Origin: an uncultured Bacteroidia bacterium | Lineage (GTDB): Bacteria > Bacteroidota > Bacteroidia > NS11-12g > UBA9320 | NCBI GenBank assembly: GCA_943787465.1 | Contig: CALSMN010000007.1 | Coordinates: forward strand, 58,004-122,003 | DNA: 64,000 bases | Direction of reading: 5' to 3' | Shown: piece after piece, positions 1 through 64,000 of the stretch | Position numbering within the stretch: position 1 is the stretch's first letter | How the letters are laid out: every line of letters begins with the position of its first letter | Position numbers and translations under genes: made by a program | Notes under the pieces: generated by a model | Databases searched by the model: none | The model's input: only the letters and a program-made list of their open reading frames with translations | What the model was told of the DNA's origin: nothing

Positions 1-618
1 AGACTGGTTGAAGAATTAATAACCATGGGTATTCAATCCACATCTGTTTTAAAAGCCATTCAACACGTTCCTCGTCATTTTTTCTTCCCGAAAGATTTTG
101 CTGATAAAGCATATGAGAACATCGCTTTTCCTATTGACAAAAAACAAACGATCTCTCAACCATACACTGTTGCAAAACAAACAGAACTCTTAGATATTCA
201 AACTGGTGAAAAGGTTCTGGAAATAGGGACAGGATCAGGCTATCAAGCTGCAGTATTAAAAGTAATGGGTGTACATTTACATACCATAGAGACCATACCT
301 ACACTCCATCAAAAAGCAAAAATCCTATTTTCTAAGTTAGGATTGACAATTAATGCTGTTTTAGGAGATGGGTCATTAGGACTACCAGAACTTGCTCCTT
401 TCGATAAAATTATCATAACAGCAGGCGCACCAGAACTAAAAGAAAACTTATTAAAGCAATTGAAAATTGGAGGAAAAATTGTAGCACCAGTAGGTAGCTT
501 AGATGTCCAAAAAATGATACTCATTCATAGAATTGGTGATAATGAATACACAGAAACGGATCATGGAAACTTTAATTTTGTCCCACTAACAGGATTTAAT
601 GGTTGGACAATCACTTAA
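1..618 (+). CDS. pcm: protein-L-isoaspartate O-methyltransferase, 5'-truncated by window edge (reading frame is open from position 1)
   Basis: Carries the SAM-binding motif VLEIGTGSGYQAAVL and an overall PCMT-like sequence. Upstream codons RLVEELIT stay in frame to the window start, so the gene begins before the window. Confidence 0.85.
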   Translation, partial: RLVEELITMGIQSTSVLKAIQHVPRHFFFPKDFADKAYENIAFPIDKKQTISQPYTVAKQTELLDIQTGEKVLEIGTGSGYQAAVLKVMGVHLHTIETIPTLHQKAKILFSKLGLTINAVLGDGSLGLPELAPFDKIIITAGAPELKENLLKQLKIGGKIVAPVGSLDVQKMILIHRIGDNEYTETDHGNFNFVPLTGFNGWTIT

Positions 619-1840
619 GAATTTACTTCTTTTTTTTATAGCTTTTAACTCAAGTAGCATACGCATCAATGCCCAAGAATATCTTACTACTCAGGCTAAG
701 TCAGGTGACGGTATTACTGTTTTATTAAACCGATATAATTTGAGTCGTTATGGTTCTAACTTAGATACATTTTTGCAAATCAACGAATTAGAACCAAACA
801 GTCCTCTGCTCCTATTCAAAACATATAAACTTCCTATTTATGTCTTTGATTATAATGGTAAAAATATTCGAACTACAATTGGAAAAGACGACTACGATTT
901 GGCTATATCTATTCAACAATTTAATGAAAATGCTTTTGAAAATGGGGTAAAAAAAGTAGATTACAAAAAAAGCAAAAAATTGTGGGTACCCATTCATTTA
1001 TGGTACGCTCATGAAACAGATTCTATCGAGTTTAAAGACATATCAAAGCAAGAAGTTAGGTTAGATCATGTAGAAAATACCGCAGACGGAAATACGGTAG
1101 TACGTACCGAAATTTTTCCGATATTTGGTAAGGATTACGAAGAGACCATTATATTAAATGATCGATTAAAAGGGCAAGTTTACTACTTGATTAGTGGTCA
1201 TGGCGGCCCTGATCCTGGAGCCATTGGCAAGAAAGATGGTCATATGCTCTGTGAAGACGAATATGCATACGATGTTACATTAAGATTTGCCAGAAACCTT
1301 CTACAGCAAAGTGCAACAGTTTATATGATTACACGAGATACTGATGGAATAAGGGATCAGGAATATTTAGAAAATGATAAGGACGAAACTGTTTGGTTTA
1401 ATCAATCCATACCTCTAAATCATGTCAAAAGATTGAGACAAAGATCTAGTAAAATCAATGAACTTTACGAAAAGCACAAAAATGATGGTGTTACGATACA
1501 GCGAGTTATTGAAATCCATATCGACAGTCGATATGAAACCCAAAAAGTAGATATTTTCTTTTACTACTATCCAGGAAGTTCAGTAGGTAAAGATTTGGCT
1601 GAGGAAATGTATCGAACGATCAAGTCTGAATACGAAGAACACCAATCCAATCGAGGTTATTCTGGCGTAGTTAAAAGCAGAGATTTACATACTTTGCGTG
1701 AGTCTAAACCTCCAGTGGTATATATTGAATTGGGCAACATTACCAATGAATTTGACCAAAAACGATTGCTTATCGTTAATAATCGACAAGCAATTGCTAA
1801 TTGGTTAACTCAGGGAATTCTGAGTAAAAATGGACAGTAA
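599..1840 (+). CDS. N-acetylmuramoyl-L-alanine amidase (Amidase_3 family) with signal peptide
   Basis: Has the motif LISGHGGPDPGAIG typical of Amidase_3 cell-wall amidases. The N-terminus is hydrophobic and ends in AQ. There is a LysM-like segment upstream of the catalytic domain. Confidence 0.75.
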   Translation: MVGQSLKNLLLFFIAFNSSSIRINAQEYLTTQAKSGDGITVLLNRYNLSRYGSNLDTFLQINELEPNSPLLLFKTYKLPIYVFDYNGKNIRTTIGKDDYDLAISIQQFNENAFENGVKKVDYKKSKKLWVPIHLWYAHETDSIEFKDISKQEVRLDHVENTADGNTVVRTEIFPIFGKDYEETIILNDRLKGQVYYLISGHGGPDPGAIGKKDGHMLCEDEYAYDVTLRFARNLLQQSATVYMITRDTDGIRDQEYLENDKDETVWFNQSIPLNHVKRLRQRSSKINELYEKHKNDGVTIQRVIEIHIDSRYETQKVDIFFYYYPGSSVGKDLAEEMYRTIKSEYEEHQSNRGYSGVVKSRDLHTLRESKPPVVYIELGNITNEFDQKRLLIVNNRQAIANWLTQGILSKNGQ

Positions 1841-1845
1841 CCTTT

Positions 1846-2271
1846 CTACTTTTTTAATAAATCTCTGATTTCTGTCAATAAAACCTCTTCTGTTGATGGT
1901 TTAGGTGGCGTTTCGGGTGTAGCAACCTCTTCTTTTTTCATGCGATCTTTCATTTTGTTGTACCCTTTAACGACCATAAAAATGGCAAAAGCTACAATAA
2001 TAAAAGTGATAATTGCATTGACAAACAGACCATAATTAATGGCCACTTCATTGATAGCCTCAACACTGCCGTCTGCTGATCCATCCACTGCAGGTTGAAT
2101 CACATACTTGAGCTCTGAGAAATCAACACCTCCAATGAGATGTCCAATGGGTGGCATAATAATGTGGTCAACTAATGATTTGATAATGGCACCAAAATAA
2201 GTGGCTAAAATTAAACCGACAGCCATATCAATTACATTTCCTCGGCTAATAAAATTTTTAAATTCTTTCAT
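1846..2271 (-). CDS. mscL: large-conductance mechanosensitive channel MscL
   Basis: 141 aa. The N-terminal FKNFISRGNVIDMAVGLILATYFGAIIKSLVDHIIMPPIG is a textbook MscL TM1 region. The C-terminus is a charged helix. Confidence 0.9.
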   Translation of the reverse strand: MKEFKNFISRGNVIDMAVGLILATYFGAIIKSLVDHIIMPPIGHLIGGVDFSELKYVIQPAVDGSADGSVEAINEVAINYGLFVNAIITFIIVAFAIFMVVKGYNKMKDRMKKEEVATPETPPKPSTEEVLLTEIRDLLKK

Positions 2272-2433
2272 GTTGTTTTTTATTTAAGTTTTCAAACACT
2301 AAGGACTACGAAAAAGAAATCAATCATTTATCATGTCAATACTCAGAGTTTTATTGCTGCAAATTAATAGCTAATATTTCGAATACTGAAATACAATTTT
2401 TTGATGAGTAAAAATTTACCCGCAAAAGATATG

Positions 2434-4230
2434 CTAGTCGTTAATTTTCAATACAGCCATAAATGCGCTTTGCGGTATCTCCACATTCCCTACTTGTCGC
2501 ATTCGTTTCTTACCCTTCTTTTGCTTTTCAAGAAGCTTCCGTTTTCTAGAGATATCTCCCCCGTAACACTTCGCCGTTACATCCTTTCGCATGGCTCGAA
2601 TGTTTTCACGGGAAATCACTTTTGCTCCAATAGCTGCTTGAATTGGAATTTCAAATTGATGGCGAGGGATGAGTTCTCGCAATTTTTCACATATTTTTTT
2701 TCCAAATTCATAGGCTTTATCCCGATGTATTACAGCCGATAAGGCGTCAACTACTTTAGCATTCAGTAAAATATCAAGCTTTACTAAAATACTTTGTCTA
2801 TAACCAATGGGGTGATAATCAAAACTAGCATACCCCCGGCTCACACTTTTTAACTTATCATAAAAATCAAAGACTACTTCTGCCATGGGCATCTCAAAGG
2901 TTAACTCTACCCGATTAGATGTCAAATACACTTGATTTTTCAAAATTCCTCTTTTCTCAATACATAGCGACATAATAGCACCTACATAATCTGCAGAAGT
3001 AATTACCTGAGCATTAATATAAGGTTCCTCAACTCGATCCAGATAATTGGGTTCAGGTAAATCGGTAGGATTATTCACAATCACAATGGTATCGGGGTCT
3101 TTTTTCAAATACGCATGATAACTCACGTTAGGAACAGTAGTGATAACAGTCATACCAAATTCACGCTCCAAACGTTCCTGAATAATTTCCATATGGAGCA
3201 TCCCTAAAAAACCACATCTAAAACCAAAACCCAATGCTGCCGAACTTTCAGGTTCAAATACAAGACTAGCATCATTCAATTGAAGTTTACCCATAGAGTC
3301 TCTAAGTTCTTCAAAATCTTCGGTATCTACTGGATAAATACCAGCAAAAACCATAGGTTTTACGTCTTCAAATCCATGGATGGCATCTGGTGTAGGATTT
3401 TTGAGAAGAGTAATCGTATCTCCCACTTTCACCTCTTTTGCTTCTTTTATTCCTGAGATAATATAGCCTACATCGCCTGTTTTAACAGTTGATCTGGGCT
3501 CTTGGTTCATACGAAGCACGCCAATCTCATCCGCATGGTAATTTTTTTGAGTATTGATAAATTGAATATTATCTCCTTTATTTAATTCACCATCAATGAT
3601 TCTAAAATAGGCAATAATCCCTCGAAAAGGATTAAAGACTGAATCAAAAATTAAAGCCTTCAATGGGGCATTCGAATCGCCTTGAGGAGGTGGTATTTTA
3701 TGAATGATAGCAGACAGAATATCGTCCACACCCATGCCTGTTTTACCACTTGCAGCTATAATATCATCACGATCACACAATATCAATTCCTCAATTTGGT
3801 CTTTCACTTCCTCTGGCATTGCTCCAGGAAGATCCATTTTATTGAGTATTGGAATAATTTCTAGCTCGTGTTCCAGAGCAAGGTATAAATTAGAAATCGT
3901 TTGTGCTTGTATCCCTTGAGCTGCATCGACAATCAGAAGTGCTCCTTCACATGCGGCTATACTTCTACTTACTTCATAACTAAAATCAACATGGCCTGGT
4001 GTATCTATTAAGTTAAGCACATATTTTTTACCCTCATGTACATAATCCATTTGGATAGCATGTGATTTGATAGTAATACCTCGCTCCCGCTCTATATCCA
4101 TATCATCCAGTGTTTGCTCTTTCATATCACGATCACTAATGGTGCCAGTGGTTTGAAGTAATCGATCAGCTAGCGTGCTTTTACCATGATCAATATGAGC
4201 GATAATACAGAAATTTCGGATGTTCTCCAT
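2434..4230 (-). CDS. lepA: translation elongation factor 4 (LepA)
   Basis: 598 aa. GTPase motifs AHIDHGKST and DTPGHVDF are present. The C-terminal region is LepA-specific. Confidence 0.95.
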
Positions 4231-4383
4231 TTGTGTCGCGAAGATATAACTATTCCTATTTCAATGAACAAAATACTGCGTAATGTATCAATGATATTTT
4301 CAATAATGCAGCAACGGTCCTCAAAAGATATAATTATTCAAAAAAATAAGACACTATCGTTTAAAGATACTATGATTTTAGAG

Positions 4384-4411
4384 TTGTATTTTGATATATC
4401 TGTTATTTTTG
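4384..4411 (+). promoter_or_regulatory. candidate Bacteroidota sigma-A promoter for hppA (TTG ... TATTTTTG -7 box)
   Basis: TATTTTTG at 4404-4411 matches the Bacteroidetes -7 consensus TAnnTTTG. A TTG lies 17 nt upstream. The ATG is at 4452. Confidence 0.3.
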
Positions 4412-4451
4412 CAGGCTTTAAAGAATTGAACATTTAAATAAAATATAAAAT

Positions 4452-6725
4452 ATGGGATCAATAATGATTTACATGCCAATTGCGATGGCTGTTTTAGGAC
4501 TTCTTTACATGACTTATAAAAAACAATGGGTTATGAAACAAGATGCGGGTGATGGAAAAATGAAAGAAATTGCGGATTATATCTATGAAGGTGCATTGGC
4601 TTTCTTGAAAGCTGAATACAAATTACTTACTTTCTTTGTGATTGGTGCAAGTGGAGTTCTAGGAGCTATTGCTTATTTTGTTCCTACAACTGATTACCTG
4701 ATTATTCCAGCATTTATTATTGGAGCTATTTTTTCTGCATTAGCAGGTAACATGGGAATGAAAATAGCTACAAAAACCAATGTCAGAACTACGCAAGCCG
4801 CAAAAACAAGTTTACCGAATGCACTAAAAATATCCTTTGGTGGCGGTACTGTTATGGGATTAGGTGTAGCTGGACTTGCAGTTTTAGGCCTAACTTTATT
4901 ATTCATTCTTTTCTTTCATGTTTTCATGGGAGGTGTTTGGACATCAAATACCGATATGACCAAAGTATTAGAAACACTTGCTGGTTTCTCTTTAGGAGCT
5001 GAGTCTATCGCTTTATTTGCACGTGTGGGCGGTGGTATTTACACTAAGGCTGCCGATGTTGGCGCTGACCTTGTTGGAAAAGTAGAAGCTGGAATTCCTG
5101 AAGATGATCCACGGAATCCTGCAACAATTGCGGATAATGTTGGTGACAATGTTGGTGATGTTGCTGGAATGGGTGCTGATTTATTTGGCTCCTATGTTGC
5201 TACTGTTTTAGCTGCTATGGTATTAGGTAATTATGTGATTAATGATATGGGTGGTTCAGTGAATGATATATTTGGTGGCATTGGCCCTATTTTATTACCC
5301 GTTGCTATTGCTGGTGCTGGTATCATAATATCAATCATCGGAACATTCTTAGTAAAGATATCTAACAATGATGCAAAAGAAGCTGATGTTCAAAAAGCAT
5401 TAAATATTGGGAATTGGACTTCCATAGTATTAGTAGCTGGTGCATGTTTTGGCTTAGTTTCTTGGATGTTGCCAGAGACCATGCAAATGGAGTTTTTTGG
5501 TGAAGGTATTAAAGATATCACTTCAATGAGAGTATTTTATGCCTGCTTAGTTGGGCTTGTGGTTGGTGCTGCGATCTCCTCATTCACCGAATATTACACT
5601 GGCTTGGGTAAAAAACCAATCCTTAAAATAGTACAACAATCTAGTACGGGTGCGGGAACAAATATAATTGCAGGATTAGCAACAGGTATGATTTCAACTT
5701 TTTCATCAGTATTGCTCTTTGCTGCTGCAATATGGGCATCGTATGCTTTTGCTGGTTTTTATGGAGTGGCTCTAGCTGCTTCCGCCATGATGGCTACAAC
5801 AGCGATGCAATTAGCTATTGACGCTTTTGGTCCTATCGCTGATAACGCTGGAGGTATTGCCGAAATGAGTGAGCAAGAACCTATCGTTCGAGAACGTACG
5901 GATATATTGGACTCTGTTGGTAATACCACTGCAGCTACTGGTAAAGGATTTGCTATAGCATCTGCAGCCTTAACTTCATTAGCACTTTTTGCTGCCTACG
6001 TTACCTTTACTGAAATTGACGGTATCAATATATTTAAAGCTCCTGTATTAGCAATGCTTTTTGTTGGTGCTATGATTCCTGTCGTTTTTTCTGCACTCGC
6101 AATGAATGCCGTAGGAAAGGCTGCTATGGAAATGGTAGAAGAAGTTCGACGTCAGTTTAGAGATATTCCTGGCATAATGGAAGGTTCTGGAAAACCCGAT
6201 TACGGCAAGTGTGTAGACATTTCAACAAAAGCATCATTAAAAGAAATGATGCTGCCTGGTATACTGACCATCGGTTTCCCAATAGCCGTTGTAATTATTG
6301 GTAAACTTGTTTACCCTACAAACAATCAATTAGTGGCTGAAATGCTAGGTGGATATATGGCTGGTGTTACCGTTTCTGGAGTCCTTTGGGCTATTTTCCA
6401 AAATAATGCCGGTGGTGCATGGGATAATGCAAAAAAATCTTTTGAAGCAGGTGTAGAGATTAATGGAGAAATGACTTACAAAGGATCAGACGCTCACAAG
6501 GCAGCTGTTACAGGAGATACTGTAGGTGATCCATTTAAAGACACCTCTGGGCCTTCCATGAACATATTGATAAAGCTTACCTGTCTTATTGGGTTGATTA
6601 TTGCTCCAATTTTAGGTGGACATATTTCTGGTAACCATTCGGATAAAAACGCTGAGGAAACCACTGAACAAGCTGAAACAAAATCATCTTGTTGTAAAAA
6701 AGATAAAGAAATAGCCTATCAATAA
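4452..6725 (+). CDS. hppA: membrane-bound H+-translocating pyrophosphatase (K+-insensitive type not determined)
   Basis: 757 aa polytopic membrane protein with H+-PPase signature stretches GGGIYTKAADVGADLVGKVE and DNVGDNVGD. The 3' end of the ORF encodes an unusual Cys/Lys-rich tail. Confidence 0.9.
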   Translation: MGSIMIYMPIAMAVLGLLYMTYKKQWVMKQDAGDGKMKEIADYIYEGALAFLKAEYKLLTFFVIGASGVLGAIAYFVPTTDYLIIPAFIIGAIFSALAGNMGMKIATKTNVRTTQAAKTSLPNALKISFGGGTVMGLGVAGLAVLGLTLLFILFFHVFMGGVWTSNTDMTKVLETLAGFSLGAESIALFARVGGGIYTKAADVGADLVGKVEAGIPEDDPRNPATIADNVGDNVGDVAGMGADLFGSYVATVLAAMVLGNYVINDMGGSVNDIFGGIGPILLPVAIAGAGIIISIIGTFLVKISNNDAKEADVQKALNIGNWTSIVLVAGACFGLVSWMLPETMQMEFFGEGIKDITSMRVFYACLVGLVVGAAISSFTEYYTGLGKKPILKIVQQSSTGAGTNIIAGLATGMISTFSSVLLFAAAIWASYAFAGFYGVALAASAMMATTAMQLAIDAFGPIADNAGGIAEMSEQEPIVRERTDILDSVGNTTAATGKGFAIASAALTSLALFAAYVTFTEIDGINIFKAPVLAMLFVGAMIPVVFSALAMNAVGKAAMEMVEEVRRQFRDIPGIMEGSGKPDYGKCVDISTKASLKEMMLPGILTIGFPIAVVIIGKLVYPTNNQLVAEMLGGYMAGVTVSGVLWAIFQNNAGGAWDNAKKSFEAGVEINGEMTYKGSDAHKAAVTGDTVGDPFKDTSGPSMNILIKLTCLIGLIIAPILGGHISGNHSDKNAEETTEQAETKSSCCKKDKEIAYQ

Positions 6726-6754
6726 CACACTAAATAAACCTCTTTCATTCAAAA

Positions 6755-7555
6755 ATGCAAACGATATTTACAAAAAGAGAAATAGGAACAAAATGTATTG
6801 TAATCTTATTTCTCTTTTTATTTTCGAATGCATATTCTACTAAGACTGTACCCAAAAATCCACCTACTTCTAAGGCAGACGGTAATGAATTAATCTCCTT
6901 AGCTTCCGATGAATTTAATGCATTTACTCAGCGTGTTTACAATGAGATTACCTACACTTCGGGTCAGGATTCACTATCGTTAGAAGCATTATCCAGTGCT
7001 TTAAAAGGTTATCTCTTTCTGAAGCATACCCAAGAATTATCAGACACACAATACTTAACTGTCATTGATTTTTCTAAACATTGCAATACCAAAAGACTAT
7101 GGGTGATAGACTTAATTAATAAAAATATTAAAATTAATGAGTGGGTTGCTCATGGAAATCGAAGTGGCAATGAATATGCTAACTCGTTTAGCAATCAACA
7201 TAGTAGCAAAAAAAGCTCCTTGGGTTTTTACGTTACCGGAAACCCCTATTATGGTAGAAATAATTTATCTCTAAAACTACACGGATTAGAACCAAATTTC
7301 AATTCAAATGCCTTCTCCAGAGGTGTGGTCATTCATGGTGCCGATTATATATCTCCTACAATTGTAAATCGAAATGAGAGAATAGGAAGAAGTTTCGGTT
7401 GCCCTGCCGTATCAAAATCAATTAACAAAACTCTTATCAATACCATCAAAGAAGGAACGTGCCTTTTTATATATTATCCTAACCAAAGTTACATGAATAA
7501 TTCTAGGATATTAAATACATCCATGTACTTAACCATAAATGATTTAGTCATATAA
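6755..7555 (+). CDS. secreted L,D-transpeptidase catalytic-domain family protein (YkuD_2-like)
   Basis: Has a signal peptide. The motif VIHGADYISPTIVNRNERIGRSFGCPAV fits the His/Ser-x-Gly-Cys active site of L,D-transpeptidase folds. Confidence 0.6.
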   Translation: MQTIFTKREIGTKCIVILFLFLFSNAYSTKTVPKNPPTSKADGNELISLASDEFNAFTQRVYNEITYTSGQDSLSLEALSSALKGYLFLKHTQELSDTQYLTVIDFSKHCNTKRLWVIDLINKNIKINEWVAHGNRSGNEYANSFSNQHSSKKSSLGFYVTGNPYYGRNNLSLKLHGLEPNFNSNAFSRGVVIHGADYISPTIVNRNERIGRSFGCPAVSKSINKTLINTIKEGTCLFIYYPNQSYMNNSRILNTSMYLTINDLVI

Positions 7556-7579
7556 ATCTGTTATATTCGCTTAAAAACA

Positions 7580-9421
7580 ATGGTCCGTAGAATTAAGACC
7601 TTACAACAATTCCTGGGATATTTTAGTGTATTTGCTTTTATTTTTTTCATATCTAATTGCAATTCTACAACGACTAAAGAAACAACAGACAACAATCTAC
7701 CCATCGTTCTAGAAGAAGACTCATTAGCATTCTATATTCAAAAACAACTTAATACATCCATTGCTTCAAAAGATTTACCGACAGTTTTATTCCAAGATAC
7801 CCTTAAGCAATTTTACCACGAAAAAACATTTGCACCCCTATGGATCTATGTGCTTAATGATAACAAATCTAGTTGGGATACCTTAGAAAATATCTTTCTC
7901 CATGCGATGAAACATGGCATGGATACCCAATTTTATTTTCTTCCCCTTATCCGAAAATATAAAGAACAGATTTTTGCCACTTCTAATTCGAAGTTAGCAT
8001 ACCAAGCTGCTGCTAAATGCGAAATACTGATTTCTAGTGCACTATTAAATATGTATGAAGATATTGCCAATGGTCGGACCAATCCCAAAGATATTTTTGG
8101 AAATAATTACCTACTTCCACTTAATAATTTAAAAGCTCTAGACTACAAAAATTTTTTATATGCCTCTGACAAAACCAAAAAAATAGATGCGCTACATCAA
8201 AATGATACCACTTACCAGCATTTAATATTGCTCCTTCTACAGGAACAAAAAAAAGTAAATCAATCAACAGCTAGTTTAATTGAATTTACGTATCAAACTA
8301 AAATACAACAAGGAGATACGTCACCCGATATTATTAAAATTATACAGCGTTTAAAACAACAGAATTTACCCGATAAAAGCATTCAAAATATCAATGAATC
8401 AGATATTTACACGAAGGATTTAGAAAAACAAATAAAAAAACTTCAGGAAAAATACCGTTTATCTCCAGATGGAGTAATTGGATATAAAACCATTCAAATT
8501 ATTAATGGTAATCCAACCGATAATTTGAATCAAATCATCGCTAATTTAGAAAGACAACGTTGGTTTAATAAGCCTCAAACAAGACCCTTTGTATATGTTA
8601 ATCTTCCCGAATACATGGTCAATCTTCATTGGAAGGACAGTACTTCTTCCTTTAAAATTTGTATTGGAAAAAATTTACCTGACAACTATGATGAAATGGT
8701 TAATGAAAATAAAAATAGTGAAAAGTCGATTGCTATACCAAAAAATATGGAAACACCTCAAATTGCCAGTCGTATTAACTATTTGGTGATTAACCCAACT
8801 TGGACCATTCCATATAGTATTATTCGCAATGAAATGTGGTGGAAACTTGTCAAAGACCCGGCACATCTGAGCAGAACCGGACATAAAGTTTATCGAGGTG
8901 ATTCTTTAATTAATGGGGATACCATCAACTGGAAACGAATCAATAAAATGCAAATTCCTTACCAAATCGTTCAAGACCCCGGTCCAAAAAATGCGTTAGG
9001 AACAGTAAAGTTTATGTTTAGTAATCCATTTAGTATTTATCTACACGACACCCCCAATAAAAGTGCTTTCAATCTTACCCAACGTGCGGTAAGTCATGGA
9101 TGTGTACGTCTTGAAAAACCAATACTATTTGGTGAATTTCTGATGCAAAATGTAAACAAGTATGATGCCGATGACTTTAGAGTTATGATGGGCTTACTAC
9201 CAAAAGATGAAGAACGTTTGAAAACATATGATCCTACTGATACTACTGCTATCATTCAACCACTTAAAGAAACAACATGGGTACATTTAAACCAAAATAT
9301 GCCACTTTACTTTGACTATAGAACCATTTACTTTGATAAAGCGTGGAATGCTCATCAATGCTATGATATCTATGATGAAAACAAACGAATTATAGCTGCT
9401 ATGCGAAAACAAAAATTATAA
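7580..9421 (+). CDS. L,D-transpeptidase (YcbB/LdtD-like) with peptidoglycan-binding domain
   Basis: The PG_binding_1-like segment is KYRLSPDGVIGYKTIQIIN. The YkuD catalytic motif is IYLHDTPNKSAFNLTQRAVSHGCVRLEKP. An N-terminal signal peptide is present. Confidence 0.7.
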   Translation: MVRRIKTLQQFLGYFSVFAFIFFISNCNSTTTKETTDNNLPIVLEEDSLAFYIQKQLNTSIASKDLPTVLFQDTLKQFYHEKTFAPLWIYVLNDNKSSWDTLENIFLHAMKHGMDTQFYFLPLIRKYKEQIFATSNSKLAYQAAAKCEILISSALLNMYEDIANGRTNPKDIFGNNYLLPLNNLKALDYKNFLYASDKTKKIDALHQNDTTYQHLILLLLQEQKKVNQSTASLIEFTYQTKIQQGDTSPDIIKIIQRLKQQNLPDKSIQNINESDIYTKDLEKQIKKLQEKYRLSPDGVIGYKTIQIINGNPTDNLNQIIANLERQRWFNKPQTRPFVYVNLPEYMVNLHWKDSTSSFKICIGKNLPDNYDEMVNENKNSEKSIAIPKNMETPQIASRINYLVINPTWTIPYSIIRNEMWWKLVKDPAHLSRTGHKVYRGDSLINGDTINWKRINKMQIPYQIVQDPGPKNALGTVKFMFSNPFSIYLHDTPNKSAFNLTQRAVSHGCVRLEKPILFGEFLMQNVNKYDADDFRVMMGLLPKDEERLKTYDPTDTTAIIQPLKETTWVHLNQNMPLYFDYRTIYFDKAWNAHQCYDIYDENKRIIAAMRKQKL

Positions 9422-10249
9422 CACTACACCAAATGAAAAAGACCTCAAATTGGGATTGACCGTTGTAGTTTTAAATATTCCGTCTGGATAATATTTTCCG
9501 TAAAGCATAAAATTCTTAAACCCCAGTTGAACTTCATATCCTACTTGAAATTGATTGACATTCAAATCTTTTTTTCCACGTCTAACGTACTTCATATCCT
9601 CTGATTCCCATTTTTGACGGATTCGAGATTGAAGTGCATACGCAAAATTTGCTCCAGCCAATACATACACCTCTTTCTTTTTTCCTTTTTGCAATGCAAA
9701 ATTTAGGTTAAGCAACATGGGTATCGTAACATATTCATTGATGAGCCAATTTCGTTTAAAATCGATCACTGATGACTCGTCTGTAATGACTATACCTTGA
9801 TCATCTGTAGATAAGGAAATGTCATTTTTCAATTTGTAGTAATTACCATCCAGACCTAAGCCATAAACCAACTGAAGTCTATCGTCCACCAATTTCAATG
9901 TTTGTTCAATAAAATTAACTTGACAATTGACAGATTGACCCGTATTGATTGTTAATGCTTGAAAATTGGGATCCGCCTCAAGTTTGTTATCCGAATTTAT
10001 CCAATTAGTCAATCCTACTTTCAGTGTAAACCAATCTGTTTCTATTGCGCTCATTTTATCTTTTTCTACTACTATAACTTCTTTATTTACTTTATTTACT
10101 CCATTTTCAGTTGTATCTACGCTTTTAACAATAACTCGAGTTTTGCCTATATTGAGCGTATCTGATTTTGACTCATCTACTTGAGCTAATGTAGGAAGAG
10201 CAGCAAATAATACTTTAGAAAGAATGAATGCGATAATTAAATTTTTCAT
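9416..10249 (-). CDS. outer-membrane beta-barrel protein (porin-family, uncharacterised)
   Basis: Has a signal peptide ending AQ and an alternating amphipathic beta-strand pattern. It is the last gene of the ECF sigma/anti-sigma cassette. Confidence 0.45.
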   Translation of the reverse strand: MKNLIIAFILSKVLFAALPTLAQVDESKSDTLNIGKTRVIVKSVDTTENGVNKVNKEVIVVEKDKMSAIETDWFTLKVGLTNWINSDNKLEADPNFQALTINTGQSVNCQVNFIEQTLKLVDDRLQLVYGLGLDGNYYKLKNDISLSTDDQGIVITDESSVIDFKRNWLINEYVTIPMLLNLNFALQKGKKKEVYVLAGANFAYALQSRIRQKWESEDMKYVRRGKKDLNVNQFQVGYEVQLGFKNFMLYGKYYPDGIFKTTTVNPNLRSFSFGVVL

Positions 10250-10260
10250 GATTTTATTTT

Positions 10261-10662
10261 TTAATGTTTTGTTTTAAAAGGTTGAATACTAGCTTTGGCA
10301 ATATATCCTGAACTCTCAAATAAAATATCTAAAGATATATTTCTTCCTTGTACATTAGGATTTATTTTTAATGTTGGATTTTCAATGTTAGATCTAAATG
10401 CCATAGCCTTTCTTATAATACGTCCGTATGATTTAAAAGTTACAACGGGATATATTAATATTTGATTAATCTCTTGCTTTGATGATTTATAATTATCAAT
10501 GTAGGCTATTTCTTTTAGAGATTCAGGCTGAAAAAAAAGTGTACGTTTATTATCTAAAAAACCGGATACGTCCTTTTGGGACAAACTCACAGGCAATTCA
10601 AGCTCTTGAGACCATATGTCAATCTCAGAAGATCTTATTTCGGTTAAAATGGGCTTGTCCAA
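10261..10662 (-). CDS. anti-sigma factor, C-terminal part (probable frameshift fragment; ORF begins at TTG directly after an in-frame stop)
   Basis: The reading frame becomes contiguous with ORF 10644-11105 if one extra T is added to the T7 run at 10665-10671. Confidence 0.45.
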   Translation of the reverse strand: MDKPILTEIRSSEIDIWSQELELPVSLSQKDVSGFLDNKRTLFFQPESLKEIAYIDNYKSSKQEINQILIYPVVTFKSYGRIIRKAMAFRSNIENPTLKINPNVQGRNISLDILFESSGYIAKASIQPFKTKH

Positions 10663-11105
10663 GGTTTTTTTAAAGAACTACCCGATATATAAACCGTGGA
10701 ACTCCCATGATGTTGCTGGTATTTTTTTAAGGGTATACTAGCTTCTTCAGTTGTAGATTTTGGACTATAATTTGAAATACTCGAATTTAATAAAAATGAA
10801 TTATTTCCCAATTTAACTGGTCCCATCAAGCTAATGAGTAAGATGAATAAAATAGAAGCTGCTATACTTTGACCATAATCCATAAAGTATCGTTTTTTGG
10901 ACAACGGTTTTAACAAATCCGATGTATGGCTATACACCACTTCGTCATCTGCAGATATTTTAGTCTGTTTTAGAAATTTCCATTCTTTAAAAAGAAATTC
11001 GCTCTCTTCTATCTGTTCCATCACTAAAAGTTCATCTTGATGACTCAAATTACCTTCTAAAAGATCAAATAAAATCCATTCATAATTTTTTGCATTTAAC
11101 TTCAT
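10644..11105 (-). CDS. anti-sigma factor, N-terminal part with one TM helix (frameshifted partner of 10261-10662)
   Basis: Overlaps the ECF sigma stop by 4 bp. It contains a single TM segment AASILFILLISLMG. It ends in the homopolymer run. Confidence 0.5.
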   Translation of the reverse strand: MKLNAKNYEWILFDLLEGNLSHQDELLVMEQIEESEFLFKEWKFLKQTKISADDEVVYSHTSDLLKPLSKKRYFMDYGQSIAASILFILLISLMGPVKLGNNSFLLNSSISNYSPKSTTEEASIPLKKYQQHHGSSTVYISGSSLKKPWTSPF

Positions 11106-11587
11106 AATACCAATACATCTAATTTTTGAAGATAGGCTTTAATTGTTTTGCGAGCCCTAAATATATAAATCTTAACCTGACTATCACTCAAATCCATAAT
11201 TTTACCTATACTTCGATAATCATACCCTTCATAATCCCTTAATAGTAGTACATTTTTATATTTTTCAGGCAAACGATTCATTGCCTTTTTTACCACCTCC
11301 ATTGTATTATTATACAACTCTTCTTCCGCAGCAATCTCACCAATATCATCAAAAGAAACACGGTTTTTCTGCTTTCGTATTGAATCTATCATCTCGTGAT
11401 AGGCCATTTTGAATAGATAGGGTTTTGCTGTTTTAAACTCAATTTTATCCTTGCGTATCCATAACTTTTCATAGGTATTTTGGACAATGTTTTCTGCTTC
11501 AAATTCATCTTTTATATTTTTTAGGATGAACCGATATATCCCATCAGTATGCGTTTGAACACAGATATTATACTCTTGAGTAGTCAT
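11102..11587 (-). CDS. RNA polymerase ECF-type sigma-70 factor
   Basis: The region 4 motif LLLRDYEGYDYRSIGKIMDLSDSQVKIYIFRARKTIKAYL is present. A region 2 segment lies at the N-terminus. Confidence 0.85.
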   Translation of the reverse strand: MTTQEYNICVQTHTDGIYRFILKNIKDEFEAENIVQNTYEKLWIRKDKIEFKTAKPYLFKMAYHEMIDSIRKQKNRVSFDDIGEIAAEEELYNNTMEVVKKAMNRLPEKYKNVLLLRDYEGYDYRSIGKIMDLSDSQVKIYIFRARKTIKAYLQKLDVLVL

Positions 11588-11717
11588 GGTTATATGTATC
11601 TATACTACGGTTATTTGTAATATAAAGTTACAAAGGTTAACAAATTATACGTCTAAAAGGGATAAGTTGATTGTATTTTATATCAACCATTTCAGATGGC
11701 AGAATACCTTTGTGACC

Positions 11718-12440
11718 ATGAGTGAATGGTACAAAACATGGTTTGATAGTGAATATTATCACCTACTCTACAAAGACCGAGATCACACTGAAGCAGAAAA
11801 TTTTATTCAGAAAATATACCAATATCTCACCCCTGCTCCCCATGCTCTAATGCTTGATTTAGCTTGTGGTAAAGGCAGACACAGTATTCATCTCCAGAAA
11901 ATGGGAGCCATTGTTGAAGGTTGCGATTATTCGGAAAATAGCATTCAACATGCAAAACAATTTGAAAATAATGCTTTGTGTTTCTATACACATGATATGC
12001 GTAATCCTTTACCAAAAAAATATGATTATATTTTCAATCTTTTTACCAGCTTTGGTTATTTTGACACCCTAAAAGAACACCAACAAACGCTTAATCACAT
12101 TTATACTGGACTTAACGATAATGGCACGTTTGTCTTTGATTTTATGAATATTCCGTTCATTTTAGACCAACTTATTTCTCATGAAACCGTCACAAAAGGA
12201 CCAGTTGAATTCAATATCGTTCGAAAAGAAATTAATGGCACGTTACAAAAACATATCTCTTTTAAAGATAACGGGCAACATTATACGTTTACAGAAGAGG
12301 TCGCCGCATTTCGTCCAGATGAAATTATGGCTATGATGAAGAAAGCTGGCTTCGCTATTCAAGATACATTTGGTGATTATGCTTTATCCCCGTATCACTC
12401 AACTCATTCAAAACGGTTTATTCTAATTGCAACTAAATGA
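11718..12440 (+). CDS. class I SAM-dependent methyltransferase
   Basis: Motif I is LDLACGKGRHSIHL. The ATG at 11718 is preferred over the upstream alternative start of the 11586 ORF because the extra N-terminus has no counterpart in methyltransferases. Confidence 0.7.
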   Translation: MSEWYKTWFDSEYYHLLYKDRDHTEAENFIQKIYQYLTPAPHALMLDLACGKGRHSIHLQKMGAIVEGCDYSENSIQHAKQFENNALCFYTHDMRNPLPKKYDYIFNLFTSFGYFDTLKEHQQTLNHIYTGLNDNGTFVFDFMNIPFILDQLISHETVTKGPVEFNIVRKEINGTLQKHISFKDNGQHYTFTEEVAAFRPDEIMAMMKKAGFAIQDTFGDYALSPYHSTHSKRFILIATK

Positions 12441-13006
12441 TTGAATTTTTACAAGATATAGACCAATCTATATTTATACTCATCCATGAAAAATGGGCAC
12501 ATCCTATATTGGATGCCATCCTACTCCCCATAAGAAACGCATTGACTTGGATTCCATTATATGTCCTGTTTATTTTTTTGATATTTAAAGAATACCAACT
12601 CAAAGGTTTTTATTTTCTCCTAGCTGCCATACTATCTATTATCCTAACTGATCAATTTTCTGCAGGTTTTATGAAGCCTTTCTTTGAACGGTTAAGGCCT
12701 TGTCATGAGCCTAGTTTATCTCAGCATATACGTCATATTATTGACTGCGGGGGTCAGTACGGGTTTATATCCTCTCATGCCACCAACCATTTTGGATTGG
12801 CTGTTATCTTTACTTGGTTCTTTACAAAAAAACATCCTTCTAATCATCTACATTGGATTTTTTATGGTTGGGCTGGACTCATATCATTTGCGCAAGTGTA
12901 TGTAGGCAAACACTATTTAGGTGATATTATGGTAGGTGCTATTGCAGGATTTATCATTGGGAAATTCATCGTTACTGGTCTCCATAAAGTACTTCTAAAA
13001 TCTTAA
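12437..13006 (+). CDS. PAP2-family phosphatase (membrane)
   Basis: PAP2 motifs RPCHEPS, SSHATNHFG and YLGDI are present. The start overlaps the methyltransferase stop by 4 bp (ATGA). Confidence 0.75.
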   Translation: MIEFLQDIDQSIFILIHEKWAHPILDAILLPIRNALTWIPLYVLFIFLIFKEYQLKGFYFLLAAILSIILTDQFSAGFMKPFFERLRPCHEPSLSQHIRHIIDCGGQYGFISSHATNHFGLAVIFTWFFTKKHPSNHLHWIFYGWAGLISFAQVYVGKHYLGDIMVGAIAGFIIGKFIVTGLHKVLLKS

Positions 13007-13009
13007 TCT

Positions 13010-14716
13010 ATGTTTCAAGAAAAGGCACTATCTATACTAAAATCAGGAAAAAATGTTTTTTTAACTGGAAGTGCGGGAACAGGGAAAACCTATACATTAA
13101 ACACCTACATTCAATGGCTAAAAGAACATAAAGTTCCTGTAGCAATAACGGCCAGCACGGGAATAGCTGCTACCCACATGAATGGCACAACCATTCACTC
13201 TTGGAGTGGTATTGGGGTTAAAGAAAGCCTATCCCATAGCGATCTGAAATCCATGCAAGGAAAACAGTATCTAACCAAAAACATAACCAAAACCCATGTA
13301 TTGATTATCGATGAAATATCCATGCTTCATAAAAATCAATTGGATATGATCAATCAATCACTAAAATATTTAAGAAATTCAGCACAACCTTTTGGAGGAA
13401 TGCAAGTCGTATTTGCTGGAGACTTCTTTCAATTACCCCCTGTGAGCAAGGAACTTGTTCCCAGCAGGGAAAAGTTTGCTTTTATGAGCAAGGCCTGGGT
13501 AGACGCATCGCCCATAGTCTGTTACCTTACCGAGCAATATCGCCAAACTAAAAATGAATTAAATACTATTCTCAATCAAATTCGTGCAAATGAAATTGAT
13601 GAGCCTGCAGTACAGCTATTGCAAGAAACCCGTTTTAATCAACATACCATAGAGCCCACAAAATTGTATGCTCATAATGCAGATGTAGATGCTATGAACG
13701 AGAAAGAACTGGCTGAATTATCGGAAGAACCCTGGGAATTTTTTGCCATCAAGAAAGGAAATCAAAAAATGATGGAATCCTTCGTCAAATCGTTGATCGT
13801 TCAAGATAAATTGGTACTCAAAAAAGGAGCAAAAGTGATGTTTCTAAAAAATAATCATGAACGGGCTATTATGAATGGTACCCTAGGTGTAATTGTTGAC
13901 TTTAAAAAAGATGCTGAAGAAAATGGTCCATTTCCCTTAGTGCAACTTATGGATAAACGAAAGGTATTAGCAACGCCTGATGTCTGGTCCATCAACAATG
14001 AAAAAGGGACACCCCTAGTGAGTTTTGAACAAGTCCCCCTTCGCTTAGCGTGGGCTATAACCGTTCATAAAAGCCAAGGTATGACGCTAGAAGCCGCCGA
14101 AATTGATTTGGGAAAAGCATTTGAACCCGGACAAGGCTATGTTGCTCTATCTCGATTGAAAGATTTGGACGGGTTGAAACTGTTGGGCATAAATCGAATG
14201 GCCATTGAGGTTGACTCTTTGGCTCTTAAGGCTGATCAACGTTTTCAAGAGTTAAGCCAAGAAGTAGATCTACTGCCGGAAACCGACTTTGAAAAAGATT
14301 GGGAAAGCCATATCCTAGCCAGCGGAGGAACTACAAATCCTTCTGAAATAAAGAAAAACAAAGCCAAAATACGCGCCAAAGAAAAAAAAATCAACACCTA
14401 TCAACAAACCATCGAACTCATCAAAGCAGGAAAATCGCTACAAGAAATATCCAGTGAACGTGGCATGGCACTAACCACCATACAAGGTCATATCCTTAAA
14501 ATATCCGATGATTTTCCGGATGTGGACATTCAAGCCTATAAGCCAGACGATGTATTGATGGATCGTATTATTCAAATCTATCAGGAAGCAGATAACGGAA
14601 AAGAAGACAACTATAGTCCCGATGGAAGAATAAAATCCAGTATCATTTTCAATGCCTTGGATGGTAAAATCGATTACGGAACCATCAAGCTAGCCTACGC
14701 TTACATCGATGCCTAA
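13010..14716 (+). CDS. Pif1/RecD-family ATP-dependent DNA helicase with C-terminal HTH domain
   Basis: Walker A is LTGSAGTGKTY. SF1 helicase motifs VLIIDEISML and AITVHKSQG are present. A C-terminal helix-turn-helix-like segment follows. Confidence 0.8.
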   Translation: MFQEKALSILKSGKNVFLTGSAGTGKTYTLNTYIQWLKEHKVPVAITASTGIAATHMNGTTIHSWSGIGVKESLSHSDLKSMQGKQYLTKNITKTHVLIIDEISMLHKNQLDMINQSLKYLRNSAQPFGGMQVVFAGDFFQLPPVSKELVPSREKFAFMSKAWVDASPIVCYLTEQYRQTKNELNTILNQIRANEIDEPAVQLLQETRFNQHTIEPTKLYAHNADVDAMNEKELAELSEEPWEFFAIKKGNQKMMESFVKSLIVQDKLVLKKGAKVMFLKNNHERAIMNGTLGVIVDFKKDAEENGPFPLVQLMDKRKVLATPDVWSINNEKGTPLVSFEQVPLRLAWAITVHKSQGMTLEAAEIDLGKAFEPGQGYVALSRLKDLDGLKLLGINRMAIEVDSLALKADQRFQELSQEVDLLPETDFEKDWESHILASGGTTNPSEIKKNKAKIRAKEKKINTYQQTIELIKAGKSLQEISSERGMALTTIQGHILKISDDFPDVDIQAYKPDDVLMDRIIQIYQEADNGKEDNYSPDGRIKSSIIFNALDGKIDYGTIKLAYAYIDA

Positions 14717-14958
14717 CGGATTAATGTAACGGTCCCATTTATATGTCCATTCGTATCTGAAATCTGGTAATAGAGTATCCAAAAATATTCTCCTTCGGGA
14801 ACTGGTTTGCCTCTGTAAACCCCATCCCAGCCTTTTTCCATATCACTAGTTTCATACATTTTCTCGCCCCAACGGTTGTATATCTCTAGTCTGGCCGATC
14901 CTAACCCTTTTATGATGATGGGTTCAAAAACTTGACTCAATCTATCCCCATTGGGCAA
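14713..14958 (-). pseudogene. orphan T9SS type-B C-terminal sorting domain (gliding-motility-associated CTD) remnant
   Basis: The 81 aa match the CTD consensus (PNGDxxxxVFEPII, IYNRWGE, WDGxYxGKPVPEGxYFW, GTVTLIR). The ORF opens at a TTG directly after an in-frame TAA, so there is no cargo domain. Confidence 0.5.
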
Positions 14959-15061
14959 TTATCTAATTTTCGTAAGCAATAAATTATGATAAAAATCATA
15001 ATTGGATATGATTTTTAACCACTGCTATTTTTATGACCAATACATTACATTTGACCTTAGT

Positions 15062-16306
15062 ATGATGGATAAAATAAAATGTCCCCATTGTGGAAGTAAT
15101 TTTGATGTAGAAGAAGCCTTAAGCGGCAAATTACAGGCTCACTTTAAGGCAGAATTTGAACAAAAATTAGCCCAACAAAATCAACGGTTTGAAGCAGAAC
15201 AACTAAAACTGCAACAGGAAAAAGCCGCCTTCGAAGAAAAAAAGAAAAATGAAAATGAGCTGTTTCAAGATCGTTTGAACCAGCAATTACTCAAAGAAAA
15301 AGAAAGCATCCATAAACAAACCCAAGCCTCTTTTGAGCAACAACTGAAAGATCTCACCGAAGAAAATGAGAAGAAAAAAGCGGAAAACGCAGCGCTAAAG
15401 GCAATTGAAATAAGTCTACTCAAAAAAGAACGCGATTTGAAAGAACAAGCCGAAAACTTGCAGCTTGATCTCGAAAAAAAAATGCTAGACAAACAACACG
15501 AAATTGAGGAAAAGGCTCGAGCTAAAGAACGAGAAACCTTTGAATTGGAAAAAATAAAATGGCAAAAACAAATAGATGATAATAAAAGACTGGCAGAGGA
15601 AATGCGTCGAAAAGCAGAACAAGGCAGCATGCAGCTTCAAGGGGAGGTGCAAGAACTAGCCCTAGAAAACCTGCTTTTGGCTTCCTACCCCTTCGATATT
15701 ATTAAAGAAGTGCCTAAAGGAGTTCGTGGAGCCGACTGCATTCAAGTTGTTCGAAACAACACACAGCAAATCTGTGGTTCTATCGTATATGAGAGTAAAC
15801 GTACCAAGAATTTTGCTGGTGATTGGATTGAAAAACTCAAGCAAGATCAGATGAACTGCCAAGCAGATATTGCTGTAATTGTTACGGAAACTTATCCCTC
15901 AGATATGGATCGGTTTGGTGCTAAAGATGGTGTTTGGATTTGTGGATTTCATGAAGTAAAAAGCCTTTCTTTTATTCTTCGCGAGATGGTAATTAAGACC
16001 CATGCCGTAAAATCTGCTGAAGAAAACAAGGGCGATAAGATGGAGCTACTATATACCTACCTGACCAGCAATGGTTTTGTTCAAAATATTCAGCGCATTG
16101 TCGAAAATTATGATGGAATGATCAACCAACTCAATGCCGAAAAAAAAGCCATGCACAAAATTTGGGCTACACGTGAAAAACAAATATGGGTGGTGCAAGA
16201 AAATCTAGCATCTCTTTTTGGAAGCATAAAAGGTATTGCTGGCAATGAGCTCGAAGCATCCCAGATTATGAAACTAACGGATCATCATCCAGATGAAGAA
16301 ATATAA
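15062..16306 (+). CDS. DUF2130-like protein: N-terminal CPHCG zinc-ribbon-like motif, long coiled coil, C-terminal PD-(D/E)xK nuclease-like domain
   Basis: The N-terminus is MDKIKCPHCGSNFDVEEA. About 200 aa of K/E/Q-rich coiled coil follow. The C-terminal domain has GADCIQVV followed by a downstream VYESKRT, which fits a D...ExK nuclease motif. The start could also be the TTG at 15002. Confidence 0.55.
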   Translation: MMDKIKCPHCGSNFDVEEALSGKLQAHFKAEFEQKLAQQNQRFEAEQLKLQQEKAAFEEKKKNENELFQDRLNQQLLKEKESIHKQTQASFEQQLKDLTEENEKKKAENAALKAIEISLLKKERDLKEQAENLQLDLEKKMLDKQHEIEEKARAKERETFELEKIKWQKQIDDNKRLAEEMRRKAEQGSMQLQGEVQELALENLLLASYPFDIIKEVPKGVRGADCIQVVRNNTQQICGSIVYESKRTKNFAGDWIEKLKQDQMNCQADIAVIVTETYPSDMDRFGAKDGVWICGFHEVKSLSFILREMVIKTHAVKSAEENKGDKMELLYTYLTSNGFVQNIQRIVENYDGMINQLNAEKKAMHKIWATREKQIWVVQENLASLFGSIKGIAGNELEASQIMKLTDHHPDEEI

Positions 16307-16343
16307 CGTGAATTAAAATAAAACGTATCATAACTACGAACTA

Positions 16344-17078
16344 TTGATTAAAATTGCATTCATGCATTTTTGGTGGCTTTTCTTGCTTTTCTTTTTTCCA
16401 TTTTTAGGAGGTGTCATTGGACTTACTATTCAATCTGAAAAAACACGACAGCTCAAGTTGTTTTTAGCGTTTAGTGGTGCATTTCTTATCTCTATTACCA
16501 TTCTTAATTTGATTCCTGAGGTATATGAAAAAATTGGCCACCAAGCAGGGTACTATATCTTGGCTGGCTTTTTCTTGCAAATTGTTGTTGATTTTTTTAC
16601 CAAAGGCATAGAACATGGCCATTTACATTTTCATGAGTTTAAAAAAGGGTTTCCCATCTCCGTGTTTTTGGCATTAAGTCTTCATGCGTTCATCGAAGGA
16701 CTAGGATTAGGTGGAGATGCATTCTCCGAGGCAACCCAAAATAATCTTGTTTTTGCAATAGGATTACATGAGCTACCCGCAGCTTTTGCTCTGGCTGTGG
16801 TTCTCAAGAGCGTTTTTTCAAAAGATAAAACGAACTATTTATGGATTGCGCTATATGCTGTTATGGTTCCACTTGGAATGATTATTGGCCACCAACTTAT
16901 AGACTATGCCGAGATTTTCAGTATGCTAATCGCAGTGGTTATTGGGGTGTTTTTACATATCAGTACCACCATTCTTTTCGAGAATAATGAGAGTCATACT
17001 TACGGCAGATATAAATTGATTGCCATTTTAGTAGGTTTAGTAGTCGCATTATTGGCTGTCAATCTTCATATTCACTAA
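16344..17078 (+). CDS. ZIP-family metal (zinc) transporter
   Basis: Eight predicted TM helices. The motifs HEFKKG and GLHELPAAFALAVVL are ZupT-like. Start is the TTG at 16344 or the ATG at 16362. Confidence 0.75.
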   Translation: MIKIAFMHFWWLFLLFFFPFLGGVIGLTIQSEKTRQLKLFLAFSGAFLISITILNLIPEVYEKIGHQAGYYILAGFFLQIVVDFFTKGIEHGHLHFHEFKKGFPISVFLALSLHAFIEGLGLGGDAFSEATQNNLVFAIGLHELPAAFALAVVLKSVFSKDKTNYLWIALYAVMVPLGMIIGHQLIDYAEIFSMLIAVVIGVFLHISTTILFENNESHTYGRYKLIAILVGLVVALLAVNLHIH

Positions 17079-17087
17079 TCGTACCCA

Positions 17088-17864
17088 TTAATTGTAAATT
17101 TCATTTAAAAGTCCTGCAAGCCGAACTCCTGCTTGCTCTAAACGGATTTGCATGGTTTGGGTATGTCTAAAACTGTACGAATAACCTAGATTGGTATCTT
17201 TTTCAAAATCGTAACAAGCAGTTCTTAAATTTTGACTTTCTTGAGCCCATTCGCGGACCGTTGAACGCTGCCACAGGGCTATTTGAGATTTGGTTATATT
17301 TCGATTTATATGATTCCCTAATTCGGTGTAGCTGAGTTGTAAATGATCAATGAGTTCTTTATCCCATATTCGATGCAAATTTGTTTTTTTCCCAAACCAG
17401 TTTACACTCACTGAATTACCTCCTCGATCTTCTTCTAATCCTACATGAAGTGGCTGATGTAAATCACCTACCAAATGAACCAAAGCCATAATGGCAAATT
17501 CTTCATTTTCCACTATACTAAACTCCTTTGTTTTAAGTTCTTGAACTAATTTTTCAATAATTTGTATTACATCCCCTGCAGATTTGTGATCGCACTCTGC
17601 ATATGTTTTACCATCTGGGATACTGACATAATGCCAAGCATTCATATGTCTATATTGGGTGTCTGAACGAATAAAATCTAGGTAATTACCACACATTTCA
17701 AGAGAATATGATGTTAAAATTGCATCTACTTTTTTAGCTGTTTTGGAAGTAAGATGTTTTTGTGCAACATAGCCTACCACGCGATGACCTGTAGGACCCC
17801 ATGCCCATAACAAAGTAGATAGAAATATAAAAAACGCAAAAAATACAGATCGTAATGACATCAT
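17088..17864 (-). CDS. S1/P1 family nuclease (secreted)
   Basis: Has a signal peptide followed by WGPTGHRVVGYVAQKHL, the hallmark N-terminus of the S1/P1 nuclease family. Conserved His/Asp zinc ligands are present. Confidence 0.8.
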   Translation of the reverse strand: MMSLRSVFFAFFIFLSTLLWAWGPTGHRVVGYVAQKHLTSKTAKKVDAILTSYSLEMCGNYLDFIRSDTQYRHMNAWHYVSIPDGKTYAECDHKSAGDVIQIIEKLVQELKTKEFSIVENEEFAIMALVHLVGDLHQPLHVGLEEDRGGNSVSVNWFGKKTNLHRIWDKELIDHLQLSYTELGNHINRNITKSQIALWQRSTVREWAQESQNLRTACYDFEKDTNLGYSYSFRHTQTMQIRLEQAGVRLAGLLNEIYN

Positions 17865-17893
17865 GATTACAAATCTAATACAATAGCAGCAGT

Positions 17894-18910
17894 TTACATG
17901 TTTCTTCGATATTGACCACCTACCTCAAAGAGAGCATCCGTAATCTGTCCTAAAGAACAGACTTTACACGCTTCCATGAGAGCATCAAATAGATTTTCAT
18001 TTTGAAGTGCAACCGATTGAATATTTTTCTGCTGTTTCTTGGATGCTTCAGCATAGCAAGTATGAAGGTTTTCTAATGTTTTAATTTGGATTTGTTTTTC
18101 TTCTTCCGTTGCTCGAATAACCTCCTTGGGTAAAATAGTAGGCGACCCATTACTACTTAAAAAAGTATTTACGCCAATTATAGGAAAATCACCATTGTGT
18201 TTTAGCGTTTCGTAATACAGACTTTCTTCCTGAATCTTACTTCTTTGATACATTGTTTCCATAGCACCTAAAACACCCCCTCGCTCTGTTATACGGTCAA
18301 ATTCCGCCAAAACAGCTTCTTCCACAAGCACTGTAAGCTCTTCAGTGATAAAAGAACCTTGCATAGGATTTTCATTCTTAGCTAACCCCAGTTCTTTATT
18401 AATAATGAGCTGGATAGCGACAGCTCTTCTGACACTTTCCTCTGTAGGAGTGGTGATAGCCTCATCATATGCATTGGTATGCAATGAATTACAATTATCA
18501 TAAATGGCATACAAAGCTTGAAGTGTAGTTCGAATATCATTAAAATCAATTTCTTGAGCATGCAAACTTCTTCCACTGGTTTGAATATGATATTTAAGCA
18601 TTTGACTTCGCTCATCTGCACCGTATTTTAATTTCATTGCTTTAGCCCAAATCTTTCGTGCAACCCTTCCAATAACCGCATATTCTGGATCTATACCGTT
18701 GGAGAAGAAAAATGACAAATTAGGACCAAAATCATTGATATTCATTCCCCTACTCAAATAATACTCTACATAGGTAAATCCATTGGCTAAGGTAAATGCT
18801 AATTGTGTAATTGGATTTGCACCAGCTTCTGCGATATGATATCCTGAAATGGACACAGAATAAAAATTTCGAACCCCATGATCCGTAAAATATTGCTGTA
18901 CATCTCCCAT
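17894..18910 (-). CDS. icmF: fused isobutyryl-/methylmalonyl-CoA mutase (IcmF-like), C-terminal substrate-binding barrel fragment (frameshifted)
   Basis: [27 protein letters not shown] matches the mutase TIM-barrel. It continues the upstream ORF 18967-21279 after a -1 frame change. Confidence 0.7.
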
Positions 18911-18966
18911 TAACCTGAGTGCAAATTCAGTAGAGAAGATACACGTATTTTGAGCTTGATCTTCTT

Positions 18967-21279
18967 TTAATATATCTGCCTGAACCGTACCACGAACTTG
19001 TTTAATGTGTCTGCTTTAATTTTAGAATAAATATCCGAAGGGAGCACCATATCACCTGTTACTCCAAGTAGCATAAGTCCTAGGCCGTTATTACCCACTG
19101 GCAATTCTCCTTCATACTGCGGTTGTTTTATACCACGTGAATTAAAAAAGGCATCTATTTTAGCTTTTATCTCTTTTTCAATGCCTTGCTCATGAATATA
19201 TAGTTCACATTGTTGATCAATGGCAGCATTCATAAAATAACCTAAAAGCATAGGCGCAGGACCATTGATAGTCATACTTACCGACGTCATTGGATTGGCT
19301 AGGTTAAATCCAGAATACAGCTTTTTTGCATCATCCAAACAACAAATACTCACTCCAGCATTACCAATTTTACCATAGATATCAGGACGATGATCTGGAT
19401 CATTTCCGTATAAGGTTACCGAATCAAAGGCTGTGCTTAACCGTTTAGCGGGCATACTGCTACTCAAATAATGAAAACGTTTATTCGTTCTTTCAGGACC
19501 TCCTTCACCCGCAAACATACGAGTGGGGTCTTCTCCTTGACGTTTGAATGGGTATATTCCTGCTGTAAACGGAAATTTACCGGGCACATTTTCTTGTAAA
19601 TTCCATTGTAAAATGTCACCCCAAGCCTCATATTTAGGTAGCGATACTTTGCTTATTTTTTGATGTGATAGTGAGGTCGTTTTAGTTTCAACCTTAATTT
19701 CTCTTCCACGGACCAAATACGTATATATATCATTGGCGTATGCCGCTTTTAGCTGATCCCACTCGTCTAAAACCACCTGAAGTTTGGGGTCAAAATCAAG
19801 AGCCACTCTGGCATACGTCTCTTTTAAATCTTTTATCAAACGATCAGAATCGTCAACCGCTGTCTCTTGAATAGTCTGAATAGTTTTATGAATTCCGAAT
19901 AATTTTTGAGCAATATTGGCTTGTTGTTTTGCCCATTGATTGTAACTCCGATTATTTTCTGCTATTTCAGATAAATACCGAACTCGTTTAGGAGGTATAA
20001 TATATATTTTCTCACTCAATTCTTGAGTAGTACCATACGAAGTATTTAGATCCGCATTTGTGTTCGTTTGAATCGTTTTTATCAGTGTAGCATACAATGA
20101 ATTCACACCTGGATCATTAAATTGACTTGCTATAGTCCCAAAAACGGGCATTTTATCTGGATCTTGATCAAATAATTGATGATTCCGTTGAAATTGTTTC
20201 TTAACATCTCTGAGTGCATCTAGAGCACCACGTTTATCAAACTTATTGAGTGCTATCACATCCGCAAAATCAAGCATATCAATTTTCTCTAACTGGGTGG
20301 CAGCTCCATATTCTGGAGTCATTACATATAAACTCACATCACTGTGATCTGTAATCTCTGTGTCGCTTTGTCCAATACCCGAAGTTTCTAAAATAATTAA
20401 GTCATACCCGGCCACTTTCAATATATCTTTAGCCGTATCAATATGCGCTGACAAGGCTAAATTTGCTTGTCTTGTTGCTAAAGAACGCATATAAACTCGC
20501 TCACTACGAATACTGTTCATTCGGATTCGGTCACCTAAAAGGGCACCGCCTGTTTTACGTTTTGATGGATCTACTGATATAATTGCTATATTTTTTTTAG
20601 GGAAATCCAGTAAAAAACGTCGAACTAATTCATCTACTAAGCTACTTTTTCCTGCTCCCCCAGTTCCAGTTATTCCTAACACAGGAGTTGATATCGTTTT
20701 AGCCTCACGTTGAATTTGATCTAAAAAGGCTTTGTTTTCTTTAGGAAAATTTTCTGCAGCAGAAATGATCCGTGCAATAGACATCTTGTTGCGTGTCCTG
20801 AACGAATCTATTTCGCCATTTAGATGTTGACCTGTTGCAAAATCTGATTTTTGAATCAAATCATTAATCATTCCTTGAAGTCCCATAGACCTTCCATCAT
20901 CTGGATGATATATTTTAGCTATGCCATATGCTTCTAACTTCTCAATTTCTTCTGGTAAAATTGTGCCCCCACCACCACCAAATAGTTGAATATGACTAGC
21001 TCCTTTTTCAACCAAAAGATCGCGCATATATTTAAAATATTCATTATGACCTCCTTGGTAACTGGTCATTGCAATCGCATTGGCATCTTCTTGAATAGCT
21101 GTATTAACAACTTCTTCAGCACTTCTATCATGGCCTAAATGTATCACTTCACATCCACTCGCCTGAATTATCCTTCGCATAACATTGATTGCGGCATCAT
21201 GGCCGTCAAACAAGGATGCGGCAGTTACAATTCTAACTTTATGTTTAGGAGAATAGGGCGTTTGATCTTGCATGTGCAA
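18967..21279 (-). CDS. icmF: fused B12-dependent acyl-CoA mutase (IcmF-like): B12-binding domain + MeaB-like GTPase + start of mutase barrel (frameshifted, continues in 17894-18910)
   Basis: The N-terminal B12-binding domain carries [12 protein letters not shown]. The MeaB-like P-loop is [17 protein letters not shown]. The ORF ends with [14 protein letters not shown], which aligns to the mutase motif DILKEFMVRNTYIY immediately before a premature stop. Confidence 0.75.
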
Positions 21280-21445
21280 ATTATTATTAGTTACAAAGAT
21301 AAGTGATTGAAAACGTTCGAAAATAGTATACCTAGAATAGAATATTTAAAAATAAGTAATTGAAGGAAAAAGAATGATCCAACATTAAACCAATTGACCA
21401 ACGGTATTTCTTTTATATTTACGGCAAATTTATTAAATAACATTA

Positions 21446-22819
21446 ATGATAATAATCAGAGGATTCATTGGAATAATCATTTTGATTGGATTTGCTTTCA
21501 TTTTTAGTAAGCATAAAAAACATATCAACTGGAAATTAGTCTTATCAGGTATTTTGATCCAATTTATACTCGCAATTCTTGTATTTAAACAAATCGAAAT
21601 TCCATTCACGAATATTTCTATTTCAATTATATTCACATTTTTAGCTGGCTTCTTTACTCAATTATTAGCTTTTACTGATTCTGGTGCCCAGTTTATTTTT
21701 GGAAATTGGCCAGATTCTGCTCAAATCTTCAAATTGGGGTCTAATGGACCCATTGAACATACAATTGGTTATGTGTTTGCCTTTAAGGTTTTGCCAACTG
21801 TCGTTTTCTTTTCTGCACTTACCTCACTTCTTTATTATTTAGGAATACTCCAAAAAATTGTTTACGGATTTGCTTGGGTACTTAGTAAAACGATGCGGCT
21901 ATCTGGTGCAGAAAGTTTGGCAGCAGCCGCCAATATTTTTGTGGGTCAAACTGAAGCACCCTTGATTGTAAAACCATACATTGCTCATATGACTAAATCT
22001 GAGATTATGTGTTTAATGACAGGAGGTATGGCAACTATAGCTGGCGGTGTTTTTGCTGCATTTATTGGATTTCTTGGAGGTGATGACATCGCTTCTCAAC
22101 AAGAATTCGCCAAACATTTGTTAACTGCATCTATTCTTTCTGCACCAGCTGCAATTGTCTGTGCTAAAATTCTATTTCCAGAGACTGAAGAAATCAATCA
22201 AAATTTAGAAATCAACAAAGAAAAAATAGGGAATGGACCACTAGAAGCAATTTCCAATGGCACTACCGACGGAATAAAGCTTGCCGTCAATGTAGCTGGT
22301 ATGATTTTGGTTTTTCTAGCATTTATTTCCTTGATCAATTATTTGTTAATCAATATTATCGGAGAATTCAACGGAATAGGATCTTGGCAATTTACATCCC
22401 TCAATGAAATTATTGAGACAAGGACTATATTTGATTCATTCAATCTTCAGATGATATTGGGATATCTTTTTGCTCCCTTTGCATGGATTATTGGTATCCA
22501 TTCAAATGACATATTAATAGCTGGTCAACTACTGGGTGAAAAAACCGTCATCAACGAATTTATTGCCTATTTATCGCTGAAAGACATCGTTGCAGAAAAT
22601 ACAACAAATGCCCTCCTTCAAAAAAGAACCATCATTATTCTTACCTACGCATTGTGTGGATTTTCCAATTTTGCATCCATAGGCATCCAAATTGGAGGTA
22701 TTGGTTCTATTGCTCCTAATCAACGAAGCACATTAGCTAAACTAGGACTTCGATCTCTTTTAGGAGGAACATTGGCTTGTCTCATGACTGCAGCAGTAGC
22801 AGGTATGTTCACATTATGA
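21446..22819 (+). CDS. nupC: NupC/CNT-family concentrative nucleoside transporter
   Basis: 457 aa polytopic membrane protein with CNT-family conserved blocks GQTEAPLIVKPY and GFSNFASIGIQIGG. Confidence 0.8.
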   Translation: MIIIRGFIGIIILIGFAFIFSKHKKHINWKLVLSGILIQFILAILVFKQIEIPFTNISISIIFTFLAGFFTQLLAFTDSGAQFIFGNWPDSAQIFKLGSNGPIEHTIGYVFAFKVLPTVVFFSALTSLLYYLGILQKIVYGFAWVLSKTMRLSGAESLAAAANIFVGQTEAPLIVKPYIAHMTKSEIMCLMTGGMATIAGGVFAAFIGFLGGDDIASQQEFAKHLLTASILSAPAAIVCAKILFPETEEINQNLEINKEKIGNGPLEAISNGTTDGIKLAVNVAGMILVFLAFISLINYLLINIIGEFNGIGSWQFTSLNEIIETRTIFDSFNLQMILGYLFAPFAWIIGIHSNDILIAGQLLGEKTVINEFIAYLSLKDIVAENTTNALLQKRTIIILTYALCGFSNFASIGIQIGGIGSIAPNQRSTLAKLGLRSLLGGTLACLMTAAVAGMFTL

Positions 22820-23526
22820 TGAATCGCGGTTTTTTATATGGTGATGGTTTTTTTGAAACTATACGTATATATAATGGACAGGTGCCTTTGTTACATTATC
22901 ATATTCAACGTATCCATGAGGGTTTGAAAATTTATCATCTTGAGCACTCTTTCCCAATTGATGAACTGTTCATAAGATCACTTATAACCAACGAAAACCA
23001 AATTATTAGAGTAAATTTTTTTAGAAGCGGTGGTGGTAAATATTTACCAGAAAATAATGAGTTGTCATTTGATTTCACGTGTGAGCAATGTGATTTACCC
23101 TTCTTTCTTCCTACCCAGTTAGATCTCGAATCTGAACTCCAGAAAGCTCCAATTCAATTGGGTCAATTCAAACTTTATGATCAACCCAAACCTGTTGTGA
23201 ATTGGTTGACGGTTAAAAGCTTATCTAGTATATACTATGTTTTGGCCGCTGAATTCATGAAAAAATCAGAAGCCGACTACTTATTCATAAAAAATCAGGA
23301 CGGAGATATCTGTGAGGAATTGATTAGCAATATTTTAATTTTTGACGGAGAAAATTATATAACTCCATCACTGTCATCTGGTGGAATATACGGAGTCACA
23401 TTAAGACATATTATTTCAAATTATCATTTTCAAATTATTGAAAGAAAAATAAACTATGATGATATCTGCCATGCTTCAAAGATATTTTCATTGAGAGGCA
23501 CAGTAGGAATAACCCGCATAAAATAA
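22816..23526 (+). CDS. class IV aminotransferase family protein (aminodeoxychorismate lyase-like)
   Basis: The N-terminus MMNRGFLYGDGFFETIRIYNGQVPLL is typical of PabC/IlvE-fold proteins. The start overlaps the nupC stop (ATGA). Confidence 0.65.
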   Translation: MMNRGFLYGDGFFETIRIYNGQVPLLHYHIQRIHEGLKIYHLEHSFPIDELFIRSLITNENQIIRVNFFRSGGGKYLPENNELSFDFTCEQCDLPFFLPTQLDLESELQKAPIQLGQFKLYDQPKPVVNWLTVKSLSSIYYVLAAEFMKKSEADYLFIKNQDGDICEELISNILIFDGENYITPSLSSGGIYGVTLRHIISNYHFQIIERKINYDDICHASKIFSLRGTVGITRIK

Positions 23527-23576
23527 AAATGCCCACTTTATTCAAGTAGGCATAATTCTATTTTTTTGTAATTATA

Positions 23577-24887
23577 TTAGTAACGGTAATGTTCTCCTTT
23601 ATAAGGACCTTGCATACCTACACCTATATAATCAGCTTGATCTTTGCTTAATTCTTCTAACTCAACCCCAATTTTAGATAAATGAAGAGCTGCCACTTTT
23701 TCATCCAAATGTTTAGGAAGAACATAAACTTCATTGTTATAGTTTTCTGAATTTTGCCACAATTCTAGTTGTGCGAGCGTTTGATTTGTAAATGAATTAC
23801 TCATTACAAATGACGGATGACCAGTAGCACAACCTAAGTTAACCAATCGACCTTCAGCTAATAATATTATTTCATTGCCATCAATATTATAAACATCCAC
23901 TTGAGGCTTAACCTCAAACTTGGTATGTCCATAATTCGAATTTAAATAGGCTACATCTATTTCATTATCAAAATGACCAATGTTACAAACAATTGTTTTA
24001 TCGTTCATTAATTTGAAGTGTTTTTCAACAAGAATGTCTTTATTCCCTGTAGCTGTTACTACAATTTGAGCTCTTGGAATAGCATTTTCCATCTTTTTGA
24101 CTTCATAACCGTCCATAGCAGCTTGCAAAGCACATATTGGATCAATTTCAGTTACGATCACACGAGCGCCAGCTCCAGAAAGAGATGCAGCTGTCCCTTT
24201 ACCAACATCACCATATCCAGCAACAACTGCTACTTTCCCGGCAATCATTACATCAGTAGCTCTTCGAATAGCATCTACAGCACTTTCTTTACAACCATAT
24301 TTATTGTCAAATTTTGATTTAGTAACAGAATCATTGATGTTAATGGCAGGCAAAGGAAGAGTTCCTATTTTTTGTCTATCATGCAGCCTTAGCACTCCAG
24401 TTGTTGTCTCTTCAGAAATTCCTTTGATACCACTTACAAGTTCTGGATAATTATCTAAAACCATGTTGGTCAAATCACCTCCATCGTCAAGAATCATGTT
24501 TAGCGGTTTATCACCTTCAAAAGCATGAAGTGTTTGTTCAATACACCAATCAAACTCTTCCTCGTTCATTCCTTTCCAAGCAAAAACTGGAATTCCAGCG
24601 GCAGCTATTGCCGCAGCAGCTTGATCTTGCGTTGAAAAGATATTACAACTACTCCAAGAAACTTCTGCACCAAGAGCTGTCAAGGTTTCAATAAGAACAG
24701 CAGTTTGGATGGTCATGTGAAGACATCCTGCTATACGTGCACCTGCTAGAGGTTGTGATGGTCCAAACTCTTCACGAAGAGCCATTAGGCCCGGCATTTC
24801 TGCTTCAGCAATATTTATTTCTTTTCTTCCCCACTCAGCTAGTGAGATATCTTTAACCTTATATCTAGTCATTGATTCTGTTGTCAT
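23577..24887 (-). CDS. ahcY: adenosylhomocysteinase
   Basis: [24 protein letters not shown] is the canonical AhcY N-terminus. The NAD-binding motif GYGDVGKG is present. The ATG at 24887 is preferred over the upstream ATG at 24908. Confidence 0.95.
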
Positions 24888-24976
24888 CTTATTTTTATAT
24901 TGGTGCAAATTTAATATTATATAAACAATCCTTTGATTCCTTTTGTTGCATATTTGTAAAATAAAATTAAAAACCT

Positions 24977-25390
24977 ATGTATCCAGAAGAATTAGTAGCT
25001 CCAATGCGAGCAGATTTAACCAACAATGGTTTTGTGGAACTGAGAGATTCAGAACAAGTTAACAATACATTCAGAAATTGTAAAGGAACAGCCCTTTTGG
25101 TTGTTAATAGTGTATGTGGTTGTGCTGCAGGAAGTGCAAGACCAGGTGCATTAAACTCTCTTGATAGCGACAAAAAACCAGATCAATTATTTACGGTGTT
25201 TGCAGGACAAGACACTGATGCTACAAACGAAGCACGAAAATATTTACTTCCATATCCTCCATCATCTCCAAGTATTGGTCTATTTAAGGATGGAGAGTTA
25301 GTTCACTTTGTTGAACGACATCATATTGAAGGTCGATCTGCTGAGATGATCTCAGCACACCTCAAAGAGGTGTATAATGAGTTTTGCTAG
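24977..25390 (+). CDS. bacilliredoxin-like thiol-disulfide oxidoreductase (YphP/YqiW DUF1094 family, CGC motif)
   Basis: 137 aa with a VCGCAAG active-site-like motif characteristic of the BrxA/BrxB family. Confidence 0.55.
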   Translation: MYPEELVAPMRADLTNNGFVELRDSEQVNNTFRNCKGTALLVVNSVCGCAAGSARPGALNSLDSDKKPDQLFTVFAGQDTDATNEARKYLLPYPPSSPSIGLFKDGELVHFVERHHIEGRSAEMISAHLKEVYNEFC

Positions 25391-25407
25391 TCTGATATTT
25401 AAGATAA

Positions 25408-25452
25408 GAAAAAAAAGGAGGATGAAATAAATTTCATCCTCCTTTTTTTTCT
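25408..25452. terminator. bidirectional rho-independent terminator
   Basis: Perfect 13-bp stem (AGGAGGATGAAAT / ATTTCATCCTCCT) flanked by an A-run and a T-run. It sits between convergent genes. Confidence 0.8.
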
Positions 25453-25472
25453 TAATTTTTAATTAGAGATAA

Positions 25473-26897
25473 TTATGGTGCTCCTACTCTGTGCATAGCA
25501 CATCTAAAACCAAGGGTTGACAATGATTGCTCTTCATCTAAATATCTTCTTGTGCCTGGTGAAGCCCAATAAATTCTATCATTCCATGACCCTCCTTTGT
25601 ATACTCTAGCTTGGTTATCAATAAGTGTAGACACACCATATTCATAACCTTGTTCGCCATCCATATACAGTTCCTCATCCAAATATCCCATGTTATCTGC
25701 TCTTTTATAGTTTCTTCTTCCAACGTTTTCCTCTTCGGTAACAGGAACATATACAATTCTTCCTAAACTGTCTTTTAAGTCAACAATACCATCTTGATCC
25801 AAACTAACTTTATCAAAAACATTTCCTCTAAAAGAGTTAAAATCACTCACATCTTCATAGGATAAAGGTCTGTAAACATCCATCACCCATTCAGCAACGT
25901 TACCACTCATATTATATAAACCATGATCATTAGGCCAATATGAAGCAACTGATGTTGTGATTAATGCCCCATCATTTAATCGATTTGCAATACCTCCTTG
26001 ATCACCTTTGCCTCGTTTGAAGTTACCATACATGTATCCTCTATCTCTCTCATCTCCACCAGAGTATCTTACGGTTAAACCTTCCCATGAGTATATTTTC
26101 TTTTGGTTTATATTTTCATAAGTAGAGGAACCAATATTGGCTTGTGCAGCATATTCCCATTCAGCTTCAGTTGGAAGTCTATAATCTGGAAGCATAATAC
26201 CATCTTCCATTCTAACTTGACGAGTTCCACCTTTTTTCACTCGATAATCTTTCATTTGATGTTTACCGAAAGTTAATCCATCGCTTTGACCTACATAGTA
26301 TGCATCAGTATTAAAGTTAGCTTCATTCATTTGCTCAGGTTCTGGTTCTAAAACACCTTCTCTGATGAGAATCATTTCATTAACTCTATCTGTTCTCCAT
26401 GCAGCATAAGCTGTAGCTTGTTGCCAACTAACTCCCACTACAGGGTAATCTTGATACGCTGGATGACGATAATATAAATCGACATAAGGTTCGTTGTAGG
26501 CCAGTCGATTTCTCCATACATTGGTATCAGGCAACGCATTGATACCTACTTCAGGATAGTCAACATACACACGTTTCAACCAATATACATATTCTCTGTA
26601 ATGATTATTAGTGACTTCTGTTTCATCCATGTAAAATGATGGAACGGTAACCTTTCGTTCAACATTATTGTGTTCATAGGTTACATCTTGTTCTGACGAA
26701 CCCATGGTAAAAGTACCACCATGGACAAGCACTAAACCAGGTCCTGTTTCTTGACCCGCATATTCGTGTTTTTCAAAGCCACCCCATTTGGAATCGTTGT
26801 AATTCCAACCCGTACTGGCTGATTTTTGTTTTTTACAAGCCACAGTTGACATCAAAGAGGCAGCAAGTAGTGTGATTGTGAGTTTATTAAATTTCAT
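25473..26897 (-). CDS. gldJ: gliding-motility lipoprotein of the GldJ/GldK family (FGE-sulfatase fold)
   Basis: Lipoprotein signal peptide LMSTVAC. SUMF1/FGE-like motifs GGSWNDRIYW and LGFRCAM are present. It is adjacent to porU-porV, as gldJ is in Flavobacterium. Its 474-aa size is closer to GldK, so the J/K assignment is uncertain. Confidence 0.6.
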   Translation of the reverse strand: MKFNKLTITLLAASLMSTVACKKQKSASTGWNYNDSKWGGFEKHEYAGQETGPGLVLVHGGTFTMGSSEQDVTYEHNNVERKVTVPSFYMDETEVTNNHYREYVYWLKRVYVDYPEVGINALPDTNVWRNRLAYNEPYVDLYYRHPAYQDYPVVGVSWQQATAYAAWRTDRVNEMILIREGVLEPEPEQMNEANFNTDAYYVGQSDGLTFGKHQMKDYRVKKGGTRQVRMEDGIMLPDYRLPTEAEWEYAAQANIGSSTYENINQKKIYSWEGLTVRYSGGDERDRGYMYGNFKRGKGDQGGIANRLNDGALITTSVASYWPNDHGLYNMSGNVAEWVMDVYRPLSYEDVSDFNSFRGNVFDKVSLDQDGIVDLKDSLGRIVYVPVTEEENVGRRNYKRADNMGYLDEELYMDGEQGYEYGVSTLIDNQARVYKGGSWNDRIYWASPGTRRYLDEEQSLSTLGFRCAMHRVGAP

Positions 26898-26970
26898 ATT
26901 GTAAGAAACTTTTTTTAATAACTATATTCTTTTAATAATATTATGCAATTATACAATTTTATGTTTCCAA

Positions 26971-27963
26971 TTAAAAATCTGGACAAGATAGCTTTCTGTA
27001 TTTTCTATTGGGTTTTTTGGCACACCATTCTATTCCAGTGGAAATTTCATGAGAACTTGGAGCTGCTGAACGAGCATCAGAAACTGTCAAGTCAAAACTA
27101 TATCCAAATTTAAATCGATCTTTTCTAAACCCTACGAGCCCCATGAGTGCATCTGAATTACCGTATTCACCAAAGGTTTGTCTAAACCAAAGTCCAGTAA
27201 CTAATGGTCCTTTATTGTAATAGAAACCGATATTCATTTGGGTAAATTTATTTTGCAACATAAATAGTACATTGGGGGAGATGGTTGATTCGGGAATCTT
27301 TCTTCCATCCAAAGGAATGACTAAACCACTATGAGCTGTATATCTTCGAGGGACAATGGCATCGGGATTACCAAAGAACGATTGATTAGGTTCAATTAAA
27401 TTATGAACAGCTACACCACCATAAAAGCGTTCGGTGTATCCCAAAATACCAGTGGAAAAATTTGCAAAACCCACCCCATCAGATACATATGGTTCAGCAG
27501 TAGGGTTTACAAATCCCTTACTTTCATCGATTTGATCTTCAAATCGAAGTCGTTGCCAATCGATACTACGTTGTCCGTATTGTCCTTCAATACCAAATCG
27601 CATTGTGAATCTTCTATTTACGTCTAATTGAAATGAGTATCCAGCAGAAACTGTTTGAGATCTTAATAAACCTTCGCCTGCACGATCATCCAGCAAAAGT
27701 AGGGATACCCCACCGCCTATATTATCAAAATGTTGATCATAACTGGCACTTGATGTAATGAATGTACCTGGTAATGATGGCCATTGATTTCTGTAGTTCA
27801 GAACTACACGCCCACCGCCATTGCAAGAACCTGTTCCGGCCATTGCTGGATTTGTATACACGGGTGCTGCATAAAACTGAGTAAACTCAGGATCTTGAGC
27901 ATACGTAACAACACTAGATACAAGTATTAATGATAGAATAATTATGGCTTTAAAATTTTTCAT
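26971..27963 (-). CDS. type IX secretion system membrane protein, PorP/SprF family
   Basis: Signal peptide followed by AQDPEFTQFYAAPVYTNPAMAG, the characteristic PorP/SprF N-terminal motif. The fold is beta-barrel-like. Confidence 0.75.
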   Translation of the reverse strand: MKNFKAIIILSLILVSSVVTYAQDPEFTQFYAAPVYTNPAMAGTGSCNGGGRVVLNYRNQWPSLPGTFITSSASYDQHFDNIGGGVSLLLLDDRAGEGLLRSQTVSAGYSFQLDVNRRFTMRFGIEGQYGQRSIDWQRLRFEDQIDESKGFVNPTAEPYVSDGVGFANFSTGILGYTERFYGGVAVHNLIEPNQSFFGNPDAIVPRRYTAHSGLVIPLDGRKIPESTISPNVLFMLQNKFTQMNIGFYYNKGPLVTGLWFRQTFGEYGNSDALMGLVGFRKDRFKFGYSFDLTVSDARSAAPSSHEISTGIEWCAKKPNRKYRKLSCPDF

Positions 27964-28120
27964 TCTGTGAATTATTGTAATTTACAAAGATATAACATTT
28001 GTAAAGATACGATTATATTTTGTCATTATTATACCGCTTTTGTAAAATTTTAAATTTTTAACAATAAATATTCTTGTTCATATGTTAGTCTTTTAGCTTA
28101 TCAAGATTAAAATTGCATTC

Positions 28121-31100
28121 ATGATATTAAACTGGTCGCTGAAGTCCTTTTTTCTAAATATAATTTTTCTATTTTACTTTCAAGAAGTAATTGGTCAAGT
28201 AGCGTCAGTTGAATGGGTCATAGACGAGCAAGTCAGTTCTAATCCAGATTCTAGAGTACATGAAGTTTTGCGTCCTTTCTCTTGTGTTGGTTGTTTTGAA
28301 AAACTGACCAAGGACAAAACTTTTATGATCCCATACATCACCAGGAAGTTTTTAGCCAACGATTTTGATGTTACGGATTTAAAATTGAATAATATCACTT
28401 TTGAACGTATAAATTCAGCCCGATTAAACGCCTATTTAACTGAAAATTTTGAACTGAATTCTATTGCCACCTATGAAAAAGGCAATCGTTATATAACGCT
28501 GATTATTACGCCACTCCGTGCAAACAATAATGATGTAGATTATCTAACATCATTTGATATTTCATATACAAAAACACCGTATACCAAGACTTCGAATTCA
28601 ATTAAATACAAAAAAGACCAAACGTATACCTCTGTATTGAAAAATGGTGATTTTTATAAGATTTCTATCGCTACGGATGGAATATACAAATTTGATTGGA
28701 ATTTTATAGCATCTTTAGAAGTTAATCCTAACAATATTTCACTATCAACATTTAAGGTTTATGGCAATGGTGGGGAAATGTTGCCCGAGCTTATTATTTC
28801 AGAACGTTCCGAAGATTTAGTTGAAGTACCCATACAGGTATATGATTTTAACAACAATAATCTTTTTGATAAAGAAGACTATATTTTATGGTTTGCAAAA
28901 GACCCAACATCTATTCGCTATAAAGAATCCAATCAATCTTATGATGCGCAAGGTCATGATTTTGATATCGCATCCCATTACTTCCTAACATGGGGAGGAA
29001 ATGCTGGAAAAAGAATAACTACAATTGCTGATGGTCGAGGTCTATCTTACAATCAGACGACTAATCAATATGAGGATGTAATTTATCATGAACAGAATGA
29101 AGAAAATCACCAAAAATCTGGTCGTATCTGGTGGGGTGATAAAATGCAAAATAATACTATAAAGTCCTTCGGTTACTCCATTCCAGGTATTTCGGTAGGT
29201 GATAAAATCAGTATTCAAACCACTACCACAGCTCGATCTATTCAAGGATATCCGTCCTCTATGCAATTATTTTTAAATGATGAGCTATTAAAAAATATAC
29301 CCTACAGTTCTGTAAGTGGCAGTTATGATGATCGCTATGCTTCAGATCCAATAAAAACCATAGTTGACAAAACCGTAAATAGTGACCAAATCAATCTTAC
29401 ATTCAATTATAATAAATCATGGAATGAAGCTGCAGCTTGGATTGATTATTTTGTTATAACCGTCCCTCGAACCATTCAATTTTATGGGGAACAAAAAATA
29501 ATACGAACACAAAGAAGCATGTTGGACGGAAATACTCGTTTTGAAATATCCAATTATAATCCTTCTACCATGATTTGGAATATTACCGATTTCAAAAACC
29601 CAGCAAATCAGGAAATTGATATTCAAAATAATTCAGGATTTTTTACTGCAGAAAATATAACTATAAATAATCCTCCATTATATATATTATTTGATTTAAA
29701 TTCTACCTTAAGTCCCCGTTTTATTCAAAAAATACCTAATCAAAACTTACATGGGATTAAGGATATTGACTACCTAATTGTAACCCATACAGATTTAGTC
29801 AATCAAGCCGAACGATTGGCCGATTATCATCGAAGTAACAACCTTAGCGTATTTGTTGCTACTACCGATCAAATTTTCAATGAATTTTCATCGGGATCCC
29901 AAGACGTAACTGCAATTCGTGACTTTGCTAAGCTCTTGTATGACAGAGGCAACCTTCCAGGTGCAGAACGAACATTTAAGCACCTTCTGTTATTTGGCGA
30001 TGCAAGCTATGATTTTAAAAACGTTGAAGCAAACAATACCAATGTGGTACCCATCTATCAAAGTTATGAAAGTAACTATCCCCCCATCACCTATTGCTCT
30101 GATGATTATTATGCTATTCTTGATGATGATGAAGGTTATTGGGGCACATCTTCTAAAGATGAGGGATTAGATATTGATGTAGGTAGACTTCCTGCCTCAA
30201 ACATTGCCGAAGCCCAATTGATTGTCGATAAAATTCTTCATTACAATTCAGAAGCAAGCATAGGAAATTGGATGCAAACCATTACTTTTCTTGGAGATGA
30301 TGAGGATCAAAATAGACACGTGCAACCATCTGAAAATATGACTAAAATCATTAGTCAACAAAGCCCTGAATACAACATCAAAAAAATATGGCTCGATGCC
30401 TATGAACAAGTGTCATTTGGAAGTGGCAATAAATATCCGAAAGTCAATGAAGAAATCAATAAAGTTATTAGTTCTCAAGGTACACTGATTTTTAATTATG
30501 TAGGTCATGGTGGTGAAAATGGCATGGCACATGAACGAGTAGTCACAAGACCAGAAATATCCAATTGGACCAACTATGATAAATTATCTTTTTATATCAC
30601 GGCTAGTTGTGAACTTGCCAAAATTGATAACTTAGAAATAGAATCTCCTGGAGAATTAATGCTCTTAAATCCCAATGGTGGTGCTGTCGGTATGCTTGCA
30701 ACTACCCGCGTGGTATACATTGGAGCTAACACTGATTTAAATGCCAACTTACTCAACAACAATCTCTTAAAAAGTACAAATGGAAAGCTACCAACGCTTG
30801 GCGAAGCCTATAGAAATACTAGAAATTCTGATCCATCTGAGGAAATTAATAAACGATGTTTTATTTTGTTAGCAGATCCAGCAATGCGTTTATTGAGTCC
30901 ATCCTACCATGTTGTTACCACTAAAATTAATGAGACTGAGGTGGGATTATTTAATGATACCCTCGGAGCATTAGAAGTTGTAACTATAGAAGGTGAAATT
31001 AGAGATTTGGATCAAAAAATTATGCCCAATTTTAATGGTGAGCTATTCCCAACATTTTATGACAAACCATCAAAGTATTCTACTCTTGGTCAAGATGCAC

Positions 31101-31990
31101 AGAGTATCCCTATCGAGTTTGAAGAACAAAACAGAATCATCTATAAAGGGAAAGTATCAGTAAATAACGGTCAGTTTAAATTTCAATTTGTGATACCCAA
31201 GGATATAGCATACAATGTTGACAAAGGAAAGTTATCTTATTACGCAAAAGATGGATTTGACCATGCAGGAGGTACCGAACTCAATTACAGTATTGGTGGT
31301 ACATCCGATAATGTGGTAGAGGATAACGTATTTGACCAACTTGAACTATACATTGATGATGAAAGTTGGGTGTTTGGCGGATTGACATCTACTCATCCAA
31401 TATTAATTGCTGACTTATTAGACAGTAATGGAATTAATACCATTGGAAGTGGTATTGGAAGAGAGATGGAGGCCATATTGGATAAAGGAACTAAGAATGA
31501 AAAAGTGATTATCCTAAATGATTACTATCAACCTGCACTCAATAGTTATCAGAAGGGACGTATTGAGTACCCATTTGAGACACTAGCTGAAGGACTCCAT
31601 ACATTAAATATCAAAGCCTGGGATGTTTACAATAATTCGAAAGAGGCATATACAGAATTTGTGGTAAGTAAAAATCCAGAAGTTTCTATTGAAAATTTAC
31701 TGAACTACCCTAACCCCTTTAATGCGTTTACAACATTTCATTTTGATCATAATAAATCTGGACAAACACTTACATCGATGCTTACCATCACAAGTGTAAC
31801 TGGTAAAGTTGTAAAAACAATTGTTCAAACAATTCCAAATGCTCCAACCCATTGTTCATCCATAACTTGGGATGGATTTGATGATTTTGGAGACCCTATA
31901 GGTCGAGGAGTATACTTATACACACTAAAAATTAGAACAGAAGATGGAACAGAGACGAGTCAAAATCAAAAATTATACATCATTAACTAA
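28121..31990 (+). CDS. porU: type IX secretion system sortase PorU (C25 gingipain-like peptidase)
   Basis: 1289 aa. It contains a C25-type peptidase region and a C-terminal T9SS CTD-like domain (NYPNPFNAFTTFHF...LYIIN). It is immediately followed by porV. Confidence 0.8.
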   Translation: MILNWSLKSFFLNIIFLFYFQEVIGQVASVEWVIDEQVSSNPDSRVHEVLRPFSCVGCFEKLTKDKTFMIPYITRKFLANDFDVTDLKLNNITFERINSARLNAYLTENFELNSIATYEKGNRYITLIITPLRANNNDVDYLTSFDISYTKTPYTKTSNSIKYKKDQTYTSVLKNGDFYKISIATDGIYKFDWNFIASLEVNPNNISLSTFKVYGNGGEMLPELIISERSEDLVEVPIQVYDFNNNNLFDKEDYILWFAKDPTSIRYKESNQSYDAQGHDFDIASHYFLTWGGNAGKRITTIADGRGLSYNQTTNQYEDVIYHEQNEENHQKSGRIWWGDKMQNNTIKSFGYSIPGISVGDKISIQTTTTARSIQGYPSSMQLFLNDELLKNIPYSSVSGSYDDRYASDPIKTIVDKTVNSDQINLTFNYNKSWNEAAAWIDYFVITVPRTIQFYGEQKIIRTQRSMLDGNTRFEISNYNPSTMIWNITDFKNPANQEIDIQNNSGFFTAENITINNPPLYILFDLNSTLSPRFIQKIPNQNLHGIKDIDYLIVTHTDLVNQAERLADYHRSNNLSVFVATTDQIFNEFSSGSQDVTAIRDFAKLLYDRGNLPGAERTFKHLLLFGDASYDFKNVEANNTNVVPIYQSYESNYPPITYCSDDYYAILDDDEGYWGTSSKDEGLDIDVGRLPASNIAEAQLIVDKILHYNSEASIGNWMQTITFLGDDEDQNRHVQPSENMTKIISQQSPEYNIKKIWLDAYEQVSFGSGNKYPKVNEEINKVISSQGTLIFNYVGHGGENGMAHERVVTRPEISNWTNYDKLSFYITASCELAKIDNLEIESPGELMLLNPNGGAVGMLATTRVVYIGANTDLNANLLNNNLLKSTNGKLPTLGEAYRNTRNSDPSEEINKRCFILLADPAMRLLSPSYHVVTTKINETEVGLFNDTLGALEVVTIEGEIRDLDQKIMPNFNGELFPTFYDKPSKYSTLGQDAQSIPIEFEEQNRIIYKGKVSVNNGQFKFQFVIPKDIAYNVDKGKLSYYAKDGFDHAGGTELNYSIGGTSDNVVEDNVFDQLELYIDDESWVFGGLTSTHPILIADLLDSNGINTIGSGIGREMEAILDKGTKNEKVIILNDYYQPALNSYQKGRIEYPFETLAEGLHTLNIKAWDVYNNSKEAYTEFVVSKNPEVSIENLLNYPNPFNAFTTFHFDHNKSGQTLTSMLTITSVTGKVVKTIVQTIPNAPTHCSSITWDGFDDFGDPIGRGVYLYTLKIRTEDGTETSQNQKLYIIN

Positions 31991-32000
31991 TAAAAAATTA

Positions 32001-33215
32001 ATGATACATTTGCCTTTAAACACTAAAACATTGAAAAATATTAAAACATTAGTCATTGGGTTAAGCCTTTTTATATCAGCCCAAACTTTTGCTCAAGGGG
32101 GACTCCAATCAAAAGAAAGTCTACTAGGACAGCGAAATGTAATTACTACTGCCGCACCTTTTCTGCTAATTTCTCCTGACTCAAGAGCTGCAGCAATGGG
32201 AGATTTAGGAGTTGCAACCTCCGCAGATGCCAACTCTATCCACTGGAATGCCTCCAAATTAGCTTTTGTTGAGGGAGATGGTGGTATTGCAATTTCAGCA
32301 GCACCGTGGTTGAAACAACTTGTTCCAGATATCTGGTTTTATTATCTATCTGGATATAAAAAAATTGATGACAAAAGTACTGTAGCAGCATCATTGAGAT
32401 ATTTTTCACTGGGTGACATTCAGTTTACTGACAATCAAGGAACATCAACAGGAGACTATGAACCAAAAGAGTTTGCATTTGATGGAGCATATGCTCGTAA
32501 ATTATCTGATAACCTAGCATTAGGAGTAGCCCTAAGATTTATCTTTTCTGATCTTGCACGTGGTCAAATAGGATCCAGTGGTACAGAAATAAAAGCAGGA
32601 ATGGCTGGTGCTGGAGATATATCTATGACTTATCTGAATAATACCAATCTAGGCGGTAAAGATTTTGATTATACTATTGGTGGTAACATCAGCAACATTG
32701 GAAATAAAATCACATACACAACAGAGGCAAATCGAGATTTTATTCCTGTGAATCTAAGGGTCGGAACTTTTTGGAGTACTGAATTAGATGAGTATAATGA
32801 CATTGGTTTTGGAGTAGATTTCAATAAACTTCTAGTACCTACTCCCCAATATGAATATGATTCTCTTGGAGAAATATCTGGAAGGGTAATTGCAGATGAT
32901 CCATTGATTAATGGAATGATCTCATCTTTTGCTGATGCTCCTGGAGGATTTAAAGAAGAATTGAACGAAATAACCATTTCTGCGGGTCTTGAATATTGGT
33001 ATGCAAAACAATTTGCTCTTCGTGCTGGATACTTTTATGAAGCAGATACCAAAGGATCTAGAAAATATTTGACCTTTGGTGCTGGACTAAAATATAATGT
33101 TTTTCAAATTGATGCAGCATATCTGCAGCCATTTGCAAGAAGACACCCACTTCAAAATACGATACGATTTAGCCTACTTTTTGATTTAGACGCTTTCAAA
33201 AATCAAGAAAATTAG
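32001..33215 (+). CDS. porV: type IX secretion system outer-membrane shuttle protein PorV (LptO)
   Basis: Signal peptide then a beta-barrel. It is conserved downstream of porU. The ATG at 32001 lies 8 nt after the porU stop. The upstream part of the 31944 ORF overlaps porU. Confidence 0.8.
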   Translation: MIHLPLNTKTLKNIKTLVIGLSLFISAQTFAQGGLQSKESLLGQRNVITTAAPFLLISPDSRAAAMGDLGVATSADANSIHWNASKLAFVEGDGGIAISAAPWLKQLVPDIWFYYLSGYKKIDDKSTVAASLRYFSLGDIQFTDNQGTSTGDYEPKEFAFDGAYARKLSDNLALGVALRFIFSDLARGQIGSSGTEIKAGMAGAGDISMTYLNNTNLGGKDFDYTIGGNISNIGNKITYTTEANRDFIPVNLRVGTFWSTELDEYNDIGFGVDFNKLLVPTPQYEYDSLGEISGRVIADDPLINGMISSFADAPGGFKEELNEITISAGLEYWYAKQFALRAGYFYEADTKGSRKYLTFGAGLKYNVFQIDAAYLQPFARRHPLQNTIRFSLLFDLDAFKNQEN

Positions 33216-33268
33216 ACGACACATCATACACTTTAAAACATGAAAAAGCTACTCTACAGTGGCTTTTT

Positions 33269-33910
33269 TTATGTTTGTAAAAATGGATTAGCAATTCGTT
33301 CTTGTCCAATAGTTGTTAGTGGACCATGACCAGAATACACCACAGTAGAATCATCCAATACGAGTAGATGAGTATCTATAGAACGTATAAGGATATCAAA
33401 ATCACCTCCAGGAAGATCTGTTCTTCCAATACTCCCTTGGAATAAAACATCTCCACCGATAACATATCCTTCTTTTTCATTATGAAAACAAACACTCCCA
33501 GGTGAGTGACCAGGAGTATGGAATATTTTAAAATCAGCTCCGCCAAATTGAAATGATTGACCATGGGTTAGCGTTGAATTCGCTTTAACCAGAGGTTTCA
33601 TAGGCAAACCATATTGTTGAGCAACAGATACGGCAGAGTTATAAATCATTAAATCGTCTGCATGAAGTTCTGGGACTACATTATAATTTTGATATACCCA
33701 ATTTACGCCAAATACATGATCTAAATGAGCATGAGTAAGTATGAGTCGAATTGGGTTTAATCCATGTGAGTTTAAATATTCAAAAAATTTTATATTTTCC
33801 TGAGGATAATACATTCCAGGATCAATGATGATTGCATTGGAATAATCATCTGATAGGATATACGTATTTTCTGCAAATGGACCGAATGTAAGTTGATGAA
33901 TGTGTGTCAT
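33269..33910 (-). CDS. MBL-fold metallo-hydrolase (glyoxalase II-like)
   Basis: The metal-binding motif THAHLDHVFG and downstream conserved His/Asp residues are present. The start overlaps the rodA stop (ATGA), so it is translationally coupled to the rod operon. Confidence 0.75.
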   Translation of the reverse strand: MTHIHQLTFGPFAENTYILSDDYSNAIIIDPGMYYPQENIKFFEYLNSHGLNPIRLILTHAHLDHVFGVNWVYQNYNVVPELHADDLMIYNSAVSVAQQYGLPMKPLVKANSTLTHGQSFQFGGADFKIFHTPGHSPGSVCFHNEKEGYVIGGDVLFQGSIGRTDLPGGDFDILIRSIDTHLLVLDDSTVVYSGHGPLTTIGQERIANPFLQT

Positions 33911-35175
33911 GATAAAACCGATTCTAAATCTTGATCTCTAGTCGCATCCAGTTTAAGAGCCGTAAAAATAAATATACCAAAACCTAGTACAGATGAACCA
34001 CCATAAGAAATTAGAGGCAATGGAATACCAATTACAGGCATAAGACCAATTGCCATGCCTATGTTTACAACAACATGAAATAAAATAATGGATGCTAAAG
34101 AACTAATAAAAATTCGTTTAAATTTCTTTTTAGCACGAGAAGACAAATAGAATAATCGGAGAACAAATGACAAGTATAGGATAATTGTAATGCTACTCAT
34201 TACCCACCCTCCTTCTTCACCGATAGTGCAAAAAATAAAATCTGTTTCTTGTTCTGGTATGAAATTCCCCTTCGTGTGTGAACCGTTCAAAAAACCTTTA
34301 CCATATAGTCTTCCAGAACCTATAGCTATTTTAGATTGATTAACATTATATCCCGCACCCTGATTATCTTCAATCAAATTTAAAGTGACTTGTATCCTTT
34401 TTTGCTGATGTTCTTGAAGTACATTTTCAAAAATAAACTGAACACACAAACTGAATATTATAGCTAAAAATAAAAATGATACACTTGGCCAAAAAAATCG
34501 TTTTTCAGAATAGGTAAATCCATAAAAGATTAAGAACAAAATCAGTAGAGCAATACTTAGATATAAGGATCCATAAATTAAAGTTACTATAAAAATAATA
34601 ATTGAGGCTATCCCTAAAACTAATACCGTTGGGGTAAGTCCTTCTAAATAAAAAACAATTATAAAACTCAAAAATACCAGAGCTGAACCTGTATCCCCTT
34701 GTAAAATTATCAACCCCATTGGAATTAATAATACTAAAATAACTCTAATCAAATCTGATCTTTTATTGAATGAAAAATCAATAGCACTAATCAAAGAAGA
34801 TACAACTAAAGCCGTTCCATATTTTCCAAATTCTGAGGGTTGAATACTAAATGAGCCGAGTTTTATCCAAGATCTAGCACCATTTATATCAACTCCAATT
34901 ATCAATACAAGAAGTAGCAATAGCATACAAATACCGAATATGTAAAAACTAAATAATTCAAAAAAATTAGCATTGAGTAAGAAAATGATAATACCCAGAA
35001 ATAATGAAATTCCAAACCAAACTAATTGTTTGCCACTTCTTCCGTCAAAAAGACTAAAAATAGTATCATTCATTGTAGCTGAATAGACACTTGCTATTCC
35101 TAAACTAGTAATCACTATGAAAAGAAATAAAGCGATGATATCTAGCTGAGATCTATTTTCCATATAAAGACTCAT
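33907..35175 (-). CDS. rodA: rod shape-determining protein RodA (SEDS family)
   Basis: FtsW/RodA/SpoVE family with 10 TM segments. The start may be the ATG at 35163. Confidence 0.85.
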   Translation of the reverse strand: MSLYMENRSQLDIIALFLFIVITSLGIASVYSATMNDTIFSLFDGRSGKQLVWFGISLFLGIIIFLLNANFFELFSFYIFGICMLLLLLVLIIGVDINGARSWIKLGSFSIQPSEFGKYGTALVVSSLISAIDFSFNKRSDLIRVILVLLIPMGLIILQGDTGSALVFLSFIIVFYLEGLTPTVLVLGIASIIIFIVTLIYGSLYLSIALLILFLIFYGFTYSEKRFFWPSVSFLFLAIIFSLCVQFIFENVLQEHQQKRIQVTLNLIEDNQGAGYNVNQSKIAIGSGRLYGKGFLNGSHTKGNFIPEQETDFIFCTIGEEGGWVMSSITIILYLSFVLRLFYLSSRAKKKFKRIFISSLASIILFHVVVNIGMAIGLMPVIGIPLPLISYGGSSVLGFGIFIFTALKLDATRDQDLESVLS

Positions 35176-37018
35176 CCATCATTATTCTATATTTTTCTGG
35201 AATCAAATTAGCATTAATCATCTTCTCTTCTAACTTGGGCTTAGTTGTATGATTCTCAGAATCTATCTTCAGATATTTTTCAATCATTAAATGTGCTATT
35301 GGCGCAGCCCAGGAGGCACCATACCCCGATTCTTCAACAATAACAGCTATGGCTATTTTAGGGTCATTAACAGGAGCAAAAGACATATATACTGAGTGAT
35401 TCTTGCCGTGAGGATTTTGGACCGTTCCTGTTTTTCCCGCTATTTCAATATGATCAAAAGCTAGATGAGATGCTGTACCGGAAATGGTCACCTCTTTCAT
35501 CCCTTCGATTACGGGCAAAAAATGTTCAGGTGAGACATGAGTCACATGTTTAGTTAAATATTTTTTGGGTATTTGATCTAAACCTTCAATTTGCTTTACC
35601 ACATGTGGCGTATAAAAGTAGCCCTTATTGGCAATAGTAGCTGCCACATTGGCAATTTGTATGGGGGTGAGTCCCAGTTCACCTTGACCAAAAGACAGGG
35701 AAATAATACTGGCATAATTCCAACTATTTTTACCATGCATTTTGTTGTAATAATCTGCATCTTTTACCCATCCCTTAAATTCACCAGAAATATCTATTCC
35801 CAGTTCATTTCCTAAGCCAAAGCTATTTAAATAAGATGTCCAGCTCACATATGCTTCTTCGGTAGATGAATACTTCTGAGATTGCATCATTTTTTTAAAT
35901 ATATTGCAGTAATACGTATTGCAACTGCTAGCTATACTCTCTTTTAGACTCGTATTTGATGGATGATAGTGACATTTAATAATTTGAGTACCAAGCTTAT
36001 ATTGACCAGAACAATTGAAATGAGTATGAGACTCAATAGCATTATCTTCAAGACCTACTAATGCCATTAGCGGTTTGAAAGTACTGCCAGGAGGATATGG
36101 AGCACTTACTGCTCGATTAAAAATAGGTTTTGTAGGATCATCAATAGCTCTTTTGTAATACTTACCTCTATTCTGAATATTGAAATTTGCTGGATTATAA
36201 AATGGGCTTGAAATAAGGGACAAAATTTCTCCCGTTTGGGGTTCAATCGCTACAATACTTCCCATTTTATTATCCAATAATTTCTCGCCATATTGTTGTA
36301 AGTCAACATCAATAGTTAAATGTAAATTTTTTCCGTCAACCGGTTCAACATTTAAGGCCCCATTTTTATAAACACCTTTATTGACACCTGAACGATCTAC
36401 ATAAAAAAAATATTCACCTTTAGCACCTCTGAGTTCTTTCTCATAAATTTTCTCGACTCCTTTTTTACCAATAAAATCACCTTGGCTATAAAAACTATCA
36501 CGTTGAGTCATCAAATCAGACTCACCTACCTCACCTAGATATCCTAATAAATGAGCCGAGCTATTGTATTTATAATTTCTATCTTGTCTAATTTCAAAGA
36601 AAAATCCTTGAAATTCGTACATTCTTTCTTGAATATGGGCATAGGTAGTATTTGAAATATTTTTTTTAAAAAGCGATTTGCCTTGGTAGGATTGTTTTTT
36701 GGATTTTGCTAGTAGTTTATCAAAGGTGTTTTTATCTATTTCTAACAATTCACAAAAAGCTAAAGTATCTATATTTTGCAATGAAATAGGTACAGACACC
36801 ATTAAATCATAAACTGGATCATTGTAGACTAAAAGCTTTTGATTTCTATCAAAGATAAGACCACGTTGTGGGTATATGACTTGTTTTCGAAGCGATATAC
36901 GTTCTGCAATTAGCGCGTATTTGTCATCCAAAACTTGAATTTGAAGTAATCTGAATAGATAGGTTAATCCAATAATCACAACCGTCAAATAGATATAAGG
37001 TAGTCTACTATTTTTCAC
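35153..37018 (-). CDS. mrdA: penicillin-binding protein 2 (peptidoglycan D,D-transpeptidase MrdA)
   Basis: N-terminal TM anchor. The motifs STFKP, SSCN and KTGT are present. Confidence 0.9.
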   Translation of the reverse strand: MKNSRLPYIYLTVVIIGLTYLFRLLQIQVLDDKYALIAERISLRKQVIYPQRGLIFDRNQKLLVYNDPVYDLMVSVPISLQNIDTLAFCELLEIDKNTFDKLLAKSKKQSYQGKSLFKKNISNTTYAHIQERMYEFQGFFFEIRQDRNYKYNSSAHLLGYLGEVGESDLMTQRDSFYSQGDFIGKKGVEKIYEKELRGAKGEYFFYVDRSGVNKGVYKNGALNVEPVDGKNLHLTIDVDLQQYGEKLLDNKMGSIVAIEPQTGEILSLISSPFYNPANFNIQNRGKYYKRAIDDPTKPIFNRAVSAPYPPGSTFKPLMALVGLEDNAIESHTHFNCSGQYKLGTQIIKCHYHPSNTSLKESIASSCNTYYCNIFKKMMQSQKYSSTEEAYVSWTSYLNSFGLGNELGIDISGEFKGWVKDADYYNKMHGKNSWNYASIISLSFGQGELGLTPIQIANVAATIANKGYFYTPHVVKQIEGLDQIPKKYLTKHVTHVSPEHFLPVIEGMKEVTISGTASHLAFDHIEIAGKTGTVQNPHGKNHSVYMSFAPVNDPKIAIAVIVEESGYGASWAAPIAHLMIEKYLKIDSENHTTKPKLEEKMINANLIPEKYRIMMDESLYGK

Positions 37019-37515
37019 TCTATTTGTCTAATCGATAATGCTTCAAAAATACCAATTATCAGTAGAGATAGAAGAGAACTACTCACTCCTGTAATTAACA
37101 GATGACTGACATTAATATGACCAATTCCCTCTAACCATAAGACATAAAAATGATAGAAAAATACCAGAATTAGAGCCGTATAAGAAAATGGAACAAAGCC
37201 TACATTTTGGATAGAATAGGACCATCGATTATTGGTTTGTTCTACCAAATCTTGGCGATCGAGAATTAACATTCTCAAGCCCATCAGCCACAAACAAGCA
37301 GACGTATGAATTCCTGGTGTATACACTAAAAAATCAATGAACAATCCAAGAGAAAATGCTCCGATAATTTGATATGATTTCTTGATATGAAGTGGAAAAG
37401 CAATTAATAGAATTATAAATACTTGGGGATATATGTAGGTAGAAATATCCAAATGATTTAGAATTAAAATCTGAAAACAAATGATAAATATCCAATATAT
37501 CGTTGCTTTAATCAT
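37015..37515 (-). CDS. mreD: rod shape-determining protein MreD
   Basis: 166 aa polytopic membrane protein between mreC and mrdA. It overlaps both neighbours by a few bp. Confidence 0.7.
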   Translation of the reverse strand: MIKATIYWIFIICFQILILNHLDISTYIYPQVFIILLIAFPLHIKKSYQIIGAFSLGLFIDFLVYTPGIHTSACLWLMGLRMLILDRQDLVEQTNNRWSYSIQNVGFVPFSYTALILVFFYHFYVLWLEGIGHINVSHLLITGVSSSLLSLLIIGIFEALSIRQIE

Positions 37516-38329
37516 TTAAAAATAAATTATTTAAGGATTCATAATCACGATTTACTATCACAAAAGCATAAGCTAGATTTCTGAAATTTGTCACTGTTTT
37601 CAGTTCCATCTCGGCATATTGACTTTTTGGATTCTCTTTAATTTTGGTGATGCTACCAATGGGAATACCCCTTGGAAACAATAGGGATGAGTTGCCGGTA
37701 TAAACCGTATCCCCCAACTGGATGTTTTCTAGTTTATTTATTCCTTTTAGGGTTAAATGATTGGGGTTTGAATTATTCCAGATTAATTCTGTAAAATACT
37801 CTTGCCCATTTATATACGGAATTATTTTCATTTCAGAATTCAATAATGACATGACCGTACTGAAATTATCATTCGACTCTAAAACAATACCAGCGACACC
37901 TTGAGGAGAAATTACACCCATATTTTTTTTTATTCCATGATTTTTCCCTTTGTTAATAATGAAGACATTATTGACTTTGAATGATGTATTATAAATCACA
38001 TGAACCGGGATTGCCTCAAACAGTTGATTATTGATAGAATCTTGAATAGCTATAGTGTCATTAAGATAATTAAGTGATTGCGGATATCTATCTTTAAATT
38101 GATTTGCAATTTGTTCTTGTAGGGCTATATTTTGCTTCTTTAGGTCAAAGTAATTTGTAACATTAAAGGAGATAGCGTGGAATCTTCCTGTCACAGAAGA
38201 TGCAAATTGAGTAAAAGTCGCTTTTTGATATGGATTTAAATTGAAGATAAGAAAGGCACTAACTACCTGTAAAAATACAAGTAATAGAATGTGTAAATTA
38301 TGCTCTATGAACGCAATTAGGCGTTGCAT
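37508..38329 (-). CDS. mreC: rod shape-determining protein MreC
   Basis: N-terminal TM segment, then a coiled coil, then a beta-rich domain. It sits directly downstream of mreB. Confidence 0.8.
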   Translation of the reverse strand: MQRLIAFIEHNLHILLLVFLQVVSAFLIFNLNPYQKATFTQFASSVTGRFHAISFNVTNYFDLKKQNIALQEQIANQFKDRYPQSLNYLNDTIAIQDSINNQLFEAIPVHVIYNTSFKVNNVFIINKGKNHGIKKNMGVISPQGVAGIVLESNDNFSTVMSLLNSEMKIIPYINGQEYFTELIWNNSNPNHLTLKGINKLENIQLGDTVYTGNSSLLFPRGIPIGSITKIKENPKSQYAEMELKTVTNFRNLAYAFVIVNRDYESLNNLFLND

Positions 38330-39354
38330 TAAGTAAATATAGTCCTATAGCTTTTCAAGTTTTTCAAGGCAACGGACGTACCTCTGACGACAGCTCTTAG
38401 TGGGTCTTCTGCAACATAAACAGGAAGTTTAGTCTTGCTGGATATTCTTCTATCCAATCCGCGTAATAATGCTCCACCCCCGGTTAAGTATAAACCAGTT
38501 TGATAAATATCTGCAGATAATTCTGGGGGAGTATATTCTAGTGCTTTCATCACTGCTTCTTCAATTTTTGAAATAGATTTATCTAGGGCAAGAGCAATTT
38601 CAGAATAACTTACAAATATTTGTTTGGGAATGCCTGTCATTAAATCTCTTCCATTTACGGCATAATCTTCGGGTGGATTTTCCAACTCAGGAAGTGCAGC
38701 ACCCACATTGATTTTAATATTTTCAGCTGTTCTATCACCAATCATCAAATTGTGCTGTCTTCGCATATACTCAATGATATCGTTGGTAAAATCATCGCCT
38801 GCTACACGTATGGATTCGTCAGAAACGATCCCTGAGAGCGCTATGACGGCAATTTCTGTGGTTCCACCCCCGATGTCAATAATCATATTTCCCATGGGTT
38901 CGGCAACATCAATCCCTATACCAATGGCTGCTGCCATCGGTTCTGGAATCATATACACTTCTCTTCCGCCAGAACGTTCAGCACTTTCTTTAACCGCTCT
39001 TTTTTCAACTTGTGTAATGCCACTGGGAATACAAATAACCATTCTAAGTTGTGGTGATCGCCAGGTATTTTTGCTGTTTATTAATTTTATAAAACCACTA
39101 ATCATCTGTTCAGCAGCTTCAAAATCTGCTATTACTCCGTCTTTGAGTGGTCGAATAGTTTTGATGTCTTCATGGGTTTTGCCATGCATTTTTTGTGCCT
39201 CTGAACCAATAGCTAAAACTTCCTTACTATTTCTGTGTATAGCAATGATCGATGGCTCATCAACAACAAGCTTGTCTTTGTGCATGATTAATGTATTAGC
39301 CGTACCCAAATCGATAGCTAAGTCCTGAGTAAAAAAATTAAATATTCCCATCAT
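38329..39354 (-). CDS. mreB: rod shape-determining protein MreB (actin homologue)
   Basis: 341 aa. The actin-fold motifs DLGTANTLI and IDIGGGTTEIAVI are present. Confidence 0.95.
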   Translation of the reverse strand: MMGIFNFFTQDLAIDLGTANTLIMHKDKLVVDEPSIIAIHRNSKEVLAIGSEAQKMHGKTHEDIKTIRPLKDGVIADFEAAEQMISGFIKLINSKNTWRSPQLRMVICIPSGITQVEKRAVKESAERSGGREVYMIPEPMAAAIGIGIDVAEPMGNMIIDIGGGTTEIAVIALSGIVSDESIRVAGDDFTNDIIEYMRRQHNLMIGDRTAENIKINVGAALPELENPPEDYAVNGRDLMTGIPKQIFVSYSEIALALDKSISKIEEAVMKALEYTPPELSADIYQTGLYLTGGGALLRGLDRRISSKTKLPVYVAEDPLRAVVRGTSVALKNLKSYRTIFT

Positions 39355-39508
39355 TAAATTCCGTAAGCAAAAATATAGTTTTATTCATGTATTATCCTAT
39401 CTATTAGGCACTAATCCTTATAATTTATTAAAAAAAAGATTTTCTATTTTCCATTTATAATTTTCATGTATAAAAAGAAGGTAAAATTGACAATTTTATT
39501 ATCTATAT

Positions 39509-39539
39509 TTTGATAATAATTTAATCTTTAGTATATTTG
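39509..39539 (+). promoter_or_regulatory. Bacteroidota sigma-A promoter (TTTG -33, 19-nt spacer, TATATTTG -7) for the S24 repressor gene; implies a near-leaderless mRNA
   Basis: TTTG is at 39509-39512 and TATATTTG at 39532-39539, matching the TAnnTTTG consensus. The ATG is at 39547, only 8 nt after the -7 box. Confidence 0.45.
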
Positions 39540-39546
39540 TAGCATC

Positions 39547-40254
39547 ATGTATTTCGATAAAAATATTAAGTTACTGCGTACAAAAAAAGGATTGAGTCAG
39601 CAAGATTTAGCTGACGCTATAAATATTACACGATCCAAACTAAACAGTTATGAACGAGGCGTACAACCTCCATTTGATATACAAATTGAGCTAGCCGATT
39701 ATTTTAATGTAACACTTGACGGCCTAGTTCGCCACGATCTAGCCAAGCTTACCCATTTTAAACTAACTCAGATATTGAAAGGAAGTGAAGCTGACTTAAG
39801 AGGTCGTAAATTGCGCCTACTTACCGTAAGTGTAGATGCTAATGAAGATGAAAATATAGAAGTGGTTAGCATGAAAGCTCAAGCGGGTTATACAGGAGGA
39901 TATGCCGACCCTGAATTTATCGAAAATTTGCCCAAATTCAAACTCCCGTTTTTACCTAAAAACAAAACGTATAGAAGTTTTCAAATCAAAGGCGATAGTA
40001 TGCCTCCCGTTAGTGAAGGATCCTGGGTTACAGCTAGCTATCTTCAAGATTGGAATGATATCAAGGATGGAGAAAACTATATCGTAGTAACCAAAGATGA
40101 AGGTGTAGTATTTAAGCGATTGTATAACAAAATCAAAGAAGATCAAAGCTTAACCTTAGTCAGTACGAATAGCGCATACGCCCCTTACCCCATTCATATC
40201 GATCACGTTTTAGAAATTTGGAAATTTGAAACATGGAATGGTTTTGAATTATAA
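39547..40254 (+). CDS. LexA-like transcriptional repressor: XRE-family HTH + S24 peptidase domain
   Basis: The N-terminal HTH is LSQQDLADAINITRSKLNSYERG. The S24 Ser/Lys dyad motif has GDSMPP followed by a downstream KRL. Confidence 0.75.
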   Translation: MYFDKNIKLLRTKKGLSQQDLADAINITRSKLNSYERGVQPPFDIQIELADYFNVTLDGLVRHDLAKLTHFKLTQILKGSEADLRGRKLRLLTVSVDANEDENIEVVSMKAQAGYTGGYADPEFIENLPKFKLPFLPKNKTYRSFQIKGDSMPPVSEGSWVTASYLQDWNDIKDGENYIVVTKDEGVVFKRLYNKIKEDQSLTLVSTNSAYAPYPIHIDHVLEIWKFETWNGFEL

Positions 40255-40290
40255 AAAAAGGGGAAAGTGTAATTCTTTTCCCCTTTTTAA
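40251..40290. terminator. bidirectional rho-independent terminator between convergent S24 repressor and htrA
   Basis: Stem GGGGAAAG / CTTTCCCC, flanked by an A-run at 40252-40259 and a T-run at 40284-40288. Confidence 0.7.
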
Positions 40291-40308
40291 AAAATAGATG
40301 AAACCAGC

Positions 40309-41781
40309 TTATTCTATTCTAATAGCATACGCTTCTTCATCTCCATTTTCACGCACACCCTCAATTAAAATTGCACCTGTTTTGTCTTTTAGTGCTTTTC
40401 TAACATCGGAAGTCGAATACATCGGCATCTTATCGATATGAGTAATCACGAACCCTGAAGGAATCCCCTTAGATTTTAATTGCCCATTACCCAATTTTGT
40501 AATTTTCACTCCATGTCTAATTTTGAGTGCTAAGCGCTCATCACGACTTATATTTTCAATCTCCGCTCCTAATACTTTTGTTTCTTCACGATTAACATCA
40601 TTGACAATTTCTTTTTCTCCAGTCTTAGACAAAAGTTCCGCCTCAATGACCTTTTCTTGGTTATCTCTTAAAAGCGTTATACTAACTTTATCGCCAGGGT
40701 GATATTGACTAATTTGTTCTTGTAAGTCTGAAGATTTATTGACAAATACGTCATCAATTTTAAGAATAACATCTCCAGACTTTACTCCAGCCTTATCAGC
40801 ACTTCCTCCATCGGTTACATCCGGAATGAATACCCCATTTAGACTTTTCAACCCTTTTTCATCAGCTAAATCTTGGGTAATATCTTGAATTCGAACCCCT
40901 AGTATAGCTCGTTTGACTTCACCATAATCTTTTAAATCTGTTATAATTTTCTTTGCTAAGTTTATCGGAATTGCAAAAGAATATCCAGAATAAGATCCCG
41001 TTTTAGAGGCTATCGCTGTATTGATACCAATCAACTCTCCGCGGGTGTTGACAAGAGCACCTCCACTATTACCAGGATTAACAGCCGCATCCGTTTGAAT
41101 AAAATTCTCAATGGCATATTCACCTCCTTGCTGACGAAGTAAATTAATATTTCTACCTTTTGCACTTACAATTCCTGCTGTCACAGTGCTCGTAAGATTA
41201 AAAGGGTTGCCGACGGCAACTACCCACTCTCCTATTTTTAGATCATCACTGTTCCCCAAATTCAAATAGGGTAAATTCTCTTCTTCAATTTTGAGTAACG
41301 CCAAATCTGTTTCAGGGTCTACCCCCAAAACTTCAGCGATATATGAACGCTTATCATTCAAAATGACTTCTACCTTATCTGCCGCCTCAACAACATGATT
41401 GTTGGTCACAATGTATCCATCGCTATGAATGACAACACCCGATCCTGAAGCCTCTCTGGGTCCTTGATCTGGCATACCAAATCCCGGTCCAAAAAAATCT
41501 TCAAATGGATTGATTTGACGCATTTGATTAGAACTGCTAATCATGGTTTTGATATGAACCACAGCCGGTGTTGCTACTTCCGACACCAACACAAAATTGC
41601 CACCCAGTGTCGTATCTGCCATTCTTTCAGCTAATGTAAATTTGGCATTTTGATGTAATTCAAAAAATTCTGAGGTCTCATTTGACTTAGGGACAACTAA
41701 TTTATTAAGGCCAAGCGCTACTAAACCTCCGATGATAGCTACCAGTAATAAACTCCCAATTTTTTTAATATTATTATTCAT
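40309..41781 (-). CDS. htrA: Do-family periplasmic serine endopeptidase (HtrA/DegQ) with two PDZ domains
   Basis: The trypsin-like catalytic triad context includes GNSGGAL. Two PDZ-like C-terminal domains are present. There is an N-terminal signal/anchor. Confidence 0.85.
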   Translation of the reverse strand: MNNNIKKIGSLLLVAIIGGLVALGLNKLVVPKSNETSEFFELHQNAKFTLAERMADTTLGGNFVLVSEVATPAVVHIKTMISSSNQMRQINPFEDFFGPGFGMPDQGPREASGSGVVIHSDGYIVTNNHVVEAADKVEVILNDKRSYIAEVLGVDPETDLALLKIEEENLPYLNLGNSDDLKIGEWVVAVGNPFNLTSTVTAGIVSAKGRNINLLRQQGGEYAIENFIQTDAAVNPGNSGGALVNTRGELIGINTAIASKTGSYSGYSFAIPINLAKKIITDLKDYGEVKRAILGVRIQDITQDLADEKGLKSLNGVFIPDVTDGGSADKAGVKSGDVILKIDDVFVNKSSDLQEQISQYHPGDKVSITLLRDNQEKVIEAELLSKTGEKEIVNDVNREETKVLGAEIENISRDERLALKIRHGVKITKLGNGQLKSKGIPSGFVITHIDKMPMYSTSDVRKALKDKTGAILIEGVRENGDEEAYAIRIE

Positions 41782-41985
41782 CTTGATGTATTAAAATTAG
41801 TTAAAGTTATTCAAACCCTTACAAATCTCGTTCCAAATATAGCCAAACTTCGGGTGTCAATTTTTACTAACGATAATTTGTGTAAATTTGCAAAAACTCT
41901 TATTGTTATGATACCAACGTTGTATTACCCTCCCAAAATATTATTCATTTACTTTTTTCGATTAAAACGTATCTATCGTCTATAA

Positions 41986-42549
41986 ATGTTTGGTTTAGGG
42001 AAATATTCGGATGAAACCATTATCCAAAAAATAAAATCAGGAGACGAAAAGATTCTTATTTATCTGTATAAGGATTATTTTAAACTGATCAAAAATTTTA
42101 TTCTAAAAAATAGTGGTGAGGAAGACCAAGTAGATGATATACTTCAAGAAACGATTATTGCCCTTTGGAGGAATGTACAAAAACCTAGCTTCTTACTACA
42201 TTCAAAATTTTCAACCTATGTATTGGCCATTACTAAGAACATTTGGTTTAAAGAACTCAAGAAAAAAAGTAAACTCATTCGAATTGATCATTCTAATCAA
42301 CATTCATTAAAAACGAATACCCCTGAACCTCCTATCGATCAATCCATCATCCTACAGTTGGTGCAAGAAATGGACGAGACCTGTCGCAAACTCCTTTCCT
42401 ATTTTTATTTTGATGGCATGAATAATAACACCATTGCCGAAAAACTAAATTTTGCGAATTCAAATACCGTTAAAAGTAAGAAATACCAGTGTTTTAAAAA
42501 ATTACAACAGCAGGTTCTGAAACACTATGTCAAAGAAGATCTCCTATGA
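41986..42549 (+). CDS. ECF-type RNA polymerase sigma factor
   Basis: Region 2-like LQETIIALWRN and region 4-like LLSYFYFDGMNNNTIAEKL are present. It is followed by an overlapping gene. Confidence 0.7.
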   Translation: MFGLGKYSDETIIQKIKSGDEKILIYLYKDYFKLIKNFILKNSGEEDQVDDILQETIIALWRNVQKPSFLLHSKFSTYVLAITKNIWFKELKKKSKLIRIDHSNQHSLKTNTPEPPIDQSIILQLVQEMDETCRKLLSYFYFDGMNNNTIAEKLNFANSNTVKSKKYQCFKKLQQQVLKHYVKEDLL

Positions 42550-43562
42550 AAATGGATAAAAAGACATATGAATTAATCGATGCCTATTTAGCCGACACGT
42601 TGCAAGGCCAAAAATTGGATGCTTTTAAAGCGGAACTCAAGTCCAATTCCACGCTTCAAGAACAGGTAGCCATTCAAAAAGGTATGATAGACGCTATTCA
42701 GCAAAATAGAAAGCTGGAGTTGAAAAAATACATTTCGGATCATACCTCAAAAACGAACTCCGCGCCTTTGAAGTCTGCCAAATTTAAAACCGCTATAGCT
42801 ATTGCTGCCTCAGTGATATTTATTGTGAGTATTTTCTTTTATTTCAGACCTGACCCCTCCCTCACACAAACTGCACTCCATTTTCCTGATTTAGACACTG
42901 TACCACAGGCCCATTCAACTCCCCATACAGCCATCGAAATAGAAGATAAAGAAACCAGCCGTTCAAATCAAAGATCACCAAAAGACACCCAACGTATTGC
43001 TGCCCAATTTGATCTTAAAGAGAAAAGTATAGATCCTATCATCGTGGAGGATGAAGAAATTGAAACTGACCTCATGGAAATTAATGATGTCGAAGATATC
43101 GATCTAGAAAGTCCTGAATCAGAAGAAATCTCTACTCAAGAAATTCAAATAGCAAGTGATCAACTTATAGCTTCCCGCCAAATCAATGTCACATCTTTTC
43201 TTGAACTGAATCAAGAAAACAATTTATCTGAAAACGAAAAACGCCTCAAATTCAAAAAACGAAATGCCGATGACCAAGCTCTTGGTAAAACTGCATCCAA
43301 AGAAGATGCTGAAGTAAAAACTAAAGCACCCATAACGATAGAACATTGGGAAAGTGTCGTGAAATTTACCGGATATCATTTTGATGGGAAAAAACTAAAA
43401 TTATTTGGCATCCCCAAAGAGACACCTCTTCAAATCATTGAATTAGAAGATCGGATCTATCTAAAAAAAGAGGGTTATTTTTATGCGTTAACTTTACATT
43501 CAAATAATCGTTTTATTGCCGAAACCAACACCATTTTATTAGACCTCCTCCATGAATACTAA
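42546..43562 (+). CDS. putative anti-sigma factor / membrane protein with acidic periplasmic region
   Basis: Overlaps the sigma stop by 4 bp. It has a single TM helix AIAIAASVIFIVSIFFYF and a strongly acidic D/E-rich segment. Confidence 0.4.
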   Translation: MKMDKKTYELIDAYLADTLQGQKLDAFKAELKSNSTLQEQVAIQKGMIDAIQQNRKLELKKYISDHTSKTNSAPLKSAKFKTAIAIAASVIFIVSIFFYFRPDPSLTQTALHFPDLDTVPQAHSTPHTAIEIEDKETSRSNQRSPKDTQRIAAQFDLKEKSIDPIIVEDEEIETDLMEINDVEDIDLESPESEEISTQEIQIASDQLIASRQINVTSFLELNQENNLSENEKRLKFKKRNADDQALGKTASKEDAEVKTKAPITIEHWESVVKFTGYHFDGKKLKLFGIPKETPLQIIELEDRIYLKKEGYFYALTLHSNNRFIAETNTILLDLLHEY

Positions 43563-44346
43563 ACCCATTACATTTCACAAATACCAAGGCACCGGCAATG
43601 ATTTTATTATCATTGATGCATGGAGTCAGATATCCACCGAACAAATCAAAAAATGGTGTGATCGTAAATTTGGTATTGGGGCTGATGGACTAATCCTCAT
43701 TAAAAAATCCGACACCTATGATTTTGAGATGATGTATTATAACGCAGACGGATCGGAGAGCTTCTGCGGCAATGGCAGTCGATGTGCTGTGAAGCATGCC
43801 CATTATCTGGGATGGATCACCGATACATGCACCTTTCTATCCAACGATGGGACACACACGGCCCAAGTGGATGGGGATATGATCCAATTATCCATGCACG
43901 ATGTAGACTTTATTGTAGTTGAAGATGCGGGTTATATTTTAAACACAGGCTCGCCTCATTACATTGCCTATACCGAAGACTTAGACCATTTAGACTTACT
44001 ATCTGCAGCCCATGCCATCCGCTATAGTAACCCGTTTAAGGAGGAGGGCATAAATGTAAATTATCTGGAATCTCGCAACGGTATATTGTATATCAGAACC
44101 TATGAACGCGGGGTAGAAGATGAGACCCTAAGTTGCGGAACGGGGGTTACCGCTGCGGCTATAGCCCACTATTTGGAACAAGAAAGCACGCAAAAAAAAT
44201 ATGTACAAAAGGTACATACCTTAGGCGGACCACTTACCGTACGATTTGAAAAAAAACCAAAAAGTTTTGAAAACATTACCCTTCATGGACCAGCTGAACG
44301 TGTTTTTGAAGGAAAAATACCCGCGGATGAAATCGAGATGAATTGA
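43552..44346 (+). CDS. dapF: diaminopimelate epimerase
   Basis: FHKYQGTGNDFIIID is the canonical DapF N-terminus. The second catalytic Cys context is SCGTG. Confidence 0.9.
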   Translation: MNTKPITFHKYQGTGNDFIIIDAWSQISTEQIKKWCDRKFGIGADGLILIKKSDTYDFEMMYYNADGSESFCGNGSRCAVKHAHYLGWITDTCTFLSNDGTHTAQVDGDMIQLSMHDVDFIVVEDAGYILNTGSPHYIAYTEDLDHLDLLSAAHAIRYSNPFKEEGINVNYLESRNGILYIRTYERGVEDETLSCGTGVTAAAIAHYLEQESTQKKYVQKVHTLGGPLTVRFEKKPKSFENITLHGPAERVFEGKIPADEIEMN

Positions 44347-44570
44347 ATCCATTATATTTTAGCAGCACTATATGGAAGCAGGCCAATCAAGCAATTCCTT
44401 TGTGAAAACATTTAGCCGCCTCGACTACCTTCGGGGCATTTTTTTTACCCCTCTTTTTATTTCCAAATTCAAGCTTCGAATAGACCGTAAAAAAATGAAT
44501 CCATAACCTGACAAAATATGATTTTCGTCATACTTGGATATGATTTTTTAACAAAAAATGAAAAGAAAGT

Positions 44571-45614
44571 CTACTTCAGGTTGACATCCAACGCATCGCG
44601 TATAGCGTTGCCCAAAAAATTGAAACTCATCACCAGTAACATGATACACAATCCCGGAATGATGGCTAGATATGCCGCATCAAATACAATGTAATTGTAA
44701 TGCTCTTTTATCATACTCCCCCAACTGGGCATGGGAGCCTGCACTCCTAATCCTAAAAAACTTAAACCAGCCTCAAGTAAGATGGCACTGGCAAAATTGG
44801 CGGCACATACTACAATGATTGGGGCTGTAATATTGGGCAAAATATGCTTAAACAAAATCCTAAAATTACCAAATCCCAACACCTTGGCAGCCTGAATGTA
44901 TTCCATTTCTTTGACTTGCAATACTTGACCCCTGACCACACGAGCTAGCTCCACCCACATGCTCAATCCAATAGCCAAAAAAACTTGATAGATTCCCTTT
45001 TCTTGAAATGCAAAACTGATGGCAATGGCTATGAGTAAACTGGGTAAACTCCATACTACATTAACTAGCCAAAGAATAACTTGATCTACCCAGCCTCCAT
45101 AAAATCCACTTAAAAGTCCAAGCAACGTACCAATACAAAAAGTAATTAAAACCGCCATGAATCCCACCAATAATGAAACTCGTGAACCAATGATGATTCT
45201 ACTTAATACATCCCTGCCATAGCGATCGGTCCCAAACCAAAATGTTCGGGATTCTAAGGACGTGTGTGTAATCGGTTTTCCGAGTTGTTGCCATAAAACG
45301 ATCCCATTTTTGTTGAATACAGCAAAGCTATCTTTACCTGCAATATGCGAAACTGGAACACGTGTGCTTGGAGAGGGTTTCCCATACATCCAATAACTCA
45401 ATCCTGATACAGGGGGCTGATTATTTAATTCATCGGTGTTTAAAAATAAAACGGAAAAACCTGGTTTTTGAAGGGCAATTTCTACATGAATTTCATTGGC
45501 ACTGGGTGATGAATCTGGGGCTATGAAGTAACCCAACAAAGAAATCAATGCAAGCAGTACAATAAATATGAGACCTGCAAAACCCAGTTTATTCTTGATG
45601 ATCTTCTTCCACAT
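44571..45614 (-). CDS. ABC transporter permease (OppC/DppC-like), orphan
   Basis: 347 aa with six TM helices. The EAA-type loop region is LEAGLSFLGLG. No ATPase or binding-protein gene is adjacent. Confidence 0.7.
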   Translation of the reverse strand: MWKKIIKNKLGFAGLIFIVLLALISLLGYFIAPDSSPSANEIHVEIALQKPGFSVLFLNTDELNNQPPVSGLSYWMYGKPSPSTRVPVSHIAGKDSFAVFNKNGIVLWQQLGKPITHTSLESRTFWFGTDRYGRDVLSRIIIGSRVSLLVGFMAVLITFCIGTLLGLLSGFYGGWVDQVILWLVNVVWSLPSLLIAIAISFAFQEKGIYQVFLAIGLSMWVELARVVRGQVLQVKEMEYIQAAKVLGFGNFRILFKHILPNITAPIIVVCAANFASAILLEAGLSFLGLGVQAPMPSWGSMIKEHYNYIVFDAAYLAIIPGLCIMLLVMSFNFLGNAIRDALDVNLK

Positions 45615-47031
45615 GTTTTCGATTCATCTCAAGGGCTGTGAGTATAGCCATGAAACTATACAATGGTACAGCAATTTTGTCAAATTCGGAATAGTTATTG
45701 AGAAGTCCGTGCACAAAATAGGTTGTCAAACCTAGGAAGGCAGACAAACTTAAGACTTTAGCACTTCCTGTGAGCAGACGTTGGTGTTTGAATCCTAAAC
45801 TGATCACATAAATGACTATACTGAGATACAATAATACTCCAGGTATACCACTTTCGGATAATGGTCGCAAATACTCGGAGTGAACTCCACCTAAGGTCCC
45901 TGCATTGGTGCTTATGATGGTCATTTGGTGTGGTAATTGAAACTGACCATAGTTGAAGGTATACGTCCCTGGCCCCCAACCTGTAATGGGTTTTTGTTTG
46001 ACCATTTGTACGGCACAACTCCAGCGGTTTATACGTTCCAAATTAGATGGATCAGAAGATACATTGCCCACAGATTGTAGATGGTTTTCTATGTTGTCAT
46101 CGGATTCTTTTTTATTTCTAGAGAGATCTGTCTGAATATCTACTAAATTTTGGGCTAAAAATCCGACCATCAATCCCCCTAAAATCAGTAAATAATGAAA
46201 CCGTATTTTGAGTACTAATGCGATATAAATGATCAGACTCACAGCGATACTTACCCAAGAAGCTCGGGTAAATGATAAAGCAACTGCGACTAATAAATAA
46301 ACAAACAATGCTCCACAAATGACACGTAAAAACGGTGAGTAATTGATTCGTTTTCCCTGAATAGTAAACACCAAAAGTACGGGAATCACAAACGATATAC
46401 AGGCTGCATACATTCCATGATCCGGAAGAAAAGGTCGCATGGCCGTGTAAGAGGCTGCACGTCCAAAACCCTCTTGTGCATGTTGCCACAGGGTGTATCC
46501 TACCAATATACAAACGGCGGTAATAAAGCTCCATAAAAAATGCTTGATGATTTTTTCTTGCTGAAAATATCGACTCAACAAAAAATAAAAAACAACGATA
46601 TACCAACTTTTCATGAGCAGATACTTGCCCGAAATGACGGGCATAGAACTGGTGAGTGTGGTAATGAATAACCACGAAAAGTCCACCAATAAAAGAATAC
46701 TTAATATCGTTCCCATCGCTTTCCAAGGCAACTTTTTTGCTTGAAAAAACTTAAGCAATACACCTAAAAATAGGATGATAATAATGGGCTCTGTTGGTAT
46801 ACTTAGATTGATTGTGCTGTATCGCTCATCGATAAGATGTACAGAAAGTGGTGTGGCAAAAGCTAAGAAATAGAGTATATAACGCGGTTTTTGAATGGTG
46901 ATCCATAGCAATAAAAGAGCAAATGGAAGAAGTAAAAAATAATAAAATTGGAGCATAACAGCTACAAGACAAAGCGAAAGAAAACTTCCTGCTAGTACAT
47001 ACAGGCGAGTTATATCTGACCAAGGCCTCAT
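45589..47031 (-). CDS. O-antigen ligase / polymerase family protein (Wzy_C domain)
   Basis: Polytopic membrane protein with the Wzy_C motif HSEYLRPLSESGIPG. Confidence 0.7.
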   Translation of the reverse strand: MRPWSDITRLYVLAGSFLSLCLVAVMLQFYYFLLLPFALLLLWITIQKPRYILYFLAFATPLSVHLIDERYSTINLSIPTEPIIIILFLGVLLKFFQAKKLPWKAMGTILSILLLVDFSWLFITTLTSSMPVISGKYLLMKSWYIVVFYFLLSRYFQQEKIIKHFLWSFITAVCILVGYTLWQHAQEGFGRAASYTAMRPFLPDHGMYAACISFVIPVLLVFTIQGKRINYSPFLRVICGALFVYLLVAVALSFTRASWVSIAVSLIIYIALVLKIRFHYLLILGGLMVGFLAQNLVDIQTDLSRNKKESDDNIENHLQSVGNVSSDPSNLERINRWSCAVQMVKQKPITGWGPGTYTFNYGQFQLPHQMTIISTNAGTLGGVHSEYLRPLSESGIPGVLLYLSIVIYVISLGFKHQRLLTGSAKVLSLSAFLGLTTYFVHGLLNNYSEFDKIAVPLYSFMAILTALEMNRKHVEEDHQE

Positions 47032-48051
47032 CTACTTTTTCAGCGAATTCTTTTGGTTATTGAAAACCAATACAATAACACTAAAAAACATCACTACTGC
47101 CGTTACACCCAAAACAATTAACCAACGTATGGGGTATGATTTTTTTTCAGCAGGTGTAGCACTGGTTAAAATAAATTTTTGAGGCAATGTTTTTTCAACA
47201 TCAACGGTGGCTTTTTCAAATCGTTTTCTCAATTTACTTAAGCTTTCTAATTCAAGAATTAATGTTTCATTGAGATACGTAAATTCACCTGCATATTTCG
47301 CCAACTCGTCTTGTTGGGCTTGTAACACTTTTACCTTGGCAGGAGTCACTGCTTTATAAAGCTCTTCCGAAATCGCTCTACTCTGTTCTTCATAGTTGGT
47401 GATTCCTTTTTGTCCCAATTCTTTTAGACGGGTTCGGAGATCCCATACCTCTGCCTCTTTATTTTTGAATTCGTCTTCGACAATTTTGAGTGCTTCTAGG
47501 GATACTTGTTTTTGTATTTCAGTCTTAACGGAGTCGTACAATACCGCAATTCCATTGGCTATTTCTGCAGATTTTATGGGATCCTCATCCAGTACAGTGA
47601 TGTTGACAGCCAAATGTTTTGTTCTACTAAAACGAATATTTTTATTCATTTCTTTGGCCAAATCTGTTTGAGGACTACCCCCATCATTATTGATTCTGTA
47701 ATGATTCATTAAATCAAAATTTCGAACAATTCTCCCTTGCAAAGCCGAAGAATTTAAAAGCTGTAAAGCGTTTTCTGCTTCTTCTTCTTCTCCAAATGCT
47801 AATGGGTCAGACTGACGTTGAGTCAAATCTGTAAACATGGCATTTCCAATCGAATTGATGGTAGTCGGGTAAAAGATAACTTCCGATTTATATTTAGGCT
47901 TTATAAAAAACGGACTGGAAAAAACAGCCGATAATACTATGGATATGATACCAATTAAGACTAAACGTGTTCTATTCAACCAGATTAAGGATACAATATC
48001 TACGAAATTGAATTCAAATTCTTTGTTTTGTTTCATTATTTTTTTTGGCAC
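47032..48051 (-). CDS. polysaccharide chain-length determinant (Wzz-family) protein
   Basis: An N-terminal TM helix follows the motif KQNKEFEFNFVDIVSLIWLNR. A periplasmic coiled coil and a C-terminal TM helix are present. Confidence 0.6.
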   Translation of the reverse strand: MPKKIMKQNKEFEFNFVDIVSLIWLNRTRLVLIGIISIVLSAVFSSPFFIKPKYKSEVIFYPTTINSIGNAMFTDLTQRQSDPLAFGEEEEAENALQLLNSSALQGRIVRNFDLMNHYRINNDGGSPQTDLAKEMNKNIRFSRTKHLAVNITVLDEDPIKSAEIANGIAVLYDSVKTEIQKQVSLEALKIVEDEFKNKEAEVWDLRTRLKELGQKGITNYEEQSRAISEELYKAVTPAKVKVLQAQQDELAKYAGEFTYLNETLILELESLSKLRKRFEKATVDVEKTLPQKFILTSATPAEKKSYPIRWLIVLGVTAVVMFFSVIVLVFNNQKNSLKK

Positions 48052-48094
48052 TGCAAAGGTATATTTTTAATAAACATCCCTATAATTTGTTTCG

Positions 48095-49516
48095 TTAAGT
48101 GGGTATATTTTTGACATGAAATAGCTTAAAAACATAAGCGACTAGACCTACTATGCCCAAAATTAACAGAGAATGAACGAAAGGACTTGGTATATATTGT
48201 TTTAAAGTAACTATACTCATAAACAAAAAAATAACACTACTACTTAACCTCCAGATGTCTGACCATACCCAGCTTAACTTAAATTTACGATAACTAATCA
48301 TAAAACAAATGCTTCCGAATAAAAGTTGACTGATAAAAGTAGCTATAGCAGCACCACTAGGACCATAAACTGGAATCAACTGAGTATTCAGGATTACATT
48401 AACGAGTAGGGTAAAAAAAGCAGCAATATTCAAATATTTTAATTCTAAGGCAGCAGTTAAAAGTGTACCGTATACAAGAATTAATACTGACCCAATAAAA
48501 CCAATCATGAGTAATGAAAAGGTTCGTGAATTTTCAGCATTATACTTCATTGGATATAACATCTTGATAATCTCATCACTGTATGAAAAACTAACAAAAA
48601 CTGCTGTTAAGGCTACCAGTAATAAAAATTTGACTGTATAGGTACTGATTTCTTTAATTATCGAAGTGTTCGCTATATTTTTACTAAATAAAGGTAACAA
48701 TACCCCGCTGAAGATTTGAGCAAACATGAGTAATGCATAAAACAAACGGTAGCCCAAGGCATAACTCCCAGCCGCTTCATTACCAACCAATAATTTTAGC
48801 ATCACACTATCTACATAATTGTATAAACCCATTAGGGTAATCAAAAGGGCAAATGGCCATGACTTGTAAAAAATAGGCATAAGCTTTTTTAGATTAAATG
48901 AAATCTTTATTTCTGTGAGGTGATTGAATAAAAATAGTATCAGTAAACACAAAACAACACTAACTCCTATCAGTTGAGCATAGATAAATCGATGAATAGT
49001 TAGGCTCCATTGATCCAATTGACCCCAAATTAAAACTGAGCAAAGTCCAATTATTATGATCCTGTCTAGGACCATAAAAACGCCATCCCACTTAAATTTT
49101 TGCAAACTGGCTACTATACTTCTCAGGTATTGGTTGAATGAAGTTATAATCTGCAAAACACATAAAATGAGTAAAATTTGAAATTCAATATGGGTATACC
49201 CTAAAATACTCCCAACTCCTAATGCGGCTAATACATATACGATCATTAGAATTAGTTTTAATCCAATTATATGTCCTGCCACAGAGACAATTTTCTGTGT
49301 ATCTCTCGAAATTTCTGTGGTGTTATAGCTATTCAAGCCCAAATCTAGAATGATAAAAAACATCAAGCTAAAATTGTATAACGCAAAATAATTACCATAG
49401 ACCTCCTGGGGTAGTGCATTTTGAACAGCTCTGTCAATCACAAGAATCCATATCGGCTTAACAAGTAAATTAATTACTTGCATAAATGCGATATCAGAGA
49501 TATACTTTCTCAACAT
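48095..49516 (-). CDS. oligosaccharide flippase (Wzx, MOP superfamily)
   Basis: 473 aa with about 12-14 TM helices, typical of a polysaccharide biosynthesis protein. Confidence 0.7.
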   Translation of the reverse strand: MLRKYISDIAFMQVINLLVKPIWILVIDRAVQNALPQEVYGNYFALYNFSLMFFIILDLGLNSYNTTEISRDTQKIVSVAGHIIGLKLILMIVYVLAALGVGSILGYTHIEFQILLILCVLQIITSFNQYLRSIVASLQKFKWDGVFMVLDRIIIIGLCSVLIWGQLDQWSLTIHRFIYAQLIGVSVVLCLLILFLFNHLTEIKISFNLKKLMPIFYKSWPFALLITLMGLYNYVDSVMLKLLVGNEAAGSYALGYRLFYALLMFAQIFSGVLLPLFSKNIANTSIIKEISTYTVKFLLLVALTAVFVSFSYSDEIIKMLYPMKYNAENSRTFSLLMIGFIGSVLILVYGTLLTAALELKYLNIAAFFTLLVNVILNTQLIPVYGPSGAAIATFISQLLFGSICFMISYRKFKLSWVWSDIWRLSSSVIFLFMSIVTLKQYIPSPFVHSLLILGIVGLVAYVFKLFHVKNIPT

Positions 49517-50877
49517 ACCTCACTTTCCTGAATATTTGATTTATTTTCAGATTGAAGTGTCATGTACAACAGTATAAGACCAATAATAAAAAAAACCATT
49601 ACCATCAGTACAGATACCCTCATATTCCCAAAAACTCCTTCTAAAAATCCAAAAAGAAAGGGACCAAATATTAGTCCAACTTTTTCCATCACATCATAAA
49701 AACTAAAATAGGATGCTGTATCGTCTGTTGGTGGGAGCATTTTACTATATGTTGACCTACTGAGTGATTGAGTCCCACCCATTACAAAACCAACTAATAT
49801 AGCAAGAAAATAAAACTCTAGAGGCAAATGAATGAAATAGGCTATGATGGTACATATGATCCATATAAGAATGGAGATCATTAGGGTTTTGATATTGCCT
49901 AGTTTCCTTGAAATATTGGATAAAACATAGGCCCCAGAAACTGCAATTAACTGTATAAGAATAATACTAACAATCAGTCCTATTTTATCCGATTCCCACC
50001 AGGCACCGTTTTCTATCCAATCTATTTCTTTTCCTGCAAAGAGAACAGCCAAAAGCATGACCGTTTGTACACCCATATTGTATACAAAATAACTAGCAAG
50101 GAACCACTGCACTCTCCTATGTTTTTTTAAATCATTCCATACTTTTCGCAATTCTCTATATCCATACCAAATAATATTTCGTTGTTTTTCTCTTGTTACA
50201 TAGTGAGATGAATTAGGGAGATAATAATATGTATATTGAGCAAATCCAATCCACCAAACTCCTACAAGAATAAAAGCATATTTGATAGGCATCACATTAA
50301 AAACTTGGGATAAAGCTAAGATGGTGATTAAAAGTAAAACACTCCCAATATATCCTAGAGCAAATCCCTTCGCACTGATTTGATCATGCTTTTCTTTATC
50401 GGCAATCTCTAATAAAAAGGAATTATAAAAAACAAGACTTCCCCAAAAACCAATACTTGCCAAGAATAAGGGTAGCATACTTAACTCTAGATTAGTTACA
50501 TCAAAAAAGAATAACGCGATACATCCAGAGGCACCCAAATAACAGAAGAATTGCATAAACCGCTTTTTAGTTCCAGTATAGTCGGCAATACCCGATAAAA
50601 TTGGAACCATCAGTACTACAAGTAGAAAAGACAATGAATAGATGTATGAATATAACTCTGTATTCACAAATTCGAATCCAAAAAAACGAACCATATCTAC
50701 AGACTCACCATTAATTGTACGAACCAAACCATTGGACGCGGCATAGTCTTTTGTGACTTTTTGATAAAAAATTGGGAATATGGCCGTTGAAATTATTAAA
50801 TTATAAACTGAATTGGCCCAATCATAAAACGTCCATGCTCGGATTACTTTAGGATCATTTTTTTTAAATACTCTCAA
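49510..50877 (-). CDS. MFS transporter (UMF1/Atg22-like)
   Basis: 455 aa with 12 TM helices. Confidence 0.65.
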   Translation of the reverse strand: MRVFKKNDPKVIRAWTFYDWANSVYNLIISTAIFPIFYQKVTKDYAASNGLVRTINGESVDMVRFFGFEFVNTELYSYIYSLSFLLVVLMVPILSGIADYTGTKKRFMQFFCYLGASGCIALFFFDVTNLELSMLPLFLASIGFWGSLVFYNSFLLEIADKEKHDQISAKGFALGYIGSVLLLITILALSQVFNVMPIKYAFILVGVWWIGFAQYTYYYLPNSSHYVTREKQRNIIWYGYRELRKVWNDLKKHRRVQWFLASYFVYNMGVQTVMLLAVLFAGKEIDWIENGAWWESDKIGLIVSIILIQLIAVSGAYVLSNISRKLGNIKTLMISILIWIICTIIAYFIHLPLEFYFLAILVGFVMGGTQSLSRSTYSKMLPPTDDTASYFSFYDVMEKVGLIFGPFLFGFLEGVFGNMRVSVLMVMVFFIIGLILLYMTLQSENKSNIQESEVC

Positions 50878-50936
50878 AATGTAGTTTGTTCAAAGCAAAT
50901 AAAAAAAAATTAGAGTACGTTAACTTAGTTATACAC

Positions 50937-52151
50937 TTACGCCGCCTTAAGTCTTAATTTTTCAATGACTTTCTTGGCATCTTTCATTTGAATAGAAATG
51001 GTCTTAACGGATTCTTGCGAAGGAGATTCATACATGTAATCACTCAATATTTCTTCACATATCGATCGAAGACCACGTGCTCCGAGTTTGAATTCCAGTG
51101 CCTTTTTGACGATGTAATCAATTACATCGTCGGCTATATCAAGCTTTATGCCTTCCATCTTGAACAAGGCTTGATACTGCCTAATCAATGCATTTTTGGG
51201 TTCCAACAGTATAGACTTAAGAGTTGCTGCATCTAGTGGTTGTAGTGCCGTAAGAACTGGAATTCGTCCAATAATTTCTGGTATTAAACCAAATTGTTTT
51301 ACATCCGCCTGCATTACATATTCTAAATAGTTTTCTGATTGAATATCTTTAGTGGTATGTGATTTGAATCCCAATGCTCCCGCTTGTAGTCTTCTACTAA
51401 TAATTTTGTCGATACCATCAAAAGCACCACCACAGATAAATAAGATATTTTTAGTATCAATTTTTATCATCTTCTGATCAGGATGTTTTCGGCCTCCTTG
51501 TGGAGCAACATTTGCAACTGTACCTTCTAAAATTTTAAGTAAGCCTTGCTGAACACCCTCACCACTTACATCCCGAGTTATACTAGGATTATCTGACTTT
51601 CGAGCGATCTTATCAATCTCATCAATATATATAATCCCTCGTTCTGTAGCTTCTTGATCGTAATCTGAGGCTTGATAGAGTCTTGAAATAATGCTTTCAA
51701 CATCCTCACCTACATATCCAGCCTCAGTCAGGACAGTTGCATCCGCTATGCAAAAGGGTACTTCCAGACTTCGAGCAAGTGTTTTTGCTAAAAGTGTCTT
51801 ACCTGTCCCTGTTTCCCCGATCAATAAGACATTCGACTTTTCAATTTCTATATCTTCAGTATCAGAAACAAAAGACAACCTCTTGTAGTGGTTATATACC
51901 GCTACACTCAGTGTTTTTTTGGCTTTTTCTTGTCCAATTACATACTGATCTAACAGTAATTTAATGGCTTTAGGCTTTAATAATTTAAATAAAGCTTTTT
52001 TATCTTTTTTTGGCGTAGAGTTTGATTCACTGCGAATAATCTCATTTCCTTGTTCAATACAATCTTCACAAATATGTGCATCGATTCCAGAAATAAGTAA
52101 TCCTACTTCACCTTTGCTTCGACCACAGAAAGAACAGGTTAATTGCATCAT
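50937..52151 (-). CDS. clpX: ATP-dependent Clp protease ATP-binding subunit ClpX
   Basis: The N-terminal zinc finger is [27 protein letters not shown]. The Walker A is GETGTGKT. Confidence 0.95.
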
Positions 52152-52832
52152 CTATTTTCTTATAAGAACTTCGTCAATCATGCCATATTCTTTGGCTTCA
52201 TGAGCCGTCATCCAGAAATCCCGTTCACTATCTTTTTCTACTTTATTAAATTTTTGACCAGAGTGATGGGCAATTATTTCATACAGTTCTTTTTTGAGTT
52301 TGATAATTTCTTTAACGGTAATTTCCATATCTGTAGCTTGTCCTTGTGCTCCACCCAATGGTTGATGAATCATAACACGACTGTGTTTCAATGCTGTACG
52401 TTTTCCTTTAGCACCTGCACACATCAGAACAGCACCCATACTTGCTGCTATCCCTGTACAAATTGTAGCCACATCAGGAGCTATATACTGCATGGTATCG
52501 TAGATACCCAAACCTGCATACACTGAGCCACCGGGACTGTTAATATAAATTTGAATGTCTCTCTTGGCATCCGAACTCTCTAAAAAAAGCAACTGTGCTT
52601 GAACTACATTAGCGATATAATCATCAATACCTGTACCCAAAAAAATGATTCGATCAGCCATTAATCTAGAAAACACGTCAACCTCTCTAAAAGGCATTTG
52701 TCTTTCTTCGATTACAGTCCTTGTCATATCTTGGGGTGTTTGAATGGAACTAGACATGTAGTGATCTACTTTAATGCTACTAATCCCCATATGCTTTGTT
52801 GCATATTTTTTAAATTCTTTTCCGTAATCCAT
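52152..52832 (-). CDS. clpP: ATP-dependent Clp protease proteolytic subunit ClpP
   Basis: The motif GIAASMGAV holds the catalytic Ser. It is adjacent to clpX. Confidence 0.95.
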
Positions 52833-52930
52833 TCTTGTAATTTTAAATATTTGTCAAATTTACATAATTCAATTGTTTTACATAGCCATAAAAAAACCAC
52901 TTATGAAAAGTGGTTTCAGTGCGCTACCAA

Positions 52931-54304
52931 TTATTTCTTTTCGTTAAATTTTTTGATCTCATCATAAAATTTATCGACTGATATTTTTTTAGATTTAATT
53001 GTAATGAGCTGTTTTACTTGGTCCAGCACCTTTTTTTCTACAACAACATCTCTAATTCTTAGTAAATAATTTTTATCTTCTCTGTTTTTGGCTTCAAAGT
53101 TCTGAATCATTGCAGGATCAGGATTATTTAATCCATATTGTCGTAACATCTGAGCAGTATAGGCAAATGAGGTTTGGTTGATATCTTCATCAGAAACTTC
53201 GACATGGTATTGTTCTGCAATTTTTTCCCGGATTAACTGTTTACGAAGCACAACCGACTCGTTTGAGTAGAGTTCATCTACTTTTTCGGGAGTGTATGTT
53301 TCTGGCTTTGTACCTTGGAGCCAACGTTTAAGAAAACTATCTGGAAGAACAAGCGGATGACTTTTTTCAAGCAATGTGTTTATTTCTGCTTCTAATTGTT
53401 TTTCAGCTTCTGCAATATAATAAGAACCTAAATTTTCCTCTATTTTTTTATTGAAATCTTCTTCAGAGGAAACTAATCCAGGCCCCATTACTAAATCAAA
53501 GAATGCTTGATTAAGTTCAGCAGGCATTACTTTTTTGATTTCTTTGACTGTAGACTTAAACTTCTTATTCAGACTACTTACTGCTTCTTTATCTATGCCT
53601 AAAGAGTGAGAAATAACCATTTCATTATCATTGAATAAGTCGAAAACATCTACTTCAAATTCATCATTGGTGCTCAGAGCAAGTAATTGTTTCTTAACTT
53701 TTTTGCTTTTAACTACTTCAGGTAAAACGGTAACTTCCTGTTCAAAAACGCCACCATCTTTGGCATTTTTTCCGTCTAGTTCTGTTACAATTAGTACGAT
53801 AGAATCATTTTCTGATTCCACTTTTTCGATAGTTTCTAATGAGCCATTTTGACGTCTTAAATTCTTAATTTCTGTTTCTACTTCTTTCTGATCAAGCGAA
53901 ATTTCATAGCGAGTTAATTTATCTTTTTCTGATATTTTCAGATCAAAAATAGGCGCAAGACCTAAATCAAAATGGAATATAAAATCTCCATAGTTATCAA
54001 AATCTGTAATGCTTTCTTTTGATTCACTGGTCATCGGTTGACCAAGTATATCAATGGTATTATCTTGAAGATACTTATATAATTCCTCAGACGCAATTCG
54101 ATTGACCTCTTCGAATAAAACACTCTTCCCTATCATTTGCTTCACCATTCCAATAGGAACAGTACCTGGTCTAAAACCAGGAATTTTGGCTTTTTTACGA
54201 TAATCCTTAAACTGCTTATTCAAATTTTCTTGATAGTCTTCATTTTTAACTTCAATGCTAATTATTGCATTCAGTGAATCTAATTTTTCAAAGGTAACCT
54301 TCAT
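52931..54304 (-). CDS. tig: trigger factor
   Basis: 457 aa. There is an N-terminal ribosome-binding domain with a GFRPG-type motif, and a PPIase-like middle domain. It lies upstream of clpP. Confidence 0.9.
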   Translation of the reverse strand: MKVTFEKLDSLNAIISIEVKNEDYQENLNKQFKDYRKKAKIPGFRPGTVPIGMVKQMIGKSVLFEEVNRIASEELYKYLQDNTIDILGQPMTSESKESITDFDNYGDFIFHFDLGLAPIFDLKISEKDKLTRYEISLDQKEVETEIKNLRRQNGSLETIEKVESENDSIVLIVTELDGKNAKDGGVFEQEVTVLPEVVKSKKVKKQLLALSTNDEFEVDVFDLFNDNEMVISHSLGIDKEAVSSLNKKFKSTVKEIKKVMPAELNQAFFDLVMGPGLVSSEEDFNKKIEENLGSYYIAEAEKQLEAEINTLLEKSHPLVLPDSFLKRWLQGTKPETYTPEKVDELYSNESVVLRKQLIREKIAEQYHVEVSDEDINQTSFAYTAQMLRQYGLNNPDPAMIQNFEAKNREDKNYLLRIRDVVVEKKVLDQVKQLITIKSKKISVDKFYDEIKKFNEKK

Positions 54305-54370
54305 TTAAAACAGTATTTTTATATTTTTTGGATGTAGTATGTGTAAGTTTTGATACTTTATTTTATTGTA

Positions 54371-54403
54371 TTATAAAAAACAAAACCCTGCAATAACAGG
54401 GCT
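54371..54403 (-). terminator. rho-independent terminator downstream of tRNA-Leu (minus strand)
   Basis: On the minus strand the stem is CCCTG / CAGGG with a 6-nt loop, followed by TTTTGTTTTTT. Confidence 0.6.
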
Positions 54404-54417
54404 TGTCGTTTCATGAG

Positions 54418-54499
54418 TGCGGGCGAAAGGACTCGAACCTTCACACCGTGAGGCACTAGATCCTAAGTCTAGCGTGTCTACCAATTTCACCACGCCCGC
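54418..54499 (-). tRNA. tRNA-Leu (anticodon TAG)
   Basis: 82 nt. The acceptor stem is GCGGGCG/CGCCCGC. The anticodon stem is CTAGA/TCTAG with loop CTTAGGA. It has a long variable arm and a T-arm GGTTCGAGTCC. No CCA is encoded. Confidence 0.85.
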
Positions 54500-54566
54500 T
54501 TCAATTTTCCTTTTATTAAAGGGCTGCAAATGTAAAATAATATTCAGTTTAGGTCAATGTTTATTA

Positions 54567-54605
54567 CAAAAAAAATCCATCATTTGAATGATGGATTTTT
54601 TTTTG
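54567..54605. terminator. bidirectional rho-independent terminator after the BNR-repeat gene
   Basis: Perfect 8-bp stem ATCCATCA / TGATGGAT at 54575-54582 and 54589-54596, flanked by A8 and T9 runs. Confidence 0.75.
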
Positions 54606-54619
54606 ATTTTGAACAGCTA

Positions 54620-56581
54620 TTACTTTACCTGCATTTTTTTGGTAACTTGATGATTATCAGTAGCTATTGTGTAAAAGTAAATACCTGAAGTGAGTCCATT
54701 ACCATCAATAGATAACGTGTGATTTCCAGCATTCATAACTCCTAAATCGCCTTGATTTAACACATTTCCTAATATATCAGAAATAGTCAGTGTTACAGGA
54801 GATCCTGAACTTAAATAGATCATAACTTGAGATGTTCCATCAAAAGGATTGGGTTGATTTTGGCTCACTACAAAAACCTCATTCATGTTATTTTCTTGCA
54901 CACTAGCTGTTCGGACATCATTACCAATGACATTCGCTAAAATATCAGCCGTAGGAATCGCTGCATATTTCATAGTGTTGATTTCATTTGGATGAGAACC
55001 CGCACTGGCTGAGTGATTTTGCAAGAATGTTCCGGGGGTTTCGTCTTGTTGCCAAAGTACATGTAAAAAATCATTAGCTGATTTAGCAGCACAAGGGAAA
55101 TTACACTCTTGTGTTCCATCTTGCGTTAAATTTTGTGGACCATTCCAAGTTTCTCCTCCATCAGTAGAATAAGATACCATTATATCTCTGAAATTGGCAT
55201 TCAAAAAGTGAAGTTGATTTTCAACAGGTGCAGAATACACTACGAATAGATTTCCATCGGCATCCATACTAGCACTGGGCATAGTCACTAACGATGTAGC
55301 ACCTGTTCGGGTTGCTGATAATAAGTTATTGGGTACATTGCCATTTCCATCTAAACCACTTAATGTTTCGGACGTAATATCATACTGACCATTTTGGTCC
55401 AAATCAAAACCAGAACCTGCAATTCGTGATTCTGAATCCCCCTCTTTCCAATGTCTAATTTGGGATTGTCCTGGGAAAAAAGAATACGAGGTGTCTCCAG
55501 TACTAGCTATACCTCCCATTACTCTACCTAATCCCCAAAAAGCATGTACTTGACCTGAAGCATCAATCATCACATCTACGGAACCATCATTTGTATTTAT
55601 GGTATCTCCAGATAACAGTAATTTAGCATTAGCACGATCTCCTTTAAAAGGAAGATTATCGATATCTGTATAGGTCCAAGACTCACCATTATCTGTTGAT
55701 TTCCATAGGGATAAAGGATCACCCAAACCGCCTAAAAGAATAGCTACTATAGAATCTCTAACATCGATAGCATAACTATCTCCACCGCCTGTTTGAAACA
55801 GTGTACTATCATATCCAGGCAAAAGAGCATGCGTAATATCCGCTGTATCGCCAGAAACATCCCATCGACTATACGTTGTAGGGCTAGATACCCCATCACG
55901 GGTTACTAAAGGTACCCCATTTGCATCACTAAACCAATAGTTTGATATCAAATGAACTTTTCCATTTGATGTGGCACTTCTATTCCAAATGGGTACTCGA
56001 TTAGTATTGACATTGGATACATCATCCAATATAGCTGATGTACTTATGAAATTTGTGCTTCCCTTTGTGCTATTGCGAGAAGCTACAAATCCTCCTGTAT
56101 TGGACTCATGTGCTATAATCATTTCAGATCCATCTTCTAGTAACATAACCGACGGCCATCCAGTTCTTCCACTAGACTCAATCTTGTTATCTCTACCCGT
56201 ATACCACGTTGTACCATCAGAATAGTTGTAACCAGACCCTCTGTTGGGATATCCAGTTCCAGCATCTGGACTAGTGGTCCAAACTGCAGATATCGTTCCA
56301 TCTGCATGTAATGCAATTCTTCGACCTGGACTAGAATTTGTTTGTAAATCGTAGTACGTTTGACCTAAATCAATATAATCGTAGTTTACCGCTTTTTTGG
56401 TTTTTATTGATTCTTTTCTGGGAACTACGGGTCCAGGTATATATTCATTATCCGTTGCTATTTTAGATGAATTTTCTAATACAACTGCATGTGAATTAGG
56501 AACTGGGAGTTCTTTTAATTGATTTTGTGAAAATGATAAAATTGAGATGGCTAAAAAACCGAGAGTTAGTGTATTTTTCAT
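54620..56581 (-). CDS. secreted BNR/Asp-box repeat protein with T9SS type-A C-terminal sorting domain
   Basis: Signal peptide present. Asp-box repeats include STDNGESWT and STDGGETW. The C-terminal about 80 aa has the Por-secretion CTD pattern (VTLTISDILGNV...GIYFYTI). Confidence 0.65.
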   Translation of the reverse strand: MKNTLTLGFLAISILSFSQNQLKELPVPNSHAVVLENSSKIATDNEYIPGPVVPRKESIKTKKAVNYDYIDLGQTYYDLQTNSSPGRRIALHADGTISAVWTTSPDAGTGYPNRGSGYNYSDGTTWYTGRDNKIESSGRTGWPSVMLLEDGSEMIIAHESNTGGFVASRNSTKGSTNFISTSAILDDVSNVNTNRVPIWNRSATSNGKVHLISNYWFSDANGVPLVTRDGVSSPTTYSRWDVSGDTADITHALLPGYDSTLFQTGGGDSYAIDVRDSIVAILLGGLGDPLSLWKSTDNGESWTYTDIDNLPFKGDRANAKLLLSGDTINTNDGSVDVMIDASGQVHAFWGLGRVMGGIASTGDTSYSFFPGQSQIRHWKEGDSESRIAGSGFDLDQNGQYDITSETLSGLDGNGNVPNNLLSATRTGATSLVTMPSASMDADGNLFVVYSAPVENQLHFLNANFRDIMVSYSTDGGETWNGPQNLTQDGTQECNFPCAAKSANDFLHVLWQQDETPGTFLQNHSASAGSHPNEINTMKYAAIPTADILANVIGNDVRTASVQENNMNEVFVVSQNQPNPFDGTSQVMIYLSSGSPVTLTISDILGNVLNQGDLGVMNAGNHTLSIDGNGLTSGIYFYTIATDNHQVTKKMQVK

Positions 56582-56659
56582 TGATTATATTATGTAAAGT
56601 TACTTTGTAATAACATTTCGAAAATAATACTTTTTTGACTTTATGTCCAAAATCAGTTC

Positions 56660-57685
56660 TTAAATACTTACTATTTTTAGGATTGTTTCCTCGAAAAGTG
56701 TTTGAGGATTTTTATTCTGTTGTGTTATGCCCTTAAATTTTAAATCACAATCACTGATATACCCCATCACCTCTACTATTTTTTTACCCCCATAATTTCG
56801 GGCAGCCTCTCTATATTCACCGATAGCAAAATAAGGAATACCTGTGGCTGCTATCACTTCTTTGTCTGTATTTTTTCCCATGCTTTGAACCATCGCTATC
56901 TTTCTGAAATAACTAAATAATGAAGCATTGAGCATGACTACCGGATAATCATGAATATTTGAAGTAAAATAGTGAACAATTTCTACTACTTGATTTTTCT
57001 TTTTTTGTGCTAAAGCCTTTTGAAGTGAAAAAATATTGAAAGACTTATTAATCCCTACAAATTTTTCAATATGCTCAACTCTTATTTTATTTCCCACGTC
57101 AAGATTTGAAAAGACTTTTTCTAACTCACTGACCATCGTAGAAAATTTATAACCACTGTTCTCTGACAGTAAATGCAATGATTTTGGCTCAATATCATAC
57201 CCTTTTTCGTGGATGTATTGTTGTACTACTTGAAAAACCTCTCGATCTGAAACAGGGTCAGCGTTGAAAATAACCGCATGTTTTTTCATTGCCATCCCTA
57301 ATTTTCGATTCATGGGAAGTTTCTTGCCAGGATGATACCATACTAAAACTGTACTTCCCGCTGGTGATTCTAGATAAGGGATAATCGCTTCTGGTGATTT
57401 ACAATATTGAGCTTCTTTGAATACAACCAGTTGTTTTTCTGCCATCATTGGAAATCGACGAGCAGTATTTACAATATTTTCAACAGCTACATCTTTGCCA
57501 TAAAATACATGATGATTAAAACTTGCTGTTGCTTGATCTAAAGCTACTTCTTCTATTTTAGTTAATAATTGATCCAAAAAATAATATTCATCCCCATGCA
57601 ATAAGTACACAGGAGAAATTTGATTATTGTTGAGTTGTCCTATCAACGTATTGAAATCTGTGTATGAACTACTACCTTTGGCCAT
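56660..57685 (-). CDS. holA: DNA polymerase III subunit delta
   Basis: 341 aa. The N-terminus ISPVYLLHGDEYYFLDQL and the overall delta-subunit fold pattern match HolA. Confidence 0.85.
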   Translation of the reverse strand: MAKGSSSYTDFNTLIGQLNNNQISPVYLLHGDEYYFLDQLLTKIEEVALDQATASFNHHVFYGKDVAVENIVNTARRFPMMAEKQLVVFKEAQYCKSPEAIIPYLESPAGSTVLVWYHPGKKLPMNRKLGMAMKKHAVIFNADPVSDREVFQVVQQYIHEKGYDIEPKSLHLLSENSGYKFSTMVSELEKVFSNLDVGNKIRVEHIEKFVGINKSFNIFSLQKALAQKKKNQVVEIVHYFTSNIHDYPVVMLNASLFSYFRKIAMVQSMGKNTDKEVIAATGIPYFAIGEYREAARNYGGKKIVEVMGYISDCDLKFKGITQQNKNPQTLFEETILKIVSI

Positions 57686-57698
57686 CTGTAATAAAGTA

Positions 57699-58151
57699 GT
57701 GCAATTAAACTTCGAAAATTTTAACTTTCAAGTAAAAACGAATAATAATGGGCAAAAACTTATTTTTGATCCATTACGTAAAAAGGAAATACGCCTCACA
57801 CCTGAAGAATGGGTCAGACAACATGTGATTCAACAACTGCTTAAAAATGGTTTTCCTTCCGGAAGAATGAGTGTTGAAAGAATGCTACCCCATACTTCGA
57901 AACGTTACGATTTAGTTTATTACAACAAACTAGGTGAACCTACACTTTTAGTGGAATGCAAAGCACCTTCGATTGCGATAACTCAAAAAACTTTGGATCA
58001 AGTAATATCCTATCTGCAACATCTAAACTCCCCAATGATTCTTATCACGAATGGAATGCAGCACATATCAATCATTAGAACTAACGAAAACTTTAAAATT
58101 GTCCATGATTTCCCTCACTATAGTGAAGAAAAAAATGTTTTTTTGCCCTAA
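57699..58151 (+). CDS. type I restriction enzyme HsdR N-terminal-domain-containing small protein (HSDR_N_2 family), probable GTG start
   Basis: LIFDPLRKKEIRLTPEEWVRQHVIQQL matches the small HsdR_N family proteins common in Bacteroidota. There is no in-frame ATG. The in-frame GTG at 57699 gives MQLNFENFNFQVK, matching typical family N-termini. Confidence 0.55.
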   Translation: MQLNFENFNFQVKTNNNGQKLIFDPLRKKEIRLTPEEWVRQHVIQQLLKNGFPSGRMSVERMLPHTSKRYDLVYYNKLGEPTLLVECKAPSIAITQKTLDQVISYLQHLNSPMILITNGMQHISIIRTNENFKIVHDFPHYSEEKNVFLP

Positions 58152-58164
58152 TATTTAAAACCAC

Positions 58165-59490
58165 ATGTCAACACTCATTATTATTATTTTCATACTTGGT
58201 TATCTAGCCATTGCCTTAGAGCATCCAATTAAAATTGACAAAGCAGCTAGTGCTTTAATTACAGGTATATTGTGTTGGACTATATACGTTTTTTCCATAG
58301 ATGGTAATGGCCATGACATTATTCACACCATTGAACATGGTCTCAATAATGGAGGTGGTTTGTATCATCATATGTATGACATTGCAAATATTTTATTCTT
58401 TCTAATGGGAGCCATGACCATTGTTGAATTAGTTGATGCCCATGAGGGATTTGCAGTTATTACGGATAAAATCAAGACTAAAAGTAGTACTAAATTACTT
58501 TGGATAATATGTTTAATAACCTTCTTCTTCTCTGCTGCATTAGATAATTTAACCACTACTATCGTCATGATTTCTTTACTCCGCAAGCTTATCGATGATG
58601 TCAAAATACGATGGATATTTGTAGGTATGGTTGTTATCTCAGCCAATGCTGGTGGAGCATGGTCGCCTATTGGAGATGTGACCACAACTATGCTTTGGAT
58701 CAAAGGTCAACTTCCCAATGTAGAGGGTATTGTAACGAATCTGTTTATTCCAAGTTTTGTTTCAATGCTGGTTCCATTAATTATTTTAAGTATGTCTCTG
58801 AAAGGTGAGATAAAGCGACCTGTCAAACAAGAAAATCTTGATCATTACATCAATCCAACCACTTCGGGTGAACGTACCTTTGTATTCTTTTTAGGTATCG
58901 CTGGATTGATTTTTGTTCCCATTTTCAAAACCTATACACACCTTCCCCCTTTTATGGGCATGATGCTGAGTCTAGGTATACTCTGGGCCATCACAGAGGT
59001 TATGCATATTGGTAAAAGTAAATCTGAAAAGCATCCATTATCGGTGATAGGCGTTCTTCAAAAAATTGATACGGCCAGTGTTTTATTCTTTCTTGGTATC
59101 TTATTGGCCGTTGGCGCTTTGCAAGAAATTGGTCATTTAAGAACAGCTGCAGAAAAACTAGACACATTATTTTCAGGTAATATATTTTCCATCAATATAG
59201 TAATTGGTCTATTGTCCAGTATTGTAGATAATGTTCCTCTGGTAGCTGCTGCTCAAGGCATGTATGATATTAGTCCCTCTGGAGATTTTGCTGCTAACGG
59301 TCGTTTTTGGGAATTTTTGGCATTTTGTGCAGGTACTGGGGGAAGTGCACTGATTATTGGTTCTGCAGCTGGAGTTGCCGCTATGGGATTAGAAAAAATC
59401 GACTTTGTTTGGTATCTAAAAAAGATTAGTTGGTTGGCCGTAATAGGATATCTATCTGGAGCACTCGTTTTCTATCTTATGTTTGCCTAA
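58165..59490 (+). CDS. ArsB/NhaD-superfamily permease (NhaD-like Na+/H+ antiporter)
   Basis: 441 aa with about 12 TM helices. The internal duplicated architecture is typical of the NhaD/CitMHS family. Confidence 0.55.
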   Translation: MSTLIIIIFILGYLAIALEHPIKIDKAASALITGILCWTIYVFSIDGNGHDIIHTIEHGLNNGGGLYHHMYDIANILFFLMGAMTIVELVDAHEGFAVITDKIKTKSSTKLLWIICLITFFFSAALDNLTTTIVMISLLRKLIDDVKIRWIFVGMVVISANAGGAWSPIGDVTTTMLWIKGQLPNVEGIVTNLFIPSFVSMLVPLIILSMSLKGEIKRPVKQENLDHYINPTTSGERTFVFFLGIAGLIFVPIFKTYTHLPPFMGMMLSLGILWAITEVMHIGKSKSEKHPLSVIGVLQKIDTASVLFFLGILLAVGALQEIGHLRTAAEKLDTLFSGNIFSINIVIGLLSSIVDNVPLVAAAQGMYDISPSGDFAANGRFWEFLAFCAGTGGSALIIGSAAGVAAMGLEKIDFVWYLKKISWLAVIGYLSGALVFYLMFA

Positions 59491-59493
59491 TAT

Positions 59494-60243
59494 ATGATTG
59501 ATGGTAAAAAAGTTATCGTTGTTTTTCCTGCATACAATGCCGCAAAAACATTAGAAAAAACTTACAATGAACTACCCTTTGATATCGTGGACGAAACCAT
59601 ATTAGTGGATGACGCAAGTAAAGATGACACGGCAGAACTTGCCAAAAAGATTGGCATCAATCATGTTATTATTCATCATCAAAACACTGGCTATGGTGGA
59701 AATCAAAAAAGCTGCTATAACAAAGCCATTGAATTAGGGGCTGATATTGCGATTATGGTTCATCCTGACTATCAATATACCCCGCTATTGGTTAAAAGCA
59801 TGTGCAGTATTATTGCTAATGGCGTATTCCCAGTTGTATATGCATCTAGGATATTAGGTAAAGGAGCTTTAAAAGGGGGAATGCCGTGGTATAAATATAT
59901 TGCTAACCGAATTTTAACTCTTTTTCAAAACCTTTTAATCAATCAAAAATTAAGCGAGTATCATACAGGATATCGTGCTTTTGATACGTCTATTTTTAAT
60001 CGAATTGACATCATGAAAAATAGCGATGATTTTATTTTTGACAATCAAATGTCTGCACAGATTTTCTATGCCGGATATGAAATTGGAGAAGTAACCTGCC
60101 CTACAAAATATTTTGACGATGCTAGCTCCATCAATTTTAAACGAAGTTCTATTTATGGACTTGGGGTGATTTGGGTTTCTATCCAGTATCGTATTTCTAA
60201 ATGGGGATTAAAAAAATTCAAACTATTTGAACTGAAAGAATAA
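59494..60243 (+). CDS. family 2 glycosyltransferase
   Basis: GT-A N-terminus VVFPAYNAAKTLEKT with a DDAS (DxD-type) motif, dolichol-phosphate-sugar-transferase-like. Confidence 0.75.
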   Translation: MIDGKKVIVVFPAYNAAKTLEKTYNELPFDIVDETILVDDASKDDTAELAKKIGINHVIIHHQNTGYGGNQKSCYNKAIELGADIAIMVHPDYQYTPLLVKSMCSIIANGVFPVVYASRILGKGALKGGMPWYKYIANRILTLFQNLLINQKLSEYHTGYRAFDTSIFNRIDIMKNSDDFIFDNQMSAQIFYAGYEIGEVTCPTKYFDDASSINFKRSSIYGLGVIWVSIQYRISKWGLKKFKLFELKE

Positions 60244-60244
60244 A

Positions 60245-61249
60245 TCAGTTACAATATTGGTTGATGTAATCCATACCCACGTGTTCTGATTTCCTCCACT
60301 GCTCACAAGCTTTTTCTTTTTGACCCAATCGATAAGAGGCTATGCCTAAGTTAAAATAAGCTAATCTTAAATCCTGATGATCATAGGCTATAGCTTTAAT
60401 GAAATCCTCTTGAGCTTCTTCATACTGTTGCAATTGAAGATGAAAAAAACCACGATCAAAGTAGTAGATTGGATTTGATTTTTCATACATAATTGCCTTG
60501 GAATAATCACTAATCGCAAGCGAATATTCATTTTGAGTGGCATAGCATTCACCTCTAATCACATACGCTTCGTGATCCTCATTAGCTGTCAAAAGATAGA
60601 TATTCAAATCCTGTATAGCTAAATTATAGTGACGAAAATCGTAATGGTATCTCCCCCTCAAAAAATATGCTTCTTTAAACGAGGGATCCATATTTATACA
60701 ATCATCCAAATCAGAAATACAACCCAGGGTATCTCTCATCAGGTAACGTATTCTTGATCTCTGGATTAACTCAGATGGGACACTAGCTTCCAACTTAGAT
60801 GCTTTTTCCATGTCTTCGTATGCCTCGGACTTCATACCAAATTTTACTAAAATATCAAGCCTTGATAAATAACCATTTATATCATTGGGATTAAGAATAA
60901 CATACATGTTCAAATCATTCAGTGCTTTTTCAGGTTCATCAATAGCCATAAAAACGAATGCACGATTATAAAAAGCGTCTCCAACTCCAGGGTCTAGTTT
61001 AATACATTGACTTAAATCCTTAAGAGCCAAATCAAATTCTTGCATTTCAGCATATACACTTCCTCTTCCCCAATACGCCTCAGCCAAAGACGGATTAAGC
61101 TCTAGCGCAGCATTAAAATCTTTAATTGCACCCAACACATTCCCTTCTTCAAATTTATCGATACCTGAATTGTACCAGCCCAATGCATCCTGAGCAATAC
61201 TGGTTATTGAATAAAAGGAAATAGCTATAAAAACAAAATATTTTTTCAT
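60245..61249 (-). CDS. tetratricopeptide-repeat protein with signal peptide
   Basis: Multiple 34-aa TPR units (AxxYxxxGxxY patterns) throughout. Confidence 0.7.
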   Translation of the reverse strand: MKKYFVFIAISFYSITSIAQDALGWYNSGIDKFEEGNVLGAIKDFNAALELNPSLAEAYWGRGSVYAEMQEFDLALKDLSQCIKLDPGVGDAFYNRAFVFMAIDEPEKALNDLNMYVILNPNDINGYLSRLDILVKFGMKSEAYEDMEKASKLEASVPSELIQRSRIRYLMRDTLGCISDLDDCINMDPSFKEAYFLRGRYHYDFRHYNLAIQDLNIYLLTANEDHEAYVIRGECYATQNEYSLAISDYSKAIMYEKSNPIYYFDRGFFHLQLQQYEEAQEDFIKAIAYDHQDLRLAYFNLGIASYRLGQKEKACEQWRKSEHVGMDYINQYCN

Positions 61250-61327
61250 AAACTAACACAATGATAATGATGAAAATAACAAGGAATGTACCTATATTTC
61301 CACACCATTACTATTCATGCTAGATAA

Positions 61328-62095
61328 ATGAACATCTTAGAAAAGAAAGAAAACATATTATTCCTAATTTTAGGTGGTTTTTTTGTTTCAAATGCGATTA
61401 TCGCTGAATTTATTGGTGTAAAGATTTTCTCATTAGAGAACACCTTAGGATTTGACTCATTTTCATACACCGTATTTGGGGAATTAATGAGTTTTAACCT
61501 TACTGCAGGAGTGGTTATATGGCCCGTAGTTTTTATCATGACAGACATCATCAATGAATATTTTGGTATCAAGGGAGTACGATTCCTGTCATTTTTAGCA
61601 GTGGGACTCATAAGTTATGCTTTCTTGATTGTCATTTTTGCAATTCATTTATCCCCTGCAACTTGGTGGGTAAAAAGTGCTATTTCAGAGGGAGTACCTA
61701 ATTTTCAATTCGCATTTCAAAAAATATTTGGTCAAGGTTTATGGATCATTATTGGATCGCTAGTTGCTTTTTTAATTGGACAAATCATAGATGTCAAAGT
61801 ATTTCAAAAATTAAAATCGTTGACGGGAGAAAAAAAAATATGGTTAAGAGCAACTGGAAGCACCCTAGTCAGTCAACTTATAGATAGCTTTATTGTATTG
61901 TTTATTGCCTTTAAAATTGGTGCAGATTGGAGTTGGAGTCTTCTTATTGCTGTTGGTCTAAATAATTATATTTTTAAATTTTTAATAGCCATTGTACTTA
62001 CACCCCTGATTTATTTCAGTCATGCTATTATTGATTGGTATTTGGGTGAAGACTTGGCTCATCATCTGAAAGAAGAGGCATTGAGAAACACCTAA
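61328..62095 (+). CDS. queuosine precursor transporter (YhhQ/VUT family)
   Basis: 255 aa with 6 TM helices. The motifs IWPVVFIMTDIINEYFG and SQLIDSF are typical of the DUF165/YhhQ family. Confidence 0.7.
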   Translation: MNILEKKENILFLILGGFFVSNAIIAEFIGVKIFSLENTLGFDSFSYTVFGELMSFNLTAGVVIWPVVFIMTDIINEYFGIKGVRFLSFLAVGLISYAFLIVIFAIHLSPATWWVKSAISEGVPNFQFAFQKIFGQGLWIIIGSLVAFLIGQIIDVKVFQKLKSLTGEKKIWLRATGSTLVSQLIDSFIVLFIAFKIGADWSWSLLIAVGLNNYIFKFLIAIVLTPLIYFSHAIIDWYLGEDLAHHLKEEALRNT

Positions 62096-62754
62096 TTATT
62101 AAAAACAAATTGAATAATATTTGCCCCCATTTGTAAAGCTTGCAATCGTTTTTCAGGACTATCATTATGAATTCCTACATCTTCCCATCCGTTACCTAAA
62201 TCACACTCATAATCATAAAAGCAAACCAATTTTCCCTCATAATACAACCCGAAACCTTGAGCAGGTTTGCCATCATGTTCATGAATTTTTGGTAAACCTT
62301 GATTAAAATTAAAAGGCTGTTTATAAAGGGGGTGATCAAATGGTAATTCAACAAATTCTAAAGTTGGAAATACTTTTTTCATTTCCAATCGAATAAACTT
62401 GTCCAATCCATAATTATCATCAATATGTAGAAACCCTCCTGCTTTTAGATAATTCCTTAAATTAGTCGCTTCTGAAGGACTAAAAACTACATTTCCGTGA
62501 CCAGTCATATAAACATATGGGTAATTAAAAATTGCTTTGTCGCCAATTTCCACAACCTCATCCTCCGGATTTATGGTGGTCCCTAATGAAGCATTACAAA
62601 AACGAATAAGATTAGATAATGCAGACCTATTTGCGTACCAGTCACCTCCACCTCCATATTTTAGTTTGGCAATTTTAAGTCCTGAGTCGGAGGTAAAAGA
62701 AGTTGTTGTCAACAAAATGGCAAACATGATACTGTATGTTTTTATGAGCCGCAT
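62092..62754 (-). CDS. DUF4159-domain protein (secreted)
   Basis: LKIAKLKYGGGGDWYAN matches the DUF4159 signature. The ATG at 62754 is preferred because it avoids overlap with the rsmE stop. Confidence 0.5.
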   Translation of the reverse strand: MRLIKTYSIMFAILLTTTSFTSDSGLKIAKLKYGGGGDWYANRSALSNLIRFCNASLGTTINPEDEVVEIGDKAIFNYPYVYMTGHGNVVFSPSEATNLRNYLKAGGFLHIDDNYGLDKFIRLEMKKVFPTLEFVELPFDHPLYKQPFNFNQGLPKIHEHDGKPAQGFGLYYEGKLVCFYDYECDLGNGWEDVGIHNDSPEKRLQALQMGANIIQFVFNN

Positions 62755-62764
62755 GAATCGTTTC

Positions 62765-63442
62765 CTATTGAAATTTTGCAACCGCTACAATTGCAGCGGT
62801 TTCAGTTCTTAGTCGATGTGCACCCAAATTCAAACTTATGAAATTATGATTTAGGGCTAATTTAACTTCTTGTTCTGTGAAATCTCCCTCTGGACCGATT
62901 AGGATTAATGTATTACCAGATGAGATAGGCATTTGTTTATTCCCCTCAAATTCTGAATGACAATGAGCAATGAATTTATTGAAATAATCTTGTTTTATGA
63001 GGTCTTCAAATTCCATTTCTTTGATAGGTGGGATGTAAAATCGAAGACTTTGCTTGACCGCTGAAATAGCCTTCTTTTCAAGTCTTTCATAGTTTGTTCG
63101 ATTTCGTTCGGTATTCGTGGTCTGTAGAAGAATAATACTAGACACTCCTATTTCTACTAACTTTTCGATCATCCATTCCAAACGGTCTCTATTTTTGGTT
63201 GGAGCCACAGCAATGGTTATTTGCTCTGTTTGTGCATAAAATTGACATTGAATGATCGTGCATAAGACCGTTCGTCTACTCATCTGGTCTATTCCACATT
63301 TATAGATATTTCCTTTTCCATCAATCACCTGGATGATATCACCCACTTTCTTCCTCAAAACTAGTGCACAATGAACCGCTTCTTGATCGACAAGGGATAG
63401 TGTTTTATCATGAATTGATGTTGTAAAGAAAATAGTATTCAA
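62765..63442 (-). CDS. rsmE: 16S rRNA (uracil1498-N3)-methyltransferase RsmE
   Basis: 225 aa. N-terminal PUA-like region, then a SPOUT fold with GPEGDFTEQE and a C-terminal trefoil-knot region. Confidence 0.8.
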   Translation of the reverse strand: MNTIFFTTSIHDKTLSLVDQEAVHCALVLRKKVGDIIQVIDGKGNIYKCGIDQMSRRTVLCTIIQCQFYAQTEQITIAVAPTKNRDRLEWMIEKLVEIGVSSIILLQTTNTERNRTNYERLEKKAISAVKQSLRFYIPPIKEMEFEDLIKQDYFNKFIAHCHSEFEGNKQMPISSGNTLILIGPEGDFTEQEVKLALNHNFISLNLGAHRLRTETAAIVAVAKFQ

Positions 63443-63461
63443 TTGCTTCAGGAATATTGCA

Positions 63462-64000
63462 TTAATCCAACGCTTTAAGTTCTTCTACCAATTCTGTCAA
63501 TACTTTTTTCGCATCACCAAAAAGCATACTCGTTTTATCTCTAAAAAACAGCTCATTCTGAATCCCCGCATATCCAGCATTCATACTTCGTTTATTCACT
63601 ACTACATGTTTTGCATTTTCTACTTCAAGAATAGGCATACCAAAGATGGGACTTGATGGGTCTGTTTTTGCTGCAGGATTTACAACATCATTCGCTCCCA
63701 CGACAAGTACAAGATCAGTTTGTGAGAATTCTGGATTCACATCTTCCATTTCTTTAAGCTTGTCGTAATCTACATTACTCTCTGCCAAAAGAACATTCAT
63801 ATGTCCGGGCATTCTTCCCGCTACCGGATGTATTGCATACGCTACTTCAACACCTCTATCCTCCAATATTTGTTCTAATTCTTTTATAATATGCTGAGCC
63901 TGAGCAACTGCCAATCCATAGCCTGGAACTATAAGTATTTTATTACTATAATTCATCTGAACAGCCAAATCACTTGGGCCAACTTCTTTAACCGTTCCTT
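63462..64000 (-). CDS. pntB: NAD(P) transhydrogenase subunit beta, C-terminal NADP(H)-binding domain (5' part beyond window)
   Basis: ILIVPGYGLAVAQAQH and LVLVVGANDVVNPAA are hallmark PntB dIII motifs. The ORF stays open to the window edge. Confidence 0.8.
   Translation of the reverse strand, partial: GTVKEVGPSDLAVQMNYSNKILIVPGYGLAVAQAQHIIKELEQILEDRGVEVAYAIHPVAGRMPGHMNVLLAESNVDYDKLKEMEDVNPEFSQTDLVLVVGANDVVNPAAKTDPSSPIFGMPILEVENAKHVVVNKRSMNAGYAGIQNELFFRDKTSMLFGDAKKVLTELVEELKALD

Follow-up and report, generated by a model that had tools for sequence, protein, structure and literature searches.

A DUF2130 protein from an uncultured Bacteroidia bacterium as a predicted stand-alone PD-(D/E)XK nuclease with a CxxC-tipped helical arm

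The DUF2130 gene in the 64,000-nucleotide stretch of Bacteroidia DNA that we analyzed (hereafter referred to as the window) is best read as a chromosomal gene that stands alone and has been inherited vertically; it is not an operon partner of the Pif1-type helicase gene located upstream of it. Judged by its sequence, the encoded protein is a typical Bacteroidota member of DUF2130/COG4487, and nothing sets it apart from the other members of this family. For the window itself, our result is mostly corrective, as the adjacency to a helicase gene, which had made the locus look special, is a matter of lineage-local synteny. The protein combines a single N-terminal CxxC motif, a long helical arm, a predicted PD-(D/E)XK nuclease core and a helical C-terminal module (Table 1).

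Membership in DUF2130, as proposed in the initial annotation, is firmly backed by the Pfam profile PF09903 (E = 2.2e-66; 224.2 bits, with a gathering score of 26.7 as the cut-off), which covers residues 183-426 of the 434-aa open reading frame and profile positions 4-253 of 255; PHROGs and NCBIfam offered no model for the protein. Spread over many bacterial phyla, the family comprises at least 1359 representative clusters (50% identity) at E <= 1e-30. With 68-80% identity to many Bacteroidota clusters, the window protein is unusually highly conserved. Representatives with 33-62% identity align colinearly with it from residues 2-4 to about residue 400, and the full-length layout, from the CxxC tip through the arm and the catalytic residues to the C-terminal module, persists in members with as little as about 33% identity. 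In family members of greater length (507-692 aa), only the arm is longer, and a scan of these proteins for fused domains found none. In the Flavobacteriaceae, two identity classes of about 67% and about 45% are apparent. DUF2130/COG4487 corresponds to group 109 of the PD-(D/E)XK superfamily in the classification by Steczkiewicz et al. (2012; PMC3424549), and the fold assignment has consequently already been published. In agreement with the description of DUF2130 as a family without an assigned function, the literature that we searched contained no paper providing a function for it, nor biochemical or genetic data on any of its members.

The mechanically derived open reading frame (15002..16306, plus strand, 434 aa) begins with TTG 15002, and some gene callers choose ATG 15008 instead (432 aa). 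Most likely, the protein starts at ATG 15065 or ATG 15062 and not at TTG 15002, because its homologues are 411-413 aa long and begin with M(M)DKIKCP. The NCBI record MDC0579962.1, which belongs to the same cluster, has a length of 413 aa; the same protein is already present in NCBI nr. L089, L001 and L009 carry the promoter-like box listed in Table 1 with identical spacing, and a TAnnTTTG box stands 8 nt upstream of the gene in the four closest lineages. The TAnnTTTG motif is present in 14 of 83 upstream regions, compared with a background of 2.75%. This box suggests that the DUF2130 gene possesses a putative promoter of its own and is transcribed into a near-leaderless mRNA.

Table 1. Coordinates of the DUF2130 gene, its parts and the genes upstream of it in the window.
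Feature	Position	Strand	Remarks
Class-I SAM methyltransferase	11586-12440		
PAP2 protein	12437-13006		
Pif1-family SF1B helicase with C-terminal HTH_40	13010..14716	+	Pfam PIF1, E = 1e-40
Lone CHU_C type IX secretion sorting domain	14713..14958	-	81 aa; Pfam CHU_C, E = 5.6e-14; no cargo part
TACATTTG, match to the Bacteroidota -7 promoter consensus TAnnTTTG	15046..15053	+	8 nt before ATG 15062
DUF2130 coding sequence	15065..16306	+	413 aa plus stop codon; ATG 15062 equally possible as start
N-terminal knuckle IKCPHCGSNF	15074..15103	+	Residues 4-13; contains the invariant C6-x2-C9 (15080-15091)
Arm	15107..15601	+	Residues 15-179; one continuous helix, about 25 nm if straight
PD-(D/E)XK nuclease core	15611..15943	+	Residues 183-293
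Helix alpha1 of the nuclease core	within 15611..15943	+	Carries QGSMQLQGE (E194, E197)
D211	15695-15697	+	Start of beta1
GAD	15728-15736	+	D224 (15734-15736) just before beta2
E243-S-K245 (ESK)	15791-15799	+	On beta3
P278		+	After beta4 of the nuclease core
C-terminal helical module	15947..16249	+	Residues 295-395; helices 295-320, 325-333 and 336-395

The GAD and ESK motifs had been read as the signature of a PD-(D/E)XK nuclease, and both the structural model and the conservation of the residues involved agree with this reading. The model displays the alpha-beta-beta-beta-alpha-beta core fold of the superfamily in its canonical form, with D224 placed before beta2 and E243 and K245 positioned on beta3. 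Each of the residues D224, E243 and K245 is present in 93 of 94 sequences; E194 (91 sequences), E197 (93) and D211 (all 94) are conserved, too. This conserved catalytic set argues for an active enzyme, and metal-dependent cleavage can be predicted for it. The C-terminal module is as strongly conserved as the catalytic core (R306, K325, L329, Y330, F338, E359, W367, R370 and E371), and its last helix exhibits a heptad-like period of 3.55; the module might function in dimerization or in substrate binding. Among solved structures, the neighbors of the nuclease domain include members of the PD-(D/E)XK superfamily such as VC1899/Can2 (1xmx, 7bdv), McrC (6hz4), Hjc (1hh1), NgoMIV, NucS and FokI. No close solved relative emerged, since a Foldseek search against the PDB returned nothing below E = 0.001; phmmer and hmmsearch runs against the PDB sequences found no nuclease.

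The initial annotation had correctly noted a helix rich in Lys, Glu and Gln behind the cysteine motif; over residues 15-179, the composition is 19% E, 17% K, 12% Q and 13% L. AlphaFold2 predicts most of this arm with pLDDT values of about 88-95, and arm length across the family has its mode at 180 aa, with a range of 95-311. A narrow, conserved hydrophobic stripe runs along the arm with a period of 3.66 (hendecad-like), a signal whose power exceeds that of all 1000 shuffles. This stripe is sparse, as it occupies about 21% of the positions and forms a face about one residue wide, and the arm could therefore be a single stable helix instead of a coiled coil. A 19-residue hydropathy scan revealed no transmembrane segment in the window protein; its maximum was 0.99, compared with 2.46 for RmuC from Escherichia coli and 2.33 for P0386.

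At the tip of the arm, a zinc ribbon had been suspected. The CPHC motif is present as described, but a ribbon in which one chain provides four ligands from two knuckles had to be dismissed: there is a single CxxC, His26 is not conserved in the 94-sequence alignment, and a second cysteine pair occurs in just one of the 126 representatives (out of 135) that keep the CxxC. C6 and C9 are found in 94 of 94 sequences, and P7 in 90 of them. Consistent with this, Pfam zinc-ribbon models matched by their first knuckle only (E = 0.04-0.2), and the family profile matched the consensus C2H2 finger weakly (E = 0.004). The model contains a beta-hairpin at residues 4-5/12-13 with low confidence, the first 20 residues having pLDDT values of 54-61. 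As predicted from these features, the tip is half of a zinc site, because the monomer does not possess a second ligand pair.

Taken as a whole, the data lend themselves to a reading that we favor tentatively and to which we assign somewhat less than an even chance: the window protein would be a soluble, cytoplasmic, stand-alone and metal-dependent PD-(D/E)XK endonuclease that pairs through a CxxC-tipped arm and cuts DNA structures. The nuclease domain would sit at the base of the helical arm, which spans about 165 residues (about 25 nm) and bears the CxxC at its far tip; the C-terminal helical module of about 100 residues would follow the nuclease. Two protomers may pair along their arms and/or their C-terminal helices, and their two CxxC half-sites could jointly bind one zinc ion in a fashion resembling the Rad50 zinc hook, thereby stapling or bridging the arm tips. 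The paired nuclease heads would then cut a DNA structure and not a specific sequence; a hairpin, a cruciform, or a branched recombination or replication intermediate are candidate substrates. Such a protein would correspond to a soluble RmuC in which the membrane anchor is replaced by the CxxC tip. Pairing probably proceeds through the arm and the CxxC tip, while dimerization, zinc binding and the nature of the substrate are all features that we infer.

A different proposal, which had been put forward in the initial annotation, holds that the DUF2130 gene and the gene of the Pif1-like helicase make up a module of two genes that serves DNA repair or anti-phage defense, the helicase unwinding the DNA and the nuclease cutting it. 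The gene order itself was described accurately: a run of methyltransferase, PAP2 and Pif1 helicase genes precedes the DUF2130 gene, with a CHU_C fragment on the minus strand. The helicase is a genuine relative of the PIF1 proteins from yeast and humans (E = 2e-70 against the PDB) and of Bacteroides Pif1 (1e-48). Helicase-nuclease pairings are common in repair and defense, and the two genes are adjacent and on the same strand both in the window (with a gap of 348 bp) and in an 80%-identical relative (L089/L090; 75 bp). This relative is the only place beyond the window where we found the adjacency. In a 73% relative (L001-L007) with otherwise conserved synteny, the two genes are separated by 5.4 kb and four genes (HD, a hypothetical protein, Sortilin/BNR and an M90 peptidase; two of the four are encoded on the opposite strand), and in a 72% relative (L091-L093), the context of the DUF2130 gene is unrelated and the helicase is absent. 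Furthermore, none of 80 species-representative genomes carries a relative of the window helicase within 8 kb of its DUF2130 gene. Helicases of any family account for at most 5 of 150 immediate neighbors, and these are a mixture of RecQ and DEAD-box proteins. RecQ as a partner was dismissed as well, as true RecQ proteins are found nearby only in L079 and L091/L092, the other matches being DEAD-box proteins with 20-23% identity. Within the window, the helicase gene is instead packed against the PAP2 and methyltransferase genes upstream of it, with overlapping or abutting ends, and the DUF2130 gene has its own promoter-like box. The adjacency is thus lineage-local synteny, the idea of a helicase-nuclease module is largely refuted by the neighborhood data, and we regard it as having next to no chance of being correct. 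The CHU_C fragment is a gene remnant inside the spacer between the two genes and is missing from the 75-bp spacer of L089. We also considered whether it could be the C-terminal remnant of the Sortilin/BNR gene present in L001, with a deletion creating the adjacency; BLASTP detected no similarity between them, and the DNA alignment was uninformative, which led us to discard this origin.

Nor does any other gene take the place of the helicase, and a setting in a defense island or next to a conserved partner is not borne out: the top BLAST cluster was found at 7 of 81 loci, the top Pfam family among 5 of 150 immediate neighbors, and no PADLOC family recurred among the neighbors in other genomes. 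These data also bear on the possibility that the protein is a single-gene anti-phage or anti-plasmid defense nuclease similar to ShdA of the Shield system, which we consider unlikely. ShdA has a similar layout; it is sufficient for immunity by itself, and purified from its context it acts on DNA in vitro by degrading it (Macdonald et al., 2023; PMC10270631). The best structural neighbors of the window protein include the defense nucleases Can2, McrC, SPARDA and DdmD, and identity tracks taxonomy loosely, with Maribacter proteins at both 67% and 46% identity and proteins from metagenome-assembled genomes labeled as other phyla at 59-68%; horizontal transfer, paralogy or mis-binning could each account for this. 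Against a role in defense, the neighbors are housekeeping genes among which neither defense nor mobile-element families recur, a membrane anchor is lacking, and the high conservation across many Bacteroidota clusters is accompanied by a divergence equal to that of the flanking core genes (80% versus 56-91% in L089, and 73% versus 35-91% in L001, where the value of 35% stems from a short partial methyltransferase match). The sole PADLOC match, LmuB, was weak (E = 3.9e-6) and confined to the arm (residues 24-192), and its Lamassu partners were not found, as there was neither an ATPase head nor LmuA or LmuC nearby. Somewhat less probable in our view is that the substrate is RNA, such as structured RNA or RNA-DNA hybrids, as is the case for some PD-(D/E)XK enzymes; most members of the superfamily and nearly all of the structural neighbors that we found act on DNA, and the genomic context of DUF2130 contains no RNA-metabolism genes. 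It appears highly improbable that the protein is mainly a structural scaffold, perhaps associated with a membrane or surface through its long coiled-coil or amphipathic helix, and that its nuclease-like domain is non-catalytic. Some homologue records carry the name 'Caldesmon', and the 11-residue periodicity together with weak matches to apolipoprotein profiles is reminiscent of lipid-binding amphipathic helices; yet the hydrophobic face is too narrow to fit this picture easily, and all catalytic residues are retained in 91-94 of 94 diverse sequences. A DUF2130 protein is listed in the vesicle proteome of Granulicatella (PMC12732219), but this listing is uninformative as a clue to function, and the literature match to an Anabaena surface protein was insignificant (E = 0.027; a 91-aa protein).

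We suggest that DUF2130 be studied as a family of stand-alone enzymes and not as helicase partners or genes of defense islands. C6, C9, E194, D211, D224, E243 and K245 are the residues that we single out for mutagenesis. As the family is large, strongly conserved and of no known function, a role established by experiment for any member would provide an annotation for thousands of genes. A bolder generalization, which we consider rather doubtful, is that the widespread DUF2130 proteins are, as a class, long-armed nucleases tethered by a zinc hook and that, like a soluble version of RmuC, they remove hairpin, cruciform or branched DNA intermediates arising in replication or recombination. If this were true, two chains sharing a zinc ion at their N-terminal CxxC tips would hold their PD-(D/E)XK heads at a distance of up to about 50 nm or, with parallel arms, side by side, and a chromosome-maintenance activity so far undescribed in Bacteroidota would come into view.

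Among known proteins, the solved PD-(D/E)XK domains of Can2, McrC, Hjc, NgoMIV, NucS and FokI share just 6-18% identity with the window protein, and the combination of a CxxC tip and a long arm is absent from them. RmuC (PF02646, COG1322), which has been implicated in keeping recombination at short inverted repeats of E. coli in check, has been described as a long coiled coil followed by a PD-(D/E)XK core and a C-terminal coiled coil (PMC1189080). The likeness to RmuC that had been pointed out holds for this overall layout, since arm, nuclease and C-terminal helix follow one another in the same way in the models of both proteins; it does not extend to a specific relationship. Pfam RmuC did not match the window protein even at E <= 10, and hhalign of 94 DUF2130 against 26 RmuC sequences yielded an insignificant E = 0.086; with trimmed domains, the score was 12.7 compared with a block-shuffle null of 14.5 +/- 2.0, and neither the comparison with a single RmuC sequence nor the reversal null provided significance. 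Colinear motifs (GE, D, (D/E)xK, LR, LY and AM.K) can be discerned by eye in the two families. As hhalign did not support them, we abandoned specific homology to RmuC, and the analogy that we draw is one of layout. The two proteins differ at the N-terminus, where RmuC has a transmembrane helix and DUF2130 a CxxC knuckle with no transmembrane segment, and RmuC carries an extra helix between beta3 and beta4. ShdA, too, unites a long coiled coil and a PD-(D/E)XK nuclease (of the RmuC type) in one polypeptide; it is membrane-bound, Pseudomonas-specific and located in defense islands, whereas the window protein is soluble, highly conserved and encoded among housekeeping genes. DUF2130 resembles the zinc hook of Rad50/SbcC in that an invariant CxxC terminates a long helical arm and in that each protomer offers just two putative ligands, so that two chains would have to come together to form a zinc site with four cysteines. 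In Rad50, which is an ABC ATPase, the hook sits at the apex of an intramolecular coiled coil with antiparallel helices, whereas in DUF2130 the CxxC is located at the very N-terminal end of one helix that leads to a predicted nuclease head in place of an ATPase.

The gene under study is a typical representative of a family that is known but uncharacterised: its product matches Pfam DUF2130 (PF09903) with E = 2.2e-66, and neither NCBIfam nor PHROGs offered a model for it. All the motifs that the initial annotation had listed (CPHC, a K/E/Q-rich helix, GAD and ESK) were found in the open reading frame. Over 100 close homologues have lengths of 411-413 amino acids and begin with M(M)DKIKCP, and MDC0579962.1 ("Bacteroidia bacterium"), the NCBI record of the same 90% cluster, has 413 residues; this makes 15065-16306 the most likely coding sequence, with 15062-16306 as a possible alternative. 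Our exhaustive search of 1.84 billion representatives retrieved 4032 clusters at E <= 1e-3, of which 1359 reached E <= 1e-30. Since the alignments start at residues 2-4 and extend to around residue 400 at identities as low as 33-40%, the entire layout is ancestral, and not the Pfam domain alone.

Features of the DUF2130 gene, its product (413-residue numbering) and the neighbouring genes; fractions are members retaining the residue in the 94-member alignment
Feature	Position	Strand	Remark
DUF2130 open reading frame	15002-16306	+	434 aa if counted from TTG
CPHC motif	15080-15091	+	in DUF2130 frame
GAD motif	15728-15736	+	in DUF2130 frame
ESK motif	15791-15799	+	in DUF2130 frame
K/E/Q/L-rich helical stretch		+	in DUF2130 frame
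C6, C9, D211, P278			each 94/94
E197, D224, E243, K245			each 93/94
E194			91/94
Short hairpin	N-terminus		AlphaFold2
Continuous helix (arm)	residues 15-179		AlphaFold2
Linker	between arm helix and core		AlphaFold2, low confidence
Core, in order	helix 183-207; strands 212-215, 225-230, 236-245; helix 253-264; strand 269-274		AlphaFold2
Post-core elements	two short strands; helices 295-320, 325-333, 336-395		AlphaFold2
Class-I SAM methyltransferase, PAP2 protein, Pif1-family helicase with HTH_40	11586-14716	+	tightly packed
CHU_C sorting domain, lone	beside DUF2130 gene	-	81 aa
ZIP transporter and S1/P1 nuclease	downstream of DUF2130 gene		
IcmF-like gene, split	17894-18910 and 18967-21279	-	338 and 770 aa, different frames
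Four-gene block	9416-11587	-	ends in the ECF-type sigma factor
ECF-type sigma factor	11102-11587	-	overlapping downstream ORFs

The AlphaFold2 model was built on an alignment of 94 diverse family members (mean column identity 36%), and it reached a mean pLDDT of 83, with values above 90 in the core. In this model, D224 directly precedes the second core strand and the third carries E243-x-K245, the predicted placement being that of a canonical PD-(D/E)XK enzyme. With the catalytic residues retained almost throughout the alignment, the nuclease fold proposed by the initial annotation is borne out; this reading of DUF2130 is correct, but it had been published before.

The zinc ribbon proposed at the same time shrinks to a single CxxC motif. 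Of the 135 family representatives, 126 retain this motif no further than about 16 residues from the N-terminus, and the remaining nine are truncated at that end. H26 is conserved in close relatives and lost across the wider family, a possible second ligand pair near the CxxC occurs in only 1/126 representatives, and the Pfam zinc-ribbon models align to the protein by their first knuckle only (E = 0.04-0.2). Because of this single CxxC, the near-absence of a second pair and the first-knuckle matches, one DUF2130 chain would supply only half a zinc site. The family profile also matches the consensus C2H2 finger weakly (E = 0.004), following a C-x2-C-x3-F-x5-L pattern from which the histidines are missing.

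Along the arm, conserved hydrophobic positions recur at spacings of 4-4-4 and 7-7-7, with a dominant period of 3.66 residues that is hendecad-like, as opposed to the 3.5 of a heptad, and whose power exceeds that of all 1000 shuffles; weak matches of the family profile to apolipoproteins reflect this 11-residue rhythm. The CxxC and the QGS motif are most often 180 residues apart (a sharp mode, 37/126 representatives), and distances near this mode differ in increments of roughly one helical turn. Members of greater length (507-692 aa) differ by arm length alone, no extra domains having been found in them, and the window protein has no transmembrane segment. Some members of 525-692 aa (e.g. the representatives P0011, P0125 and P0258) carry internally duplicated arm segments and are otherwise unchanged; arm length can therefore evolve, although in the common form it is kept near 180 residues.

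The neighbouring genes, including the methyltransferase-PAP2-Pif1 run and the lone CHU_C fragment, are as initially annotated. The helicase matches yeast and human PIF1 structures with E = 2e-70 and is, judged by its sequence, a bona fide Pif1. The methyltransferase and PAP2 genes overlap by 4 bases, 3 bases separate PAP2 from the helicase, and the trio is kept in the 80% (L089/L090) and 73% (L001-L007) identity relatives; hence, the real operon partners of the helicase appear to be the small-molecule-type SAM methyltransferase and the PAP2 phosphatase, an unexplained combination. Between an L,D-transpeptidase gene and the methyltransferase stands the four-gene block, a lineage-specific insertion or deletion: L089 has no such block, and its methyltransferase directly follows the YkuD gene. 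The fused MeaB/B12-binding/methylmalonyl-CoA-mutase (IcmF-like) gene is single and intact in L001 and L089 (1126 aa), and its split in the window reflects either pseudogene formation by a frameshift or an error in the sequence. This split and the CHU_C fragment are together a hint that the genome has undergone some gene decay or contains assembly errors.

The proposed helicase-nuclease module does not survive comparison across genomes. L089 retains the window order from the methyltransferase through PAP2, Pif1, DUF2130, ZIP and S1/P1 to the mutase, with 75 bp between helicase and DUF2130. In the seven contigs L001-L007 regional synteny is kept and the two genes lie 5.4 kb apart, separated by four genes (HD, a hypothetical, Sortilin/BNR and an M90 peptidase), two of them on the opposite strand, and the 72% relatives (L091-L093) have a wholly different context. 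A relative of the helicase lay within 8 kb of DUF2130 in none of 80 species-representative genomes. The adjacency is thus local synteny of one narrow lineage. Unbiased clustering of four ORFs on each side at 81 loci gave a largest neighbour family present at no more than 7 loci, the few recurrent families being housekeeping synteny within Chitinophagaceae. Among 150 immediate neighbours, every Pfam family occurred at most five times, the top matches being mixed DEAD-box and RecQ helicases; true RecQ stands near DUF2130 in two lineages only. DUF2130 divergence keeps pace with that of flanking core genes in both syntenic relatives: it is 80% identical in L089 (neighbours 56-91%) and 73% in L001 (neighbours 35-91%, the minimum being a short partial methyltransferase match). 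A TAnnTTTG box, matching the Bacteroidota -7 promoter consensus, lies 8 nt upstream of the ATG in the window and the three nearest lineages, and it is enriched upstream of DUF2130 genes generally (14/83 loci against a 2.75% background). The unlinked helicase, the lack of recurrent neighbours, the matched divergence and this box indicate that DUF2130 stands alone, is inherited vertically and has a putative promoter of its own.

DUF2130 combines a predicted nuclease fold and conserved active site with a putative half zinc site, a long constrained arm, soluble character and stand-alone genomic behaviour. Our favoured, though tentative, reading is that DUF2130 serves genome maintenance as a stand-alone DNA nuclease directed by structure; it would cut DNA structures rather than sequences and function as a dimer or higher assembly. 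A dimer in which a single zinc ion is bound jointly by two CxxC tips, like the Rad50 hook, is rather unlikely. A single-gene defence nuclease seems less probable still: defence nucleases are among the closest structural neighbours of DUF2130, and identity classes in Flavobacteriaceae cut across taxonomy (67% versus 45-46% in Maribacter and relatives), but the housekeeping context and the high conservation of the protein speak against it. The defence component envisaged initially likewise found no backing in the gene surroundings, as PADLOC detected no recurrent defence family among the 150 neighbours. Its sole match to the window protein, LmuB, was weak, covered the arm only and is attributed to coiled-coil composition.

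Across the 80 species-representative genomes, two identity classes relative to the window protein cut across taxonomy, one of about 59-69% (Maribacter caenipelagi, M. spongiicola, Patiriisocius and MAGs labelled Omnitrophota, Gammaproteobacteria, Desulfuromonadaceae and Aeromicrobium) and one of about 41-50% (Maribacter sp. BB42, Winogradskyella, Lacinutrix, Flavobacterium, Chitinophaga and Pedobacter); they could stem from an ancient paralogy, from horizontal transfer or from wrongly binned contigs. The significance of our findings rests with the DUF2130 family, which is large, conserved and equipped with an unusual half-zinc-site arm, and not with this locus. Its arm-plus-nuclease layout may also exist in a eukaryotic (giant) virus, as suggested by a Foldseek match of the whole model to BFVD A0A1C9C4X3 of Heterosigma akashiwo virus 01 (542 aa; 403 columns, E = 6.5e-9, 15% identity).

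Feder and Bujnicki (PMC1189080) described RmuC as starting with a transmembrane helix and continuing with a coiled coil some 175 residues long, a PD-(D/E)XK domain and another coiled coil; they gave McrC as its closest relative. In our RmuC model, the arm helix spans 5-162 and is followed by a helix with G-E, by strands bearing PD (209-210) and DxK (224-226) and by a long C-terminal helix to residue 394, an order of elements that the DUF2130 model parallels. The likeness to RmuC noted initially thus holds for the layout, but not for family membership: Pfam RmuC gave no match to the window protein at E <= 10, hhalign of the family profiles gave E = 0.086, and the trimmed domains scored 12.7, below the block-shuffled null of 14.5 +/- 2.0. 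DUF2130 resembles RmuC in build, yet on these results it is not assignable to the RmuC family, and it lacks the clear transmembrane anchor of RmuC. Its cellular role may be akin to that of RmuC, namely to process intermediates that form hairpins or branches. In the Shield defence system, ShdA likewise shows an RmuC-type layout; it differs from DUF2130 in its membrane attachment and its location in defence islands (PMC10270631).

Follow-up and report, generated by a model that had tools for sequence, protein, structure and literature searches.

IcmF, the fused isobutyryl-CoA mutase/GTPase, catalyzes the AdoCbl-dependent interconversion of isobutyryl-CoA and n-butyryl-CoA, as well as that of pivalyl-CoA and isovaleryl-CoA, and its G domain is involved in the loading and repair of the cofactor (PMC10481361). 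In the enzyme of C. metallidurans (PDB 4xc6), a B12-binding domain, a MeaB-like GTPase, a linker and the mutase barrel follow one another, an order that is also found in the protein described here. MCM (MutB) has in common with this protein the AdoCbl radical mutase fold and the chaperone family; however, in MCM the barrel precedes the B12 domain and the GTPase (MeaB/MMAA) is a separate protein, whereas the gene analyzed in this work is a fusion.

A second term of comparison is provided by long-read metagenome assemblies, in which indels give rise to frameshifts (PMC8302730; bioRxiv 10.1101/2021.08.23.457338). The icmF gene of the 64-kb stretch of DNA analyzed here (hereinafter, the window) is split by a single base, and we suggest that this split is most probably a one-base artefact of the consensus sequence.

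Domain Organization and Identity of the Split Gene

The whole icmF gene spans positions 17894..21273 of the minus strand. In all the relatives, icmF starts at the ATG equivalent to the one at 21273 (MQDQTPY...). The distance from this codon to position 17894 is 3380 nt, one less than the 3381 nt (a multiple of three) of the intact relatives, and adding an A to the AAA run (19001-19003) restores an uninterrupted protein of 1126 aa. An earlier note on this DNA had described two ORFs, 18967-21279 and 17894-18910, as one gene split by a -1 frameshift; both ORFs exist, on the minus strand, and the three-frame translation revealed that the shift from the upstream to the downstream part is indeed to the -1 (+2) frame, so that a single-base change of frame interrupts the gene. 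The upstream ORF encodes 770 aa if read from a TTG and 768 aa if read from the ATG at 21273; the downstream ORF (338 aa) is merely the ATG-initiated part of the open stretch 17894..19000.

The domains, all on the minus strand, are distributed over the two ORFs as follows. The N-terminal B12 (cobalamin)-binding domain (20920..21234; Pfam PF02310, aa 16-120) harbors the DGHDAAIN motif with the cobalamin His ligand (21184-21207) in a context identical to that of C. metallidurans IcmF. The MeaB-like G-protein chaperone domain (20038..20772; Pfam PF03308, aa 170-414, E=1.7e-40) contains the P-loop GTGGAGKSS (20641-20667) and the motifs ETSGIGQ (20368-20388) and NKFD (20236-20247). The first part of the acyl-CoA mutase substrate-binding barrel (19004..19605, aa 559-692) is encoded in the upstream frame and matches positions 20-151 of the Pfam profile MM_CoA_mutase (PF01642), whereas the remainder of the barrel, which ends with RRNM and the stop codon, is encoded in the -1 frame (17894..19000) and matches positions 191-511 of the 512 of the same profile in the downstream ORF (E=2.7e-80). 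Since the profile continues across both ORFs, they are successive pieces of one gene.

The order of the Pfam domains across the two ORFs is that of a single-polypeptide IcmF, and the repaired ORF and its 21 near-identical database relatives are each a single protein of 1126 aa, even though in the literal sequence of the window the polypeptide is interrupted by a 1-nt deletion. The NCBIfam equivalog model of IcmF (NF045497) gave 1754.7 bits against a cut-off of 1500, and the MCM equivalog remained at 347 bits, below its 876-bit cut-off, both scores having been measured on a database protein (P0001) that is one residue off the repaired window protein. The alignment of the joined translation to IcmF, a check proposed in the earlier note, yielded 1379 bits with 4xc6 (phmmer) over two stretches, residues 8-697 and 747-1126; the second alignment, that to the downstream mutase part, accounts for 607.5 bits, and the upstream-frame alignment runs as far as ...SKIKADTL. 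Judging from its sequence, the locus is an IcmF-type fusion in which the B12-binding domain, the MeaB-like GTPase and the mutase barrel occur in that order, as the earlier note had recognized.

The ICM-type Phe (19498-19527, the counterpart of TRMFAGEG) and the ICM-type Gln (in AQNTCIF, 18935-18955, in the downstream frame) are both present and match TRMFAGEG and GQNTCIF of C. metallidurans IcmF. We take the Phe of TRMFAGEG and the Gln of QNTCIF to be substrate-specificity positions, which in MCM are occupied by Tyr and Arg (RQYAGF and VRNTYIY). The His-ligand, P-loop and NKFD motifs are also present and conserved with respect to 4xc6. With all its catalytic and cofactor motifs intact, this appears to be an ordinary icmF gene of the functional type.

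Such a fusion is not a rarity. The earlier note had considered the fused architecture uncommon and notable in a Bacteroidota genome, a view that the searches contradict: a scan of one genome per species found a relative encoded in at least 596 entries (of the 600 matches listed), and the best 80 of these 596 are full-length (about 1126 aa), show 71-77% identity and are nearly all from Bacteroidota, including Flavobacterium, Crocinitomicaceae, Cyclobacteriaceae, Chitinophagaceae, Algoriphagus, Hymenobacter and others. The metagenome scan behaved likewise, and both protein-seeded scans returned relatives at no more than 77% identity among the matches listed. The protein search gave at least 8000 matches. 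The IcmF fusion is, thus, common in Bacteroidota, and NCBI has a dedicated naming model for it (NF045497).

Intact Relatives and Position of the Break

Intact genes are present in close relatives, as the earlier note had proposed to verify. The repaired protein differs at 1-5 residues from 21 intact 1126-aa database proteins, and the protein search revealed many further relatives at 87-89% identity. At the DNA level, intact copies were found in L002 and L003 (ENA assemblies with "contig_N" names), in L004, L005 and L169 (MEGAHIT-style k141 names), in L006 (a Logan contig), in L007 (the NCBI MAG GCA_028356355.1, "Bacteroidia bacterium") and in L171 (JGI). These eight sequences share 99.5-99.7% identity with the window over as much as 9.4 kb, and their genes are arranged in the same order. 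The sole indel that separates the window from L003-L007 is the one at 19001-19003; L002 has one more, its own insertion at 23065.

When the DNA is aligned with that of the intact relatives, the missing base maps to the run 19001-19003, where the gene strand of the window reads AAA (TTT on the plus strand) and the relatives read AAAA (Lys) or AAGA (Arg); in a longer context, the relatives have ACATTAAAACAAG (Lys758) or ACATTAAGACAAG (Arg758), and the window has ACATTAAACAAG. The two frames agree with this position: the upstream frame matches the homologues up to ...SKIKADTL (19003-19026) and no further, and the downstream frame is open already from 19015. The stretch 18967..19000 is, in the upstream frame, an out-of-frame read-through closed by the TAA at 18967-18969, as seen in the three-frame translation. 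The earlier note had located the break further downstream, at 18961-18975, and had aligned RFRQIY with the mutase motif VRNTYIY; both points have to be corrected, as RFRQIY belongs to the read-through that follows the deletion, and the true counterpart of VRNTYIY is AQNTCIF (18935-18955), which corresponds residue for residue to GQNTCIF of C. metallidurans IcmF.

Residue 758 is polymorphic: of the 21 near-identical proteins, 13 have Lys and 8 have Arg, the corresponding DNA being TTAAAACAAG or TTAAGACAAG. The missing base thus falls on an A/G difference (Lys/Arg) that is common among the strains, although the placing of a deletion inside an A-run on the SNP position is partly a convention of the alignment. 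At the same site, another sequence of the group, L001 (ENA ERZ10646630 contig_18410), reads TTAAAGACAAG / ACATTAAAGACAAG, that is AAAGA, with one extra base; L001 carries both alleles (A and G) side by side, a +1 error. An exact-pattern DNA scan for the three alleles (AGCAGACACATTAA N{0,3} ACAAGTTCGTGGTACGG) gave no match in genome_contigs or in metagenome_contigs.

Indels in the Sister Assemblies

The alignment of 11 sequences (7226 shared columns, 82 of which, about 1.1% of positions, are polymorphic) revealed nine indels, and all nine are harbored either by the window or by the "contig_N" ENA assemblies L001, L002, L168 and L170, a type of name that points to long-read assembly. None occurred in L004, L005, L169, L171 and L007, whose names suggest short-read assembly, the distinction between long-read and short-read assemblies being drawn from contig naming alone. 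Five of the nine indels fall on SNP columns, in spite of the small share of positions that such columns represent: the "CT" of L002 at a C/T SNP, the "AG" of L001 at an A/G SNP and its deletion at a C/T SNP, the deletion of L170 at a tri-allelic G/C/T site, and that of the window at an A/G SNP within an A-run. The others are a deletion at a non-variable T in L001 and three changes in the length of A-homopolymers in L168.

The icmF gene is interrupted at different positions in the different contigs, its product being in four pieces in L001, in pieces of 782 and 278 aa in L168 and of 611 and 465 aa in L170, and whole in L002 and L003; this distribution argues against an inherited pseudogene. The whole pattern reads, instead, as the signature of consensus errors arising where co-assembled strains differ. 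In strain-collapsed assemblies of this population, indels fall on the very positions of SNPs, the two alleles being either retained together or lost together, and this pattern is of use in judging other "frameshifts" in data of this kind.

A split is also seen in the gene for a class-IV aminotransferase located beside a transporter, which in L002 (747-1458; ENA ERZ10646650 contig_7210) consists of pieces of 89 and 85 aa; an inserted base has left the two alleles of a C/T SNP next to each other ("CT"; position 23065 of the window). The copy of the window (about 22777-23526) is intact and encodes 249 aa.

State of the Rest of the Window

Over the 7.2-kb alignment, the window has no private substitutions, the deletion being its only private feature. 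Its alleles form a mosaic of those present in the other contigs, and not one of the 21 intact proteins has its combination D369/K374; among the SNPs that flank the deletion, the window has C at 19459, T at 19075 and G at 18875. The mosaic is in keeping with a strain-collapsed consensus, and natural recombination could give the same pattern. More generally, the population that carries this locus is highly mosaic: residues 369, 374, 390, 406, 758 and 1088 occur in almost every combination among the 21 near-identical IcmF proteins, which suggests either frequent recombination or widespread chimeric consensus sequences in metagenome assemblies.

No other split gene was detected among the 20 adjacent same-strand ORFs tested in the 64 kb, which are densely packed; these ORFs look like distinct and complete genes. 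The general error rate of the window is low, since no second split gene was found and a single indel separates it from the relatives in 9.4 kb. Two groups of genes that look intact serve as an internal control for this low frameshift rate: a cell-shape cluster on the minus strand (33907-39354), with a RodA/FtsW-family protein, PBP2 and three downstream genes (probably MreD/C/B), and a ClpX-ClpP pair (50937-52832, minus strand).

The window also contains a type IX secretion/gliding cluster (25473-33215) made up of the genes for an FGE-sulfatase-domain protein (25473-26897), a PorP/SprF-family protein (26971-27963), a PorU-like Peptidase_C25 protein of 1289 aa (28121-31990) and PorV (31944-33215), the presence of which confirms the Bacteroidota origin of the window. 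On the minus strand, at 10261-11587, downstream of a gene for an ECF-type sigma-70 factor (11102-11587) lie two small ORFs (153 and 133 aa) that overlap each other and gave no Pfam match; they could represent anti-sigma/accessory proteins or a split gene. Lastly, the product of the DUF2130 gene (about 15002-16306 in the window, where the ORF has 434 aa from a TTG) is 413 aa long in L007 (7969-9210) and 432 aa in other contigs (L002, 7969-9267), probably because of a start-codon or SNP difference.

Discussion

The data reported above point to a one-base artefact of the consensus as the most probable origin of the split icmF gene. We propose that one base is missing from the consensus at 19001-19003 (AAAA or AAGA reduced to AAA), most probably through an error made in consensus building or polishing when co-existing strains were collapsed into one metagenome assembly; these strains differ by an A/G exactly at the missing base, inside a short A-run. 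The identity of the gene, the exact site, the intact relatives, the polymorphism and the recurrence of the same class of error in the sister assemblies were observed directly; from them we infer that the deletion has no support in the reads behind the window. The product would be one polypeptide beginning with the cobalamin-binding domain, with a MeaB-like GTPase part that, by analogy with known G domains of this kind, should load and edit adenosylcobalamin, and with a C-terminal TIM-barrel mutase predicted to interconvert isobutyryl-CoA and n-butyryl-CoA (and isovaleryl-CoA and pivalyl-CoA).

The earlier note had left the choice between an indel error and an inactivated gene. These were the right alternatives, and the evidence favors the former. 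The latter would imply a real and very recent 1-bp deletion (AAAA to AAA) in one strain or subpopulation, whose IcmF would be truncated in the mutase barrel and inactivated, with other strains intact; we regard such an event as unlikely, but not as negligible. The deletion is present in the sequence as given, and the commonest natural frameshift mutations are precisely one-base deletions in short homopolymers, so that slippage in this A-run would be nothing unusual. Moreover, as no second frameshift was detected in the 64 kb, the window is not generally error-ridden, and a recent real frameshift retains some probability for this reason. Against a real deletion stand the lack of private substitutions in 7.2 kb and that of any further gene decay. 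The site is an A/G SNP at which another assembly (L001) shows the opposite (+1) error, and errors of the same class recur in the "contig_N" assemblies only. In addition, an exact look-up of the 770-aa and 768-aa upstream products of the window found no record in the public collection searched, whereas intact icmF alleles are present on dozens of contigs.

A second possibility is that the gene is expressed by programmed or tolerated -1 ribosomal frameshifting on the heptamer A_UUA_AAC (19000-19006, gene strand), which would yield IcmF at full length, Lys/Arg758 being replaced by Asn. The coronavirus slippery site is U_UUA_AAC, and the heptamer, which lies in the 0 frame, resembles it; besides, a -1 slip would give ...TLNQVRGTVQ..., and the residue before QVRGTVQ is Asn in 65 of the 95 homologues that are more distant. 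Yet the first base of the heptamer breaks the X_XXY_YYZ rule, and no stimulatory structure was found downstream, the region 18900-19010 folding at -16.2 kcal/mol vs. a shuffle mean of -17.5 (z=+0.45), with 129 of 200 shuffles of the gene strand folding at least as well. Furthermore, the site is in frame in all eight undisturbed relatives (L002-L007, L169 and L171), and also in L168 and L170, so that nothing about it is conserved as a signal. We consider this reading highly improbable, and the opinion of the earlier note that programmed frameshifting is unlikely is shared here, there being no canonical heptamer, structure or conservation.

The two processes might also be combined, with a real deletion in a natural strain of marine-type Bacteroidia and a low level of full-length IcmF produced via -1 slippage on A_UUA_AAC. 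To this combination, too, we would assign very little probability; if it were true, residue 758 would be Asn, as in most of the distant homologues, and the gene, far from dead, would be "leaky". An inherited pseudogene was rejected, as no relative has the deletion of the window, private substitutions are absent and all the motifs are intact, and transcriptional slippage was discarded because the A3 run is far too short.

If, as we think, the split is an artefact of the consensus, its biological weight is small: the gene is a standard icmF, of which public databases already contain near-identical intact copies, and the fusion occurs widely in Bacteroidota. Its practical value is that of a quality flag, the consensus of the window being probably one base short at 19001-19003; the locus should, therefore, receive a single annotation, that of an IcmF of 1126 aa, in place of two ORFs or a pseudogene.

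Comparison with Known Systems

In comparison with C. metallidurans IcmF (4xc6), the window protein conserves DGHDA, the P-loop, the ICM-type Phe and QNTCIF, and has diverged in the linker/insert regions, roughly residues 400-520 and 697-747. It also differs in that the consensus of the window is one base short and its ORF is split, whereas its close relatives are intact. MCM chains match the C-terminal barrel of the window protein at E values of about 1e-60 to 1e-72.

As for the break itself, its nearest counterparts are the frameshift indels of long-read metagenome assemblies, which likewise involve a single base at a homopolymer or strain-variable site and break an ORF, and the pattern seen in the "contig_N" sister assemblies of the same species is the same as that of the window's indel. 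Unlike long-read metagenome assemblies, however, the window shows one frameshift alone in 64 kb.
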